A stretch of DNA of 64,000 bases from NCBI GenBank assembly GCA_039815375.1, contig JBCBZJ010000003.1, positions 192,001 through 256,000 of the forward strand, given 5' to 3'. Positions 1 through 64,000 of the stretch are shown piece after piece. This stretch comes from Verrucomicrobiota bacterium. Lineage in GTDB: Bacteria > Verrucomicrobiota > Verrucomicrobiia > Opitutales > Coraliomargaritaceae. The notes under the pieces are model-generated. The model did not search any database. It was not told the DNA's origin and worked only from the letters and a program-made list of their open reading frames with translations. Position numbers and translations under genes: made by a program. The stretch's first letter is position 1; each line of letters starts with the position of its first letter.

Positions 1-93
1 CACCGCCAGAACCAGCCGCCGGGGTAGGCGCGCGGCAAACTTTCCCAGAGTGGGTTTTTTGGTATTTTGAACTCCCTGAGAGAGTGTTGCCAC
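1..93 (-). CDS. N-terminus of a probable hemin ABC transporter permease (HmuU/FecCD family), truncated by the window edge
   Basis: GTG at 93 opens an uninterrupted frame MATLSQGVQNTKKPTLGKFAARLPRRLVLAV directly after the hmuT stop. The identity is inferred from operon order only. Confidence 0.45.
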   Translation of the reverse strand, partial: MATLSQGVQNTKKPTLGKFAARLPRRLVLAV

Positions 94-102
94 CGATTAA
101 AC

Positions 103-999
103 TTAATCTTTTGTTGCTGCCGCCGTTCTGGCGATTAGCTCGTTCCAGCGAACAGCCGCTTCTCCCAGTCTCGGTCCGAATGACAGGTCGTCGAGTGGCA
201 CAGCGTAAACGGCATCGGCCCGAATCGCACCGACGCCCGCGAGGGCAGGGTTTTTGATCATCGCCTGGATCGACTCCGGACTGCCGCCATGACGGTCGGA
301 TTGTCCGATGAGTATAACGTCAGGATTCATTGAGACAAGGCTCTCGGAAGAGACTGGCTTGAAGCCGGAAAATCCACTCGCGGCATTAATCCCACCGGAC
401 AGTGTGATGAGTGCGTCGGCTTTCGAATCTTTTCCACCGCCCATCCCTGAAGTTGCGGGGCCGGGAGGTTCGAGCAGGAAAAGCACTTTAGGTTTTGGTT
501 CGGGCCATTTCGAGGACTTCTTGGCAGTCTCTGCCAGATCCAGGTTGACAAGCTGGATCAACTCCTCGGCCAAGGCCGACTTATCCAGCTCTTCGGCAAC
601 CTTGCGCATTGACAGGTGCAAATCCTCCGGTGACTTGAGATCCGGCAGCCAGATCGTGGCAATGTCGAGCCGTTCCATCATCGTGCGGGCCGTGGGCGGG
701 CCAAGTGCTCCCGTCGCGATGACAAGGTCCGGTTCCATCGAAAGGACACCTTCCGGCGAGATGTTTCGAACGTAGCCGACCATCGGGAGTTCCCGTGCCT
801 CCGGTGGATAAATACTGGAAAGATCGGTTGCGACCACCGAGGCACCTTCTTCGAGGGCAAACACAATCTCGGTAGCGGCCCCTCCGATCGTGACGATGCG
901 CTGATATTCCGCATGAAGTGTCGGGATGCCGGTGCCGAGCAAAATCCAGGAAAGGAAACCGGTGTATTTTTGAAATTTGGTTCTTCTTGGTGTTTTCAT
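103..999 (-). CDS. hmuT: Hemin ABC transporter periplasmic binding protein
   Basis: Signal peptide; RIVTIGGAATEIVFAL; heme-ligand Tyr motif VGYVRNISPEGVLS; C-terminal FGPR. Confidence 0.88.
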   Translation of the reverse strand: MKTPRRTKFQKYTGFLSWILLGTGIPTLHAEYQRIVTIGGAATEIVFALEEGASVVATDLSSIYPPEARELPMVGYVRNISPEGVLSMEPDLVIATGALGPPTARTMMERLDIATIWLPDLKSPEDLHLSMRKVAEELDKSALAEELIQLVNLDLAETAKKSSKWPEPKPKVLFLLEPPGPATSGMGGGKDSKADALITLSGGINAASGFSGFKPVSSESLVSMNPDVILIGQSDRHGGSPESIQAMIKNPALAGVGAIRADAVYAVPLDDLSFGPRLGEAAVRWNELIARTAAATKD

Positions 1000-1051
1000 G
1001 ATGGAAACTGGAGAGGAGCCAGGCAGTTTGGCTCCTGCATTATCTATAGAA

Positions 1052-1087
1052 ACGGCGGTTTAGGCCGATGTCAGGCCAAACCGCCGT
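1052..1087 (-). terminator. Stem-loop downstream of the PEP-CTERM gene (terminator or mRNA-stabilising hairpin)
   Basis: Inverted repeat ACGGCGGTTT(A)GGCC..GGCCAAACCGCCGT. Confidence 0.5.
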
Positions 1088-1111
1088 CGCGATGAAAAGT
1101 ATTTTCTAAGC

Positions 1112-1870
1112 TTACTGCCTACGACGTCTTAGATTCAGAGCAAAGGTCGCCAAGAGGCCGGCAAGCAAGGAGTAGGCGCTCGGTTCAGGCACCACACTTC
1201 CGGTAAAGCTATCGCTCGTGTCGATCTGCATTCCGTAAACTTGGGCGTGTGAACCCGTCTCCCATTCAATGGAGTAGTCGGTGATTGGCGCAAGCAATGA
1301 CAGATCCCACTGGTAGATGAAGTTCGTAGTGGTTCCGGTTTGGGTCGGGTTGACTGGGTTGGTGAACGGGTTTTCTCCTGGAGTATTCCCTGTGAAATCA
1401 GCTGCCAGGCTCTGCGTGCCTGAGTTGTAGGAGAGCGTCGGCACACTATTGTAGAAGGTGTCTCCCGGCCCGAGATCAATTTGGAAAACGATCGTTTCCA
1501 GCCCTGTTACGACAGAGGTGCTGTCGACCGAGAAGACGGCTCCGGTAAATGGCGTATAGACCGATGAACCAGCTGTGTAACCATTTCCGGAGACCTTTCC
1601 GAACTCAGCATTACCATCCGAACCCGCAGTATTTGGCGAGATTGTAGCAGTCCAGGGAACCGCACCGGGGAATCCGCCACCGTAAGGCTGGGGGATCACA
1701 GTGGGAGGGTCTCCGGGAATTGTGGTTGAATTTGGAAAGTTTGCATTGTTGAGGTTTTCCCAGCCCTCAAACTCTATGTTTGTTCCGGTCAAGTTCGCAT
1801 TAATGAAGGCACTGGCCTGCAACGCTCCGAGCAGCAGACCCATGCAAACAGTAGTTTTTAGTGTATTCAT
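1112..1870 (-). CDS. Secreted PEP-CTERM sorting-domain protein
   Basis: Signal peptide; C-terminal VPEPSAYSLLAGLLATFALNLRRRRQ (PEP motif, TM helix, Arg cluster). Confidence 0.9.
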   Translation of the reverse strand: MNTLKTTVCMGLLLGALQASAFINANLTGTNIEFEGWENLNNANFPNSTTIPGDPPTVIPQPYGGGFPGAVPWTATISPNTAGSDGNAEFGKVSGNGYTAGSSVYTPFTGAVFSVDSTSVVTGLETIVFQIDLGPGDTFYNSVPTLSYNSGTQSLAADFTGNTPGENPFTNPVNPTQTGTTTNFIYQWDLSLLAPITDYSIEWETGSHAQVYGMQIDTSDSFTGSVVPEPSAYSLLAGLLATFALNLRRRRQ

Positions 1871-2203
1871 TTTATATTTCGTTTTTGTGTGAAGATGTCG
1901 GTTTGAAAGAGAGACCCTTTCCTTCCAGTCAAAATGGAGAGCATTTTGGATTAGCTGAGATTTTTCACTTGAGAAGGTCCGACAGTCAGCGTCGCCCTAT
2001 CCCATTCAAGAAAATAGCTTACACGATCGGCCCTGACTTATCTGCTCCTCCGGGGAGTATTTTTGCTCTTGAATGTTGCAAAAAGTTGATTATAGGATAC
2101 TTATAATATCGTTTGGTTTAAAAAGTTTTGTTTTGAGCTCAGATCGAAAAGCTTGGAGTGAGGCGTCTTCGTTTTGAATAGCCTGGCAAAACTGCAATCA
2201 CGC

Positions 2204-3553
2204 TTATGGCTGAAGCGTAAGATTCAAACGTAGAAAACCCTCCGTGGTTTCTTCGGTTATTACGCTGGCAATTGCGGTGCCGTCTGCTGCGAATTCAAGC
2301 GAGCCGACGAGGGCGTCCGATGTGAAGTTGAGTGAAGCATCTGCGAATTCTAACTCTGCGACGATGTCGATTGCCTGACGGTTCCAATTGAAGGTATAAG
2401 TCATCGTATCGGGTCCGTCCGGTAAATCGATGTAGCTTAAGGTATGGTTCGCATTTGTATAATCGGAGATCAGGGGCTCTGTTCCGAAGAAATACTCTTC
2501 GAGGTTCGAAAGACCATCCTGGTCGATGTCTGCGGTAGTTAAGGCATCGTTTCCGCTTAACCCTCTCTCCGTCATGTAATCTCCATAGGTTGAAGGGTCC
2601 AAGACGGTTAAGGTTGTAGTGAATAATTCGGAGTCCAGTTGATTCGAGGCAATGAACGCGACTTCTACATCGCCCGGCGTGTCGGAGGTTCCCTGCTCGA
2701 CGGTTCCGGTGATCAAGCCGGTCAGGTTGTTGAGAGAAAGGCCGACTGGCAGACCTCCTTGCAGGAAGGACGTAGGCTCTCCGGTTGCCTCGATCTGCAG
2801 CTCGAAGGGAATTCCCAGATAGACGAGATAGTTCTCATCATTCTGAATCACAGGCTGCGGGGGTGCTACACTGTTGAAGATGTCGGAAGCATCAATCCGG
2901 GCCTCGGCCAGACTGGAGCTGGAGCTCGAAGCGTTGAACGCAATCCGAAAATCGCTGCTCACGCCCCCGGAAACTCCGGAAAGGTCCCATTGCGCCAGAT
3001 AGCTTACCGACGCACCTCCAAATGAGCCGCCGGCATCGCCTGATTCTGTGATAAACCCGACCGAGGGTGCTACGGTTACCGAGAAATCCAGACCGTAGCT
3101 TAGCGTAATGCTCCCATAATCGATTTCAGTGCCCAGAGTGACGAACTGAAAGACGAGGTTCTCCATGTTGCCGTCGTAGCGGGCTTCGATCTCGAAGCTG
3201 GTTGATCGGGTGAAGCTGTAGATATTCTGCGAGCTGGTAATGAATGCACCGAAGCCGCCGACCTCGTTAAGTAGTGGCGCCGAAACAAAACTTCCAGCCG
3301 ACGAATCGAATTCGGGCGGAACATCCTGAGAACCACTCCAACCTTGATCGGGCACAATATCCGAAGGCGGGGGGACCGTAATGCCCTGAGCGACCCCGAA
3401 AACATCCCAGTGTGCCTCCGCCGCTTCGCCGGAGAGACCAGGGTCCTCTAGAAGCAGCTGTCCGTGAGAACAGGATAAGCTCAATAACACGCCGAGCGCA
3501 CAAATGCGGATACGGTTTGAGGGCATGCAAGACGAATACTGTCGAAAAATCAT
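2204..3553 (-). CDS. Secreted protein: N-terminal domain paralogous to the 1112-1870 product, putative Ig (He_PIG-like) domain, DxDxDGLSNLEEY motif
   Basis: Hydrophobic N-terminus; GLPVGLSLNNLTGLITGT (He_PIG-like); DIDQDGLSNLEEYFFGTEP; ends in FLRL. The start may be the Met at 3526. Confidence 0.75.
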   Translation of the reverse strand: MIFRQYSSCMPSNRIRICALGVLLSLSCSHGQLLLEDPGLSGEAAEAHWDVFGVAQGITVPPPSDIVPDQGWSGSQDVPPEFDSSAGSFVSAPLLNEVGGFGAFITSSQNIYSFTRSTSFEIEARYDGNMENLVFQFVTLGTEIDYGSITLSYGLDFSVTVAPSVGFITESGDAGGSFGGASVSYLAQWDLSGVSGGVSSDFRIAFNASSSSSSLAEARIDASDIFNSVAPPQPVIQNDENYLVYLGIPFELQIEATGEPTSFLQGGLPVGLSLNNLTGLITGTVEQGTSDTPGDVEVAFIASNQLDSELFTTTLTVLDPSTYGDYMTERGLSGNDALTTADIDQDGLSNLEEYFFGTEPLISDYTNANHTLSYIDLPDGPDTMTYTFNWNRQAIDIVAELEFADASLNFTSDALVGSLEFAADGTAIASVITEETTEGFLRLNLTLQP

Positions 3554-3595
3554 GTCTGCTTGGATTGAAAACGCTTTCTTTTTCGGTCTATATGC

Positions 3596-3614
3596 ATATG
3601 AGACTCAATCGCGT
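3596..3614. promoter_or_regulatory. Fur-like iron box in the divergent promoter of the heme receptor
   Basis: ATATGAGACTCAATCGCGT, related to the boxes at 8194, 8238, 21001 and 21053. Confidence 0.55.
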
Positions 3615-3623
3615 AAAAAGCAA

Positions 3624-6035
3624 ATGATTATAAAAAAATGCGCAACGCTTGCTTTGTTTGTTGGTTTCTTCGCCTTCGGTTCTCTGGCTGAGACAGAAGA
3701 GAATGCAATGGCTCTCGGTCTGGTCCATTTGCCAACCACTGTCTTGGTCGGAACTCGAACCGAGTTGGAACCAATCGACGTTGCCGGCAATGTTGTCAGC
3801 TACTCCGGCGATGATTTGCTTTTTTCGGGAGCGACTGGTTTTGACGATTTCATTGAAGTTGAGCCGCTGGTTTCTGCCATACTTGATTTCTCTGCGGCAG
3901 ATCCGACTGTCCCCTATAATTCTGGAGGCTCCGGTTCCTACACGATACGAGGAGTCGGCGGGAACCGTGTCTCAATCTTTATCGACGGAGTTCGCCAACC
4001 ACTTGAGGTAGATTTTCAGGTCGGTGGAATTGCAATCAACAGCACGGGCCGCGATTACTTTGATCCTGCAATCTTCGAGACGGTGGAGATTTTCAAAGGA
4101 ACGGCCTCGAGTCTCTATGGCAGCGATGCGCTGGCCGGAGTCGTCGCGTTTACCACACCTTCGCCCTCAGACTTTGTGGAGGTCGATTCGGGCGAAAGCT
4201 TTTTCGGTTATCGCTTTCAATACAGCAGCGCATCCGAGAACTTCTCGAATGTGGTAACCGGAGCGTTCAATCAGGGGCCACTGAGCGTCATGGTCATCTA
4301 TGCGCGTCGGGATTTCGAAGAGAGGGAAAATTCAGCTGATTTTGTAGATGATTATTTGCCCGAGCCGAACCCTGTCGATGGAGAGAGTGACAGTATTTTG
4401 GCAAGAGCTGAATATTATATAGATGACGACCAGTCCTTTGAGTTTACGGTCGAAGGCTTTTTCAGAGAGACAGAAATCGACGTCAACAGTGTCGAACGCA
4501 CTTCGGTATCGACGGGCTCGTTCGATCTTTCTGATTCAGTAAGTCGAACCGGTACATTCACATCGGAAATCAGTGACGCTTTGGGCTTGAACGAGCGTGA
4601 GAGGTTAAGAGTGAGTGCTGGCTATACCTACGAGGGAAACGCCGGGCTGTTCGATAAAATCCAAGCGTTGCTTTACCATCAGGCTGCACTATCGGAAGAC
4701 TTTTACACGGAGAGTCTGAGCGGTCGATTTGTTGGTGACACTGCGATTCCTCAGATCCTCGCAGTGGATTCTGTCGGCAATATCGACACCTCCTATGAAG
4801 AAAATACGACCGGAATTGGCCTCACATTTGAAGATACACTCGATTTTACCCACGGGTCCCACCGTGTTCTTTTCGGCTTTGACGGAACTTATGGAAACTC
4901 AGAGATTCCCTTCGACACGTTTGGCAGTTCGGTTGTTACAGAATCGCAGAACTTCAATACCGGGGATCCTGAGTTCGTTTTGGGATTCGTTAATACTTCA
5001 AGTGAAAGCCGCCCGCGCCTGCCTGAGACAGAGACTTTGAGGTTAGGCACTTTTTTACAGGATGAGTTCACGTTTGGCGACGCATCGGAATGGACCCTAA
5101 TCGGAGGTATACGTTTTGACTACTACAGTCTGGAATCTGAAGACGACGAAGATTTTCGAGCATTCGTCGGCACAGACGCCCCCGACTACGATGACTTTTC
5201 GATCAGTCCAAGCCTTGCGTTGTTGCGCCGAATTGATGACGAGACGAGTGTCTTTGCTTCCTACCGGCAGGGATTCCGGAACCCGACACCGGTTGAAATA
5301 TCAGGTGGCTTTGTCCATCCTCCAGGAGCTGATTTTCGCACCGCGCCAAACCCTGAGCTCGAAGCCGAGATAAGTTATGCCTTTGAGCTTGGATTGAAGC
5401 ACTACTCCGACAACTTCCGATTTAGCGCCAGCGTATTCTATACCTTCTACAAAGACTTCATCAATTTCCCCACCCCAACGGATGACTTTGTGATGGAGGG
5501 CAGCCGCAACTTCCGTCTCTATCGCCCACAGAATGTAGATTCCGTCGATGTCTATGGGTATGAGGTCTTTGCAGAAGCTTCTCTGGGTCTGCTTGATGAG
5601 GACTTTGAGCGATGGTTTATGGGCACTTCGTTTGGTCGAGCTTTTGGAGAAATGTCGGATGAAAATGAAGGAGTGGAAATGGAGCAACCTCTTGTTACGG
5701 TGGACCCCTTTCAATGGGTCCAATATGTCGAGTATCGAGGTGATAGAGTTCGAGCAAAGCTTATCGGAACTTTCGTCGACGACAAAACCCAACTCGGCGA
5801 TCCAAGCCTAATACCTACCGAGAGTTACTACACGGTCGATCTGCGGTTCTCTTTTCGGCTGACTGAAGGGATTGTTTTAGGTTTCGGAGTCAACAACCTG
5901 ACGGACCAAAAATATACCGAGTGGCAGAGCGTGCAGAATAATATTCACGGAACGAGACAGGATCAGCTCGAGCTTTTCCAAAGGGCAACAGAGCCAGGCA
6001 GCAATTTCTTTATGAATTGCACCTTTATCTTCTAA
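3624..6035 (+). CDS. TonB-dependent heme/hemoglobin receptor
   Basis: Signal peptide from ATG 3624; plug motifs YTIRG, IDGV, VEIFKGTASSLYGSDALAGVV; FRNP...H...NPEL (FRAP/NPNL) heme-receptor motifs; terminal Phe. Confidence 0.88.
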   Translation: MIIKKCATLALFVGFFAFGSLAETEENAMALGLVHLPTTVLVGTRTELEPIDVAGNVVSYSGDDLLFSGATGFDDFIEVEPLVSAILDFSAADPTVPYNSGGSGSYTIRGVGGNRVSIFIDGVRQPLEVDFQVGGIAINSTGRDYFDPAIFETVEIFKGTASSLYGSDALAGVVAFTTPSPSDFVEVDSGESFFGYRFQYSSASENFSNVVTGAFNQGPLSVMVIYARRDFEERENSADFVDDYLPEPNPVDGESDSILARAEYYIDDDQSFEFTVEGFFRETEIDVNSVERTSVSTGSFDLSDSVSRTGTFTSEISDALGLNERERLRVSAGYTYEGNAGLFDKIQALLYHQAALSEDFYTESLSGRFVGDTAIPQILAVDSVGNIDTSYEENTTGIGLTFEDTLDFTHGSHRVLFGFDGTYGNSEIPFDTFGSSVVTESQNFNTGDPEFVLGFVNTSSESRPRLPETETLRLGTFLQDEFTFGDASEWTLIGGIRFDYYSLESEDDEDFRAFVGTDAPDYDDFSISPSLALLRRIDDETSVFASYRQGFRNPTPVEISGGFVHPPGADFRTAPNPELEAEISYAFELGLKHYSDNFRFSASVFYTFYKDFINFPTPTDDFVMEGSRNFRLYRPQNVDSVDVYGYEVFAEASLGLLDEDFERWFMGTSFGRAFGEMSDENEGVEMEQPLVTVDPFQWVQYVEYRGDRVRAKLIGTFVDDKTQLGDPSLIPTESYYTVDLRFSFRLTEGIVLGFGVNNLTDQKYTEWQSVQNNIHGTRQDQLELFQRATEPGSNFFMNCTFIF

Positions 6036-6215
6036 GAGTTTTTATTGTTAGTTTTTATTGTTAGTTCATAAAAACGTTACTCTAATTCCCGCGCGTCGCG
6101 AAATCAAAATCAGCGAAGCGGAAATCTACATCCAAATCGATTGCTGTCTCGACTGGGATTTTGTCCGCTTTGCCTTTGAGATGAACCATAATCAAATTTA
6201 TTGAACGTCTTCTAA
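6032..6215 (-). mobile_element. MITE-like dispersed repeat, copy 1
   Basis: Aligns with 6895-7061, 34994-35091 and 49274-49478; the CTAAGAG end overlaps the TAA stop of the heme receptor. Confidence 0.6.
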
Positions 6216-6596
6216 ATCGGATCTGTATTTTCTTGGTCTGCCAACAAGAACGCCCGATCAGGTTTCCCCGACCGGGCGTTACGACTAATGGACGAACGAA
6301 TTGATGCCAGGCGTGGAATGAAGCGGGTAGTATGCTCCGAAGACCTATTGCCTGACTGCAGCTTAAAGATAACAAATCGCTCCGAATATAATCCACCCAT
6401 TCCGGGAGAAAAAATATCCTTTATTCTAAAAAACGTTAGTTATGCATGGGAGCAATGCCGATTTCTGCTTGTTTTGAGGCGAGGCGAATCCAGGAGGTAT
6501 TGCCGAAGCAAAGCGCTTTGTTCTCAAGCGGCTCGGAAACGAACCAGCACGAGTCCGAAGGGCCGTTATGGTCACCGTCCTTGTTCCTCGGAGCGT

Positions 6597-6701
6597 ATCT
6601 AACGCTGAGGACAGGCAACCCGCCAGTAGGGATTGGAGTCCTAGTGATTTTTAGATTTTTACAGGCGGGTTATCGAGTTGTCCTGCTCTGCCTGGTTCAG
6701 G
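6597..6701 (-). repeat. Solitary integron attC-like recombination site
   Basis: Minus strand: CCTGAAC-CAGGC-AGAGCAGG-ACAAC...AACCCGCC..GGCGGGTTG-CCTGTCC-TCAGC-GTTAGAT. This gives the R''/L''/L'/R' layout with extrahelical bases. Confidence 0.55.
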
Positions 6702-6894
6702 ATTCAATCCTGCAGGTGGTTTAGGTTCGGGCAAGCCTCTCATGATCTTCTTTCCAGCATGGCTGGAGACCGCTTATCTTCGCTCATCCACGCTTATGTT
6801 TTTTTCTTCAGTTTCCGTCAGAGTGGATTCGCGTCAATTCGCGGTCATTAGCGGTTAAAAAATGCGTCTGAGTGGTTTCCTTTCATTCCTTCCC

Positions 6895-7061
6895 TGAACA
6901 AATTGATAAAAGCGTTTCTTTACTTCTCGTATGTTGAAAAATCGAAATCAGCGAAGCGGAAATCGAACTCCAAATCGATTACGACCTCGATTTGGAGTTC
7001 GATGTCGTTCACTTTACCTCGGAGGGTAACCATAATTAGATTTCATTGAACGCCCTCTTAG
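6895..7061 (-). mobile_element. MITE-like dispersed repeat, copy 2
   Basis: Internal palindrome ATCGAACTCCAAATCGA..TCGATTTGGAGTTCGAT; end CTAAGAGGGCGTTCAAT. Confidence 0.6.
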
Positions 7062-7076
7062 AATGCGTGGCGTGCC

Positions 7077-8048
7077 CTAATCCCGGTGTAAACACTGGTA
7101 GGCCTTCGGGAGGAGGCTGTGATGTTCTTTAAAAGCACGGGCAAAATGGCTGGCATTGGAATAGCCTACCTCGTTTGCCACTTCGATAACGGAAAGCCGA
7201 TCTTCACGCAGTAGTTGTGCCGCGTGGTCCATCCGGACCTCTCTGAGATAGGTGAAGGGCGTTTTCCCATGAATATGTTTGAAAGCCAGTTTGAGCTTGT
7301 GCTCGTTAACCCGTCCAATTTCTGCGAGCTCGCCAAGCGAGTATTCGTGGCCGGGCGCTGTCTCGATCGCTCTTATGATTTCCTCGATTGCATCGCGGTC
7401 ACGAGAGTTAATGCCGCTATTGGTATTTTCTGGACCTCTTGTGGATTGGTTTAGAATTTCCGCAACCCATGCGAGTATCCTTGACTCGAGTTGCAAGCGA
7501 TGGCCGATGCCGCTGGGAGTAGACTTCGTAAGCTCAGAAACAGCCAACAGGGAAGCTTTGCTCATCGAGTCGCTACGAAAGGGAATCGCACTCGCTTCCT
7601 CTGCGTATCCCGACAGGATCGGGTGTTGTTGCTTCGGGTCGAGTTGAAGGAGGTATCGAGTCACGTTGCGAGAGCAAAGAACGATACCGATTTGCACGCC
7701 TTTCGGGCTGGTTTGTTCAATCATCAGCTTCTCGCCGGAAAAACAAAACCACTGGCCGGGCTCAAGCTTTTCGATCTGGTCCTTCTCAATTCGTATTCGA
7801 CTCCAGCTTTTGTGCACAAAACCAAGAGCGAGCGCATCACTTTTCCAATGTAGCTGCCATGGTGAAGGGCCGATATGCTTGATGCCGAGAGCAATATAAT
7901 CGAGGCCCGTCTTGATCGGAGTTTTTGTGAGCTGGAGTTGATGATGCTCCTCGTTGGTCTGGTAGGTTTCGGCTGGATGGAACGGGCATGCGAGAGCCGT
8001 AGCCTGAGGGCTATTGTCAATCGTTATGCCTGTTAGGGAAGGGCCCAT
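7077..8048 (-). CDS. AraC-family transcriptional regulator (PchR-like)
   Basis: C-terminal double HTH: YSLGELAEIGRVNEHKLKLAFK...EVANEVGYSNASHFARAFK. Confidence 0.9.
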   Translation of the reverse strand: MGPSLTGITIDNSPQATALACPFHPAETYQTNEEHHQLQLTKTPIKTGLDYIALGIKHIGPSPWQLHWKSDALALGFVHKSWSRIRIEKDQIEKLEPGQWFCFSGEKLMIEQTSPKGVQIGIVLCSRNVTRYLLQLDPKQQHPILSGYAEEASAIPFRSDSMSKASLLAVSELTKSTPSGIGHRLQLESRILAWVAEILNQSTRGPENTNSGINSRDRDAIEEIIRAIETAPGHEYSLGELAEIGRVNEHKLKLAFKHIHGKTPFTYLREVRMDHAAQLLREDRLSVIEVANEVGYSNASHFARAFKEHHSLLPKAYQCLHRD

Positions 8049-8122
8049 GGAAATCTCGCTTTTTTGCTGTTTTAATACCTATGGGACTACAGTCGTTAAG
8101 ACGAGCTGTCGTTCTGATTCTG

Positions 8123-8160
8123 AAAAAAGGCCGGTGCCTGCATTGCTGCAAACACCGGCC
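8123..8160 (-). terminator. Intrinsic terminator
   Basis: Minus strand GGCCGGTGTTTGCAGCAATGCAGGCACCGGCC followed by TTTTTT. Confidence 0.75.
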
Positions 8161-8197
8161 ATAGGACGAACGAAAAGTCAGGTTTCGTATGAAAACT
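8123..8197 (-). ncRNA. Candidate iron-repressed small RNA (or attenuated leader of the AraC gene)
   Basis: TTGACA-16nt-GAGACT promoter overlapped by a Fur-like palindrome; about 70 nt with no ORF, then a strong terminator. Confidence 0.4.
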
Positions 8198-8257
8198 AGA
8201 CTCAGTCTCAATACAAAACAGAGACTGTCAATGCTTTTTCGAGAATGAATCTCATTT
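8194..8257 (-). promoter_or_regulatory. sigma70-type promoter with two Fur-like boxes
   Basis: TTGACA at 8231-8226; palindrome TATTGAGACTGAGTCTAGTT at 8194-8213; second box GAGAATGAATCTCA at 8241-8254. Confidence 0.6.
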
Positions 8258-8404
8258 TCATGAAATTATTTCTGCATCCTTTATTTGAGGGGAAATTCTG
8301 CCTATTTTTCTGCAAAAGGTAGCATTCGGCTTGTCTCTTCGGGTCTTTACCAGGCGTCGCGAAATCTCCCAATCATTTAGCCGAAACGATGTTGAGGATT
8401 TGTA

Positions 8405-8485
8405 TTTGCGCTCGGTTGCGCATGTCGATGGTGCAAAAAAAGGCCGGCATTTGCAAAACTGCAAACACCGGCCTTGAGAGATTAG
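8405..8485 (+). repeat. 81-bp direct repeat, left boundary of the RHS island (contains a minus-strand terminator)
   Basis: Matches 18724-18804 with 2 mismatches. Confidence 0.9.
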
Positions 8486-8725
8486 CTACTTCCCAAAATA
8501 CCTCATGAAGAGCCTGCAAGACCACTGCCATCACCATCAAGAAGCCATCTACCTCAAACTCAAACACGCCAGCTACACCATCGGCCAACTCGCCACACAG
8601 ATCGAATACAGCACACACAAACTATGGCAGCAGCCCACAAGTTACTGTGCCAAAATCAGAGTAAGCGAAAAACAAACACCAAACAAATGACACTCGGACT
8701 ATAGCATCCGAACATCCCCAAAAGC

Positions 8726-8756
8726 AACGGGGCACCAACAGATAGGGTGCCCCGTT
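8726..8756. repeat. REP-like GC-rich hairpin
   Basis: AACGGGGCACC-N9-GGTGCCCCGTT. Confidence 0.5.
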
Positions 8757-8946
8757 CATCCCCGCGTAGCGGGACTGTGAAGCATAAACTCAACTTCAGA
8801 TATGATCACTCAGAGCACAATTACTCTCAGAAAACTGAGATTCCCGAAAAAATCCTATGATCGCTAATCGAACAAAATGGTCGGCCTTAAAGCGGTCGGT
8901 AACACCTAGGCATTTCGGCGACGCGGCCTAGAACTGAGACGATGGA

Positions 8947-9165
8947 GCCTGGGACACGCGCCCACGTGCTGAGCCCCGACTAACTTGTCGCGACTGGCAC
9001 AACACCCTCTTATGTCTAACTTTTCGAGACGGCCTTGTTTGAGTGAGCTTAGCGAACGAGGGCCGTCGCTCCGAAGGACGAAAAATTAGGCATAAGATGA
9101 GGTTGTGCTCACCAAGCGGCCCCTTTCCACGGGCGGGGCTCAGTGCGGGGGCGTGGGTCCGGGGC
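8947..9165 (+). other. Long-range stem structured element (candidate ncRNA or ssDNA structure)
   Basis: 8947-8978 pairs with 9134-9165 over 32 positions with 4 G-U pairs and 3 mismatches; internal hairpin at about 9030-9065. Confidence 0.45.
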
Positions 9166-9295
9166 GGTTGTATCGACGGGATGCTCTGGAGTGCGACAGC
9201 CGTTGCAGCGTTGCCCGAAGAAGCGGCCAAGCAAAACAAGAGGAGCTTCCGCATTGCGCGGCAGCGACGTTGACCCAAAGGCAAATCAGAGGACT

Positions 9296-9760
9296 TTACG
9301 AAGAAGAGCTCTGTTCTACGATTTTGCGAAAAGCAGGGTTTTTGCCTATCTCGGGATAATTGAGAGTAAGCTCTTCTTTGACTTTTCTAAAAAACGTGTG
9401 CGTGAGTTCCGCTAAATCGCTGATATTGATTGATGCTTTTACATCCGTATAGGTTGCAGAAACGATTACGTTACCTTCAGCGCATTTAAAAATAATCTCA
9501 GCATCTGACTCTGTAAAATCAAACGCTTCATATTCACTTCCGCGTAAAATTTCATCAGAGATATTAACGAGGCACGCTGCAAAATCTAGAATCGGTATCC
9601 ATCCCCAATCTAAGCTAAAATCAGCGTCACCAATCTGGAAGATAATATCTCCCATAAAGGCGTCATAGCGCAGAGCTGATTCGTCTGCTGTCGAGAGGTC
9701 CAACCCCTTTACTTTCGAGTTCCACTCTTCAGACAATAGATAATCTAATTTTGATGCCAT
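9296..9760 (-). CDS. Putative cognate immunity protein of the RHS toxin
   Basis: Small acidic ORF starting 4 nt after the toxin stop, same strand, visibly AT-richer. Confidence 0.75.
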   Translation of the reverse strand: MASKLDYLLSEEWNSKVKGLDLSTADESALRYDAFMGDIIFQIGDADFSLDWGWIPILDFAACLVNISDEILRGSEYEAFDFTESDAEIIFKCAEGNVIVSATYTDVKASINISDLAELTHTFFRKVKEELTLNYPEIGKNPAFRKIVEQSSSS

Positions 9761-9764
9761 AACC

Positions 9765-12700
9765 TTAGAACGGGAATGCGGTTGTCACTGTTCCATCAGG
9801 TCTTACGACAACCCTTAATTGAGTCGCAGGATTACCCTGAATGTTCGTTCCAATTGGGCGGCCAAAATCTAGTTCAAAAATCTGTCCAGGACGATTTCTA
9901 GTATTTGGTCGAGCTGCGCCATTTCCTACCGTTTCATTGATCAAACTCTTCAGGTCACGCCCTGTGGTTCCCGGTGCAAATTTACCCGCATTTCGCGCAC
10001 CACTTGATGGGAAGTGACGTAATACAATATGATCTAAACCATCCTGTGTAAGTGTCGCAGTAGGTCTCGGTGCAGGCAATGCCTTCACTGTTTTGTTTGT
10101 GGCTTTGGATAATGTCTTACCAAGAGCAGTAGTAGCACTTTTAACGAAAGGTGGTGTAACTGCGAGAGTCGCGATGTCTAACGTGCTATCACTCAAACCT
10201 CTGCTGTCCGGTATCTCAGGTTGATACCTCACTTCACCTTCTGTAGTAACGACGAAGTCTTTGAGGACGTATACTTTTCCATCATCCCCCGGAATCTTCA
10301 GATAATTCTTTGTTGATTCAGCCTCCCCCCCACTTGCGAATCTATCAGTCTCGACTGTCGAATCGAGATCAGACTCAACTTCGTCACTTTCCAAGCCTTC
10401 CACAGCAGGAAGATCCTCGACAATTACATCGATAATCTCGGCAGCAGCACTAGCATTAACATGATGTTTTGCCGAAAAACTGGAAATATTTGGGCTCGAA
10501 GATGACTCTTCAAAAAAACGCAAAGACCCGGCTGAAGATCTTGCTTTGAACAACCGCTGTGCTCTTGTGTAACTCGCGTTAACAAGCTCAACTGTATACC
10601 CGCTGGGATCAACAAACCCAAGCGGGTTGTTACCAACATAGGTATAGCGGTTGTAGGTTTGCAGATTGAGTGGGAACTGCACCACAAGGTCAGCCGAAAG
10701 GAATCTGCCAAGTTGCGGGTCATAAATCCGTCCGTTCATATGGACCAGCCCGAGTTCGTCCATCATTTCATGGCCGGTGTAACCACGAGGAATCAGGTCG
10801 TCCTCATTCGTGGATGCGGTCGCCGCATCATCCGCACCCCAGGTGTAGGTTGATTGGCTCGTTGCCTCTCCAATCCAGTCTCCTGCATCACGCCGCTGCC
10901 CCCAAGGATCGTAACTGTAAACGGAGTCTTTACCGCTTTCGTCAGCTACTGGCGTATCGTTCGGGATGACGCCCCAATCTGTGATCGCCTGAATACTCCC
11001 GAGATTGCCGTAATGATAAACCAGATACTTGTGATCGGCAGACGAGCTCCCGTTCGGGTCCAGCTCAGCCGTGCCAACATTGTTACCCGGAGCTGGAATC
11101 GCTACGCGGACGGTTTTCATCTCCCAGTCGTCAGGACCAGCAGGTGTTGCATTTTTGTAGTCGAGTTCGACTGCGCCATCGGCAAAATAAAGCTTCTTGT
11201 CTGTAAACTGATTGGGCTGCCAATCGGACGGTGCTGCGCCACCCGATTGATCGAAGCCTTCAAACTTATAATGCGCGAGGCGCATCTGGTTTGCGCCATA
11301 GACGAAGGCACTGCCACGGATGTTCGAGGCATTTTCACGACCCATCCAACGTGGCTTATCAAAGCCTGCCCATTTGAACGACCATGCCTCACCGTTACCT
11401 GTGCGTGCATTTACATTACCGTTCGAATCGTAATCGATAGTGTAGTCGAAAGCAGAGGTGACCGCATGCACCTTGGTCGCGTGGTAGGCATAGGTGCCGC
11501 TACCCGTATCGGTGACGTCTTCCTTCGTCTTGATGTTGCCATTTGCGTGATACGTATAAGCGAGTGTCGTCGAACCAACGGAGGCATCCTCAAGCCTATT
11601 GAGCACATCGTAGCTGAAGGTCTCCGAAGTGGAGTGAACACCATCGCTGCGATAGACGAGGTTTCCGAGACCGTCGTATCGGTATTCATTTTCCTGTATG
11701 CCAGCCGAGGCCGAAATACCGCTCAAATCACCTGTGGTCGTGAAACGTAAATTTCCTGCCTTGGGGTCAAAATACTGATCCGTCCATGGACCATTCGGAC
11801 CACCCTTCTGGAAAAGAACGGGTCTGTCTAAATAATCGTAGCCCTCACTCGCATGCGCTTTCCACCAGGTCTTGCCGTGCGTATCCGTCACCTCGGTGAC
11901 ATAGCTCTCCGCATCGTATGAGGTGGTGTAGCCGTAGCTCTGCCAGACTCCCGGCTCCTGTGCACTGTCGTGCTCCAGGTGCGGCGGACGCCAAAAGTGA
12001 GTGACTGTCTCGGGACGGCTCAGGCTATCGAAAGCAGTATGGGTGTAGAACCACTTGTTATCAATATGCTGAAGCATGAGGTAGTTATTCCCCTTATCAT
12101 CGTAGTAGAATGAGTTCGCATTCGAGTAGTTTCGCAGACGGTCTTCGGGCGATTGCGACCAGCCCAAATCGAGTTCTTCTCGCTGAACGGAACCAATCCA
12201 TTGATGATCAGGATCGACGACCACGTGAGGCTTACCTGAATTTTCCGCCGTATCGTAATAATACCAACGCGTGGTTTCGACCGGACCATTATTGGGCTCA
12301 GTTATGGTGCGGGTTAGATTGCGACTGAGAATATCGTAGGTATTGACCGTGACATTCTGGTTCGCATCGGTCTGCTGGCGGTTCCGACCGAGCGAGTCGT
12401 AAACGTAATCCCACTGACCTTTGTCGGGATCGACAAGCTGCGTCTGATTTCCCAAAGCATCGTAGGCTACGGTCAACGAAACGTATTCTCCTGCGCCTTG
12501 ACGGGTCTTTGTTTCGGTCATTTGCCCGAAACCATCATAGATGAATTCAAGTGAAGGATCGGAGTCGCCAGAAGTTTGGGTGATGGCAGTCGACACGTTG
12601 TCGGCGTTCCAAACTTTAACCGTTTCGCCACGCACATTCTTGAGCGTCGTGGTGGTCTGCGGAGCCGGATCGACACCGTTCATCATGGGCGCATCCACTT

Positions 12701-15700
12701 CGACCTGCAAGACACGGCCAAGGTAGGTATTCGTTGTGACGGTTCCGTTTGGATCGGTTACAGTCTTCACACGCCCAGCGTCATCAAATGTGGAAATACT
12801 CCAATAAGCTGTTTCGCCTTGCTCATACGGGTTCGATTGGGCGATGACCTGTCCTCTGACGTTGTAGATGGTATCGGCAAAAGTGACCTTTCCTGCATAC
12901 CCCTCTGAAATAACCCGGATGACACGCCCCAATCGGTCGAAGTGTGTTGTAATCGGGACGGAAGCTGTCGAAACCTCCCGCGAGTAATACTTGGAAGTCA
13001 ACGACAGCCCAGTGGCACTTACTGCCGCAGGCACAGTTACAGACTGTGGCCCCAGCAGACCGGATTGACCATCGGTGCTATTCAGAGTTGTTACCGTGCT
13101 TAATCCACGCAGGTTATCCTGAGCACTGATGACTCGACCTAAACCGTCATATTCCGTCGTGGCACTTTCGTTGTTAATATCTGTTGCGGAAAGAACGCGT
13201 CCATACGCATCGAATGTCGAAGTGCTGGAGTGACCGTAAGCATTCTCAACCGTCTTCGGGAACCGACCTGTCGGATCAAAATCGCTTACTTCTGATGTGA
13301 TGATCTTGGAGCCGCCATCGATATCGTAGAGTGCGTCGGAAGTGAAATCTTCCAGTTCGGTCTTTTCCAATAAGCCTGTTGAGGAATACGTATACGTTTC
13401 CTTGGTGTTGAGATGTGAGCCTGCGGCTGCATTGAGCACAGGTGCTACGCTGTTCCCCGAACCAGTCGCTTGTGTATCCGTCGTCTTGGTTTCAACTTGC
13501 CCTTTGTCGTTATAGGTAAAACGAGTTACGGGACTGCCTTGATTGCTGGCTGTGGGGGTATCTGCAACAATCTGAGTCCACTCGATGAGATCATTACGAT
13601 TACCGTTCGCTGGTGAGGGTGCAAAATACTTATTGTGTGTGTCGGTCTTGTAACCATCCGAGTAATTGACGCGAATGCGCGTCATATTTCCGTAGGTGAT
13701 GTCTTGCGGTAAGCCGAAGCTCGGCACCTCAGTAAGCCAATCCATAAAGCCAACCGGACTTGCGTCCTGCGTACCGGGCGGTGCATTTGCAGGATCATCA
13801 AAGGAAGAGGGCAATTCAGTTTCGGGCAATGAAGCCGTATCCTGCTCATCGAACCACACGTATGTTTCGAGTTCGCTATGTGCTAGAGCACGATTTGCTG
13901 CGTATTCGTCGTTGTATTCGGTGAATAGACTTTCGGGATCGTCAGCATCCAATGTAAGTGGATTGGCGATAGAGAATTCCCAGCGCAACTCACGGGAGTG
14001 TGACATAAAGGGAAAAACCGTGCCAGTGAGGGAACCACCGGGCGCATCAATGACTTCATCGAAGACCACATCATTGTCCTGCGAAGTGATTGGCTGAAGG
14101 TCGAGTGAAGTGATGTTTCCATTATTATCATAGACGACATTGTCCGCACGGTAAGTCTGCTCACGCTTTACTAAGCCTGTCGTGGGGAAGGACTGTGAAA
14201 GGAACTGATATTTAAGAAGGTTAGTTTGGTGATCGAAAGTGACGAAGCTATGAAAACCTAAGTCGCCACGTCCTGAGAGGTCGGTCCTGAATCCAGAATA
14301 CTGGTAGGAGATGTGATACATATCGCTGTTGATCGTCTCACCGCTATCCCATTTTCCATTGCTATTGCTATCGATGTAGTCTGATCCGGCTCCTGAGTCT
14401 TTCCAAATATCCGAGACCACTCGGATGTGACCACTGCGCTTTTCTCTAATCGGATACTGTACTTCGGCACCCAGTGAGTAATGATCCTTACTGGTGGAAT
14501 TCGTATAATCGATATAGGTCACAGCACCCAAACCATCACGAATTTCAGTCAGGTAGTCGGCCACCTCGCCCTTATTGTAGGAGACACCAAAACTACCGGT
14601 TAAACCCCCAGTTATAAAATCGGCTAGCCCCGAGCCTCCGAATTCAGTATCTGTCTCAGGGAAGAAGCTTCCCGCAAAGACCTGCACATCCCAGTTTCCA
14701 CCAATATCTCTTGGCAAACTCCCGGGAACAAAGACGTAATGAGGCAGAAAGGAATACCCATTAGATAGATAAACTTTAAAGCCGCCGTGACTGGTGCTCC
14801 ATTTTACGATGTAATCATCTAACCCATCTCCATTCACATCTCGAAATGATGGCAGTCCGTTCTGACTGACGCTCGGAACATTTAAAGTCCAGTTCTCTGG
14901 CTCCTTCAGCCTTGAGCCGGTGTTGATCAGCACATGCAGGTCTCCATTTTTCCGATATACACCGTCCGGCAATCCGTCTCCATTGAAGTCGCCAAGACTA
15001 TCAATCTGACCAATTTCGTTGTAGCCATGATTACTCCACTTCTCTTCGGGGTGATAGCCATTACCGTTGGAGAGTTCGACGTATGTTCCAGAGCCTCCGT
15101 CGTAACGATTTTTGTAAATAAGAACGTAATCGCCCATACCATCGCCATTCATGTCGAAGCCTCCGAAACCGCTGGCATTTCCTCGCTTATCAGGCGCGTG
15201 CGTCACTGGTTGCTGATCGAATATACCCGTTGAGTAACCAGCTGGCACAGCTCCACGTTCACTTTCTACCAAATATTGATAGCTTTTTGTGTAATCATCA
15301 CGGCCATCACCATCAAAATCTGCCTTGGTGATACGACTTCCTCCAACTAGAGCGTAACCCTCTCCACTCGGGCCTAATGAAGGCTGCCCGTAGCTCAGAC
15401 TATCTGATCGGAAGAACGGGATCCGGTAAGCCGCCCAATAAGATCCCAGAGAGAAAACAATATCGTCTACGCCATCACCATCTGTGTCACCAACTCGTAT
15501 CGCCTGAATATTTCCGTAGAGATTTTCGCTGCCTCTAAAATCTACTGAGTAAAAATCTTCAAAGTCGTGATCGGGCCCACCGAGAACAACACCAATTGCA
15601 CTGTTCTGACCTACGTTGTCTCCGTAAGCAAAGACGAGGTCTGTTGCTCCGTCTCCATTAACATCGCCTGTCTGCATATCAACGTAAGCAGCCTCGTTCT

Positions 15701-16817
15701 CTCTTGCCAGATATCTTTGTTGAGCAAAAAAACTTACGTCAGGCATCGTATTGATATCGTTGATCCTGAACTTCTCATACGCTTTTTGCCCACCGGCTTC
15801 GTCAAGTTCACCACGATACTTAAAGCTGGTTGGCTCAATATTGTGGGCTACACCGTTTATATACGATGTCCGTTGCACGGACATCAATAGGCTACGAAAA
15901 GTGCTGTGGCTCACCTCATAATTAAGTGTATAGCGCGACAACTGCGTCTCGACGCTACCTGCTAGACTGTAGACATCAATATACTTGAGAATTTGGGTCG
16001 AAGGTATGGCTCCTCCCCACTTGTAGTATTGCCGATGGTCCAAACGATTTTCGTAGATGAATACGACTTTTGCGACAGGGTCTTCCTGTGATTCATTACT
16101 GCCATAATGAATTTCTTCTAGGACATACTCACCAGTGTTATTGCTGTTGGCATCGAGGATATTCCCGTAGTCATACTTAATGTAACCGTTCGTTGGGTTT
16201 TCAACCTGTCTGAGTTTCCATGCGTATGGGATATCGAGATGAACGTCACCCGCATTCCCACCCAGTAGAGTGGTTGCGTATCCGTCCGTTGCACCAAGGC
16301 CACCAAAATCCATGGTGATGCCACTCTTGGCTGTTAGCGTAAAGGTCGCACTCTCGTCTGTTGAAACAAGGTTGGCATCAATTTTAGAAAAATCCTCAAC
16401 TTCGGTGCGGTATTGTGTTCCTGCTGCACCATGGGTGCCTGTTACTGGAATAAGCCGTTTGCCATCAAGATACAGCTTGTCTTCAGCTGTAAAATTAACC
16501 TCTCGTAGGCTGCCGTCGCGAGCCATGATATTACGACCGCGAACAATTTGATTGGGATATCCATGAACCAAACTCCAACCAAGTCCGGCAACTCCATTTC
16601 CGTTATTACTGTTATAGTTTAGAGAGACACTAGGCTGCATTCCATTGACACCCGGCGGCAGCTCAATGGGGATTGAGTAATTTGCAGCCCCCTTATTATC
16701 GACTGAGAATTTAGCTGGTAAGGTGCCTACGAGATCGGTCGTGTTGGCATATGCAGAAGTCACAGCTCCGATCAAAAGTGCGGCAACTAGTGAAAATAAG
16801 TTAATCCGTTTAAACAT
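9765..16817 (-). CDS. Polymorphic toxin: Sec signal, SpvB-like domain, FG-GAP/VCBS repeats, YD/RHS repeats, RHS core, C-terminal predicted RNase
   Basis: FSVDNKGAANYSIPIELPPG (SpvB-like); GDVNGDG/DFDGDG repeats; YD repeats; RGYTGHE..GLVHMNGRIYDP..GRFLSAD; NNPLGFVDPSG; C-terminal HIVLRH..GKF..IG..LRVVV..G.VTTAFP. Confidence 0.92.
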   Translation of the reverse strand: MFKRINLFSLVAALLIGAVTSAYANTTDLVGTLPAKFSVDNKGAANYSIPIELPPGVNGMQPSVSLNYNSNNGNGVAGLGWSLVHGYPNQIVRGRNIMARDGSLREVNFTAEDKLYLDGKRLIPVTGTHGAAGTQYRTEVEDFSKIDANLVSTDESATFTLTAKSGITMDFGGLGATDGYATTLLGGNAGDVHLDIPYAWKLRQVENPTNGYIKYDYGNILDANSNNTGEYVLEEIHYGSNESQEDPVAKVVFIYENRLDHRQYYKWGGAIPSTQILKYIDVYSLAGSVETQLSRYTLNYEVSHSTFRSLLMSVQRTSYINGVAHNIEPTSFKYRGELDEAGGQKAYEKFRINDINTMPDVSFFAQQRYLARENEAAYVDMQTGDVNGDGATDLVFAYGDNVGQNSAIGVVLGGPDHDFEDFYSVDFRGSENLYGNIQAIRVGDTDGDGVDDIVFSLGSYWAAYRIPFFRSDSLSYGQPSLGPSGEGYALVGGSRITKADFDGDGRDDYTKSYQYLVESERGAVPAGYSTGIFDQQPVTHAPDKRGNASGFGGFDMNGDGMGDYVLIYKNRYDGGSGTYVELSNGNGYHPEEKWSNHGYNEIGQIDSLGDFNGDGLPDGVYRKNGDLHVLINTGSRLKEPENWTLNVPSVSQNGLPSFRDVNGDGLDDYIVKWSTSHGGFKVYLSNGYSFLPHYVFVPGSLPRDIGGNWDVQVFAGSFFPETDTEFGGSGLADFITGGLTGSFGVSYNKGEVADYLTEIRDGLGAVTYIDYTNSTSKDHYSLGAEVQYPIREKRSGHIRVVSDIWKDSGAGSDYIDSNSNGKWDSGETINSDMYHISYQYSGFRTDLSGRGDLGFHSFVTFDHQTNLLKYQFLSQSFPTTGLVKREQTYRADNVVYDNNGNITSLDLQPITSQDNDVVFDEVIDAPGGSLTGTVFPFMSHSRELRWEFSIANPLTLDADDPESLFTEYNDEYAANRALAHSELETYVWFDEQDTASLPETELPSSFDDPANAPPGTQDASPVGFMDWLTEVPSFGLPQDITYGNMTRIRVNYSDGYKTDTHNKYFAPSPANGNRNDLIEWTQIVADTPTASNQGSPVTRFTYNDKGQVETKTTDTQATGSGNSVAPVLNAAAGSHLNTKETYTYSSTGLLEKTELEDFTSDALYDIDGGSKIITSEVSDFDPTGRFPKTVENAYGHSSTSTFDAYGRVLSATDINNESATTEYDGLGRVISAQDNLRGLSTVTTLNSTDGQSGLLGPQSVTVPAAVSATGLSLTSKYYSREVSTASVPITTHFDRLGRVIRVISEGYAGKVTFADTIYNVRGQVIAQSNPYEQGETAYWSISTFDDAGRVKTVTDPNGTVTTNTYLGRVLQVEVDAPMMNGVDPAPQTTTTLKNVRGETVKVWNADNVSTAITQTSGDSDPSLEFIYDGFGQMTETKTRQGAGEYVSLTVAYDALGNQTQLVDPDKGQWDYVYDSLGRNRQQTDANQNVTVNTYDILSRNLTRTITEPNNGPVETTRWYYYDTAENSGKPHVVVDPDHQWIGSVQREELDLGWSQSPEDRLRNYSNANSFYYDDKGNNYLMLQHIDNKWFYTHTAFDSLSRPETVTHFWRPPHLEHDSAQEPGVWQSYGYTTSYDAESYVTEVTDTHGKTWWKAHASEGYDYLDRPVLFQKGGPNGPWTDQYFDPKAGNLRFTTTGDLSGISASAGIQENEYRYDGLGNLVYRSDGVHSTSETFSYDVLNRLEDASVGSTTLAYTYHANGNIKTKEDVTDTGSGTYAYHATKVHAVTSAFDYTIDYDSNGNVNARTGNGEAWSFKWAGFDKPRWMGRENASNIRGSAFVYGANQMRLAHYKFEGFDQSGGAAPSDWQPNQFTDKKLYFADGAVELDYKNATPAGPDDWEMKTVRVAIPAPGNNVGTAELDPNGSSSADHKYLVYHYGNLGSIQAITDWGVIPNDTPVADESGKDSVYSYDPWGQRRDAGDWIGEATSQSTYTWGADDAATASTNEDDLIPRGYTGHEMMDELGLVHMNGRIYDPQLGRFLSADLVVQFPLNLQTYNRYTYVGNNPLGFVDPSGYTVELVNASYTRAQRLFKARSSAGSLRFFEESSSSPNISSFSAKHHVNASAAAEIIDVIVEDLPAVEGLESDEVESDLDSTVETDRFASGGEAESTKNYLKIPGDDGKVYVLKDFVVTTEGEVRYQPEIPDSRGLSDSTLDIATLAVTPPFVKSATTALGKTLSKATNKTVKALPAPRPTATLTQDGLDHIVLRHFPSSGARNAGKFAPGTTGRDLKSLINETVGNGAARPNTRNRPGQIFELDFGRPIGTNIQGNPATQLRVVVRPDGTVTTAFPF

Positions 16818-16825
16818 TACAAAAT

Positions 16826-17179
16826 TTATTGAGCGTTGGACGGCTGCGCTGCGTTTGTAAGAGTGTTAAAGACCATATTCTGAAGAATACGCTGGTTTTC
16901 AGGTGAATCTGGATTGCTAATGGCGTCAGTTCGAAGCGGTGCATGTGCCTGAATCATCCGACGCGTATTGGTGACCGCGACGGATTCAGTTTTGGCAGGC
17001 TCCTCAATAACTTTCGACGCCTGCTTTTCAACCTCGCTGACTCCAGACGTATCAACATCCGGCTTTTGTTCACTAATAATTTCAGCTAAGCTAACCTCAT
17101 TAGGCAAGTTACTCAGGATGATAAAAACCAAAGCAGCGACAGCTGCGATGGATATAAGAATGACTAAACGCAGTTTCAT
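16826..17179 (-). CDS. Small membrane-anchored hypothetical protein, co-transcribed with the toxin
   Basis: N-terminal TM segment; 8-nt gap to the toxin start. Confidence 0.7.
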   Translation of the reverse strand: MKLRLVILISIAAVAALVFIILSNLPNEVSLAEIISEQKPDVDTSGVSEVEKQASKVIEEPAKTESVAVTNTRRMIQAHAPLRTDAISNPDSPENQRILQNMVFNTLTNAAQPSNAQ

Positions 17180-17197
17180 TGTTGATCGAATTCCAGG

Positions 17198-18166
17198 TTA
17201 ATTACCGAGTTTATTAAGAGTTCGATTCGCCTGATTGACCGCATAATATCCTTCGCCCGGAACAACGATCAGGCAAGCAGTCCCACTGACAGCAACCTTT
17301 GCCTGTAGCGTGCTATTTAAGATGGCATCAGATCCGTTTTCGATGGGTTCGACAATTGCGTCCGATAGCAGATCACCGTCTGTATCTGCAACAGAACCGG
17401 AAACGGCTATATTCACTGTTTCGATTACCCTCGGGTCGAATCCCAACTGGAATTCCTCGAGATCCGTAAAGGCGTCGCCATCCCAATTGGAATCGATTCC
17501 AGATGCTGTTACTAGATCTCCAAACCAATACTCCTCCCAAAAGTCCGGTAAACCATCAGGTCCCTCAATGTCTTCGTCGCGACTAGCCCATTGAATTAGA
17601 TCCCATGAGAACAAGTGCTTTGCCTGGCCGATCAGGGCGATGTTCATATTCTCGGGTGTTTGGTCGTCTTTCCAGGGATAGAGCAACGAGTTGTCGCCCA
17701 TGCCTTCATCAAGAACAATCGCAGGATTCCAGCCCGTGCTGCCCGGCTGATAGCCAATTTCAGCAAACCTGTCATAGAATTTGCTCACCACATATTTAAG
17801 CTGGCCGATCGCCGCTGGTGAATAATACGAGGGTGTTTTAGTCGGATCACGGAAATCATCGACAGTAAATCCGGCACCTCCAATCGGCCCGAGCTGTTCG
17901 TCGAGCTCCTGAATGCCAATATCCGCGATGTGCAGCAGCTGTCCCTGCAGAATGGGCGACCAATTGCCGGGATTGTCCAAACTGGACACATCAATCATGC
18001 TCTTGGCCGGGTCTGCATCATACCACCATTCGGGATAACCGGTAGGCCAATTGATCTCGGGAGGGACTTGCCCCATCACGGATGCTGTTGATGCGAGAAG
18101 GCCTGCCAAAGCAGCTGGAATTAAAGCTTTCTGATGAAATGACGTCTTTTGGTGATTCAAATTCAT
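17198..18166 (-). CDS. Secreted hypothetical protein with repeated GQL(K) motifs and a DGLPDxWE/DGDxxTDLEEF calcium-binding-like motif
   Basis: Signal peptide; QGQLL, IGQLK, IGQAK; DGLPDFWEEYWFG, DGDAFTDLEEFQLGFDP. Confidence 0.75.
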   Translation of the reverse strand: MNLNHQKTSFHQKALIPAALAGLLASTASVMGQVPPEINWPTGYPEWWYDADPAKSMIDVSSLDNPGNWSPILQGQLLHIADIGIQELDEQLGPIGGAGFTVDDFRDPTKTPSYYSPAAIGQLKYVVSKFYDRFAEIGYQPGSTGWNPAIVLDEGMGDNSLLYPWKDDQTPENMNIALIGQAKHLFSWDLIQWASRDEDIEGPDGLPDFWEEYWFGDLVTASGIDSNWDGDAFTDLEEFQLGFDPRVIETVNIAVSGSVADTDGDLLSDAIVEPIENGSDAILNSTLQAKVAVSGTACLIVVPGEGYYAVNQANRTLNKLGN

Positions 18167-18723
18167 TACATGGAGTAAATGTTTCCAGTGAGCTGCGGTA
18201 GCGTTTGTTCAGTTTGATGCGCTTCGGATTCCGTCAAATCGGATTTGTCCAAAGAGGATTCGGAAGTATCGAATGAAGCAATGTGAGGAATGTCAGCGTA
18301 AAACTGCGTCACAGGAGAAAAACGATCTTCCCTAACGGGCGTAGCCTCCGGACCTTATTCGACAAGATGAGCCGGAGTGTGTGAAATCTGGAGGCTGGAA
18401 GGTTGTTGTTCTGGCTGGAAAGCGAAAGTAAGACCGAGGAATACGGCAAACACGGCTGCGAGTCCAGCGGCCATTCGAATTATAAGCCACCTTCCTAATG
18501 CAAAGGATTGGAAATGCACCCAAATGGTGTTTTCGAATTGTTCCGATTCCGGCGGCGGCCGGACCGGTCTTACCGCTTCGCTCGGAACTTAGGCGGGAAG
18601 CGCACATTGCTGCCCATCAGAGCTACAGTCACGTAGGATGATACGCTTTCTTCGCTCTTCGGTTGCCGAGCACACTTCTCAGCCCATGGCATCATCCAGG
18701 ATGAAGGATGGTGAGGATGTATC

Positions 18724-18804
18724 TTTGCGCTCGGTTGCGCATGTCGATGGTGCAAAAAAAGGCCGGCATTTGCGAAACTGCAAACACCGGCCTGGAGAGA
18801 TTAG
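18724..18804 (+). repeat. 81-bp direct repeat, right boundary of the RHS island; includes the terminator of the TonB receptor gene
   Basis: Matches 8405-8485; minus strand GGCCGGTGTTTGCAG..GCAAATGCCGGCC-TTTTTTT. Confidence 0.9.
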
Positions 18805-18833
18805 TATAAACTATACTATAGAAGTTTTGCTAA

Positions 18834-20951
18834 CTAGAAACGGCCAGTTATAGAGAAGCGTGCGCTGATTGGCGCGCCGACTGTGGCCTGGTGCGTGCTG
18901 TGTGAACTTGGGTAGTATTCTTCGTCGAAGAGATTTTCTATGTTCACCTGGAGCCTTAGGTTCTCATTGATCTGATAGTAGGCTGCTGCATCAACGCGAA
19001 CGAAGTCAGGGAGTGTGGCACTGTTGCTATTGTTGATGAAGCTTTCATCCTGATAGATTGCGCCGAGACCCAGAGCAAATTGCTCGGTGAATTGGTATCG
19101 ATTCCAGATCGAGAAGGTATTTTGAGGCAATTCGCGAGGGTCGTTTCCTTCAAGAGCAGGGTCGTTATCGAATTTTTCGACTTCACCCTCCAGGTAACTG
19201 TAGCCTGCGGACAAAAACCAGTTTTCGGTGATTTGACCTGCGAGTTGAGCTTCAAAGCCTTGGACCTCTCTTTCAATTTTTGCCACCAAAGATGGATCAT
19301 TATCGTCAGTCTCACGCGAATCTTCATCGATTTGGAAGATCGCTGCAGTCAGGCTGAAGCCGTCGGCGAAGTCCCATTTAACACCTGCTTCGAGATTGCT
19401 GAATTCGTCTGGGTCAAGGCCCGCATCACCAAGGTTGGCGAATTGCTCGCCGCTCTGAGGAAGGAAGGTTTCGCTGTAGCTGGCGTAGAGTGAGATGTTC
19501 TTCTGCGGCTTGTAGATGATGCCACCGCGAGGGGTGAACTCCTCGTCCTTCTGGCTGCCGTTAGTTGTGCCGGATACGTCGATGTCGAAGCTATCAAAGC
19601 GAGCACCGAGCACGAGTGTGAGTTCTTCAAGAAGCTGGATTTCGTCCTGAATGTAGAAGGAGAAAACTTCAAGGTCTGTTTCGGTGTCGTCGTTGAGATC
19701 GGTGAAAGGACCTGCATCAAGACCGCCGGCGTTGAAGCCGACGCCCGGGATGTTGCGCTGGCTAATAAGAAAATCCTGTTGGTCTTCTGTGTCAGGGCCT
19801 GGATCAAAGTCTGGGTTGAAACGGTCGTTCTCGGACTGGCTGTCGATGTATTCTGCACCGAAGAGGATCTTGTGCTCGATATCGCCGGTTTCGAGTTCGG
19901 CAATCAAGTTGCCCGAGAGCACGAAATTTTCTCGCTGTGTAGTGTCAACGTATCCGTCCAGGGTAACCGTATCTGGGTCGCCCGCTTCGTCGTATCCTGC
20001 TGCGTAGAAGTTAGAGTAGAGCTTATCATAGTCGCCGTAGGACGCGGTCAGATTGCCCTTCAATACGTCGGAGAACCTGTGCTGAAGCAATGCACGGAAG
20101 ACATGCGCTTCGAATTCCGAAAAGTTCCGGTCCGGGTCGCCGAAGACAATGCCGTCGAGTGCGTCGACTGGCTCGCCATCTGAACCGGTTGGAATACCGC
20201 GGTCGATCGAACGGTCGTAGTCGAGATACTCGTAGGATACATCCAAAGTTGTGTCCTCGCTTAGAATAAACTTGAAGGTTGGGGTTACACCAAAAGCGTC
20301 ACCATCAGAGAAATCGCGATGATTTTCGAAGGCATCGTAGTAGGCGTTGAGGCGGAATGCTGAGCTTTCGTTGATACTTACATTGCCGTCGACCTGAGCA
20401 TCGTATCCGCCGAAGGTATCAACGCTGAGTGAATAGCCATAGAACTCTTCACCTATTTCAGCTTTCTTCGTAACACGGTTGAGAATACCACCAGCGCCGC
20501 CACGGCCAAAGAGGAGTGCATTTGGTCCGCGAAGGATCTCGACCTGCTCAATATTGTAGAGCGGGCGGTAATATTGCACGTCATCGCGAACGCTATCGAC
20601 ATAGAAGTCAGCAGTCGAACGCACGCCGCGGAAGACGACGGCGTCACGGTGAGCCTCACCCTGGGAGATGTTTACTCCTGGAGTGTAAGCAACGATGTCT
20701 TCAATGCTGTCAAAGCCACGAAGGGAAATCTCTTCAGCACTAGTCAACGAGAGACTCTGTGGCACGTTAATGATCGGAGTCGGCGTCTTGAGCGCATTGA
20801 CCTGGTCATTATAGAGGGAATTGCCCGTTACGGCATATTCGCTGAGTTCGACAGGGTTCTCGTCGGTATCTTTCTGCCCGTAGAGCGTAGATGCAGACAG
20901 CAGCAGGGATAATGCTGCTGTCCTTGTGAGTGTTGTGACTCGTTTATTCAT
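18834..20951 (-). CDS. TonB-dependent siderophore receptor
   Basis: Signal peptide; TPIINVPQS; VEILRGPNALLFGRGGAGGILNRVTK; NIENLFDEEY; terminal Phe; upstream Fur-like boxes. Confidence 0.9.
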   Translation of the reverse strand: MNKRVTTLTRTAALSLLLSASTLYGQKDTDENPVELSEYAVTGNSLYNDQVNALKTPTPIINVPQSLSLTSAEEISLRGFDSIEDIVAYTPGVNISQGEAHRDAVVFRGVRSTADFYVDSVRDDVQYYRPLYNIEQVEILRGPNALLFGRGGAGGILNRVTKKAEIGEEFYGYSLSVDTFGGYDAQVDGNVSINESSAFRLNAYYDAFENHRDFSDGDAFGVTPTFKFILSEDTTLDVSYEYLDYDRSIDRGIPTGSDGEPVDALDGIVFGDPDRNFSEFEAHVFRALLQHRFSDVLKGNLTASYGDYDKLYSNFYAAGYDEAGDPDTVTLDGYVDTTQRENFVLSGNLIAELETGDIEHKILFGAEYIDSQSENDRFNPDFDPGPDTEDQQDFLISQRNIPGVGFNAGGLDAGPFTDLNDDTETDLEVFSFYIQDEIQLLEELTLVLGARFDSFDIDVSGTTNGSQKDEEFTPRGGIIYKPQKNISLYASYSETFLPQSGEQFANLGDAGLDPDEFSNLEAGVKWDFADGFSLTAAIFQIDEDSRETDDNDPSLVAKIEREVQGFEAQLAGQITENWFLSAGYSYLEGEVEKFDNDPALEGNDPRELPQNTFSIWNRYQFTEQFALGLGAIYQDESFINNSNSATLPDFVRVDAAAYYQINENLRLQVNIENLFDEEYYPSSHSTHQATVGAPISARFSITGRF

Positions 20952-21000
20952 ATGTATGTTAAGCTAGGGTTTGTTTGACTTTTTGTTTTGCTGCGATCCT

Positions 21001-21073
21001 TATTGAGACGGAGTCGCGAGTTCGAGCAGCACATACAGAAAATTACAGGAGGCAAGATAATGAGTCTCAATAA
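21001..21073. promoter_or_regulatory. Two Fur-like boxes upstream of the siderophore receptor
   Basis: TATTGAGACGGAGTCGCGA (21001) and CAAGATAATGAGTCTCAATAA (21053). Confidence 0.65.
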
Positions 21074-21261
21074 CAGAAAATATTTTGCATGGCATTTCCT
21101 ACGCTAATAATTTTCGGCATATCTAGTCTGTTTGCTTTATTTATAAAACGTTAGTTTTCGAGCGTCAGAATATCCGTATTTTAGCGTGTTATGCTGAGGA
21201 CTTGTCCGCATGAAGCCCCCCGGTTGTGGATTAACCGGGCACTCGGGCTGATCGTGATTTG

Positions 21262-21822
21262 CTAGGGACGAGCGTAGAAGACCGCATTAGGCTTGTCTTT
21301 TCCGGCTTTTCCGAGGCGTCGTGCAATTTTCCAACCATCCAGTTCGAGCTCAAGACTGCCGGGCATCTCGAAGCAGATCAATCCACCCTCGGCGACGATA
21401 GGCGAGATGTGTTCTACAAAAATATCAGGAATCCGGGTCTCGATCATGGCGTAGGGCGGGTCCATGAAGATGATATCAAAAGGTCCGAGACCGCGTGGGA
21501 TAGTGTAGATTTTTTGGGCCAGTAAAGGCCAGTCGTCGGAACTCGCGTTGCAGCTTTTAACCACAGCGGCGATATTCTTGCGCAGGCACGCCACTGCATC
21601 AGGGCTATTTTCGACGAATAGGCCGCCGCTTGCCCCGCGACTCATCGCTTCGAGGCCGTAGGCACCTGTGCCGGCGAAGAGATCGGCGATTCGGGCACCT
21701 TCGATACGTGAGCCAAGGGAGGAGAAGACGGCTTCGCGAAGTTGGTCTGTTGCGGGGCGTGTGCCATCGCCTTTGGGAGCGGTCAATTGAATGCCGCGAG
21801 CTTTACCTCCAGTGACTCTCAT
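21262..21822 (-). CDS. rsmD: 16S rRNA (guanine966-N2)-methyltransferase
   Basis: MRVTGGKARG, TRPATDQLREAVF, DLFAGTGAYGLEAMSRGA, DPPY. Confidence 0.92.
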   Translation of the reverse strand: MRVTGGKARGIQLTAPKGDGTRPATDQLREAVFSSLGSRIEGARIADLFAGTGAYGLEAMSRGASGGLFVENSPDAVACLRKNIAAVVKSCNASSDDWPLLAQKIYTIPRGLGPFDIIFMDPPYAMIETRIPDIFVEHISPIVAEGGLICFEMPGSLELELDGWKIARRLGKAGKDKPNAVFYARP

Positions 21823-22178
21823 GGCACTCCGTTCAAAGACATTTCTGAATAAAATAAACAATCAAATCCATTTTGAATGCCGAATATCTGAAAGAGGTTT
21901 CCAAACACTTTTCCCATGCGGATCGATCCGGCTTCTTTGTCGAACCGAAATTATGCCATAGGCTGAGCAACTGTGCTCCGCAAACAAAGATCATAGTTTC
22001 GAAAGCACGTTTGCATCGTTTTGGTAGAATTGGTTGTTACTATGGAAGTAGAACCAAGGTCTTTCATTTTTTGAGGCTGCACCATTGTATTTTGAGGAAA
22101 TGGCTGTCTTGGAATGCCCTGTGCTATTCATCTGGTCTCGAAGCTTTGTGAGAACCGAAGCAGAATCGGACCAAGTAG

Positions 22179-23564
22179 GTGTCACTTTTTACGCGCATAT
22201 TTCGGGACCCTTTCGGGTTTCAGGCTCTCGGGCAGTTCAGGTTTGGAACCTATTTTAGCTTTTTCAACGCTTTGACTTGGCTGATTGTTGTTGGTTCGCC
22301 GATGGTGCTGATGGCCGAACATCTGGGAGCAACGGCTTTCCAGGTCGGACTTCTCTACTCGGCGGTCATGCTCTTCGTGCCTTTGCAGATGATGGCCGCG
22401 GCATTATTGCCCTACTTGGGGTACAAGCGGCAGATTGTTTTAACCTGGTCTGCGAGAACCGTCTTACTCATTATTCCGATAGCTATCGCACTGTTCGAGC
22501 CTGATGAGGCAAGGCCGCTTGCTCTTAATATCTTCATTGGAACGATCTTTGGCTACTGCTTTATCCGCTCGCTTGGAGCTTGTGCTTTGCTTCCCTGGTT
22601 TGTGGAAATTGTGCCGGAGAAGCTTCGGGGCCGTTTCTTTTCGGCCGATTCCTTCGTCATAGGCTCTGCCGGAGTGATCATACTACTCTTAAGCAGTGCC
22701 TTGTTTGCATTCTTCGAAACTTACGATGCCTTCGCACTTTTGTTCATTGGTGCGATCTGTGGTGCTGTCACCAGCATTCGATTTGTTATGAAGCTGCCTG
22801 ATGGAAAGCGCCCCGAGGTTCTTTCATTTCCGAGGATGCTAAACCGATGGTCTGCTCTTCTCACTGAGCCGAGTTACTTTAGAATCTTTCTTCTCTTACA
22901 GATTGTTCACTCGCTGACGGCTTTTGGTCTTACCCCATTTACGGTCTATTATCTCAAGCGTTCACTCGATTACGGGATAAGTTATATTATGTTTTTAAGT
23001 GCACTCCAGTATATCGGGATGTCGGTCGGTGCGCTATCGATAAAAGATCATATGGATCGATTTGGAGTGCGGCCATTCTTTGTGGTTACGCATGCCGCAG
23101 TTTTGTTTGTCATCTTCTACTGGTGCTTGCTCGTCCTTGGATTCAAGTCTCTCTCAATGCTCTTGCCGGTGACTTTTTTTACGACAGGTATGGCGACGGC
23201 GGGATATTTTACGGCAACTAACAAATATATGGCGAAGGTTTGCCGCCCTCGCGAACGTTCGATTGTTATCGCACTTTTTCAATCAACAGTCGGTCTCACG
23301 GCCGGGCTTGCGGCAACTGTCTGGGGTCAGATTCTTAAAGATACTTCAACGGGTGAAATTGTTGGGTCTCGTTTTCTGATTTATCTGGGAGTGTTTTCCG
23401 TGATTCAGTGCTACATGTGTTGGGGTTATTCCAGAATTCGTGAGAAAGGTCTTCCGAATCTACAAGCACAAGATGTCTCAGGCTGGAATCGTCCTTTGCG
23501 CTATTTCTTTGGCTTTGTAAATCTTGTGGAACCTCGACGGTCGAAGAAGCCGCCAACTCCTTAG
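22179..23564 (+). CDS. MFS transporter
   Basis: About 12 hydrophobic segments; LRGRFF and DRFGVRP loop motifs. Confidence 0.8.
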   Translation: MSLFTRIFRDPFGFQALGQFRFGTYFSFFNALTWLIVVGSPMVLMAEHLGATAFQVGLLYSAVMLFVPLQMMAAALLPYLGYKRQIVLTWSARTVLLIIPIAIALFEPDEARPLALNIFIGTIFGYCFIRSLGACALLPWFVEIVPEKLRGRFFSADSFVIGSAGVIILLLSSALFAFFETYDAFALLFIGAICGAVTSIRFVMKLPDGKRPEVLSFPRMLNRWSALLTEPSYFRIFLLLQIVHSLTAFGLTPFTVYYLKRSLDYGISYIMFLSALQYIGMSVGALSIKDHMDRFGVRPFFVVTHAAVLFVIFYWCLLVLGFKSLSMLLPVTFFTTGMATAGYFTATNKYMAKVCRPRERSIVIALFQSTVGLTAGLAATVWGQILKDTSTGEIVGSRFLIYLGVFSVIQCYMCWGYSRIREKGLPNLQAQDVSGWNRPLRYFFGFVNLVEPRRSKKPPTP

Positions 23565-23848
23565 TCCAAAGAGCGCCCTTGGCGTCTGGCGTAATCTTTT
23601 GGCGAGTGAGTTTTTAATGCGTTGACAGTTTCCCCAACCGTTTAATTCTCCGTGCCGTAGCCATGGTTGTTGGTTCTGGTTGTTGGTAGTCGAATCATTA
23701 ACGCCTCGACGGCGACCATGAGCTACACCCCCGACCATCCTTTTTCGGCCAGCTGGATGGAAGCTTTCCTGAAGAACGGTTTTGTCAGAAAAATCCTGCT
23801 TTCCGGATTCCATGCTTATCTGGACATTTCTCTCGAAGAAACTCCATT

Positions 23849-23864
23849 CGGCACGCTAAGCGCT
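23849..23864 (+). promoter_or_regulatory. sigma54 -24/-12 promoter
   Basis: CGGCACGCTAAGCGCT (GG-N10-GC); predicted +1 about 2 nt before ATG 23877. Confidence 0.5.
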
Positions 23865-23876
23865 GCATTGAGTTGA

Positions 23877-24857
23877 ATGCGGACACTGTTGTTTTGGAAC
23901 AGGGAGCTGGTAACGCGCTTTGTTGTTTTATTTTTCGTATTATCTTTTTGTAGTTCGGCTCGCGCAGTGAGATCGATCCGTTTTCAACCGGACTGGTTTC
24001 CTAATGGGCAATTCGCTGGATTCTTTTTAGCGGCAGAAAATGGCTACTATGAAGAATACGGGTTTTCTGTAGACTTTGCCGGATTCGGATTTGGAGTCGA
24101 TTTTGTGGAGGAGGTTGTTTCGAAGCGTGCGCATTTTGGAACCATTGAAAGCTACATTTTTCTTGATCGCGTTGCGAAGGGGGAACCGCTTGTTGCCATT
24201 GGAGCGGTGCTCGCGACAAGCCCTGCGGGATACATTTATTTGAAGTCTTCCGGGATCGAGGAGTTTGCCGACCTCAAAGGTCGATTGCTTGGTGTGCACA
24301 ATTATGCGGAAGGGCTTGTGCAACTCTTCGAAAAAGAAGCAGGATTAACTTTCGGAGCGGTCAATTTGAAGAAGGTTGAACATGATCTATCAATCCTTCT
24401 CGACGGGCAGGTTGATGCACACCAGGGCTTTGCTATAGACGAGATGCTTAGCTTGCAAAAAAAGACTGAAGAAGCAGTCGATATTCTTTTGTTTGAGGAG
24501 CTTGGTTTGCCAATGTATTCAATGGTTATCTATACTTCGAGAGAGACCTTGGCTGAAGAGCCGGAGATTGTAGAAGGCTTTCTCGAAGCGACGGCCAAGG
24601 GCTGGTCTAAGGCAATAGATCAGCCGGAGAAAGCGGCTGTCGTTATCAGCGAAAAGCATCCGCATCCTGAAGTAAAGGACACGATCTTAGCGGAGCAGAT
24701 CAAGATGATTGGCGATTTTATTAATCTTGATGCTGCGAATCCGAAAATGCGCACAGAGCTAGAGCGTTGGGAATCCATGCAAAAAGCCTTTATCCAAAGT
24801 GGCTTGCTGGCAGAACCTGTAGATTTGAATACGTGTGTCCTGAATGAAAGAGACTAG
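23877..24857 (+). CDS. NMT1/THI5-like ABC substrate-binding protein
   Basis: Signal peptide; FQPDWFPNGQFAGFFLAAENGYY; FLEATAKGW. Confidence 0.88.
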   Translation: MRTLLFWNRELVTRFVVLFFVLSFCSSARAVRSIRFQPDWFPNGQFAGFFLAAENGYYEEYGFSVDFAGFGFGVDFVEEVVSKRAHFGTIESYIFLDRVAKGEPLVAIGAVLATSPAGYIYLKSSGIEEFADLKGRLLGVHNYAEGLVQLFEKEAGLTFGAVNLKKVEHDLSILLDGQVDAHQGFAIDEMLSLQKKTEEAVDILLFEELGLPMYSMVIYTSRETLAEEPEIVEGFLEATAKGWSKAIDQPEKAAVVISEKHPHPEVKDTILAEQIKMIGDFINLDAANPKMRTELERWESMQKAFIQSGLLAEPVDLNTCVLNERD

Positions 24858-24880
24858 AGGAGTTCGGAACCAAGCTGCTG

Positions 24881-25825
24881 CTAGGGAGTTTTGAGAACTG
24901 CTGTTTCTTTGAGGTAAGCAGTAATGGCATCTAGCTCCGTATCTCCGAAATCCTTGTGGCGGGGCATGATCGTATCGGGATAGACTGTCTTTGGGTCAAC
25001 GATGACGGAGCGAAGGTAGGCCTCGTTGTATTGAGCATGTGTTTGAAGGATGATAAAAGGACGCTCTGCAACATTGCCACCTACACTTCCGGGCCCGAGA
25101 TGGCAGGTGCTACATCGTTGTAGAAAGATTTGCCTTCCCGATCGGGCAATCTTGCTAAGCTGATCCATCGGAGGAGCGAAGTAGGGTGCGTATCGCTCTT
25201 CCGTATTTACCGCACGTATCCCTGACATTTGTGTCGCGGAGATCATGCCGAATTTCGGTGATTCCGGATAGCTGTCGAGCTGACCGTCGATAAAGACATA
25301 AAAAGGTTCCAGCGGTTCAATGTTACCTCCGAACCACGGCCAATTCCCGTCTTTGGGGCTTTCATTATTGTAGTAGAGCAGTAGCAGTGGATTCTTCTCT
25401 TCAATGTAGCTGATCTCCATGAAACTTTCCCAGCGGTCGGTGCATTCGAGCACGAGTCCGTCGCCGTGACTTTGGAGTCCGAGCAAATTGATTAGAGACT
25501 TGAGCGGGATGACACCAAGTTGCGCTTTGCCAGCTTTGGGAACAATCTCGGATTCAATGAGCTTGTAACCATCCAGTTTGGCGAGATCACTTCTTGTCAG
25601 ATATCCGTCCTTAGATTGCCAGGCTCCCGAAAAAAATAGTGAATCCTCCGCAGGCTTTTCAGATCGAAGAGTCAATCGACTTTCGGACCCTTGTGATGAT
25701 GTGCAAAATAGTAAGGCTGAAAATACGATCCACAGAGCATTCGGAGGAAAAAAAGCTCTTGCTGAACCGCGAAGAGGCTTAGTCCAGAGCGGGCTTTGCC
25801 CAAGCATATCTATTCGCATTCGCAA
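24881..25825 (-). CDS. Exported fusion: degenerate sulfite-oxidase/molybdopterin-binding-like domain plus class I cytochrome c
   Basis: CSTCH heme motif, distal MP (IMPRH); paralog of 33101-34006. Start uncertain. Confidence 0.75.
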   Translation of the reverse strand: MRMRIDMLGQSPLWTKPLRGSARAFFPPNALWIVFSALLFCTSSQGSESRLTLRSEKPAEDSLFFSGAWQSKDGYLTRSDLAKLDGYKLIESEIVPKAGKAQLGVIPLKSLINLLGLQSHGDGLVLECTDRWESFMEISYIEEKNPLLLLYYNNESPKDGNWPWFGGNIEPLEPFYVFIDGQLDSYPESPKFGMISATQMSGIRAVNTEERYAPYFAPPMDQLSKIARSGRQIFLQRCSTCHLGPGSVGGNVAERPFIILQTHAQYNEAYLRSVIVDPKTVYPDTIMPRHKDFGDTELDAITAYLKETAVLKTP

Positions 25826-25884
25826 AGACTTTCTCCTCGAAGGCTTAAAATTTTGAAGTCTGGTAGAGCCTCGATCTCGAGGTA

Positions 25885-25930
25885 TAAAAATAAGGTCGGG
25901 CGACAGATTGCCGCCCGACCAGTTTTTTTT
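25885..25930. terminator. Bidirectional-type intrinsic terminator downstream of the TonB receptor
   Basis: GGTCGGGCG..CGCCCGACC with T-rich tails on both strands. Confidence 0.75.
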
Positions 25931-25942
25931 AACAAACCCCGA

Positions 25943-28456
25943 CTAGAATTTGTATTTGAAGGAAAAGATGTAAGTCCGCTCGGGTGCTTTTGTGACCAGT
26001 GTATTCGCTGCGAAAACCGGATCAGAGCCGAGGAAGTAATCCTCATCCGTCAGGTTTTCGATTGAAGCGCCGATCTCCCATTTTTCAGTGGAGTACTTTG
26101 CTCCGATACCAAAAATTAGTGCATCCGGGAGTTCAATTTGATGGTCAAAATCGAGGAAAAACTCTTCCTGATAGATCATGCTTGCGGTGATCTCAAAACC
26201 GTTCTCGAAGTCGTATGCAGCGAATAGCTTGAAGACCTGCTCAGGCGTTCCGGGATAGACAAGGTCGGTGTTCTCGGGAGGAATGCCGAAATTACCGTCA
26301 ACGTAACGGTCGCGACCATCAAAGCTACCAGTGCCGAAGTTGCTGTTGAGTTCTCCTCCATATAAAGCCCAGTCCGCTTCAGAGAAGGGGATTGTCCGAA
26401 ACGGCAATGGATCCAGGCGCCTTACTTCCTGGGAAGTAAAGGAACCGATAACAGTAAGCTGGTCCGTGACGAGCCAGGTAGCTTCAACTTCGATGCCATC
26501 TCCTTCGAGGGCCTCACTTGCACCGCTGCGTCCGTTGAATGCACTTTGCTCCCACTCATAGTAGGCGATTGACGCGTAGAGTTTGTTGTCCAGCAGACCT
26601 GCTTTGACCCCAACTTCCCACATTTCGTTATCAGCAAAGTTCGCTTCGCCAACGACTGCACCACCTTGGGTTGGATCCATCGATGTGCCCTCTTGATAAT
26701 TGCCGTATAGGAATACCCCTTCGATCGTCTCAAGGTTGAAACCGAGACTGAAATTGATGAAATCCGTATCTCCGTCTCCGTCGTCTTCGAAGGCTATAAT
26801 GTCCAGCGGATCAACTGACTGAAGCTCTGAAGGAACATCGGCATCGAATTCTGCGATCTCACCACGAACCGATGCATTAATAGTAAGGCGATCGTCCAGA
26901 AGCTTTGATTGGCTGTTGGCGAATAAGGCATATTGCATAAGCTCGGATTCAACGTTGCCGCCGATTCCGCCGAAACCACCATCCCAGAAGTTTACTCCGT
27001 CAAGAGTGGTCTGGCCACCTGCAAGAATAATCGAGTTCGCGCTGATGATTGGTTGAGTGATGTCACGACGACTGAATGGCTCGACCCAAAAGTCCTGAAG
27101 TTGCTTCGCATCAGTGTAGCGTAAACTTACACCTAGATTGACGGTGGTGAACGGGATCAACGTGCGCTCTGTTATGAAAGCTTTGGTCGCCAGAACGGTC
27201 TGCTCCGAGTCAAAGGCATACCCATACGAAGAAAGTTTTTCAGTTTCAAGCGACTCGGCTAAGCCCTTGATTGTAAAGATTCGATCCGAATTGGAATCGA
27301 AGACCAAATCACCAAACAGGACGATGTTGGTCGAATCAGCGAAGTCACTTGGGTCCGTTAGCACCTCATTCCCGTCAATAGACTGCGTGACGGCCTGACC
27401 CCCGTTATCAAAATACTGTTGAGTGTAGACGTATTTTTCAACCCCGTCGGAATCCACAATGAACGCCATGTCATTGATATCGCCAAACTGAGGAACCAGT
27501 GCCTCAGCGACTGATCTCTCGAGGGCAAGTGCTACGTCATTACTCACCTGATTCCGATCGGCAAATCCAAGATTGTTACCGTTGGTGATGTTGATCGCCT
27601 CGCCAATCACATACTGTCCATCATCGATAAGCTCTTGTGTGGGTCGGTTCCAACCAGCGTTTTCGTTTGATTTATAATCAAAATACTCTCCGCCGACAAA
27701 AACGGACATCCCATCTTTTGGACGGAACTTCATGGATGCATAGACCGAGGTGAAATCGTTCGCAAAGTTATCGTAATAACTCTCACCGTCCTGACTCGTT
27801 ATCGAAACTCGAAAGGCGGCTGGTATTTCACCCGGGAGGAGAAAAGGGGAGCCATAATCTGCAGTGACCGTCTTTCGCCCCCAGTTATCCACTTCAAGTT
27901 CGATTGAACCGGATTCTTCGTCGAAGAATGGCGACTTCGGGATCAGGTTGACAAAACCGCCAACAAGCGTCGGTGAATAATCAGCAGGCGCAGGACCTTT
28001 GACGACTTCGATCGCCTCCAACGAACCGAATGACAAAGGCATCTCATTCCGATTAAAGGCACGAAGCATTCCGTTAAGGTAAGTGCCGCCCCTTACGCCA
28101 CGAATTGTAGGTGCTCCCGGCACGCCGTAGTAGTTGATTGCCTGGGTTCCGGCGCCGATCTTCTCAAGGTCTCGAAGGTCATCAATGTTGAACTTGTCGA
28201 GGATCTCAGGTGAAAGGAGTGTGACCGAGCGCGGCACTTCAAAAACGCTTACCGAGTCCCCAAAGAGCCCGGATATCTCCCGATCTGTAGGCATCACCGT
28301 ATCGACAAGCGCCGATTCGGTTTCGTTGAGGATGAAGGTTTCAAGGACGATGGTTTCATCTTCCTCGTCCGCAAGGAGCGAACTGATTCCAACGGCTGGT
28401 AGCAAGAAGATGCATCGAAGCATCTTCGAGGTCTGTATTCGCATATTGGCTGTCAT
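25943..28456 (-). CDS. TonB-dependent receptor, probably for oxidised purines or pterins
   Basis: Signal peptide; TonB box ETIVLETFIL; PRSVT; IEVVKGPA; ENLTDEDY; terminal YKF; riboswitch upstream. Confidence 0.88.
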   Translation of the reverse strand: MTANMRIQTSKMLRCIFLLPAVGISSLLADEEDETIVLETFILNETESALVDTVMPTDREISGLFGDSVSVFEVPRSVTLLSPEILDKFNIDDLRDLEKIGAGTQAINYYGVPGAPTIRGVRGGTYLNGMLRAFNRNEMPLSFGSLEAIEVVKGPAPADYSPTLVGGFVNLIPKSPFFDEESGSIELEVDNWGRKTVTADYGSPFLLPGEIPAAFRVSITSQDGESYYDNFANDFTSVYASMKFRPKDGMSVFVGGEYFDYKSNENAGWNRPTQELIDDGQYVIGEAINITNGNNLGFADRNQVSNDVALALERSVAEALVPQFGDINDMAFIVDSDGVEKYVYTQQYFDNGGQAVTQSIDGNEVLTDPSDFADSTNIVLFGDLVFDSNSDRIFTIKGLAESLETEKLSSYGYAFDSEQTVLATKAFITERTLIPFTTVNLGVSLRYTDAKQLQDFWVEPFSRRDITQPIISANSIILAGGQTTLDGVNFWDGGFGGIGGNVESELMQYALFANSQSKLLDDRLTINASVRGEIAEFDADVPSELQSVDPLDIIAFEDDGDGDTDFINFSLGFNLETIEGVFLYGNYQEGTSMDPTQGGAVVGEANFADNEMWEVGVKAGLLDNKLYASIAYYEWEQSAFNGRSGASEALEGDGIEVEATWLVTDQLTVIGSFTSQEVRRLDPLPFRTIPFSEADWALYGGELNSNFGTGSFDGRDRYVDGNFGIPPENTDLVYPGTPEQVFKLFAAYDFENGFEITASMIYQEEFFLDFDHQIELPDALIFGIGAKYSTEKWEIGASIENLTDEDYFLGSDPVFAANTLVTKAPERTYIFSFKYKF

Positions 28457-28740
28457 TGTGTTGTTGGTTCGTGGTTAGTTGTTAGTCGAATCATAAAATG
28501 GAAAGTGATTAACGGGTGGTGATGCCTGACCGCTTGTAGATGCCTGACGACAGGCATCGCTCTAAAGGCAACAAGCGAAACACGAACCGCTGAAAAATAC
28601 TCTCGAACCTCCCTGCAGTATTTTTGCAGGTGGAGAATTACTTTCAGGTTGCGAGGGAAAAGGCTCCTCGCAGCCTGAAGTCCCATTGGCGATGCGGTGG
28701 TCATTGTTGGATCATTTTTGCGCGGCCGAGACCACGTCTC

Positions 28741-28786
28741 GGAGCAATGACCCGCACGAATTTTTCGCGCTGACTGCTTCTACTCC
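28741..28786 (-). ncRNA. NMT1-motif (xanthine-I) riboswitch aptamer
   Basis: GGAGUAGAAGCAGUCAGCGCGAAAAAUUCGUGCGGGUCAUUGCUCC matches the NMT1 layout as I recall it (GGAGUAGAAGC..CAG-hairpin-..AUUGCUCC). Context is NMT1/THI5 and deaminase genes. Confidence 0.75.
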
Positions 28787-28800
28787 TAAGCGATTAATTG

Positions 28801-28817
28801 AGCTTAAGTCGTGCCAT
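28801..28817 (-). promoter_or_regulatory. sigma54 promoter driving the riboswitch leader
   Basis: TGGCACGACTTAAGCT (GG-N10-GC); predicted +1 about 28790, 4 nt before the aptamer. Confidence 0.65.
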
Positions 28818-28866
28818 TCGAGTCCTAATGGTGATTTTTTGAATAAATATCACCTGATTCACTCAA

Positions 28867-29886
28867 TCATTTCTGGAAGGAAGCATCAAATCGCGTAGGC
28901 AGGAACTTGAGTGGAGCGACTTCATCAACTGTCATTTCCTTGTCGAGAAGGCCAATTTCGCTGAGTGTGTTAATCTGGTCTTGTATCCTGCTTTCACGGA
29001 TCAGTCCGGTTTCGTCGATTTGATTCCTTCCGCTGATCAACGCGTTCTCCTTCATTGCGCTCAAACTATAAGCGAGAAACTCGTCAGTCATTTTTGGATT
29101 CAACGATGCGATTTCGGCATTCGCTTTTTCCCGAGGCCCTTTCATGTAGCTCTCCCATCCGCGGATTGATGCAGCAATGAATGCCTTTACGATCTCAGGC
29201 CGATTTGTGGCAAGCGCTCGGCTCGTGTAGATTACGCGGTAAGGATCAAAGCCTGTATCCGCAAGCAGGAGCGTCCGCGTCGGCGTGTCTTCCTTAGCCA
29301 TGTAATAAGGCTCGTTTGTGATAAAGCATTGTTGGATGAACTCCGGATCGCTGATAAATCGACTCATGCCGTAGTCGAGTGGAATGACGTCGACATCAAT
29401 GTCGAACTTCCGACGCAGGACATCGACAAAGACCGCTCCCGGTGTGGTCATGATCTTCTTTCCGTCGAGGTCGCCGAATTCTTTTACATCGCTGCCAGCG
29501 TGGACAAGCAGAGCTTGGGGATCGTGCTGCATAAATGAGCCGGTAATGACAAGAGGAACTCCGCGCGCCGACTGAATGATGATGTCGTCACTACGGCCGA
29601 TCGCAAAGTCGGCATTCTTGCTCGCTACCTTTTGGTAGGTCATCGCGTTCGGGCCGCCCTGATTGATGGTTACGCTAAGGCCAACTTCTTCATAGTAGCC
29701 TTCGGCTACGGCTTGGTAGAAGCCACCGTGCTCGGCTTGTGCATACCAATCGGTCTGCAGAACGATCCGGGTGAGCCCATTCTCGTCGGTTGTTTGCTTC
29801 TTCCCGCAGGCAGAAAACGCGAGCAAGATAAAGAGAGCAGTCGTGGTTCGAATGAGTGCTTGGATTTTGTTTTCGAAGATCTTCAT
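28867..29886 (-). CDS. NMT1/THI5-like ABC substrate-binding lipoprotein
   Basis: Lipobox FSAC; LQTDWYAQAEHGGFYQA; QGGP; ASIRGW. Confidence 0.9.
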   Translation of the reverse strand: MKIFENKIQALIRTTTALFILLAFSACGKKQTTDENGLTRIVLQTDWYAQAEHGGFYQAVAEGYYEEVGLSVTINQGGPNAMTYQKVASKNADFAIGRSDDIIIQSARGVPLVITGSFMQHDPQALLVHAGSDVKEFGDLDGKKIMTTPGAVFVDVLRRKFDIDVDVIPLDYGMSRFISDPEFIQQCFITNEPYYMAKEDTPTRTLLLADTGFDPYRVIYTSRALATNRPEIVKAFIAASIRGWESYMKGPREKANAEIASLNPKMTDEFLAYSLSAMKENALISGRNQIDETGLIRESRIQDQINTLSEIGLLDKEMTVDEVAPLKFLPTRFDASFQK

Positions 29887-29903
29887 GATCGGATGCAGGA
29901 TTG

Positions 29904-30725
29904 TTAGTTGACTTCGGACTTTCGAACCGAGTCGTGCCAGTTCTTAAGAAGATACCAGTGCAACAGGTTAACACAGCCCACGAAGATGAAGCCCAAAAGG
30001 CAGGCGACAAAAGCTGTGGCAAAGAGTTCTGGAATCTTCAGTTGCGAGTTGTAAACGATGACCATGAATCCGATGCCACCAACGCCACCCTGCGAGCTAC
30101 CGGCAAAAATATCTCCGGTAATTGCACCGATTGGAGCCAGTGTTCCCGCTATCTTCATCCCGGTCAGGAAGTAGGGCATCGCGTAGGGGACGCGCAGATA
30201 GATGATCTCCTGGGATTTTGTTGCGTTACACATTTCCATCAGGTCGAGCAGGTTTCGGTCAGTTGAGACAAGTCCCATCGTGGTGTTTGCGACGACAGGA
30301 AAGAACCCGATAAGAAATGTGATTACAGTGATACTGGGAACGCCCTGCCCGAACCAAAGCACGAAGATCGGTGCAAGAACGACTACCGGTGTCATCTGAA
30401 GAACAAGCACCCAAGGATAGAGGCTTTGCTTTACCCATACTGCTGAGGCAAGGATCATCGAGAGCACATAACCCACGACAACCGCCATCAAAAATCCCAG
30501 AACCGCAGTGAAGGCCGTCTGACTGGCAGATGCCAGAAGCACCGCTCGTTCGGCGATCAGTGCATCAAAAATCTGGTGCGGGAATGGAATGACAATGCGC
30601 TGGGTATCAAAGCCCTCCGCTTGGCCGTATGCATAGGAAATAGAATACCAAATCAGAAGAATCGCTGCGCCCGAGATGATCGGCAGCATCCAGAATTGAT
30701 TATGCTTCCAGATTTTCGTCACCAT
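29904..30725 (-). CDS. ABC transporter permease (SsuC/TauC type)
   Basis: QMTPVVVLAPIFVLWFG; LRVPYAMPYFLTG. Confidence 0.9.
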   Translation of the reverse strand: MVTKIWKHNQFWMLPIISGAAILLIWYSISYAYGQAEGFDTQRIVIPFPHQIFDALIAERAVLLASASQTAFTAVLGFLMAVVVGYVLSMILASAVWVKQSLYPWVLVLQMTPVVVLAPIFVLWFGQGVPSITVITFLIGFFPVVANTTMGLVSTDRNLLDLMEMCNATKSQEIIYLRVPYAMPYFLTGMKIAGTLAPIGAITGDIFAGSSQGGVGGIGFMVIVYNSQLKIPELFATAFVACLLGFIFVGCVNLLHWYLLKNWHDSVRKSEVN

Positions 30726-30728
30726 AAA

Positions 30729-31502
30729 TCAGTGCACGGTTCGAATTGCATGTGAGACTCGAGCAACGTAGTCGAGATATTCGCGTGTCTCTCGCAGCTC
30801 GGCATTGCGTTCTTGAGGCAGGTCGATTTCGATGACTTCTGAAATTCGACCCGGGTTTGCCGCGAGGACGATAATCTTCGTCGACAGGAAAACCGCTTCG
30901 GCGGCAGAGTGCGTCACAAAAAAGGCGGTCCATTGGTCGCGGGCATGTATTTTCAAAAGATCCTCGTTCAGATAATCCCGCGTCATTTCGTCCAAAGCAC
31001 CAAACGGTTCGTCGAGGAGGAGGACCCGTGGCGAGAGCGTAAGAGATCTCGCGATGGAAACGCGCATCCGCATACCACCGGAAAGTTGCCAGGGGTAGCG
31101 ATCGGTTGCATGAGAGAGATTTACGAGATCGAGCATCTTTCTCGAGGTTTCAATCCTTCGGGATTTTTCGATGCCGCGAAGTTTGAGAGGCAGTTCAACG
31201 TTCCCCAGGACACGACGCCACGGGAGTAGGTTCGCCTCTTGAAAAATGAAGGACATTTCTTCGCGGGCATTTTTCGGAGTCATCCCATCCACCACGACAT
31301 TGCCCTCAGTGACCGAATATAGCCCGGCAATGATTTTCAAAAGCGTCGATTTGCCGCATCCACTTGGTCCAACCAAACTAATGAATGCACCTTTTTTCGC
31401 GCGGAAGTTGATGTTATCGAGGACGGTTGTGTCGCCGAAGCGTTTTACAACGGACTCTAATTTAACCATCAGGTGGTCGGAAAATGGGCTTGGATCGCTC
31501 AC
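30729..31502 (-). CDS. ABC transporter ATP-binding protein (SsuB/TauB type)
   Basis: GPSGCGKS, LSGGM, LLLDEPFGALD. Confidence 0.93.
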   Translation of the reverse strand: MSDPSPFSDHLMVKLESVVKRFGDTTVLDNINFRAKKGAFISLVGPSGCGKSTLLKIIAGLYSVTEGNVVVDGMTPKNAREEMSFIFQEANLLPWRRVLGNVELPLKLRGIEKSRRIETSRKMLDLVNLSHATDRYPWQLSGGMRMRVSIARSLTLSPRVLLLDEPFGALDEMTRDYLNEDLLKIHARDQWTAFFVTHSAAEAVFLSTKIIVLAANPGRISEVIEIDLPQERNAELRETREYLDYVARVSHAIRTVH

Positions 31503-31571
31503 GATCTAAGACGGACCACAACGGTCTTGTGTTCTACAACCATCTCGGTTCGTTCAATTTATATTTTCGGC

Positions 31572-32963
31572 TTAGGCGCTTGCTGCAGTCGTCGCAAACG
31601 GGTTTTTCTCGTAGGTTGCCATCTTCCCGGGATTCATGAGTGCCTTCGGGTCAACTTCATCTTTCAACGCACGCTTCTCGACAATGTCATCGTGCACACC
31701 ACCTCCTTCCATGGTGAAGGTGTGAGGATTTGCGACACCCACACCGATACTTTCGCAGTAGTCGATGATCTCATTGAGGCGCGCTTCGTTCTTATACCGG
31801 ATCAAGGGAATGCCGCCGACCGCCACACCGGTTTTCTCCTGTTTGAATTTTGAGTTTCCAAGCGTCAATTCGAGGTGCATCAAAAACTCGTCGCCGAACT
31901 TTGCCTTCAACTTGTCGAGATTACCTTTGTAGTCCTCTCCAAATCCGCACTGGAGATAGGTCATGCTCGGATCCGCCTTGATCGCCCAAAGGGTGGTGTG
32001 GTTCCAGGTATAGTCTGTGATAAAGGGCGGTTTGGGCGGTTCGCCAAAGGGCTTGGAAAAGACGTTTGCAATGCCCTTTTTCTCCGCCGATGCAATCACC
32101 TGCTCTGCGTCCGGCATGTCGACCATAAGAAATGAACTGTGGACGCCCTCGGGAATGTATTTCTTCAAAGGTTTGAAATAGCTCGAGATCGGATCTTCGA
32201 AAACTGTCACTAGCCGTTTTGGAATGTCCGGCTCTTCAGCAATCTCATAGCTCCAGTCGAGTAGATGATGCCAGTCATCATGGGTGAAAATCATCTGTTG
32301 CCAGGGATAGGCTTTTGCAAGACGCATCTCTGCCTCGACCATAATTCCGGTTGTGCCGTAGGTGTGAAGTGCTTTGATGCAATCACGCTCCTCCAGCTTT
32401 ATGAAGCGCGGCTCTGCCTCCATAGTCATCAAAGTGACCGACTTCATATTATCCTCGTAGGCAATCCCCCCGTTTCTAATCGAACCGATTCCTCCGGAGC
32501 CTCCACATAGAAAACCACCGAACGAGCTGATTGCCCAGGTCGAAGGCATACAGCGGAGCTCCCAGCCTTTCTCTCGTGCAGCGAGTTCAATCTTACGAAG
32601 GGTTGCCCCAACTTCAGCATGTGCCACACCATCGACATTATAAATAGTATTGAGCCCCATCAAGTCGATGACGGCACCTCCATATAGAGGAATGAGCTGT
32701 CCGTAATTACCGGAACCGCCTCCACGGAGTGTGACGGGCACCTCGTTTTTGTAGAGCAATGAAACCACACTCCTTAGTTCCTCCTTGCTTTTCACAAGTA
32801 GTGCGACCTCCGCTTTTTTCTCTTCAAGGAGCGCTTTCAGGACCGGCGAATACCAGTAGAAGTCCTTGGAATACTTCTCGGTCTTTTCTCCGGTTACAAT
32901 CTGGTCTTCAGGCAATAGCTCGCCAAGTTGAGCGAGCACACTTTGGCTAATTGTTTTTGTCAT
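31572..32963 (-). CDS. FAD-binding oxidoreductase (FAD_binding_4 / VAO-type)
   Basis: SKDFYWYSP, RGGGSGNYGQ, GGFLCGGSGG, NPHT, DPKALMNPGK. Confidence 0.85.
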   Translation of the reverse strand: MTKTISQSVLAQLGELLPEDQIVTGEKTEKYSKDFYWYSPVLKALLEEKKAEVALLVKSKEELRSVVSLLYKNEVPVTLRGGGSGNYGQLIPLYGGAVIDLMGLNTIYNVDGVAHAEVGATLRKIELAAREKGWELRCMPSTWAISSFGGFLCGGSGGIGSIRNGGIAYEDNMKSVTLMTMEAEPRFIKLEERDCIKALHTYGTTGIMVEAEMRLAKAYPWQQMIFTHDDWHHLLDWSYEIAEEPDIPKRLVTVFEDPISSYFKPLKKYIPEGVHSSFLMVDMPDAEQVIASAEKKGIANVFSKPFGEPPKPPFITDYTWNHTTLWAIKADPSMTYLQCGFGEDYKGNLDKLKAKFGDEFLMHLELTLGNSKFKQEKTGVAVGGIPLIRYKNEARLNEIIDYCESIGVGVANPHTFTMEGGGVHDDIVEKRALKDEVDPKALMNPGKMATYEKNPFATTAASA

Positions 32964-32987
32964 GGTAGTCGAATCGATAAGGACATA

Positions 32988-33004
32988 AGCAGTTTTTCTG
33001 CCAT
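32988..33004 (-). promoter_or_regulatory. sigma54 promoter of the oxidoreductase-ABC operon
   Basis: TGGCAGAAAAACTGCT (GG-N10-GC). Confidence 0.55.
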
Positions 33005-33073
33005 TCGCAAGAGTGTGCCAATTTGACGGCAACTCGGACGCAAGTTGTTATGATGCCAAGTCTGAACCGGATT

Positions 33074-33089
33074 TGGTATGTCAACTGCT
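33074..33089 (+). promoter_or_regulatory. sigma54 promoter
   Basis: TGGTATGTCAACTGCT; predicted +1 at 33100, GTG at 33101. Confidence 0.55.
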
Positions 33090-33100
33090 AATCGTTCCGA

Positions 33101-34006
33101 GTGAAATCTTTTCGACTACCGATTTCTCAGGTCGCTGGAACCTGCTGTATTCTTTTTCATTCTGTTTCTCCGCTTCTACTTGCCGTTGCGCTTGGAGCTA
33201 TGATCGCGGCGATTACCTCGGTTAGGGCGGAAGCGGCATCGACCACAGAATCAGCAACTAGTCTGGACCTACTGGTTGAGTTCGCCGGTAGCGACCGCGA
33301 ACCAATCACCATACCTCGCGAGAAGCTCTATACAATGGGGGTGGAAAAGGTCGAAGTCATGATTCCCTACGCAGAAAAAACGGTGACCTGTACAATTCTG
33401 CCGGTTCGTAAGCTCTATGCCTATCTCGAAGTGGATCACTCGATTGCATCAGCAGCTGAAAGTTATGACGGATATTATTCAATCTACCCGACAAAATTTG
33501 TTCAGGACTATGATCCTTATTTGGTTCTCGATTTCGACGGAGTGGAGAAAGGGAGCCTGAAGCTCGAAGGCACGCCGGAGCTTGGTCCGTTTTATATTAC
33601 TTTTGCCGCTCCGCTTGTGCAGGGAAGTGATGAAATGCCGGATCCAGACAATAAGCGTCCATTTGGTGTTACAAAAATGACGCTGGGTAGCTACGACGAT
33701 CTGCTTGGTTTCATGTATGAGGGTGCTTTTGCCAATCTCGATGCAGCAGCGAAATATGGAAGAGAGCTTTACACGAACAACTGCATGAGCTGCCACGCCT
33801 GGACCGCTGAAGGCCCCGGAGGAGTCTTCTCAAACCGGACCGCCCAGATTCTCTCTGTGCACGCCAAGTTCAATCGGGATTATTTTAGTAAATACATCAT
33901 CAACCCGACCCAATTTATTCCCGATGTTAAAATGCCGAAACACCCGCACTATGCCGATGAAGAGATCGATGCGCTCATTGCTTTCCTTTCCAAAATTGAA
34001 ATCTAG
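33101..34006 (+). CDS. Exported degenerate SUOX-like domain plus cytochrome c fusion (paralog 2)
   Basis: SYDGY, LGPFYI, CMSCH heme motif, KMPKH. Confidence 0.8.
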   Translation: MKSFRLPISQVAGTCCILFHSVSPLLLAVALGAMIAAITSVRAEAASTTESATSLDLLVEFAGSDREPITIPREKLYTMGVEKVEVMIPYAEKTVTCTILPVRKLYAYLEVDHSIASAAESYDGYYSIYPTKFVQDYDPYLVLDFDGVEKGSLKLEGTPELGPFYITFAAPLVQGSDEMPDPDNKRPFGVTKMTLGSYDDLLGFMYEGAFANLDAAAKYGRELYTNNCMSCHAWTAEGPGGVFSNRTAQILSVHAKFNRDYFSKYIINPTQFIPDVKMPKHPHYADEEIDALIAFLSKIEI

Positions 34007-34997
34007 TCCGAAGATTTGGTTTCCTGGTGCTTTGGCCCTTGCACTCGGAATTATGCTCGGTTGTGAGACAGTCGACGAAAACGAGGAAACTGCAGGGCTT
34101 GAAATGGAAAAAGTCGTTATGCAGTTCGACTGGATTTTTAACGCGCAGTTTGCGGGTTTTTACCAGGCGGTCGAGCAGGGCTTTTTTGCAGAGGAAGAGA
34201 TCGAGCTTGAAATGCGAGGAGGGCCAACTACGCCGCATATTGTTGATGGAACCCTGAATGAGCCAGCGATCAGCTTCGGAAGCTCCGAGAGTAATGTCCT
34301 CATTGCAGAGGCTGCTATGGGTAAGGATCTAAGGATCATCGGAACGATGTTCCAGTCTTCCCCGATGGGCTGGATGTATGTTCGCGGTAACGAGATTGAG
34401 AGCTTCACTGATCTGGCTGATAAGCGAGTGGGTGTCCATGATGACGGCTGGCGGGTCATCAAGCTCCTCCTTCAGAAGCAGGGCGTCGATATTTCCAATT
34501 TGGAGACCTTCAACTGTGACTACGATCCGAAAGTGATACTCGAAGGCGAGGCAGATGCGATGCAGTGCTATTACATTGATGAGTTCGTAAAGCTGGAGCA
34601 GATGATCGGTGAGAAGGCCGGGGTCTTTCTGGCTCGGGACTTCGGATATGATGCATTCTCACAAGTGATGTTTACACATGCCGAAACAATTGAAAAGTAT
34701 CCTGAAGTTGTTGAAGGGTTTCTCCGTGCGGTAAAGAAAGGGTGGGCCCATGCTTTTGAGAATCCCGAGGAAACAGTCGATCTGATCATCTCTAAATATA
34801 GTCCTGAGCTTGATCGGGACTATCAGCTCGGTTCTCTCGCAAAGATTGAGGAACTTATGGTTCCCGATGGCGGCGAGCTTCTGCAGCCAATTGAAAGCTC
34901 TGTTCTTACCGCTGGCCAGGAGCATCTTTTGAAATACAAGCTTATTGAAGGGACAGTCGACTTCGATAAAATCCTTCAGCAACAGTTCCTGCCTTAG
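33996..34997 (+). CDS. NMT1/THI5-like ABC substrate-binding lipoprotein
   Basis: Probable TTG start at 33996; lipobox MLGC; QFDWIFNAQFAGFYQA; KKGW. Confidence 0.88.
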   Translation: MKSSPKIWFPGALALALGIMLGCETVDENEETAGLEMEKVVMQFDWIFNAQFAGFYQAVEQGFFAEEEIELEMRGGPTTPHIVDGTLNEPAISFGSSESNVLIAEAAMGKDLRIIGTMFQSSPMGWMYVRGNEIESFTDLADKRVGVHDDGWRVIKLLLQKQGVDISNLETFNCDYDPKVILEGEADAMQCYYIDEFVKLEQMIGEKAGVFLARDFGYDAFSQVMFTHAETIEKYPEVVEGFLRAVKKGWAHAFENPEETVDLIISKYSPELDRDYQLGSLAKIEELMVPDGGELLQPIESSVLTAGQEHLLKYKLIEGTVDFDKILQQQFLP

Positions 34998-35091
34998 AGA
35001 ACATTCAATAAAAGCTAATTATGCTTACTCTGATTAGCGACACGTGATAATTAAAGTAACGCTTTTATCAATTTATTAGATATACTCTTAG
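34994..35091 (+). mobile_element. MITE-like repeat, internally deleted copy
   Basis: Left end TTAGAGAACATTCAATAAAAGCTAATTATGCTTACTC and right end TAAAGTAACGCTTTTATCAATTTATTAGATATACTCTTAG match the other copies; overlaps a TAG stop. Confidence 0.55.
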
Positions 35092-35110
35092 ACCTGCTTA
35101 ATAGAATTCA

Positions 35111-36403
35111 GTGACAGCAACTCTATATAAGAACGCGCAAGTTCCATCTGCTTTACTCAGTATCCCTGTAGAGGGAATCGCCGAGCCATCGACGGTTTGC
35201 GATATCGTAGTAGCGGAGGGTAGGATTATAGAGATCGCGGAACCGTGTTCTGTGAATCGCACTGACGTGACAGTTGTCGACCTTGACCAGCGGATTGTTT
35301 TTCCCGGATTTCTTGATGCACATGTGCATATCGACAAGGCTTTCAGTTGGGAACGTGCGCCAAATGTCCGTGGCGAATTTTGGGATGCGATCGAACTACT
35401 GGGTAAGGACAAGGATAACTGGACTGCGGAGGATCTTTACCAGCGGGGAACCTTTGCACTGCGATGCGCCGAAGCAAATGGCACTGTTGCGATCAGGACA
35501 CATGTGGACACTTGGATAGGAGGAGGCGAGGTAAGCCATGCAGCGATGCAAACGCTGCGGGAGGAATGGTCCGGTCGCATCCAACTTCAAACTGTGAGCC
35601 TTGCCGGCATCGATCAATACATGGAGCCGGGTGGCCGACGTATGGCTGAGTTTACGATGAGTTATCCGGACTCGCTTTTGGGGGGCATGCCGCAGATGAA
35701 TCCCGATCTTGATCAGCAACTCGACTATTTCTTCGACCTTGCTGCCGAGTATGGCGCTGCGGTCGATTTGCATGTCGATGAAAACGGAAATCCGTATGCC
35801 GAATGCCTGCGCAAAGTTGCTGAAACTGTCCTCCGAAAAGAGTTTCCGCATCCGGTCACCTGCGGGCATGTGTGTAGCCTCGCCGTGCAGGATCCGGAGC
35901 GAGCGCTTTCGACGCTGCAACTGGTCAAAGAAGCAGGTATTCAAATCATTTCCCTGCCGATGTGTAATCTCTACCTTCAAGGTCGGCCTGCGGAGTCCGG
36001 ACGGCGCGGCACACCTCGCTGGCGAGGGGTCACTCTGCTTCACGAAATGATTGAAGCTGAGATACCTTTTGCCTGTGCCAGTGATAATGTCCGCGATGCG
36101 TTCTACGCTTGGGGTGACTTTGATATGTTCGAAGTCTTTACCCAGAGTATTCGTATCGCTCATTTGGATACAGAAATGGATGCGGCGTGCCGTGCGGTGA
36201 CGGCTTCGGCTGCCGATATCATGGGTCTCAAAAATTTCGGATCGATTGAGGTGGGCGCCGATGCGCGACTGGTGGCGTTCGATTCCCGCACGTTCAACGA
36301 ACTTCTATCACGACCAACTCAATCACGTCAGCTCCTGGGCTTTAATTCTGCCGCAGGCAAGAGCCCCGATTACAGCGAACTTGGTGAATTAAAGCGCGTC
36401 TGA
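35111..36403 (+). CDS. Cytosine deaminase-family amidohydrolase (pterin/creatinine deaminase-like)
   Basis: DAHVHIDK, IRTHVD, DLHVDE, GHVCSL, LPMCNLYLQ, SDNVRD. Confidence 0.88.
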   Translation: MTATLYKNAQVPSALLSIPVEGIAEPSTVCDIVVAEGRIIEIAEPCSVNRTDVTVVDLDQRIVFPGFLDAHVHIDKAFSWERAPNVRGEFWDAIELLGKDKDNWTAEDLYQRGTFALRCAEANGTVAIRTHVDTWIGGGEVSHAAMQTLREEWSGRIQLQTVSLAGIDQYMEPGGRRMAEFTMSYPDSLLGGMPQMNPDLDQQLDYFFDLAAEYGAAVDLHVDENGNPYAECLRKVAETVLRKEFPHPVTCGHVCSLAVQDPERALSTLQLVKEAGIQIISLPMCNLYLQGRPAESGRRGTPRWRGVTLLHEMIEAEIPFACASDNVRDAFYAWGDFDMFEVFTQSIRIAHLDTEMDAACRAVTASAADIMGLKNFGSIEVGADARLVAFDSRTFNELLSRPTQSRQLLGFNSAAGKSPDYSELGELKRV

Positions 36404-36430
36404 AGGCGTCATCCTAACAAAAAAATAATT

Positions 36431-36937
36431 ATGATACTCATTCGACTTTCAAAAATCCTGCCCGTCCTATCGGTCGCGTTTTTCCTGTTTCTTGTCGTTC
36501 TCAACAACCTGACGGACTACGGCTCGAACTACCTCTTCGTGGAGAACGTATTGGGTATGACGACTGTCTTCGAAGGCAACCAGCTGATGTGGCGTGCGAT
36601 TGAAAGTCCTCTGGTCCATACGGCTTTCTATTTTTCGATCATCCTGTGGGAGGCGGCGGCAATGGCGCTGTGCGCATGGGGTGGATGGAAATTGCTTCAG
36701 GTCATCAAGGGCTCGAAGGCGGAATTTGAGGCTGCAAAGCAAATCGCGATCGCCGGGATTGTCTTGAGCATGCTGCAGTGGTTTGTGGCCTTCATAACGG
36801 TTGGCGGCGAGTGGTTTACGATGTGGCAGTCACAAATCTGGAACGGACAGGATGCCGCCTTCCGCATGTTTGCCTGTCTCGGGATTATACTTATCTTCCT
36901 TTATCTGCCTGAATTCGGAGAAAAGGAAGATGCTTAG
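36431..36937 (+). CDS. DUF2165-like small integral membrane protein
   Basis: NNLTDYGSNY.FV..VL.M; GGEWFTMWQSQIWNGQDAAFR. Confidence 0.85.
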   Translation: MILIRLSKILPVLSVAFFLFLVVLNNLTDYGSNYLFVENVLGMTTVFEGNQLMWRAIESPLVHTAFYFSIILWEAAAMALCAWGGWKLLQVIKGSKAEFEAAKQIAIAGIVLSMLQWFVAFITVGGEWFTMWQSQIWNGQDAAFRMFACLGIILIFLYLPEFGEKEDA

Positions 36938-37020
36938 TCGATTTACGAGCTTTGGCCGGTTCGTCCGTAGATCTTAATAAGACGCGTGTTTTGAGTATGG
37001 GATATGCTTTGAAAAAAGAA

Positions 37021-38478
37021 ATGAGAATGACAAGGCTTTGGCTTCGAGCTACTCAGGTTCTGCTTATCCTGTTATTTTTTGATTTTCAGGCCGATGCCGT
37101 TACATGGGTCCGTTCCGACTGCATTCTGACCCTTGCAGATGGTGAGGAGACCCCGATCAATGGCTACCTGAAGATCAGTTCCGAGGGGACAATTGTTGCG
37201 ATTGAAAGTGGTGATATTCCCGACGGCGTTACCGGGCGATTTGTGGATGCAATGGGGAAGATCGTGATGCCGGGCTTCGTTTCGGGGCACAACCATCTTT
37301 GGCAGAGTGCGTTTCGAGGTCTGGCAAGTGATCAAGAGCTCTATGGTTGGTTGGAGAGCCTTCACTGGACCTACGGCGATTTCTTCGAAGAGGACGACAT
37401 GTATACTTTTACGCTGTACGGCGCACTGGATCAGCTGGGCCATGGAATCACGACAACGCTTAATCATACCCAGAATATTGCGCCCACGTATGCTCACTAT
37501 CTCGAGCAATTCGATGCAGAAATGGACGCGGGGCAGAACTTTGTCTTCTCATATGTGCTCGACCGTAATGAAAAAGACCCGGCACGCCGAAAGGCAAAGT
37601 TGGTCGAGCTAATGGAGGCAACCGAGGCGATCGAAGATCAACATCCTTGCCTTGGGTTTGGTTTACATGGCGTAGGGGTTTATTTCAGTGCCGAGGTTCA
37701 CCGCGAAGAGGTTGCTATCGCCAAGGAGCTCGATCTGGACATGCAGATCCACTACCTTGAAGAAAAAGACCAATCGCTGAAAAAAGGACAAAGTCAGTTT
37801 GCTGATCTCCATGCGGATGGTGGTGTCTGGGACGGTTTGGTTTATGCGCACTTCATTCACGTAACGGATGAGATTTTGAAGACCTCGGCGGAGGCGGGTG
37901 CAAAGATGATTTGGAATCCTCTCTCAAACGGTCGGTTGGCATCGGGTCTTGCCGATATTCCGCGCTACCTCGATGAAGGTCTTTTGATCGGGATGGGTGT
38001 TGACGGAACTGCCAGTGCCGACGTCTGTGACCCATTCCAAAATATGCGGATGGGTATGTATGCGCTTCGAATGCGCGATTCCGAGGCCAGCGTTATGTCG
38101 TGCTATGAGGTGCTACGACTTCACACCTTGAAAACTGCGGAAGTGCTCGAGGTCGAAGATCGAGTTGGTAGTCTGGAGGTCGGGAAGTATGGGGATTTTC
38201 TTGTTGTTGAGCCAGAGTCTCCGGTTTTTGACCCCTATGCTTCCCTCGTGATGGCGACCAGTGCCGGGGATATTTCTGGAGTCTGGGTTCGCGGTATCGA
38301 GCGAGTGCGCCGAGGAAAGCTGACTGAACATTCGATGAGCAAAGTGAAGAAAGAGATGGTCACCCGCGTTGCGCGAATCGTGGCTGCACAGAAAGTTTCG
38401 GCTCAAATGAGTGGGGGGACTCTTTCGGGCACCTCGGTTTTTCCGGGATGTTTTGGGTGCTGCGGATTGGGGCACTAA
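37021..38478 (+). CDS. Amidohydrolase (8-oxoguanine/isoxanthopterin/guanine deaminase-like) with apparent signal peptide
   Basis: PGFVSGHNHLWQ, QIHYLE, AHFIH, NPLSNGRLASG, GVDGTAS. Confidence 0.85.
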   Translation: MRMTRLWLRATQVLLILLFFDFQADAVTWVRSDCILTLADGEETPINGYLKISSEGTIVAIESGDIPDGVTGRFVDAMGKIVMPGFVSGHNHLWQSAFRGLASDQELYGWLESLHWTYGDFFEEDDMYTFTLYGALDQLGHGITTTLNHTQNIAPTYAHYLEQFDAEMDAGQNFVFSYVLDRNEKDPARRKAKLVELMEATEAIEDQHPCLGFGLHGVGVYFSAEVHREEVAIAKELDLDMQIHYLEEKDQSLKKGQSQFADLHADGGVWDGLVYAHFIHVTDEILKTSAEAGAKMIWNPLSNGRLASGLADIPRYLDEGLLIGMGVDGTASADVCDPFQNMRMGMYALRMRDSEASVMSCYEVLRLHTLKTAEVLEVEDRVGSLEVGKYGDFLVVEPESPVFDPYASLVMATSAGDISGVWVRGIERVRRGKLTEHSMSKVKKEMVTRVARIVAAQKVSAQMSGGTLSGTSVFPGCFGCCGLGH

Positions 38479-39809
38479 GTTCTCTCTTTCGACGGACTGA
38501 TCGCTTCCTGAGGATTGTTAGCGATCCATGAGAGTGCAAATACGATTGGGCAAAACACAATACAAAGCAGAATTGCCGTGGTATAGCCTTTGGTTACTTC
38601 GTAGCTGACTCCAAAGACGAGTGGACCCAAAGCACTGGTGACGACAGTTGCACCCGTCACCCATCCGTTAATTGCACCAAGGTGTTTCCTTCCAAAAAAA
38701 CGTCCCCACGGGACGTTAATGAGGACACTGAAGGCTCCCCAGGATATGCCACTGCCTACAATGTAGCACCAACGCCATCCGAGGTCTGAGAAGCTAAGTG
38801 CGCCAAGTAGCGTGAGGCCCTGTGCAAAAACCATCATCGCGAGCATGTACTTTAGTTTAATTCGCTCTGTATAGGCTCCGAGAAGAAAGGTGGTTGCGAC
38901 TTGAAAGATGACCGCCGGCAAAAAGACATCGACTGCTGTTTGCCGGTCGAGCTCGTGTGACGCGGCGAGTCCGACAATATGAAAAGAGATGCCTGTCCCG
39001 ATCAGTCCGTTGAGTGCAAGTCCGGCAACGAAGATCCAAAAGGTCCTGGTGCGAATTGCCTCGGAGCTGGAAAAATCTCGAAGCGCGGGAGTGCGGATTT
39101 CTGCACGGGATTCTGCTTTTACCGGGTCGACCGGCACACCGCAGTCCTCGGGACTGTCGCGAAAGAAAAGGTAGGCGAGTGTGGTCATACCAAAAGCGAA
39201 GACTGAACCTACGATAATCCATGTTTGTTGCCAACCAATGGAGATGACGAAGCCATTCAAAAGAAGCGGTGCAGAGGAAAAGCTTAACGAAATCATTGTA
39301 CCGTTGATCGCTGCGGCAATTCCTCGACGGCCCTCGAACCATCGAAAAACCATCGAGCGGCAGGTTGTCATGGCAAAGCTCAATCCCATTAGGCGCATCC
39401 CAAAGAAGGCAAAGAACACGAGTGCAAGAGCCAGGGGTGCACCGCCAAAGTAGGAGCTCAGTCCAACATAGATTCGATCCAACAGTCCTGTTGCAATCAG
39501 GCTAAGGCCCAGTCCGAAGAAGCTCAGGCACCCCATCGGGCGGGCGCCGATCTGATCGACCAGCCTCCCGGCAAGCGGCGCACAGAGCCCGGCAAGTAGC
39601 GTCCCCAGTGTATAAGCTATGGCGAAGTTTCCGCGCTCCAATTCCAATGATGAAATCATTTCGTCAACAAAGACGCTCATCCCGGGTGGACTTCCCGGGA
39701 CTGCTGCAATCATGCCGATGGTCCCAACCACAAGAATCGTCCAACCATAGTAACCCGGCCATTTGCGGACGTCGAACGGTCGCTTCGAATCGAAAAGCTT
39801 TAGGCGCAT
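38475..39809 (-). CDS. MFS transporter
   Basis: YYGW, GRLVDQIGAR, WFEGRRG, FFGRKHLGAING; about 12 TM segments. Confidence 0.88.
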   Translation of the reverse strand: MRLKLFDSKRPFDVRKWPGYYGWTILVVGTIGMIAAVPGSPPGMSVFVDEMISSLELERGNFAIAYTLGTLLAGLCAPLAGRLVDQIGARPMGCLSFFGLGLSLIATGLLDRIYVGLSSYFGGAPLALALVFFAFFGMRLMGLSFAMTTCRSMVFRWFEGRRGIAAAINGTMISLSFSSAPLLLNGFVISIGWQQTWIIVGSVFAFGMTTLAYLFFRDSPEDCGVPVDPVKAESRAEIRTPALRDFSSSEAIRTRTFWIFVAGLALNGLIGTGISFHIVGLAASHELDRQTAVDVFLPAVIFQVATTFLLGAYTERIKLKYMLAMMVFAQGLTLLGALSFSDLGWRWCYIVGSGISWGAFSVLINVPWGRFFGRKHLGAINGWVTGATVVTSALGPLVFGVSYEVTKGYTTAILLCIVFCPIVFALSWIANNPQEAISPSKERT

Positions 39810-39934
39810 GGCATGGATTTCTATTTGCTTGAATGAAGGCGCGGGCGAGAGTCAGAGGGATAGTGGATTGTGGCCGGTCCTAAAACGGCCTGTAGGAACC
39901 ATCGCTCTCCAGCGATACGCACCTTTCCGGCAGG

Positions 39935-40327
39935 TTATTTTGCAGGTGCTGCCGCGACGACTTCGATTTCGACGGTAAACTCCTCTCTGGCAAAGCCGGA
40001 AACGATGACCAAGGTTGAAGCGGGAGCTGGTTCGGAAAAGAGTTCGTCACGAACTTTCATGTAGGCAGGCAGGTGTTCCCGTCCGGTAACGAAGGCATTT
40101 ATCCGAACGATATCCGCCAGATTCATATCTGCGGAGTTGAGAATTGCTTCGACATTTTCGAAACAGAGCCGGGTCTGGGTTTCTGTATCCTCCGGGATTT
40201 TTCCGCTCTTTGTAATTCCGAGTTGGCCCGAGCAAAAAAGGAGCCGAGATCCTTCAGGGATTTCAAGCCCGTGGCTGTATTTTGCGAAAGGGGCGATAAT
40301 CTCATCTGGCGTGTGATGTTTGAACAT
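39935..40327 (-). CDS. RidA/YjgF/UK114 family protein
   Basis: YSHG, LFCSGQLG, PASTLV, VEIEVVA. Confidence 0.9.
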   Translation of the reverse strand: MFKHHTPDEIIAPFAKYSHGLEIPEGSRLLFCSGQLGITKSGKIPEDTETQTRLCFENVEAILNSADMNLADIVRINAFVTGREHLPAYMKVRDELFSEPAPASTLVIVSGFAREEFTVEIEVVAAAPAK

Positions 40328-40343
40328 AGTTTCCCAATTAGGG

Positions 40344-40406
40344 AGCACTTCAAATACCAATTCGACTATCTACTGATGAAGTGATGAATCTGGTATGGAA
40401 GTAGCT
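40344..40406. promoter_or_regulatory. Back-to-back sigma54 promoters (ridA on minus, creatininase on plus)
   Basis: Minus TGGTATTTGAAGTGCT (40359-40344); plus TGGTATGGAAGTAGCT (40391-40406). Confidence 0.6.
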
Positions 40407-40418
40407 CGAATGGCAGGC

Positions 40419-41225
40419 ATGGCTACAGAACGCTTTCTCCCCCACATGACTTGGCCCGAGATCAAGAATCTCGATAAAACGAATGCTCTGGTCATTCTTC
40501 CGGTCGGGGCAACCGAGCAACACGGCCATCATCTTCCGGTCTATACGGATACGCTGATCAGTTCAGGAGTTTTGAGACGGGCTCTGGAAGTCTTACCCGA
40601 AGAAGTTCCAGCCTACATGCTTTCACCGATTACCATTAGCAAAAGCAACGAGCATCGCGGATTTCCAGGGACGCTTTGGATTAGTGCCAAGACGCTCTAT
40701 GACGTCCTCTTTGAGATTGGCCGAAGCGTTTATGAATCGGGCTTTCGGAAGATGTGTTTTTTTAATGGGCACGGCGGAAACGTGGGTATTCTACATGCCG
40801 TGACTCGCGACATCAGGGATGAGTTTGGCATGACGGTCTTTGCGGGATCGGCCGGCACTTTTCTTGAGTCTCCTGAATTGCCGGACGGGGTCGATGCGCG
40901 CGAGAAGAAATTCGGAATTCACGCGAACTTTGGAGAGACGGCCCTGATCAAGGCTCTGGCTCCCGAACTCGTTAAGGAGGACAAAGCTCGACCTTGCTTC
41001 CCGAACTATCCGGATTCAGGCATTGGTCTGGTCGGTCCGGGCTACGCACAGTGGAAGACAGAAGACTGGTCATCGACCGGCGTCTTCGGTGACCCGACTC
41101 ATGTCACCGAAGAAATCGCAGCAGATTATTTGGACCGTGCCGTCAAAGGAACAGTTCGCTTCCTTACCGAGATGGTTGATTTCGAATATGATCGTCCCAA
41201 GATCCAGGATCGACCTGTAGATTAA
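40419..41225 (+). CDS. Creatininase family amidohydrolase
   Basis: MTWPE, LPVGATEQHGHHLP..TD, SNEH..FPGT, NGHGGN, GIHA...ET. Confidence 0.92.
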   Translation: MATERFLPHMTWPEIKNLDKTNALVILPVGATEQHGHHLPVYTDTLISSGVLRRALEVLPEEVPAYMLSPITISKSNEHRGFPGTLWISAKTLYDVLFEIGRSVYESGFRKMCFFNGHGGNVGILHAVTRDIRDEFGMTVFAGSAGTFLESPELPDGVDAREKKFGIHANFGETALIKALAPELVKEDKARPCFPNYPDSGIGLVGPGYAQWKTEDWSSTGVFGDPTHVTEEIAADYLDRAVKGTVRFLTEMVDFEYDRPKIQDRPVD

Positions 41226-41252
41226 TCTATCTGTTTGTTGCTTAGGGATAGG

Positions 41253-41732
41253 TTATTCTTCACCCGTATAGTAGTCCGCTTCAGTCGGGTAGATACATTC
41301 ACCCTGCGGTTTGAGCATTCGCTTCCCGGTGTTCGGATAGGTTGTGATGTCTACCGGATTCTGATCGGCGATGACATAGTAAACCAGGTCAGATGCCGAG
41401 TCGTTCATGATTTGATGGCTCTCGCCCGGGCAAAAGACAAAATGATCACCTGGTCCGATTTCAGTTGGAGAGTCGGTCGAATCGAAAACAAGTCCGGTTC
41501 CCGAAAGAATGATGTAGAACTCCGTCTGCGCTGCGTGAGCATGAAGCGGCCAGTTCTTTTTTCCCGGTGGAAGGGTCGCAAGTTCGATATCGAAGGGATG
41601 TCCGTTGGCCCAGGGGCCCTTGTCTTTAATCCCACCGAGTGCGAGCGAGACGTGTTGACGCTGAATTTGAAAATCTCCTTTTGGAGAGGCGACTGTTTCA
41701 GTCTCAATTTCTGATGGGATTACTTTCTTCAT
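41253..41732 (-). CDS. Cupin domain protein
   Basis: PLHAHAAQTEFYIILSG, GESHQI. Confidence 0.85.
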   Translation of the reverse strand: MKKVIPSEIETETVASPKGDFQIQRQHVSLALGGIKDKGPWANGHPFDIELATLPPGKKNWPLHAHAAQTEFYIILSGTGLVFDSTDSPTEIGPGDHFVFCPGESHQIMNDSASDLVYYVIADQNPVDITTYPNTGKRMLKPQGECIYPTEADYYTGEE

Positions 41733-42417
41733 ATTGATTAGCCCAAGTGAAGACCTGTTCTATCAGAATACGTCCGTCACTGCTGTCTTCCTCATAATCT
41801 TCAGGGTGAAACTGCACTCCGATAAGCGGTTTGGTTTCGTGCTGGATTGCCTGGATTTTTGTTACTGGGCTGGTTGCGATGGTTTGGAATCCGTCGGGCA
41901 GGCTTTTCACTTCCCAAAAGTGATGTTGGAAGACTTCCATGCGCGCGCTCGCACGATGAAATGCCGTGCCCGGCTTTCGACCTAACTCGATAGAGCAAAA
42001 TCCTGTTTCTGAACGCGCCGTTGCTGGAATGATGGGGTCAATTCTCCCTTCGCCGGAGACGGTCTTGTTTCCGATCGGCCCGATGGACGCCCCGTAGGTT
42101 TTGGCAAGAAGCTGGAAGCTGCCGCAAATGCAAAAGGTCGGGTAGCCCGGTGCCCGAAAGTAACTTTGAATCGGTGTGATTTCATCGGCGGCATATTCGC
42201 TGTGGTCCATGTTGTGGCCTGAGAAAATTACTACACGCGGGTTTAGCTCTTCGAGTAGCTTTGCCGAGAATCTGCTGTAATGCAGGAGATAGCAGGGCTC
42301 GGCTCCGATTTCTTCGAAGCGATACTTTGCCGCCACCCGTCGTCTGCAGACTTCCGCCCATAACTCTGGGTGCTCTACACGAAGCTTTTGGTGCTCCATA
42401 TCAACAAAAACATTCAT
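41704..42417 (-). CDS. Class I glutamine amidotransferase-like protein
   Basis: Nucleophile elbow ICGSFQ; GVQFHPE. Confidence 0.85.
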   Translation of the reverse strand: MNVFVDMEHQKLRVEHPELWAEVCRRRVAAKYRFEEIGAEPCYLLHYSRFSAKLLEELNPRVVIFSGHNMDHSEYAADEITPIQSYFRAPGYPTFCICGSFQLLAKTYGASIGPIGNKTVSGEGRIDPIIPATARSETGFCSIELGRKPGTAFHRASARMEVFQHHFWEVKSLPDGFQTIATSPVTKIQAIQHETKPLIGVQFHPEDYEEDSSDGRILIEQVFTWANQYEESNPIRN

Positions 42418-42437
42418 AGAATTCGAGCACTCTACGG

Positions 42438-42453
42438 AGCTACTTTCGTTCCA
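42438..42453 (-). promoter_or_regulatory. sigma54 promoter
   Basis: TGGAACGAAAGTAGCT (GG-N10-GC); predicted +1 about 10 nt before ATG 42417. Confidence 0.55.
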
Positions 42454-42522
42454 GAAAATCCTGTACCGCAGCCTGCGGAGGAGATTTTTTATCGGCTGAT
42501 CGAACTTTGCCGGGCTAGCGGC

Positions 42523-43317
42523 TTAGAGCCGGATCGCTTGCCAAACCCGAATGAGCGACTCGATAAGTTCGGGCAGCTCTTCGAGCGGGATTTGGCTGGC
42601 AGCATCGGATATGGCCTCGGCTGGATTCGGGTGAGTTTCCAGAAAGACACCATTTGCTCCCGCAGCGAGAGCTGCCCGGGCAAGAGCGGGCACATGTTCG
42701 CGTTGGCCGCCGCTGACTCCCCCGGCTGCTCCTGGCAGTTGCACGCTGTGCGTTGCGTCAATTACGGTAGGATGTCCGTTGATTGCCATGATGCTAAAGC
42801 TACGCATGTCGACGACGAGATTCTGGTAGCCGAAGGTGGTGCCGCGGTCGGTCTGCCAGATTTCGGCAGCGCCGGCTTCCTCCAGCTTGTTGGTGACAAA
42901 CTCCATTTCGTAGGGTGAGAGGAATTGACCTTTCTTGACGTTGATGGCCCGGCCGGTTGCTGCAGCGGCCACGAGGAGATCGGTTTGCCGGCAGAGAAAA
43001 GCAGGAATCTGTAGGGCGTCGACGACTGCGCCGACTGCAGGGCACTGCTCGGGTAGATGGATGTCGGTGATGGTTTTGAAGCCGTATTCGGATTGAATGG
43101 TCTTGAAAATCTCGAGCCCCTCGTCGAGCCCGGTCCCACGGTTGCTTTTGATCGAAGTGCGGTTGGCTTTATCGAAAGATCCCTTGAAGAGAATATTCAG
43201 TTCCTCGTGCTTCTCCTGAAGTGAAGCGAGCACGTCGGCAACTTGACGGCAGGTATCCAGACTTTCAAGCGAGCAGGGGCCAGCCAGTAGTAGAAGCTTG
43301 TCAGGGTCGTAAATCAT
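42523..43317 (-). CDS. kdsA: KDO 8-phosphate synthase
   Basis: [40 protein letters not shown]. Confidence 0.95.
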
Positions 43318-43390
43318 TCCCGCATTTAGGGGGTCAAGCGGCTTTAGGCCAAGCCGAATGCGGGGAGACATTCTGCTTTTATTTCAAGCC

Positions 43391-43942
43391 ATGTTCCTTT
43401 TTGCTGTGAGTGTGCCCCAAGTTCTTTTCTGTCTTTTTCTTTTGTGCTTCGCGAGTTCAACCGCGCGTGCGGATACACTTTTGGACCATTTGTCGAGATA
43501 TGAGGGCGTATGGATTGGGCAATTCACCATTCACTCGACGGCAACGGGTTACACCGAGTCGTTTCCGGTGCAGCAACGATACTGGTGGGAAGGGGATCAG
43601 CTTCATGGCCTGGCCGTCTCGCAGCGGGACAGCGGAATGGAGAACGCCACTTCGATCACTTATATGAAAGCAGGAAAACTCATCTCGGAAGTGACTCGTG
43701 GTGAGATGAAGGATTCTTACATTGGTGTGCTGAACAAGGATGGCTTGCTTTGGCTACCGTCCAAGATGAGCCGTGCGACAGACTATCAAATCTTTGAGAG
43801 CTTCGTTCCGGTTGAAGGCGGGCCTGACAAACTAATGACCGAGGGCTTCGACACCTATGTTTATTCGGGTGGGCTCGCCCACATTGTATATAAAGGTGAG
43901 CTTATTCGTGAGCCGGAGGTGAAAGGAGAGAAAGCCCGTTAG
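43391..43942 (+). CDS. Exported hypothetical protein
   Basis: Signal peptide ending TARA-D; beta-rich soluble domain; start uncertain. Confidence 0.65.
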
Positions 43943-45201
43943 TCGACTCCGATTTCGCGTGCAAGTTGCTCTTGGAGGGCGGGCTCGAGCTCGGCGCTAA
44001 TAACCCATTCGAGTGCAGCCTTCGGGTCGTTGGCTGCCCAATTCCGGATTGAGCTGCTGATTTGTGCAAGTCTGCGATCCGGGTCTGAGATCGTGTTGGC
44101 CCATTCGGTTGCTGCTTCGGGCTCGAAGCGTTGGATGGACTCAGTAAAGCCAATGATGGCGGCATCCCGCTCTGCACCCAGCGGTTGGTCGCTGAGCCAT
44201 GTTGAGGCTGCGATGGAATCAGTTTCTGTCCATGCGGTCATCAATTGCGTCGCATGGCTCGATGAATAGTAGGGGTCGTTCTTTGCCATACTTTCCAGCC
44301 AACTTGCGGTTCCGGCCGGGTCGTTCATGGCTCGAGCTTTAACGAATTCGGACATGTAACTTAGGTCGAACGGGTCCTCGAGAGAAATGTTCCGGACGAA
44401 GGCTTCCGCAGCTTCAGGATTAAGTCCGGCGTAGCTCTCGATCGTATCGATTAACATAGTTCTGTTGCCGCTTCGATTTGCTTCATTGTATGCCCAAGCC
44501 GCAGCACTATCAGGGTCGGTCTCAATCCAGGACTCAGCAAGTGCTGTGGCTGCTTCGTTGCGCAACGTTCCGTCGGGCAGGCTTTCGATCCATGACGTTG
44601 CTTCGTTCGGAGCATTCTGTATCCACGTCGAGGCGAGTGATTTTGCAGCTGTGATTTTGCTCCCGTCGTTGGCCATGCCGTCGATCCAGTCAGCTGCCGC
44701 TGAAGGGTCGCTGGCAGCCCAAAGCGAGACGCCGCTATTCAGAGTTTCGAGGCGGGCTAGACCCTGAGCATTCGATTCGAGCCAGAGCATGGCAGACTCC
44801 GAATCATCGGCTGCCCAAAGGGCAACGACTTCAAGCATCCCTCGCAGGCGCTCCGAACCAGAGCTTTGCTCCTGAAGCCAAAGCATCGCGGCTTCAGGAT
44901 CCTGTTTCGCGCGTTGGCGTGCTTCTGCGAGAAAGTCGTCCGGTTCCGTTAATACTTCCTCAGGAGCCTTTACCGGTGTTTCCTCTTGCGGGCTGATGAG
45001 CACTCTCTCCCTCAAATCGGTCTTCTCTGCCTCGGTTGTCACTGGGATCGCTTCAGGTTCTACCGTCTCCTCCCGAGCAAGAGTCCAAGCCTTCCGAAAG
45101 TTGGCCATTTCCCTCTGAATTGCTGGCCAGAAAGGTTTTATTGCGAACAGGGCCAACAGTAGAACCAGCACGAGGTAGAGGTATGGTCTTGGTTTGCTCA
45201 C
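43939..45201 (-). CDS. Membrane-anchored helical-repeat protein (DPxAAxxW repeats)
   Basis: N-terminal TM; repeated W...DP.AA..W units. Confidence 0.8.
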
Positions 45202-45205
45202 CTTG

Positions 45206-46003
45206 TTATATGAGTTGAAAGAAGGCTCTTGTATTAGCGGTCACCTGCTCGGCGAGGCTCTCAGTTTCCATTGCGAGTGCCTCTGCGCAACGCTCGGCGA
45301 TGTAGGCGATGTAGGCCGGTTCGTTGGGCTTGCCCCGGTGCGGCTCCGGCGTGAGATATGGGCAGTCCGTTTCCAACATAAGGCGTTCGATGCCCTGCTC
45401 GCGCACGGCTTCGCGCACGCCCTTGGCGCTTTTATAGGTTGCGATTCCGGTGAAGGATGCCCGACCGCCGCGCTGCTTGATCTGACGCATTTCATTTGCT
45501 CCATAGGTGAAGCAGTGAAAGACAATACGTTGCCAATCTATGCCGGACTCGTCGATCAGGCGCACGCATTCGTCGAAGCAATCCCGGCTGTGAATGATGA
45601 CCGGACATTCCAGTTCGGAAGCGAACATCAGCTGCTGTCGAAAGGCGGATTCCTGTTGGAGTATTACCTCGCCAGCCTGAACAGGATCCTTGGGTAAATG
45701 AAAATAATCCAGTCCGATTTCCCCCAGTGCGACAGGTGCCTGTGGCGGCATGAAAAAGGAGGAAATCTGGCTGACGGCTTCCTCCCAACCGTCTTCGGCG
45801 TAGCAGGGGTGGAGACCAACCGTGTAGTCAATCGTGCCTTTATGGGTTTCGTGCATTTCACGGTAGGGCACCCAGTCTTCAGGTGAAGTGCCGATCGTGA
45901 TGAAGTGCCGGACGCCAGCTTCTGCGGCACGATCAAGCACAGCGTCGAGCTCGTTCCTACGCTTGAATCCGAGCAAATGGCAGTGGCTGTCGATCAACTC
46001 CAT
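45206..46003 (-). CDS. tatD: TatD family hydrolase
   Basis: [37 protein letters not shown]. Confidence 0.93.
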
Positions 46004-46051
46004 GATCTCCCGAAGTTGTTGGAAATTCGCCTTCTGAAAAGCTGAAAGTTG

Positions 46052-46975
46052 CTAAGCTTTTGCTGAAGCCTCATCTCGGGTTGGGCCTTTCAGGGCGATC
46101 CAGACGAGAACCAGGCAGCTCCAGTAGGTGATGCCACCTACAATTTCGTGCATCAACATGTATTGCTCCATGAAAGACGGAGCAAGCAGGACGATAATGA
46201 CGATACGCAGTATGTTGAAGGCGAAGCCGATGATGAGCCCCGCAAAGATGTTGAGTGCCATATTGAGCAGACCGAGGCGCCGGTAAATCGCGAGTAGGAG
46301 AGCCAGTAGCAAACTGGTCAGGATAACGCCAAACCCATTGCACTCTGAGGCTACGTGAAAAGGATATTGATCCACGAGAAGGATCAACTTGGGTGGCCCG
46401 CCTGCATAACCAACAAGCCCGAGTTCGACGCTTTTACCGATCCAGCCTAAAGCAGCAGCACTCCATTCCCCGGCATACCCGCGTAGTGGCCAGTCGAGTG
46501 GTTGCATGAGAATACTGAGTAAAAGGAAGGCGCAGAACGTGCCCGCTGCCGTTCGTGTCAGTCGGCGGGTACCCTCGCCGCAAATGAAGCGCACGAGAGC
46601 GGCGAGCCCACAACAGTAGGCCGGTATCGCAATCAAGGAGACCCATCCTTGCCACTCATTTGGGCATATTTTTCGGCTTACGGCTTGGATGGCGAGCAAG
46701 ACAAAACTTGCGATGAGCGCTCGTCGCGCAGACGGATTGAGTGTAAACGTATCCCTAATCTCGACCCCACCGAACCTGACGAGAAGTATTGTTGCGAGTG
46801 CAAGCACAACAAGCGAGTGGAACAGGCGGCTTTGATCGTGTGTGGTAGTTGCAAACCACTGGGTGACTGGCCAGAAGGCGAGTGCAAGCAAGGCAAAAAT
46901 CGTTGAGTGAATCCAGAACTCCGATTGCTGTGCTTTTTCTCTGAAGCTGTTAGCGAGTTGTTTGCGAAACGCCAT
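46052..46975 (-). CDS. Exosortase/archaeosortase family protein
   Basis: Multi-TM; catalytic Cys (VASECNG), Arg (NILRI) and His (MHEIVG). Confidence 0.85.
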   Translation of the reverse strand: MAFRKQLANSFREKAQQSEFWIHSTIFALLALAFWPVTQWFATTTHDQSRLFHSLVVLALATILLVRFGGVEIRDTFTLNPSARRALIASFVLLAIQAVSRKICPNEWQGWVSLIAIPAYCCGLAALVRFICGEGTRRLTRTAAGTFCAFLLLSILMQPLDWPLRGYAGEWSAAALGWIGKSVELGLVGYAGGPPKLILLVDQYPFHVASECNGFGVILTSLLLALLLAIYRRLGLLNMALNIFAGLIIGFAFNILRIVIIVLLAPSFMEQYMLMHEIVGGITYWSCLVLVWIALKGPTRDEASAKA

Positions 46976-47144
46976 GAGTGTTTAGACTGGTCAGGGTTTA
47001 CTGCTTCGCGAGCGGGAATTTTCAGACCCAGCATTTAATCCTCTGTTCCGCAAGCCGCACACATTCGGAAAGTGGCACTGGTAAATTTGGCAGCCGAGAA
47101 TCTTGGTTTCGATTCCCTCCGGTTTGGATGGGGCGCTTCGGTGA

Positions 47145-49058
47145 TTACCTCCGGGGCCTGCGGTTTCCGACAAGAGTCAGTGCGATCAGGCCGACCAGAA
47201 AAGCAAAAGCGGAATTCTCCGGAACAACAGCTGTAAGCGTAACGGCAGTATCGCTAGTTTGATCATCTCCGAAGTTGTCTCCGAAAGTGGTGCTCTCGTA
47301 GTTGATTTGGAAACGGTTCAACCCGGCGTTGAATTCGTCGCCCTCTGCGAGTGTGATACCGTTGTAGCTGAATAGGCCGCCGTTGTAGTTGCGGTTGTAG
47401 TTTACGAGAGTGACAACGGTTCCGACGGCAAGTGGGCCAGACGCAGCAGCAGTATCGGTCAGGCCCAGATTTATGCTGCCATTCAGCGACAGGTCTCTGG
47501 TGGCGACCAAAACATCGGCAAAAGTTGCAGCGGGCGCAGACGAGTCGAATTCGAAGTTGAAACTGGACCCATCTTCGAAATCGGCGTCGCGGACAGTGAA
47601 GGAGCCAATGCCTGCTTCTCCCGGTGATAGTTCTCCGCTTAGGTTGAGATCGCCACCGATGCGACCGGAGCCTTGAATGACAGCACCGGGATCGACTTCG
47701 ACCACACCACTTGCTCGGGAGGAGTCGCCGTTTACTTCAAGGGTGCCTTCGGCGACGACGATTCCCCGGTCATTCGTGTTTGCCCCGGAGAGAACCAGAA
47801 TACCCAAGCCGATTTTATTGACCCCGGCAGCACCATTGCTACCGATCACGCCCGAAATTTCAAGGCGATCTTCAAGCCCGACATCGACATCGAAGTTGCC
47901 GCGAGTGCTTTCCTGAAGAGTGATTGGTCCCGAAAGCTCGGTCTGGTTGCTGCCTGGCCGATCAAAGCGGATGGTCTTGTTTCCGCCGGAGTTCCGGATG
48001 CGGATCGTATTCGCAATATTTAAACCGGGAAGGAGCTCAAGGACCGGGTCTGTGGCTGCACTGGTTCCTCGATTCTCTATGTCGAGACGTCCAGTGCCGA
48101 GCGCCGTGCTGGACTCCAGGACGAGGGTGCCCTGTTCGATGATGTTGTTTCCGCTGTTTATATTGTCTCCGGACACAACGAGGGTGCCGCTACCACCTTC
48201 ACGGCGCAGATTGATGCCACCCCGTCCCGATATCTGGCCAGCGAGGGTAAGTATTTCATTTTCCCCGATCTCGAAGCGGTTGCCCGCTGTCGTTTCGTCG
48301 AGGAAGAGATTGCCTGATAGAGTTGCAGCGTTGGTTCCGGCCAAATCGAAGCGGATAGTCTTATTCCGTCCCTGATTCGTTACGGAGATATCATTCGACA
48401 GGTTTAATCCGTCACTGCCGAGTTCTAGAACGGGATCGTTGTTCGAGCGATCCTCAATAATAAAAGCGCCTGAGCCGAGTGCAGTATTATTCAGAATGAC
48501 CAGTGTTCCTCCCATTAAGCGAGTGCTGGCGTGACTGTTCTGGCCTGCCAACGTTACACGGCCGTCGTCTTGGCTTCCGTTCCCGTTATTGATTTCAAGT
48601 TCCTGCGCACCGCTGATGTTACCGGTCACACGAACATTGTGGCCTGTTCCAGTATTGATGCCTATCCCTGCTGTGTTGAGTACGATATCGAGGGCGATTT
48701 CATCCTCTATCAGGTCATTTGCTGCCGACGCTACAAGGGTTGTTCTGATGTCTTCGTTAAGTAGAATCCGGTTTCCGGAAAGGGTGAAGTTCTGGCCGTT
48801 TCCCGTATTTGAAAACAGGATACCCTCGATCAACGTATCAATTATGAGATCATTGGATGTGCTCGTTTGCGTTGTGCCGGCAAACACCAGAGCATCACCA
48901 TTGGTCGGAGTTTGGGCAGGAGACCAATTTGCACTACTTGCCCAGTTCGCGTCCAGATTCCCTTCCCAATCGAGCACAATAGACCATGCACTCTTGCAAG
49001 TGGTAAGCGCCAGAATCGAAACCACGATTCGGACGAGTCTCTTTGATCGAGAATACAT
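47145..49058 (-). CDS. Surface protein with autotransporter-associated beta-strand repeats and a PEP-CTERM-like (VPEN) tail
   Basis: G.GTLVLSG.N repeats; C-terminal VVPENSAFAFLVGLIALTLVGNRRPRR. Confidence 0.85.
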   Translation of the reverse strand: MYSRSKRLVRIVVSILALTTCKSAWSIVLDWEGNLDANWASSANWSPAQTPTNGDALVFAGTTQTSTSNDLIIDTLIEGILFSNTGNGQNFTLSGNRILLNEDIRTTLVASAANDLIEDEIALDIVLNTAGIGINTGTGHNVRVTGNISGAQELEINNGNGSQDDGRVTLAGQNSHASTRLMGGTLVILNNTALGSGAFIIEDRSNNDPVLELGSDGLNLSNDISVTNQGRNKTIRFDLAGTNAATLSGNLFLDETTAGNRFEIGENEILTLAGQISGRGGINLRREGGSGTLVVSGDNINSGNNIIEQGTLVLESSTALGTGRLDIENRGTSAATDPVLELLPGLNIANTIRIRNSGGNKTIRFDRPGSNQTELSGPITLQESTRGNFDVDVGLEDRLEISGVIGSNGAAGVNKIGLGILVLSGANTNDRGIVVAEGTLEVNGDSSRASGVVEVDPGAVIQGSGRIGGDLNLSGELSPGEAGIGSFTVRDADFEDGSSFNFEFDSSAPAATFADVLVATRDLSLNGSINLGLTDTAAASGPLAVGTVVTLVNYNRNYNGGLFSYNGITLAEGDEFNAGLNRFQINYESTTFGDNFGDDQTSDTAVTLTAVVPENSAFAFLVGLIALTLVGNRRPRR

Positions 49059-49273
49059 AACCAGAAAATTTCAAGCCTCACAGAGAGCAGAAAAAGGAAG
49101 ATTGTCCAGTCTGGTGCTCGAACTATCTTCATCCCAGTTTTGATAGGGCTACCTAAATCTGAACGAGTAGGGGTTCTTCTCCGTGCAGTCTTTTCATGTG
49201 TTTGCCGGGATAAATAATATCCGTTTCCTGAATACTTACGGTAATGAGTTTATCGGATTCTGCTCATGCTTGG

Positions 49274-49478
49274 CTTGGAGGGCGTTCAAAAAAAACTAAT
49301 TATGGTTACTCTCCAAGGCAAAGTGGACGAAATCGAAATCCAAATCGAGTTCGCAATCGATTTGGATTTCGATTTGCTACGCCATCTTCATTTTATTACG
49401 TCCGCTTTGCTGACTGCGATTTCGAGTCATATGAGCAGTAAAGCAACGCTCTTAGAAATCTATTAGACATACTCTTAG
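49274..49478 (+). mobile_element. MITE-like repeat, copy with a 26-nt insertion
   Basis: CTTGGAGGGCGTTCAA..palindrome ATCGAAATCCAAATCGA/TCGATTTGGATTTCGAT..TTAGACATACTCTTAG. Confidence 0.6.
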
Positions 49479-49795
49479 AGGAGGATGCTGGAGCAGGTGG
49501 ACTTAACCTCTGTTCCGCCTGAACGGCCGGGACGGAACACGTGAAGAATAGAAGACTTTGACGCACTTGAAAAAGTACTGACGACTGCAGTTCTCAAGTC
49601 CGTCGGAATGTCAGAGGCTGCAGTGTTTTCTTTTCGAGTATATCCCGCTGTCGTAGTCCGATCCCTTCGTTGCCTCTATCTTTATCCCTGCTAAGTCCGT
49701 TTCTGTTGAACCAGCTTCTTGCCTGTTCAATCGAATCCAAAGTTCGAAGGATGATTACATTTTCCCACACTTAAAATAGCTATAACCTCGTCGAT

Positions 49796-49822
49796 TTCAC
49801 GGTAAGTTCATCATCTTTTCAT
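49796..49822 (+). promoter_or_regulatory. cre-tag (CreB-binding direct repeat)
   Basis: TTCAC-GGTAAG-TTCAT-CATCTT-TTCAT with 11-bp period, upstream of the creD-containing unit. Confidence 0.65.
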
Positions 49823-49840
49823 ATTGCTTCGATAGGATCG

Positions 49841-51520
49841 ATGCCGATGAAAGTAATCCTATCGATCCTAGTTACTGTTCTTAGCCTGAGCGTTTTTGGT
49901 GCGAGGGCTGAGATTGAGCAGGCAACGGTAACGCTGCCTTACACTGAGCTGTTGGACCTGCTGGAGCGGGTAAAATCGGACGAAGAAGTCGCTGAAGAGC
50001 CGTCGAAGCCGCCGGTTGATGTGATCGTGCAGTCTGCGAAGTATCGCATCAACTGCGTCGACATGGATGCAGTGACCTTTGATGCAAGCTTTAGTGTGAT
50101 AAACCTATCGGATGTTTGGCAGCACGTCATTCTGGTCGAGGCGACGGAAGGTATACGTTCGATAGATCCGCCAGATGCTCGAATTGTGCAGGTGGATGGA
50201 GGGATGAGTCTTTTGTTGGAGCCCAAGGAGTCGGCTAGTGTGACGCTTGAGCTACAAGCCGGCGGAACAGCTCATTCCAAGGGTGCGATGCTGGTTCTAG
50301 ACTTCTATGCAGTAGGAGCCGCCCAGAGCTTGCTTGAAGTGACTCATAACGTGGACCCGACGGAGTTGGTGGTTTCGGGCGTAGTTGGCTCCAATCCTGA
50401 AAAGACCCTGTTCACGCTGTCTTCGCGCGAAGGGCCGGTTCAAGTTAAGATTTATGAATCCGAGGCGATCCAACCGACGCGTTGGAATGTTTCAGCCGAG
50501 CATTGGATTCGTGATCTCAGTGGACTTCTGAAAGTTAACTGCCGGGTGCGGCTCAGTGCAACAGATGGCGGCCTCACAACCGGAGCGAAGCTCTTTCTTG
50601 GGAGTCCTGCGATTGTCCATTCGGTCAGATATTTGAGCGATACTGCGAAGGGGAGAGAATCTATCCAAATGACTGAAGACGGTCCTGTTATTCATATACA
50701 ATGGCCGCACGACGAAGCGGCGCACCGCGAGTTACTGGTCAGCTACGCCGTGCCAATATCTATCATAGATGGTGCATTTTCAGTGCCGCTCATACGTGCG
50801 TCAGAGGCGTCGCAGCAAGAGGCGGGTTGCTACGTTTCACAATTCGATGGTTTTGAAGTAAAGCCTCGGGGCAAAGAGTGGGAGCGGGTCGAGCGATTGC
50901 CGTATTGGATTGATGAGGGTGTGCGAGCGGAGAGCCTTCGTTATCTAGAACTAGGTGAGTCTGATTTGCTGACGCTTACTGCGCGTTTGCTGCCACGTGT
51001 GGAAACGGCTCCGGCCACGGTTCAAATGGCGCAGTATACATCCTCTGTTGTTGCAGATGGAGGCATGCTTCATAAGGCCGAAGTCCATATCGACCATTCT
51101 GAATCGTCAGAGTATCGGGTTAAGCTTCCACAAAGTGCGAAACTACTTTCCTGCACCATGAACGGTCGAACTGCCGAACCGCTACTCGCGGAGGACGGCG
51201 CCTTGCTTTTTACCCTGCCCGGAGGAGCGGATGGAAACGGCACGAGCCGTGTGACTTACGTCTTTACTGCCAAAGGTGTGAAGATGGACCCGGTGGAGGG
51301 TAAGGCCCAAATTGAGCTGCCGCGCACAACGTTGTTTGTTCATAAGTTGAGTTGGGAGGTGCAACTGCCGAGTGAGTATGAAGCTACCGCCTTGGAGGGA
51401 AATGTCGTGATTGAAGCTGGTGGTTCAAAGGGTGGTATTGTGCGGTTGAGCAAGCAGATCTTCGACGATGAAACGCCCTTGGCCTCACTCTATTACACAC
51501 GCCGTGATCTCGAGAATTAA
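49841..51520 (+). CDS. Exported hypothetical protein, first gene of the creD unit
   Basis: 559-aa ORF with signal peptide; no recognised domain. Confidence 0.75.
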   Translation: MPMKVILSILVTVLSLSVFGARAEIEQATVTLPYTELLDLLERVKSDEEVAEEPSKPPVDVIVQSAKYRINCVDMDAVTFDASFSVINLSDVWQHVILVEATEGIRSIDPPDARIVQVDGGMSLLLEPKESASVTLELQAGGTAHSKGAMLVLDFYAVGAAQSLLEVTHNVDPTELVVSGVVGSNPEKTLFTLSSREGPVQVKIYESEAIQPTRWNVSAEHWIRDLSGLLKVNCRVRLSATDGGLTTGAKLFLGSPAIVHSVRYLSDTAKGRESIQMTEDGPVIHIQWPHDEAAHRELLVSYAVPISIIDGAFSVPLIRASEASQQEAGCYVSQFDGFEVKPRGKEWERVERLPYWIDEGVRAESLRYLELGESDLLTLTARLLPRVETAPATVQMAQYTSSVVADGGMLHKAEVHIDHSESSEYRVKLPQSAKLLSCTMNGRTAEPLLAEDGALLFTLPGGADGNGTSRVTYVFTAKGVKMDPVEGKAQIELPRTTLFVHKLSWEVQLPSEYEATALEGNVVIEAGGSKGGIVRLSKQIFDDETPLASLYYTRRDLEN

Positions 51521-51543
51521 TTTAAATCCAACCGTCAATAGCT

Positions 51544-52785
51544 ATGCATAAAAACACATTAACATTTCGTTCCGTTCTCGCGATCGCGTTTATTTTTATC
51601 TGCACAACCGTGGGTTGGTTCATTCTGGGAGGTGCGTTGACGCATCGTTCCATGGACCGTGCCGGCACACTCGTGCACGAAGTGCAAAAAACTTGGGGGC
51701 CCGAACTGCGCCAGCAGCACCCGATCGCCTGGTATGCATCGCCGGCCAGTGCCTCCGGTCGCTCTGCGGTCAGTCCAAGCATGAGTCGCGTGCAGGTAAA
51801 CCTCCAATATGAGCCGAAGCGAAAGGGTTTGTTCTGGTATCGCACCTATCAGGCTCAGTTTGAGGCGAATTACGAAATCCCGAACCCTACCCCGATTGAG
51901 CAAACCGTCTATGTGGCCTTTAGTCTGCCATCCTCAGACGCCAGCTACAACGCATTCACCTTTGACTTGGAAGGAGCAAATGTCGATGAGCCGGTTCTGC
52001 GTGATGGTAGGATCACCCAAGCAGTTGTCATTCCGGCGCAGAGTGCCGTCCCCTTGAAAGTAACCTACCATGCGCGTGGAATGAATCATTGGAAATATGA
52101 CCTTAATGGCGCGACCCGCGTGCAGAACTTCCAGCTCGCGATGACGGGTGATTTCGATTCGATTAACTTTCCCGTTGGCACGGCATCGCCTACGGATCGT
52201 TCTGAGATCAATGGCGGTGGCTGGAATCTGCTTTGGGACTACCCGGATGTAATTGGGGCACAGTCGATTGGTATGGATATGCCGAAGGTTCTAAATCCGG
52301 GGCCGATCGCCAGCCGGATCAGTTTCTTTGCACCGGTATCTCTCCTCTTCTTTTTTGCGGTGCTGCTGATTCTCGGTGCTGTCAAAGGCATCAATCTGCA
52401 TCCAATGAATTATTTCTTCCTCGCGGCCGGCTGCTTTGCCTTTCAGTTGCTCTTTGCCTATACGGTCGACCTCATGCCGATTCATTTCTGCTTCTTTCTC
52501 TCTGCGGGGGTTTCGCTCATTTTGGTCTGCGGTTATTTGCATGCTGTGGGAGGACGCCAATTAACTCGTATCGCTCTGCCCGCGCAGCTTGCCTATATGG
52601 TCCTGTTTAGCTACAGTTTCTTCTTCGATGGGTTGAGTGGCCTTACTATTGCGATTGGTGCGGTCCTCACTCTGGCCGTGCTGATGAGGACGACCGCCAA
52701 GATGGATTGGGAGCAGGTATTTGTCGCTCGTCGATACCGCGATCCGGTCGAACCACCCGCAATTCCTCCGGCCCCGCAAATCTAG
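51544..52785 (+). CDS. creD: Inner membrane CreD-family protein
   Basis: N-terminal TM, periplasmic domain, C-terminal TM bundle with LHPMNY and T.K.DW; adjacent to creBC. Confidence 0.7.
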   Translation: MHKNTLTFRSVLAIAFIFICTTVGWFILGGALTHRSMDRAGTLVHEVQKTWGPELRQQHPIAWYASPASASGRSAVSPSMSRVQVNLQYEPKRKGLFWYRTYQAQFEANYEIPNPTPIEQTVYVAFSLPSSDASYNAFTFDLEGANVDEPVLRDGRITQAVVIPAQSAVPLKVTYHARGMNHWKYDLNGATRVQNFQLAMTGDFDSINFPVGTASPTDRSEINGGGWNLLWDYPDVIGAQSIGMDMPKVLNPGPIASRISFFAPVSLLFFFAVLLILGAVKGINLHPMNYFFLAAGCFAFQLLFAYTVDLMPIHFCFFLSAGVSLILVCGYLHAVGGRQLTRIALPAQLAYMVLFSYSFFFDGLSGLTIAIGAVLTLAVLMRTTAKMDWEQVFVARRYRDPVEPPAIPPAPQI

Positions 52786-52872
52786 TTTATATCAGATGGC
52801 TCGCCGCTTGCATGAACGCTGCGCTCCACCTTAACTGTCTTTGGATATGATATTTCAGGATACCGGATAAAG

Positions 52873-53589
52873 ATGTCTTTGCTTTCAAATCATACCTCGC
52901 GCGTTCTGGTCGTCGAGGACGAGCCCTCGATTCGCGATAGCGTTGTTTATGCGCTCGAATCGGAGGGCTTTGCCGTCGATTGGGAAGGGGCCGGTGGTGA
53001 TGCATTAAAGCGGTTAGACGAGGTCGATTACGCACTCATCGTTCTAGACGTCGGTCTTCCGGATATGAGTGGCTTTGATGTCTGCCGTGAGCTACGCAAG
53101 TCGATGCAGGTGCCGGTCATCTTCCTGACGGCACGGGCCTCCGAAGTGGATCGTGTGGTGGGTCTTGAGATCGGGGCCGATGATTATGTGTCTAAGCCAT
53201 TCAGTCCCAGAGAACTTTCGGCTCGAGTGCGGGCGAACATTCGTAGGGCTCAGTTGACTCGACCGGATGGTAAATTGAGCCAGCCGGTTACCACCGACAT
53301 GCCCTTTGAAGTCGATTACGAGCGATGGGTTATTTTTTACTTTAACGAGCCGATGAGTCTTTCCCGCTACGAATTCCGCTTGCTGGCCGCTCTGGTAGAG
53401 AAGCCTGGCCGTGTCTATTCGCGTGCGCAACTCATGGACGCTGCATGGGAAGAACCGGATGCATCAATGGAGCGGACGGTCGATACACATATCAAAAGTG
53501 TGCGGGCTAAGCTGAAGCAATTACGGGCTGATATCGACCCGATCGTCACGCACCGTGGCATTGGCTATTCCTTGAGGGAAGACTGGTGA
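52873..53589 (+). CDS. creB: OmpR-family response regulator
   Basis: VEDEPSI, LDVGLPD.SGFD, DRVVGLEIGADDY, RTVDTHIK..RAKL, THRG.GY. Confidence 0.88.
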   Translation: MSLLSNHTSRVLVVEDEPSIRDSVVYALESEGFAVDWEGAGGDALKRLDEVDYALIVLDVGLPDMSGFDVCRELRKSMQVPVIFLTARASEVDRVVGLEIGADDYVSKPFSPRELSARVRANIRRAQLTRPDGKLSQPVTTDMPFEVDYERWVIFYFNEPMSLSRYEFRLLAALVEKPGRVYSRAQLMDAAWEEPDASMERTVDTHIKSVRAKLKQLRADIDPIVTHRGIGYSLREDW

Positions 53590-55019
53590 GTCTGACTAAT
53601 CGTATATTGATTAGTCTCGGGCTGATGGCGGTGGCGGGATTTGCGGTCTTGCTCAATCCGATACTGGATCGGGTGGAGCGTCAGTATTTGGAGGCGACTG
53701 AAGAGCCCATGGTTGATGTGGCAGAGATCCTTGCGGCGTTGCTTTCGAATCAGGGTGAGGAGGGCTTGTTTGCGCCCGAGAACTGGCGAAGCGGGATGGA
53801 GTCGGTTAAGGCGAAATCACTCAATGCGAAGATCTATAATCTGATGAAACATAAAGTCCTGATGGACTTTTATATTACGGATGCGGAGGGCATCATTATC
53901 TACGATTCGGGAATCGCTGCCAAGCCGGGCGAGGACTTTAGCATTTATCTCGATGTTTATCGCACGCTTCGTGGCGAATATGGGGCGCGGTCCTCACGTT
54001 TGGATGAAGAAGACCCGACGTCTTCAATTATGTATGTCGGGGCACCGATTGTGAACGAAGGTGAGATTCTTGGAGTGCTTTCCGTCTACAAGCCCCAGCG
54101 TAGTATGCTGCTTTTCATTATCGAGACGAAGGATAGGCTCTTTAAGTTCGGACTGACTGCGTTGGTTCTGGTCCTGCTGCTTGGCTGGTTGCTTTCAAAG
54201 TGGGTCACTTTTCCGCTTAAGCGTTTGACGAATTACGCGGCGGCGGTTGCTCGTGGAGAAAAGCCTGCGGCACCCATTATGCCGGGGCGGCATTTGCGCA
54301 TTCTTGGGGAGACGACGGAGGCGATGCGCGACGCTCTGGAGAATCGGAAATACGTGGAAAGTTACGTTCAATCGATGACACATGAGATGAAGTCACCAAT
54401 TGCTGGCATACGCGGTGCTTCGGAGCTTCTGCATGAGGAGCTTCCGGCGGAGAAACGTACGCAGTTTCTTAACAATATTAAGACTGAGTCGGTGCGCTTG
54501 CAGAATTTGGTGGACCAGCTGCTTGCACTTTCTTCGCTGGAGAATCGAACCAAGCTCGGTGCGCCGACGGATGTCTCGATGGGGTCCTTGCTGCGCCGTG
54601 TGGTGAAACAGCATCAATCGAGCCTCTTGGGCAAAGACATCTGCTTTGAGATCGATGCACGGGAAGACCCGGTCGTCTCCGGGGAGGAATTTTTGCTCGA
54701 GACAGCCCTGAGCAATCTGGTGCAGAATGCCATCGATTTCTCACCTTCGGGCGGTTCGATAGCTTTGATTCTAAGAATTGATGATCAAGAACTTCGTCTC
54801 ACTATTCTGGACGAGGGGCCCGGTATTCCGGACTATGCCCTTGAGCGTATCTTTGACCGTTTCTATTCACTTCCTCGCCCGAATTCAGAGCATAAGAGTT
54901 CCGGGCTCGGGCTTTGTTTCGCACGCGAAGCGATCGAACTGCATGGAGGCAGTTTGGGGCTAAAGAATCGTGGAGACCGTTCCGGGGTGCGGGCCGATTT
55001 AATTTTACCTCAACTGTAG
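53586..55019 (+). CDS. creC: Sensor histidine kinase
   Basis: [43 protein letters not shown]. Confidence 0.9.
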
Positions 55020-55906
55020 CGTGCGTGCATGGCAGCGAGTGGGAAGTTCTTACCGGGGCAGATGGTTTGCTCTCCTTTTAGCTCACGATGCCCGGCGAAG
55101 TGGGTTTTCTTTCTCAGGACGTCGCCTTGCAGCCATTCCATGAGTTGGGTGAAGGCGTCCAACTGGCGGCGGCTTGGATGGGTTTTTTCAAAGTTGCCGA
55201 TGAGGCAAATGCCAATTGCAGTGAGGTTCAGCTTGTAGCTTTTGACGTGTCCGCCGAGGAGCTGCTTTTTCCAGCGCGGACCGACTTCGATCTCGCCATC
55301 GCCTGAATCGATCCCGTTGCCGATAAGGAAATGGTAGGCTAGGCCGTTCTGCATGCCGCGGCGGCGGTGGGCCGCATCGTATTTGGTGGCGTTACCGTAT
55401 TTGATGCCGCTGTGGTGGACGACAATGCGTTGCCAGTTGTCGCGGCGCACATTGATGTCGGCAGTTTCTGTCCGAACTGTTGCCAATAAATCAAGTTTTG
55501 GGCTTGAGGAGGCTGGAATGTTGAGCTTTTGCCCAATCCGGATGACATCGTTGTTCAGGCCATTGTGTATTTTAAGTTCGTTCACTGTCACGCCGTAGCG
55601 GATTGCGATAGCACCCAGCGTGTCTCCACGACCCACAATGTGGTGGCTCATCGTTTGTGCCGCTGATTCGGCCAGGCCGCCGGATGGTATGGTGAGTTTC
55701 TGGCCGATCTGGATCAGGTCGCCTGAAATGTTGTTCGCTTGTTTGAGAGAGTGGGTTGAAACTCCGAATTGCTGAGCTATTTGACCAAGGGTATCGCCCC
55801 TTTTGACCACGTAGTTTGCCTGTGCTGAAAGATGGCCTGAGAGTGTGCCAAAGGCTAGCCCCGAAAGCAGAGCGGTTTTGGTAAATTGGCGACGGTTACA
55901 ACGCAT
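55010..55906 (-). CDS. Tat-exported N-acetylmuramoyl-L-alanine amidase (Amidase_2) with two LysM domains
   Basis: NRRQF Tat motif; two V..GDTL..IA LysM units; [26 protein letters not shown]. Confidence 0.88.
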
Positions 55907-56012
55907 CTCTTTCGAGACATGGAAATTGCATAGTTTGTGCCCTCTGTAAAGGAATGGGTCCTCAGGGCTCGCATTATTTCAGGAATCCACTTTTTAGTCT
56001 CCTTTCCTAGCT

Positions 56013-57521
56013 ATGAACTCACTTCGACATTTTGCTCTTGGAGAGCCATTTCCAGCCAGTCCACATGCAGTGATCAGCTGCCTGCCGACGATGGCTGACG
56101 TGTGTGGCTACGAGGAGCATGATCCACGAGTCATGGATGTGATGAAGTCGGGCTACCCGCGATTCGTGGTGCATGAATTTGTGCAACAGCTCATCGGATT
56201 TTATGCGGATCGTGAATCCTTGGCGGGGCGTTATGCGCGATTGGTTTCAGGTCGGCGTGCAGCGAATGACATGCTCGAATGGCTGGGTGAGGGCTTCGTG
56301 AAGCTGGAAGTAGATGAGTCGGTTTACCTGATCCACTGTGATGCGTCTGATGAACAACGTTCTCATGACGTGCGCAAGTTTGTCCAGCATACGGGCTGCG
56401 GTATTTCTTCCCGACAGGCGGAGGATCTACTGATTCAGCACGGTCTTCGGGAAAAGCGGTTTGCCGAGGAGTCGTTTGCCGGGAATGCGCTTTCCGAGGT
56501 CGAAGCTAAATTGGCTAAACAGATTGGTTGTCGGCAATCGGATGTCTTGGTCTGCGCTTCCGGGATGAATGCGTTTTACGCCAGCTTTCGCGCTATACAG
56601 GAGTTTCAGCAAAGCCGTAAACGCACGGCTTGGGTCCAGCTGGGTTGGCTCTATCTTGATTCAGGTAAGATTTTGGCGCAGTATCTTTCTGAAGGAGAGA
56701 GTCTGGAATGCATCTATGACGTATTTGATGTGGATGCGGTGCTTGCTCGAATTCATGAGCTGGGTGATTCGCTCGCTGCTGTTGTGGTTGAGTGTCCGTC
56801 GAACCCTTTGATTCAAGTCTGTGAGCTCCGTCGTATTGCAACCGCAGTTCGTGAGCAGGGCGGTGCAATGCTCGTCGATCCGACCATTGCGTCGGTCTAT
56901 AATACGGATGTTCTGGCATCCACCGATATTCTGACCACGAGTTTAACGAAGTATGCGGCGATTGAGGGCGACGTCATGATTGGTGCTTTGGCGGTGAACC
57001 CGGATTCGCCGTTTTATGGGGATCTGGTTTTGAGAACATCCAGCTTTCATGTGCCGCCCTATGCGCGTGACTTGGCTCGACTCGCCTATGAGATGGAACT
57101 CGCTCCGGCAATCATTGAGAAAATGAATGCCAACGCTGCGAAGCTCTGCGCATATCTTAGGCAACACAAGGCAGTGAAAAAAATCTATTGTGCCGGTTGC
57201 TCGGAGCATTTCGAAGAAGTCTCGAGGCAAGATGTTCCGGCCGGCGCCGTTATCTCCATCGAGTTGGAAGGTGATATTGGGAAATTCTATGACTCGGTTC
57301 GTTTGATGAAGGGACCGAGCTTTGGCACCTGCTACACTTTACTGTGCCCGTTCATGTATCTGGCACACTATGACCTTGTGACTTCAGAAGACGGTCGGGC
57401 GTTCCTGAAGAGTGTTGGGATCGATCCAGAGCTCATCCGTATATCGGTAGGCGGGGAGCCTTATGAGCAAATCGAGGCGGTGTTTGCAGAGGCGCTGGAT
57501 AGCAACTCAGGCGACTGTTGA
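56013..57521 (+). CDS. PLP-dependent cystathionine gamma-synthase-like enzyme (long, fungal Str2-type)
   Basis: PHAVISCLPT, GYEE, GYPRF, SGMNA, ECPSNP, SLTKY, KGPSFGT, AHY, IRISVG. Confidence 0.8.
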   Translation: MNSLRHFALGEPFPASPHAVISCLPTMADVCGYEEHDPRVMDVMKSGYPRFVVHEFVQQLIGFYADRESLAGRYARLVSGRRAANDMLEWLGEGFVKLEVDESVYLIHCDASDEQRSHDVRKFVQHTGCGISSRQAEDLLIQHGLREKRFAEESFAGNALSEVEAKLAKQIGCRQSDVLVCASGMNAFYASFRAIQEFQQSRKRTAWVQLGWLYLDSGKILAQYLSEGESLECIYDVFDVDAVLARIHELGDSLAAVVVECPSNPLIQVCELRRIATAVREQGGAMLVDPTIASVYNTDVLASTDILTTSLTKYAAIEGDVMIGALAVNPDSPFYGDLVLRTSSFHVPPYARDLARLAYEMELAPAIIEKMNANAAKLCAYLRQHKAVKKIYCAGCSEHFEEVSRQDVPAGAVISIELEGDIGKFYDSVRLMKGPSFGTCYTLLCPFMYLAHYDLVTSEDGRAFLKSVGIDPELIRISVGGEPYEQIEAVFAEALDSNSGDC

Positions 57522-57649
57522 GTCTAGGCAATTTCTAGGTATACACTAGGAAAATAGCGGTAAAACATCAATCCGTTACCTGAAAACGGAAGAAGGCCCG
57601 GCCGGAATCCGAGTCGTTGATGGTCTCTATGATGATAGGCTCTGATTTT

Positions 57650-57665
57650 TGGAACTATTATTGCT
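57650..57665 (+). promoter_or_regulatory. sigma54 promoter of the pyrimidine catabolic operon
   Basis: TGGAACTATTATTGCT; predicted +1 about 3 nt before ATG 57679. Confidence 0.7.
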
Positions 57666-57678
57666 TAGGGTCCTGTAA

Positions 57679-59073
57679 ATGCTTTACACGATTGAGGATA
57701 AACCTCCCTGGCCCTCGTCGGTAGTGCTCGGTTTTCAGCACTATCTGACAATGTTTGGGTCAACTGTGGCCATCCCGCTTCTGCTCCAATCTCACCTTGG
57801 TGCGTCGCAGGCTGAGTTGGCGCTACTCATTAGCACGATGTTTCTGGTCAGTGGGATTTCAACGCTTTTGCAGACAACTTTTGGCTCTCGGCTACCGATT
57901 GTTCAGGGCGGGACATTTTCGTTTCTCGGTCCGGCTATCGCTATTTGCGGTATGGCATCACTTGTGGATGCGGGCTTCGAAATGAAGATGCGGCATATTC
58001 AAGGAGCGGTGATCGCCGGCGCTTTCTTTGAGATGGCGATTGGCTTTGGTGGTTTGATGGGGCGTATCCTGAAATTCATTACGCCGGTCACCATTGCGCC
58101 GACGATTGCGCTGATCGGCCTTGCCCTTTTCAAGTTTGGCGCCCCGGTGGCAGGTGAGTATTGGGCCATCGGTGGGCTCACGATTTTCCTACTGATTCTC
58201 TTCAGCCAATATCTGAAGAAGGTCCATCCATTGATCGGTTTGTTCCCGGTCTTGCTTGGGCTTCTTCTCGCCTGGTTGGTGGCATCTGTTCTTTCGTGGT
58301 CGGGTGTTTTCACGGTGGGCCACCCCGCTTATGCTGGTTTCGGTGCGGTTAAAGAAGCACCTTGGTTTAGAGTGCCGACTCCTTTTCAGTGGGGAATGCC
58401 GATTTTTGGAGTGGCTGCCATCGTGGGTATGTTGTCCGGCTACATTGCCAGTATGATTGAATCTACCGGAGATTACTTTGCTGCAGCCCGGATGGCCAAA
58501 GCTCCAACTCCTGATTCCAAAACGGTTAATCGTGGCATTGGCTTTGAAGGGATCGGATGTCTTGTCGCGGGAATATTTGGAACGGGCAATGGCACGACGT
58601 CCTACTCGGAGAATATCGGGGCGATTGGATTGACGAGAGTAGGCAGTCGAAGAGTGATCCAGGCAGCTGGTGTGCTTATGCTGGGCTTCGCTATCTTCGG
58701 AAAGTTTGGTGCGCTCTTCGTTTCAATTCCGAGTCCGATTGTCGGGGGCATGTATTGCGTTATGTTCGCGATGGTGACCGGGGTCGGTCTCTCGAATCTG
58801 CAGTTCATTGACCTGAACTCCCCGAGGAATCTTTTCATCGTCGGCTTTTCTCTTTTTTCCGGTCTATCCGTTCCCGAGTATGTCGGTGCAAATGCGGAAA
58901 TGGTTGCAGGGCTTTTCCCGGAAGCATTCCAATGGTTGGGTGGTATTTTAATAACAATTGGAAGCTCAGGAATGGCAGTTGGAGCCTTTCTTGCTCTGGT
59001 GCTCGATAATACAATTCCCGGAACCGATGCGGAGCGCGGTATTGAATCTTTCTTATCCTCAAAAAACCAATAA
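57679..59073 (+). CDS. NCS2 / SLC23-like nucleobase permease
   Basis: GFQHYLTM, RLPIVQGGTF, ESTGDY, TTSYSENIGAIGLTRVGSRRV. Confidence 0.92.
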   Translation: MLYTIEDKPPWPSSVVLGFQHYLTMFGSTVAIPLLLQSHLGASQAELALLISTMFLVSGISTLLQTTFGSRLPIVQGGTFSFLGPAIAICGMASLVDAGFEMKMRHIQGAVIAGAFFEMAIGFGGLMGRILKFITPVTIAPTIALIGLALFKFGAPVAGEYWAIGGLTIFLLILFSQYLKKVHPLIGLFPVLLGLLLAWLVASVLSWSGVFTVGHPAYAGFGAVKEAPWFRVPTPFQWGMPIFGVAAIVGMLSGYIASMIESTGDYFAAARMAKAPTPDSKTVNRGIGFEGIGCLVAGIFGTGNGTTSYSENIGAIGLTRVGSRRVIQAAGVLMLGFAIFGKFGALFVSIPSPIVGGMYCVMFAMVTGVGLSNLQFIDLNSPRNLFIVGFSLFSGLSVPEYVGANAEMVAGLFPEAFQWLGGILITIGSSGMAVGAFLALVLDNTIPGTDAERGIESFLSSKNQ

Positions 59074-59086
59074 CCCAAGACAAGCT

Positions 59087-59956
59087 ATGGCTGAGATAAT
59101 CAAGGCAGGTCTGATACAGGCTTCATCCACACATTCCGGCGCGGAAGATCCCGGTCTTATTCGCGATGCAATGATCGAAAAACACCTTGCAATGATCGGC
59201 GAAGCAGCTGCCGAAGGTGTTCAAGTGCTCTGTTTGCAGGAGCTTTTTTATGGTCCATACTTTTGTGCGGAGCAGGATATCCGTTGGTATGAGATTACCG
59301 AGCAGATTCCTGATGGGCCCACGACGCAGCTGATGTGTGAGATCGCGAAAAAGCACCAGATGGTATTGATCGTTCCAATCTACGAGGTGGATGTTGAAGG
59401 AATCTACTACAATACCGCCGCAGTGATCGATGTGGATGGTACCTATCTCGGCAAATATCGGAAGAATCATATCCCGCATTGTCATCCTGGTTTTTGGGAG
59501 AAATTCTACTTCCGCCCGGGTAATCTCGGCTATCCTGTTTTCAAGACCAAGGTCGGAACGATAGGCGTTTATATCTGTTACGACCGGCACTTCCCGGAAG
59601 GTGCCCGGGCGCTTGCGCTGAACGGGGCTGAGATGGTGTTTAATCCATCGGCGACAGTTGCAGGCCTCAGTGAGTATCTCTGGAAGCTGGAGCAACCGGC
59701 ACACTGCGTGGCGAACGGGTATTTCCTCGGAGCAATTAATCGTGTCGGGACAGAGGCACCCTGGGGTATCGGCGAGTTCTACGGACAGTCGTATTTCTGT
59801 AATCCTCGTGGGCAGCTAATTGCTGAAGCTTCACGGGATCAGGATGAGCTTCTTGTTGCTGACATCAATCTCGCCCAGATCCGCGAAGTTCGCGATACTT
59901 GGCAATTCTTTCGGGACCGCCGTCCGGAATCCTACGGCCCCCTGGTTCAGCCCTAG
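59087..59956 (+). CDS. Beta-ureidopropionase (nitrilase family)
   Basis: [27 protein letters not shown]; operon context. Confidence 0.85.
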
Positions 59957-59976
59957 TAAAAATCGGTTTCGTTTTT

Positions 59977-61308
59977 ATGGCTACGCTGCCTCCATTTGAA
60001 TTTTCACCAAAGCCCTATTCGGGTCCCAGCTTCGATGAGGTCATGTGCTTGCGCAAAGCACACCTGACACCGGCTTTGGTCACCTACTACGAAAAGCCGG
60101 TGATGCTTGTGGAGGGTAAAATGCAGTATCTTTTCGATGAGACAGGCCGACGATACCTTGATGCCTTCGCCGGGATTGTGACGGTGAGCTGCGGGCATTC
60201 TCACCCTAAGATCAACGCGGCTGCGCACGATCAAATCGATACGCTAGTTCACAGCACGACCATCTATCCACATCCGGAAGTGGCGAAATATGGTGAGGCA
60301 TTGGCCGCAAAGATGCCGGGCGACCTATCTGTGTGTTACTTTGTCAATTCCGGTTCGGAAGCAAACGATTTGGCCCTTCTGATGGCTAGGCTCTATACCG
60401 GAAACTACGACCTGATCGCTTTGCGGAACTGTTACCACGGCGGCTCGCAGTCGACCATGGGACTCACTGCTCACGGGACGTGGAAATATAACACACCGCA
60501 GGGCTTTGGTATTCACCATGCGCTCAATCCGGATCCGTATCGAGGCCCCTTTGCGGACCACAAGGATCAGGCCACGGATTACGCAAACGATGTGAAGGAG
60601 TTGATCGAATTTGCGACACCGGGCCAGGTTGCCGGCTTCATTGCCGAGTCGATTCAGGGAGTTGGGGGTGCCGTTGTCTTCCCGGATGGATATCTGAAAC
60701 AGGCCTACGAAATCGTCCGATCTCATGGAGGCGTTTGCATCGCTGATGAGGTTCAGGCTGGATTTGGAAGAACCGGTAGCCATTACTGGGGTTTCGAGGA
60801 ACAAGGCGCTCAGCCGGATATTGTCGTGATGGCAAAGGGTATTGGAAATGGCTTTCCGCTCGCTGCGGTTGTGACGACACCGGAAATTGCGAATGCTCTG
60901 ACTTCCCACATTCACTTCAACACCTTTGGTGGTAACCCTTTTATCTCACGAGTGGGGCGTGCTGTGCTCGAGGCGATTGATGAAGACGAACTACAGAAGA
61001 ACAGTGCGGTCGTTGGGGGATATCTCATCGAGAAATTGAAACAGCTTGAGGCGAAATACGACCTCATCGGTGAAGTTCGTGGTCGTGGTCTGATGCTGGG
61101 AATCGAACTGGTCTCTGACCGGGCAAGCAAGACTCCCGCTGCCACGGAGTGCGCGGAGATCTGGAACCGGTGCAAGGACCTCGGGTTGCTGCTTGGAAAG
61201 GGTGGTCTCTTTGGCAACGTCCTCCGAATCAAACCGCCGATGTGTATCACCAAGGCGGATGCTGACTTCATGCACGACGTTTTGGATGAAGTGCTTCAAA
61301 CCATTTAA
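59977..61308 (+). CDS. Class III aminotransferase (AGXT2 / beta-alanine:pyruvate type)
   Basis: [37 protein letters not shown]. Confidence 0.88.
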
Positions 61309-61326
61309 ACAAAAGAAAGGAAAAAT

Positions 61327-62454
61327 ATGAGCACATTGGAAACAACAGTTGATGGACTTAAAATGAAGAACCCTTTTGTTATCGGATCGGGCCCTCCCGG
61401 GACGAACGTGCGGGTCATCAACCGCGCTTTCAAGGAGGGCTGGGGAGGTGTTATTGCAAAGACGATCAGTCTCGATTCCTCAAAGGTTGTGAATGTCGGT
61501 CCGCGCTATGCGAAGCTACATGCTAACGATGGCAAGGAAGTCATCGGTTGGGAGAACATCGAACTCATTAGTGACCGGCCTTTCGAAAAGTGGCTCGATG
61601 AATTCAAGGAAAGCAAGGACTTGTATCCGGACGGAGTCCTCATCGCGTCGATCATGGAGGAATACAACAAGGACGCCTGGTGCGAGATCGTTGAGAGATG
61701 CCAGGATGTCGGTGTTGATGCCTTCGAGCTTAACTTTTCCTGTCCGCACGGTCTGCCCGAACGGAAAATGGGCGCTGCGATGGGCCAGGACCCCGAGATC
61801 CTGGAGGAAGTTTGTTCCTGGGTTAACGAGGTGGCAACCATCCCTGTTTGGGCGAAGATGACTCCGAATGTCACCCACATTGAGGAGCCTACCCGTGCCG
61901 CGCTGGCCGCCGGGTGCGAGGGAATAAGTGCAATTAATACCATTCGGTCCGTGATGGGAATTGACCTCAAGACGCTCCGTCCGATGCCGACAGTCGAGGG
62001 CTATACCACTCCGGGTGGCTATTCATCGAAAGCGGTTAAGCCGATTGCGCTTCGTATGGTTATGGAAATCGCGCAACTCATCCGCTCGGAATTTTCAGGC
62101 AGAACGATTTCGGCCATTGGTGGCGTCGAGACTGGGTATGACGCGGCTGAGTTTATCCTGATGGGTGGTGACACGGTTCAGGTCTGCACTGGCGTGATGA
62201 AGTTTGGCTACAAGCATGTGCAAAAGATGTGTGACGAGCTCCTCGAATTCATGGAGGAGAAGGGTTTTGAAACAATTGATGAATTCAAAGGCCATGCCCT
62301 CGATTACTTCACGACGCATGCAGAGCTGGTTCGGATGCAGACCGAGCGAAAGGCTGCAGAGAAGGCGGCTAAGGAATCTGCGATGCTCACCAAGGATGGC
62401 GAGTGGGACGGCGATGACTTCGTGAAACAGTCCAACGAACTGGCGGGGAATTAG
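61327..62454 (+). CDS. preA: Dihydropyrimidine dehydrogenase FMN subunit, plant PYD1-like (no C-terminal ferredoxin domain)
   Basis: NPFVIGSGPPGTN, GWENIELISDR, NFSCPHG, WAKMTPN, VQVCTG. Confidence 0.88.
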   Translation: MSTLETTVDGLKMKNPFVIGSGPPGTNVRVINRAFKEGWGGVIAKTISLDSSKVVNVGPRYAKLHANDGKEVIGWENIELISDRPFEKWLDEFKESKDLYPDGVLIASIMEEYNKDAWCEIVERCQDVGVDAFELNFSCPHGLPERKMGAAMGQDPEILEEVCSWVNEVATIPVWAKMTPNVTHIEEPTRAALAAGCEGISAINTIRSVMGIDLKTLRPMPTVEGYTTPGGYSSKAVKPIALRMVMEIAQLIRSEFSGRTISAIGGVETGYDAAEFILMGGDTVQVCTGVMKFGYKHVQKMCDELLEFMEEKGFETIDEFKGHALDYFTTHAELVRMQTERKAAEKAAKESAMLTKDGEWDGDDFVKQSNELAGN

Positions 62455-62458
62455 AGGA

Positions 62459-63952
62459 ATGTCGCTTAAGCCATGCCCCATCCTGATTGATGGCCATTGG
62501 TCGGTTCCTGAAACGGAGAAGACCAGTCCTGTCCACAATCCTTCGACTGGCGAAATCATCGCGGAAGTCCCCCACTGCGGTGAGGATGTCGTCGCCTCTG
62601 CGGTGGATGCTGCGAAGCGGGCGTTTAACCATTGGTGGCAGACGCCTCCGATCAATCGCGTCCGCATTCTTATGCGTTACTGCGCGCTACTTGAGGAGAA
62701 CTTCGAGGAGCTCGTCGAAATGATCGTAATCGAGCATGGAAAGACGCGAACCGAGGCACGCGGGGATCTTCGGCGCGGAATTGAGGTGGCGGAGTATGCC
62801 TGTGGAATCACCGACATGCTCAAAGGCGAAGTGCTCGAGAATGTTGCGGCCGGGATTGACTGTTCAATGGTTCGTCAGCCAATTGGAGTCTGCGTTGGTA
62901 TCTGTCCATATAACTTTCCCGCGCTTGTCCCGATGTGGATGTATCCCATGGCACTTGCGTGTGGAAACTGTTTCATTCTCAAGCCGAGCGAAAAGGTCCC
63001 GCTTACGGGGATTCGATTAATCGAACTTCTCGAGGAAGCAGGCTTGCCTGCTGGTGTTTTCTCGGTCGTTCACGGAGGCAAAGAATGTGTCGACGCCTTA
63101 TTGACTCATCCGGATGTGGCGGCGATTTCATTTGTTGGAAGCTCGCCGGTGGCTGAGTACATCCACAGAACCGGAACTGCGAACGGAAAGCGGGTGCAGG
63201 CGGCAGGCGGCGCGAAGAACTTTGTCGTTGTGATGCCTGATGCAGAGTTTGGTAAAGCGGTCGAGGGCCTGACCGATGCTGCTTTCGGATGTTCTGGACA
63301 GCGTTGTATGGCAGGGTCGACAGCCGTTACAGTTGGCGATGCTTCCGAGCGATTCATTCCGGCGATTGCTGACTCTGCGGCATCTCTCGCGGTGGGGCCG
63401 ACACACCTTTCTCAAGCTGCAAAACTCGGTGGAGTGATTACACCACAGCACCGGGAACGAATCGTCTCGCTAATTGGATCTGCGGTCGAGGAGGGCGGTG
63501 AGCTAATTGTTGATGGACGTGCGGTTACGGTGGGCGACTATCCGGAAGGATTCTACCTTGGTGCCTCGGTCGTCGACCGCGTGACGACGGAAATGACGAT
63601 TTTCCGAGAAGAGGTGTTTGGACCTGTCTTGAACGTAATGAGAATGGATGGTCTCGACGAAGCTCTTGATCTGGCCTCGAGAGTCGCTTTCGGAAACGGT
63701 GCGTGCATCTACACTCAGAACGGTCGAATTGCCCGCGAGTTTCGTCACCGGGTCAAAGCCGGGATGGTTGGCGTCAACGTTGGCGTGCCGGCACCGCTCG
63801 CCTATTTCCCATTTTCAGGATGGGATTATTCCTTTTTTGGCGACTTGCATCTGCAGGGCCGTGAGTCCGTGCTTTTTTTCACGCGCGCCAAGGTCTACAC
63901 TGAAAGATGGTTCGCTTCTGGCGAAGGTGACATCTGGCATAAAGACGACTAA
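62459..63952 (+). CDS. mmsA: CoA-acylating (methyl)malonate-semialdehyde dehydrogenase
   Basis: PYNFP, LKPSEK, SFVGS, GGAKN, GQRCMA, EEVFGPVL. Confidence 0.9.
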   Translation: MSLKPCPILIDGHWSVPETEKTSPVHNPSTGEIIAEVPHCGEDVVASAVDAAKRAFNHWWQTPPINRVRILMRYCALLEENFEELVEMIVIEHGKTRTEARGDLRRGIEVAEYACGITDMLKGEVLENVAAGIDCSMVRQPIGVCVGICPYNFPALVPMWMYPMALACGNCFILKPSEKVPLTGIRLIELLEEAGLPAGVFSVVHGGKECVDALLTHPDVAAISFVGSSPVAEYIHRTGTANGKRVQAAGGAKNFVVVMPDAEFGKAVEGLTDAAFGCSGQRCMAGSTAVTVGDASERFIPAIADSAASLAVGPTHLSQAAKLGGVITPQHRERIVSLIGSAVEEGGELIVDGRAVTVGDYPEGFYLGASVVDRVTTEMTIFREEVFGPVLNVMRMDGLDEALDLASRVAFGNGACIYTQNGRIAREFRHRVKAGMVGVNVGVPAPLAYFPFSGWDYSFFGDLHLQGRESVLFFTRAKVYTERWFASGEGDIWHKDD

Positions 63953-63968
63953 CCCCAAGTTACATACC

Positions 63969-64000
63969 ATGTCTATTTTAATTAAGAACGGTGAAATCGT
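63969..64000 (+). CDS. Start of a probable dihydropyrimidinase (truncated by the window edge)
   Basis: MSILIKNGEI N-terminus typical of amidohydrolases; the missing step of this pathway. Confidence 0.55.
   Translation, partial: MSILIKNGEI

Follow-up and report, generated by a model that had tools for sequence, protein, structure and literature searches.

The window analysed here is the whole 64,000-nt stretch of the contig, and the region of interest within it is the 361-nt leader of a gene for a TonB-dependent receptor, encoded on the minus strand. The leader carries a riboswitch aptamer directly behind a promoter motif, followed by a hairpin, a short sequence complementary to one strand of the aptamer, and an open reading frame that runs down to the receptor gene. 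The features are listed below in order of their position.

25884–25920, minus strand: intrinsic terminator, a 12-bp stem followed by UUAUUUUUAU, which ends the receptor transcript
25943–28456, minus strand: TonB-dependent receptor of 837 residues (Pfam Plug, E 4.3e-08), the presumed regulated gene
28453–28704, minus strand: upstream open reading frame of 83 codons, starting at the AUG of the anti-aptamer box and putatively translated
28457–28497, minus strand: native A/C-rich 5'UTR of the receptor (UUUAUGAUUCGACUAACAAC...CCAACAACACA), mostly unpaired in predictions, belonging to repeat family D1
28521–28679, minus strand: leader hairpins specific to this genome, at 28679-28643 and 28625-28593, and GAUGCCUG with its alternative partners GUCAGGCAUC
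28694–28706, minus strand: anti-aptamer box CAAUGACCACCGC, which pairs with the aptamer strand 28752-28745 (plus GCG) and contains the AUG at 28704-28702
28726–28742, minus strand: hairpin H1 (CCGAGAC-GUG-GUCUCGG), which overlaps the last 2 nt of P1 and has no U tract after it
28737–28790, minus strand: xanthine (NMT1) aptamer, with P1 formed by 28786-28781 and 28746-28741, and P2b a GCGCGA/UCGUGC stem
28801–28816, minus strand: sigma-54-type -24/-12 motif TGGCACGACTTAAGCT, a sequence pattern kept in the related loci G032, G017, G072 and L020
28867–29886, minus strand: NMT1/THI5-like ABC substrate-binding protein (Pfam PF09084, E 6.7e-34)

The receptor scores 93.5 bits against TIGR01783, which is below the cut-off of that model, and among PDB entries it comes closest to the enantio-pyochelin receptor, in the plug region only (E 2.6e-09). 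Because a strong intrinsic terminator follows directly after the receptor gene, the unit is monocistronic. The binding-protein gene on the other side of the promoter is the last gene of an upstream operon that encodes a FAD oxidase, an ATPase, a permease and the binding protein itself, and its product is 35% identical to the binding protein encoded directly behind an NMT1 aptamer in a metagenome locus (L029). The cluster around the aptamer has three NMT1 binding proteins, an ABC transporter and two amidohydrolases. Compared with a genome of the same genus, the whole 20.6-kb gene cluster has been inserted, and the leader is a cassette within a horizontally acquired island. No direct repeat of at least 14 nt flanks the island at its two ends, and there is no clear step in G+C content at its borders (0.47–0.53 in the island, 0.47–0.54 in the flanks).

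The original prediction had read the 46-mer at 28786-28741 as an NMT1 aptamer, and had named an Infernal search with the Rfam NMT1 model as the way to check this. That search is clearly positive. RF03054 (Xanthine/NMT1) matches 28790-28737 on the minus strand with 54.7 bits against a cut-off of 36 (Infernal cmscan, E 2e-09), and the match spans the entire model, positions 1–56 of 56. The 46-mer extends exactly from P1 to P1 of this match. It is the single gathering-score match in the window, for which 4227 Rfam families were scanned, and the only copy of RF03054 in the 3.56-Mb genome.

The nucleotides that form the ligand pocket and junction in the crystal structure are all kept, namely G7, A8, A9, G10, C11, G35, A39 and U40 (Rfam positions 11–15, 41, 45 and 46), as are the pairs U5-G42 and A6-U41. 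The roles of these nucleotides are those described by Xu et al. (2021, PMC8266621), and they were read off the RF03054 alignment, in which the pocket is represented by the strings GAAGC and GGGUCAUUG. Further aptamers in front of related receptors were used for comparison, giving a set of five receptor-type loci: this genome (G000), the related genomes G032, G017 and G072, and a metagenome contig (L020). Across them, compensatory changes are seen in 5 of the 17 predicted pairs, all of them in P2b; P1 is invariant in the five sequences, and is therefore uninformative for covariation. We conclude that 28790-28737 is almost certainly a genuine aptamer of the xanthine/urate (NMT1) class.

Two positions set the receptor-type aptamers apart. 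Rfam position 16, the equivalent of G12 in the crystal structure, is an A, and A16 occurs together with U43 in all five. The middle pair of P2a is U.U, also in all five. It would be possible on these grounds to argue that the fold has been kept and that the ligand is something other than xanthine or urate, such as another oxidised purine or a pterin, the more so as a G12A change in the crystal construct lowered the affinity for xanthine 7-fold (PMC8266621). The same paper calls this position poorly conserved. No base in contact with the ligand has changed, and Infernal gives the U.U pair a non-negative score (no NC mark). Moreover, the A16/U43 form is also found in 28 metagenome loci, and where the downstream genes were scanned (n=11) seven of them precede genes for 2OG-Fe(II) dioxygenases and three precede genes for NMT1 binding proteins. 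A different ligand is thus very unlikely.

The motif upstream of the aptamer has the form TGGCAC-N5-AAGCT, and resembles the sigma-54 consensus, which consists of a GG and a GC element (TGGCAC-N5-TTGCW). If its GC is taken as -13/-12, the predicted +1 falls at about 28790, which is the first base of the aptamer and lies 4 nt before P1; this is the distance between sigma-54 start and aptamer that had been predicted originally. The strict pattern has four occurrences on both strands of the 64-kb window, so that one match alone is weak. The sigma-54 reading is backed by conservation. A TGGCAY-N5-WWGCT motif lies 12–15 nt before P1 in all five riboswitch loci, and the -24/-12 motif also precedes four out of four orthologous receptors of another genus that have no riboswitch. 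A strict match is present at two of eight further loci with receptor homologues. The genome encodes RpoN (197.6 bits) and three strong enhancer-binding proteins (Sigma54_activat); none of the three is on the contig of the window, and the window itself has no enhancer-binding protein gene. A scan of 28300-29000 for promoters of the sigma-70 type found none. Transcription of the aptamer is likely to be sigma-54 dependent, and a nitrogen-limitation type of input is accordingly possible.

The aptamer is patchily distributed, being present in 4 of the 101 genomes of the family. It occurs in at least three lineages: this genome, genus g10, and G311, which belongs to another family (genome relationships were placed by KdsA identity). 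The relatives score 47, 45 and 43.1 bits with RF03054. A verrucomicrobial origin for the copy described here, as had been supposed, is supported. At the eight other loci with receptor homologues (L004-L011) no aptamer reaches the gathering score before the receptor; in L004-L009 RF03054 gives nothing at E values up to 1, and in five of their whole genomes there is no copy. Since orthologous receptors evidently work without an aptamer, the patchy distribution might be taken to mean that the match is a relic in decay, which no longer regulates anything. This is extremely unlikely: the score is far above the cut-off, and the aptamer core, the spacing, the hairpin at the position of H1 and the anti-aptamer box have all been retained in five leaders whose identity is otherwise about 50% (49–55% pairwise).

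The orthologues without an aptamer are informative in another way. In them the same promoter motif adjoins the same 5'UTR motif directly, and for this reason the aptamer and the leader behind it can be regarded as a cassette of roughly 330 nt. Together the two groups of receptor genes make a clean natural pair, with and without the cassette. We consider it very probable that the riboswitch regulates the receptor in cis.

The 361-nt leader is predicted to be more stable than every one of 100 shuffled versions (z -3.34). A hairpin is found at the position of H1 in all five loci, with unrelated sequence. The further hairpins and the repeat noted in the original prediction are where they had been placed. 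One hairpin has arms at 28643-28656 and 28666-28679 (14 nt, 93% complementary), and another at 28593-28601 and 28617-28625 (9 nt, 100% complementary). There are two copies of the repeat GATGCCTGAC (28521-28530 and 28539-28548), each of them complementary to 28551-28558; read on the transcribed strand, GAUGCCUG at 28558-28551 has its two GUCAGGCAUC partners at 28548-28539 and 28530-28521. None of this pairing (28521-28679) is conserved in the other four leaders.

Two other mechanisms were considered and rejected. For an intrinsic terminator the leader offers only one weak 5-bp stem (28591-28574), found in none of the other leaders, and nowhere in it, H1 included, does a clear U tract follow a stem. 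A general mechanism in which the initiation region of the receptor is sequestered was rejected on the basis of a mean unpaired probability for this region of 0.59–0.79 in the five leaders (the native 5'UTR has a mean of 0.66). There is an 8-bp long-range helix at the receptor initiation region, between GGUUCGUG and CACGAACC, found in this genome only and not conserved.

In every one of the five leaders, then, most of the receptor initiation region is predicted to be free of pairing, and no conserved structure there explains a need for the upstream frame.

Shine-Dalgarno sites offer little for a riboswitch to act on. An SD-like motif precedes 4 of the 42 long open reading frames of the window, and there is none before the start of either the upstream frame or the receptor. 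As SD sites are nearly absent from the genome, hiding a start codon is the lever that is available.

The anti-aptamer box would act on just such a codon, which the original prediction had not noticed, any more than the scarcity of SD sites or the cassette within an island. It had been proposed that the 3' strand of the aptamer can pair instead with a downstream strand and that the two folds exclude one another, and both parts of this proposal hold. A repeat search identifies 28699-28706 and 28745-28752 as perfectly complementary arms of 8 nt, and GCG/CGC pairing extends the helix past a 2-nt bulge. The two folds are mutually exclusive because both use the strand GGUCAUUG. In this genome the fold energy is -27.6 kcal/mol with P1 enforced and -28.3 kcal/mol with the anti-aptamer helix enforced; the unconstrained minimum free energy is -31.7 kcal/mol, in a fold that includes the anti-aptamer helix. 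In all four leaders folded the gap between the two folds is at most about 5 kcal/mol.

The box is conserved in position as well as in sequence. A complement that allows for wobble pairs, C[AG][AG]TGAC, is found 31–40 nt past P1 in all five loci, while in shuffled controls only 95–153 of 20000 per leader place such a complement at an offset of 25–48. Among the five loci the box changes solely from A to G or from C to U, opposite U or G, and the pairing is therefore kept. L020 has two boxes in frame with each other, AUGACAUCAAUGACC.

In all five loci the AUG or GUG of the box opens a reading frame, of 83, 80, 68, 84 and 57 codons, with shuffle p values for the individual loci of 0.057, 0.027, 0.029, 0.015 and 0.105, respectively. 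Combined by Fisher's method, the five loci together give a p of 2.8e-4, and the four replicates one of 6.5e-4; a conservative version, in which genus g10 is counted once and this genome is left out, gives 0.02. The presence of the AUG is not in itself independent evidence, because complementarity to the invariant aptamer strand GUCAUUG forces it. The peptides share only their starting MT, and the product has no Pfam match. An origin of the frame as the relic N-terminus of a captured dioxygenase or binding-protein gene found no support: a tblastn comparison of seven dioxygenases and three binding proteins with the five leaders gave nothing below E 0.1, and no better than the controls.

In this genome the stop of the upstream frame overlaps the start of the receptor as AUGA, and the sequences around the frame start recur at the receptor start (ACAAUGAC and GAWCCAACAA). 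Relative to the receptor AUG the frame stops at +4 nt in G000, +64 in G032, -45 in G017, -1 in G072 (where the junction is UAAUAUG) and -74 in L020, so that the geometry for direct coupling fits only two of the five loci.

On the basis of these observations we think it probable that the 3' strand of the aptamer pairs in the ligand-free state with the start-codon box of the 83-codon frame, and thereby controls the receptor gene at 28456-25943. When xanthine or urate is absent, pairing of GGUCAUUG with CAAUGACC would keep the AUG at 28704 hidden. Binding of the ligand would hold P1 and P2a together and free this AUG, and ribosomes would then translate the leader as far as the receptor start, with its AUGA overlap. 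Translation of the leader could promote expression of the receptor through termination-reinitiation, through protection of the 250-nt leader against Rho, or through both; the Rho step is pure conjecture. We favour by a small degree the reading in which translation of the upstream frame takes place and is the regulated step. If the frame is used, the ligand would more probably turn expression ON than OFF.

With the same aptamer and box the logic could also be the opposite one, in which the ligand frees the frame and the ribosomes translating it block initiation at the receptor, so that xanthine and urate repress the receptor. The sole member of the class tested in PMC7373994 is an OFF switch. 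The receptor initiation region is predicted to be open and the orthologous receptors work without a leader, and the default state could therefore be ON; in G032 the frame extends 64 nt into the receptor gene; and it would be physiologically sensible for uptake driven from a nitrogen-limitation promoter to be repressed by feedback. However, the frames of G017 and L020 stop short of the receptor AUG by 45 and 74 nt, which is too far for occlusion, and the AUGA and UAAUAUG junctions have the classical geometry of positive coupling. Repression by the ligand is thus unlikely.

A further possibility is that the box serves as the anti-aptamer strand only, with its frame untranslated, and that the RNA structure itself acts, for example by exposing or hiding a site for Rho loading or for an RNase. 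The AUG would then be a by-product of complementarity. The lack of conservation in the peptides fits with this, as does a locus in another lineage (L039) with a sigma-54 motif, a long leader and a similar box, where the frame opened by the box, read by eye, is just 6 codons long. Rho is present in the genome, and C mildly exceeds G in the four leaders counted. What a switch of this kind leaves unexplained is the stop-free frame in five out of five such divergent leaders, together with the two in-frame boxes of L020, and we regard it as distinctly unlikely. Translation of the upstream frame from a start codon released by the ligand is the reading we prefer.

Taken as a whole, the locus may represent a portable cassette of about 330 nt (aptamer, hairpin, start-codon box and upstream frame), set between a sigma-54 promoter and a native 5'UTR in SD-poor Verrucomicrobia, working as an ON switch, the reverse of the published logic of its class, and serving what would be the first outer-membrane receptor devoted to the use of oxidised purines, or of N-heterocycles related to them, as a source of nitrogen. 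This complete picture is tentative and less likely than not. The ligand of the receptor can only be inferred, as the riboswitch shows what the cell senses and not what the receptor carries. The recurring combination of a sigma-54 motif with an NMT1 aptamer suggests a two-input gate, which would respond to nitrogen status and purine level. The presence of a TonB-dependent receptor in the regulon ties an unassigned, divergent clade of receptors to the metabolism of oxidised purines or N-heterocycles, and the locus illustrates how a riboswitch may be built into an SD-poor genome, by pairing with a start codon.

Riboswitches in front of TonB-dependent receptors are familiar from the adenosylcobalamin riboswitch of btuB and from TPP riboswitches, where the receptor's cargo is the metabolite sensed or its precursor. 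The leader described here likewise places a riboswitch before a receptor of this type; the aptamers differ, and a small nucleobase-type ligand would be an unusual cargo. The mgtA and ribB riboswitches act through Rho, with translation or structure deciding whether Rho is loaded. They share with the present case a long leader without an intrinsic terminator, and the support for Rho here consists of its presence in the genome and the mild bias of C over G.

The closest comparison is with the NMT1 class itself (RF03054; PMC7373994, PMC8266621). P1, J1, P2a, J2, P2b and all the pocket nucleotides are the same, and so are the neighbouring genes, which encode NMT1/THI5-like binding proteins, an ABC transporter and amidohydrolases. 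Members of the class bind xanthine and uric acid with a Kd in the micromolar range, and their usual neighbours also include tauA-type ABC and dioxygenase genes. The class is known, and what is new is the phylum, the gene association and the unusual expression platform. Yu and Breaker (2020, PMC7373994) describe 649 representatives of the motif as "found exclusively in Proteobacteria", in agreement with the original prediction, which had called it mainly proteobacterial; the copy here extends the class to Verrucomicrobiota. The gene presumably under direct control here is that of a TonB-dependent receptor, a term absent from the main text and supplementary files 1-2 of PMC7373994, and a limited literature search found nothing tying an NMT1 riboswitch to Verrucomicrobi- or a xanthine riboswitch to TonB. 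The leader is about 280 nt long here, and short in the published class. The partner of the aptamer strand here is not a Shine-Dalgarno site but the start codon of an upstream frame, and this predicts that the start codon is released on ligand binding; the difference lies in the expression platform and not in the aptamer. The direction is probably ON here, in contrast to the OFF switch described in PMC7373994.

For the mechanism proposed, the closest parallel is the B12 riboswitch of ppe2 in M. tuberculosis, which controls a translated leader on which expression of PPE2 depends, through termination-reinitiation (Kipkorir et al. 2024, PMC11260477). As described there, the mechanism is the same as that suggested here, leading from translation of an upstream frame to the main gene. 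The aptamer class, the ligand and the phylum are different, and the ppe2 riboswitch is an experimentally proven OFF switch, whereas in the present case the steps past the aptamer are predictions.

The whole window was scanned with the Rfam covariance models (4227 families, both strands of the 64 kb, gathering score). The sole match at that score, on the minus strand at 28790-28737, is to RF03054, the Xanthine riboswitch aptamer (NMT1 RNA), with 54.7 bits against a cut-off of 36 and an E-value of 2e-09. The alignment spans all 56 model positions, which bears out the original prediction of an NMT1 aptamer here. No further RF03054 match occurs in the genome to which the window belongs (3.56 Mb in 66 contigs, 99.9% complete). 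The crystal numbering found in the text of Xu et al. 2021 (PMC8266621) was transferred to the RF03054 alignment. The nucleotides that build the pocket (G7, A8, A9, G10, C11, G35, A39 and U40) are all kept, as are the pairs U5-G42 and A6-U41 of helix P1. Rfam positions 16 and 43 depart from the consensus in all the relatives found. Position 16 (crystal G12) is A; the crystal study's text describes G12 as poorly conserved, with 7-fold weaker xanthine binding for G12A (PMC8266621). Position 43 is U, and the middle pair of helix P2a is thus U.U, which receives no negative mark from Infernal. Across the five loci of the same build introduced below, helix P2b covaries, with compensatory changes at 5 of 17 aptamer pairs. 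By every testable feature, the element is an ordinary member of the known aptamer class.

The features around the aptamer are as follows.

Ending at 28867, minus strand: upstream operon of a FAD_binding_4 oxidase, an ABC ATPase, a permease and an NMT1/THI5-like binding protein
28706-28694, minus strand: the box, an anti-aptamer strand with an AUG at 28704
28456-25943, minus strand: TonB-dependent receptor downstream of the aptamer, 837 aa, with a Plug domain
22-42 kb, wider cluster: two MFS transporters
22-42 kb, wider cluster: three NMT1-type binding proteins in all
22-42 kb, wider cluster: two proteins with a C-terminal cytochrome c domain
22-42 kb, wider cluster: two amidohydrolases
22-42 kb, wider cluster: DUF2165, RidA-family and creatininase-family proteins, and a class-I glutamine amidotransferase

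Immediately 3' of the receptor comes a strong intrinsic terminator, whose 12-bp stem precedes TTATTTTTAT, so the receptor alone makes up the regulated unit. The anti-aptamer strand that had been proposed is an 8-nt perfect complement (28752-28745 with 28706-28699), two more inverted repeats correspond to the further hairpins suggested for the leader, and the suggested repeat, GATGCCTGAC, is present twice. Both the observation and its interpretation hold.

The same build is found at five loci, with a common order of binding protein, -24/-12 motif, aptamer, hairpin, box, long leader and receptor. These are the window (genome G000), three genomes of another genus of the family, g10 (G032, G017 and G072), and one metagenome contig, L020, the only locus of this build among the 28 found through the pattern of the aptamer's two halves. 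Apart from the aptamer, leader sequences share just 49-55% pairwise identity. Kept across all five are TGGCAY-N5-WWGCT 12-15 nt before P1, the box C[AG][AG]UGAC 31-40 nt after P1, and an A/C-rich 5'UTR motif, GAUUCGACUAC...AAC, that reaches the receptor AUG. A hairpin directly follows P1 in every case, its sequence being unrelated between loci. Shuffled leaders have a box at such a position in 95-153 of 20000 cases per leader. Differences within the box are confined to A-to-G and C-to-U changes that face U or G in the aptamer strand, which is itself invariant, so pairing is kept. Fold energies of the switch region with P1 enforced and with the anti-aptamer pairing enforced are, respectively, -27.6 and -28.3 kcal/mol for G000, -29.3 and -32.0 for G032, -31.1 and -28.9 for G017, and -26.8 and -31.7 for G072. 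On these calculated values, the two states are near enough that micromolar ligand could tip the balance.

It is worth adding that 18 of the 28 metagenome loci continue past the aptamer with a long conserved stretch (CAGTCGTCGACCGG ... GGTTGGCGGCGATGG ...; L017-L019, L021, L023-L025, L028, L030-L033, L035, L037, L038 and L042-L044). A 2OG-Fe(II) dioxygenase gene follows in all three that were scanned (L021, L031 and L044). This stretch appears to be a conserved expression platform.

The box AUG opens a frame of 83 codons, the stop of which overlaps the receptor start (AUGA). This frame was first noticed in G000, and the other four loci were examined afterwards. Frames starting at the box have 80 codons in G032 (ending 64 nt inside the receptor gene), 68 in G017 (45 nt before the AUG), 84 in G072 (GUG start; 1 nt before the AUG) and 57 in L020 (74 nt before it). 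For frame length, dinucleotide shuffling gives p values of 0.057 (G000), 0.027 (G032), 0.029 (G017), 0.015 (G072) and 0.105 (L020). Fisher's combined p is 2.8e-4 for all five, 6.5e-4 for the four replicates, and 0.02 with g10 counted once by its worst value and G000 left out. Complementarity to the aptamer strand itself forces an AUG in the box, which could be a mere by-product, at the head of a frame that is not translated. The peptides have only MT in common, Pfam gives no match for them, and L039, a locus of another lineage that resembles these five in having a sigma-54 motif, a long leader and such a box, has a frame of just 6 codons. However, L020 has two boxes in frame, and in G000 the start context of the receptor is duplicated at the start of the upstream frame (direct-repeat pairs D2 and D3). 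We regard an untranslated frame as improbable. The near-duplicate start contexts are at 28452-28459 / 28700-28707 and 28461-28470 / 28704-28713 (ACAATGAC; GAWCCAACAA on the minus strand), so that in G000 alone the receptor AUG region, too, is a complement of the aptamer strand.

No stem with a clear U tract is present in the leader, where the one sequence that resembles a terminator has a weak stem of 5 bp; at other places, intrinsic terminators are clearly in use. A conserved structure that blocks the receptor initiation region was considered and rejected, the region being predicted to be mostly unpaired (0.59-0.79 in the five leaders). An SD-like motif is in the usual place in 4 of the 42 long ORFs of the window, some starts in this count being longest-ORF guesses. 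Where no Shine-Dalgarno site can be masked, the lever left is the start codon itself.

On the basis of these observations, we hypothesise that the upstream frame has its start codon released when ligand binds, which fits all five loci. Translation of the frame would cover the leader up to 74 nt or less before the receptor start, or beyond it, and would permit termination-reinitiation (G000 and G072), shield the leader from Rho, or do both. The genome encodes Rho, and C exceeds G in the four leaders counted. With the start codon freed and leader translation permitting receptor expression, an ON switch is predicted, and, given that the frame is used, ON is somewhat favoured over OFF. An OFF switch, with ribosomes on the leader blocking the receptor start, would match the OFF behaviour of the one tested member of the class, but accords poorly with frames that end 45-74 nt upstream, and seems to us the less likely reading. 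The cargo of the receptor, the ON or OFF direction and a role for the upstream frame are what we infer. Start-codon hiding may also be used directly on the regulated gene in G311, a genome of another family, and in the high-GC metagenome loci L040 and L027, where the main gene begins AUGAC, complementary to the aptamer GUCAU; in G311 this is the start of a dioxygenase, 45 nt after the aptamer.

The proposed sigma-54 motif before the aptamer is present as TGGCACGACTTAAGCT at 28816-28801 and is kept in relatives. Receptor orthologues are found in 9 of the 101 genomes of the family. Four of these, in genus g12 of the same family, are 59-62% identical to the receptor and are without the aptamer (RF03054 in 0 of 19 g12 genomes). 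All four carry TGGCATGGCTGTTGCT or a close variant, and in three of them GATTCGACTACCAAC...ATG comes 13 nt after the promoter motif, as it does at locus L005. The promoter and 5'UTR motifs are thus adjacent without the aptamer and ~330 nt apart with it, so the stretch from the aptamer through the hairpin and box to the variable leader behaves like a cassette that was either inserted or deleted. The genome has rpoN and three strong Sigma54_activat proteins, none on the window's contig. The strict sigma-54 motif occurs 4 times in the window; the putative promoter draws its support from conservation, not from a single match, and its start site is predicted.

GATTCGACTAC has three copies in the window, all on the minus strand (32961-33020, 23663-23701 and 28457-28497); three are reached in 8 of 100 shuffles. 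One precedes the receptor, another, before the FAD oxidase ATG at 32963, lies 13 nt after a second -24/-12-like motif (TGGCAGAAAAACTGCT), and an orphan copy is followed by just 16 codons. A comparable orphan, its promoter decayed, is present in G032. The sequence looks like a shared 5'-proximal leader element of the island's sigma-54-type units. At L026, L039 and L029, an NMT1 aptamer in front of an NMT1 binding-protein gene has a near-consensus sigma-54 motif (TTGGCACAGCGGTTGCT, TGGCACGCCACTTGCAT) 13-23 nt upstream of it, and the pairing of sigma-54 promoter and NMT1 riboswitch may be general.

An rsmD-like gene (21262-21861) and kdsA (42523-43371) are 59 nt apart in G002, of the same genus, but 20.6 kb apart in G000, and the riboswitch-bearing cluster (21862-42522) is therefore an insertion in G000. 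Piece by piece, the island DNA is 63-83% identical to that of g10. Neither flanking repeats nor a clear G+C step was found at the island borders. The FAD_binding_4 oxidase (31572-33032, minus) adjoins two cytochrome c proteins of ~300 aa (33101-34006, plus; 24881-25825, minus), in which the domain is C-terminal and the N-terminal part unassigned; this pairing is reminiscent of flavocytochrome c hydroxylases, e.g. p-cresol methylhydroxylase. Elsewhere in the window, 9765-16817 (minus) encodes a 2350-aa protein with SpvB, FG-GAP and RHS repeat matches.

The window KdsA is 85% identical to that of a genome named 'Verrucomicrobia bacterium', 83-90% to those of genomes labelled same genus or same family, 62-66% to those of Opitutales and Puniceicoccaceae MAGs, and 33% to that of a Candidatus Azotimanducaceae MAG. 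Seven of the eight named loci with receptor relatives are from Verrucomicrobia, Opitutales, Opitutia or Puniceicoccaceae MAGs, the remaining one being from the Azotimanducaceae MAG, which we take to be gammaproteobacterial. The genome is accordingly verrucomicrobial, in or near Opitutales. At that remaining locus (L004), the receptor homologue is 54% identical and is followed by a gene for a Vut_1 (PF02592) transporter, 6594-7295; this family includes the queuosine-precursor transporter YhhQ. The neighbour is a second hint of purine-like bases as substrates of the receptor clade.

Under strict filters, RF03054 was found in 4 of the 101 family genomes searched (G000 and all three of g10), in none of the eight other genomes of G000's genus, in 2 of 151 in the order sample (G000 and G311), and in 1 of 151 in the phylum sample (G000 itself). 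The G311 aptamer (L059, 1501-1553, minus) is a weak match (37 bits) with C in place of crystal G7. On one side it is flanked by a TonB receptor gene, the product of which is only 24% identical to the window receptor, and on the other by genes for a 2OG-Fe(II) dioxygenase and an NMT1 binding protein.

In the text of Yu and Breaker (PMC7373994), the NMT1 motif has 649 representatives 'found exclusively in Proteobacteria'. Within the literature searched, no paper mentions 'TonB' together with 'xanthine riboswitch', and none has 'Verrucomicrobi' alongside 'NMT1' and 'riboswitch'. The gene company of the cluster agrees with the NMT1-motif neighbours in the published text (PMC7373994, PMC5737381), except for the TonB receptor: 'TonB' is absent from the main text of PMC7373994, and 'TonB' and 'receptor' from its supplementary files 1-2. 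New for this aptamer class are thus the phylum Verrucomicrobiota, a TonB receptor as the downstream gene, and a platform unlike the one described. A precedent for the proposed platform is the B12 riboswitch of M. tuberculosis ppe2, which, in the text of PMC11260477, controls a translated leader on which the main gene depends.
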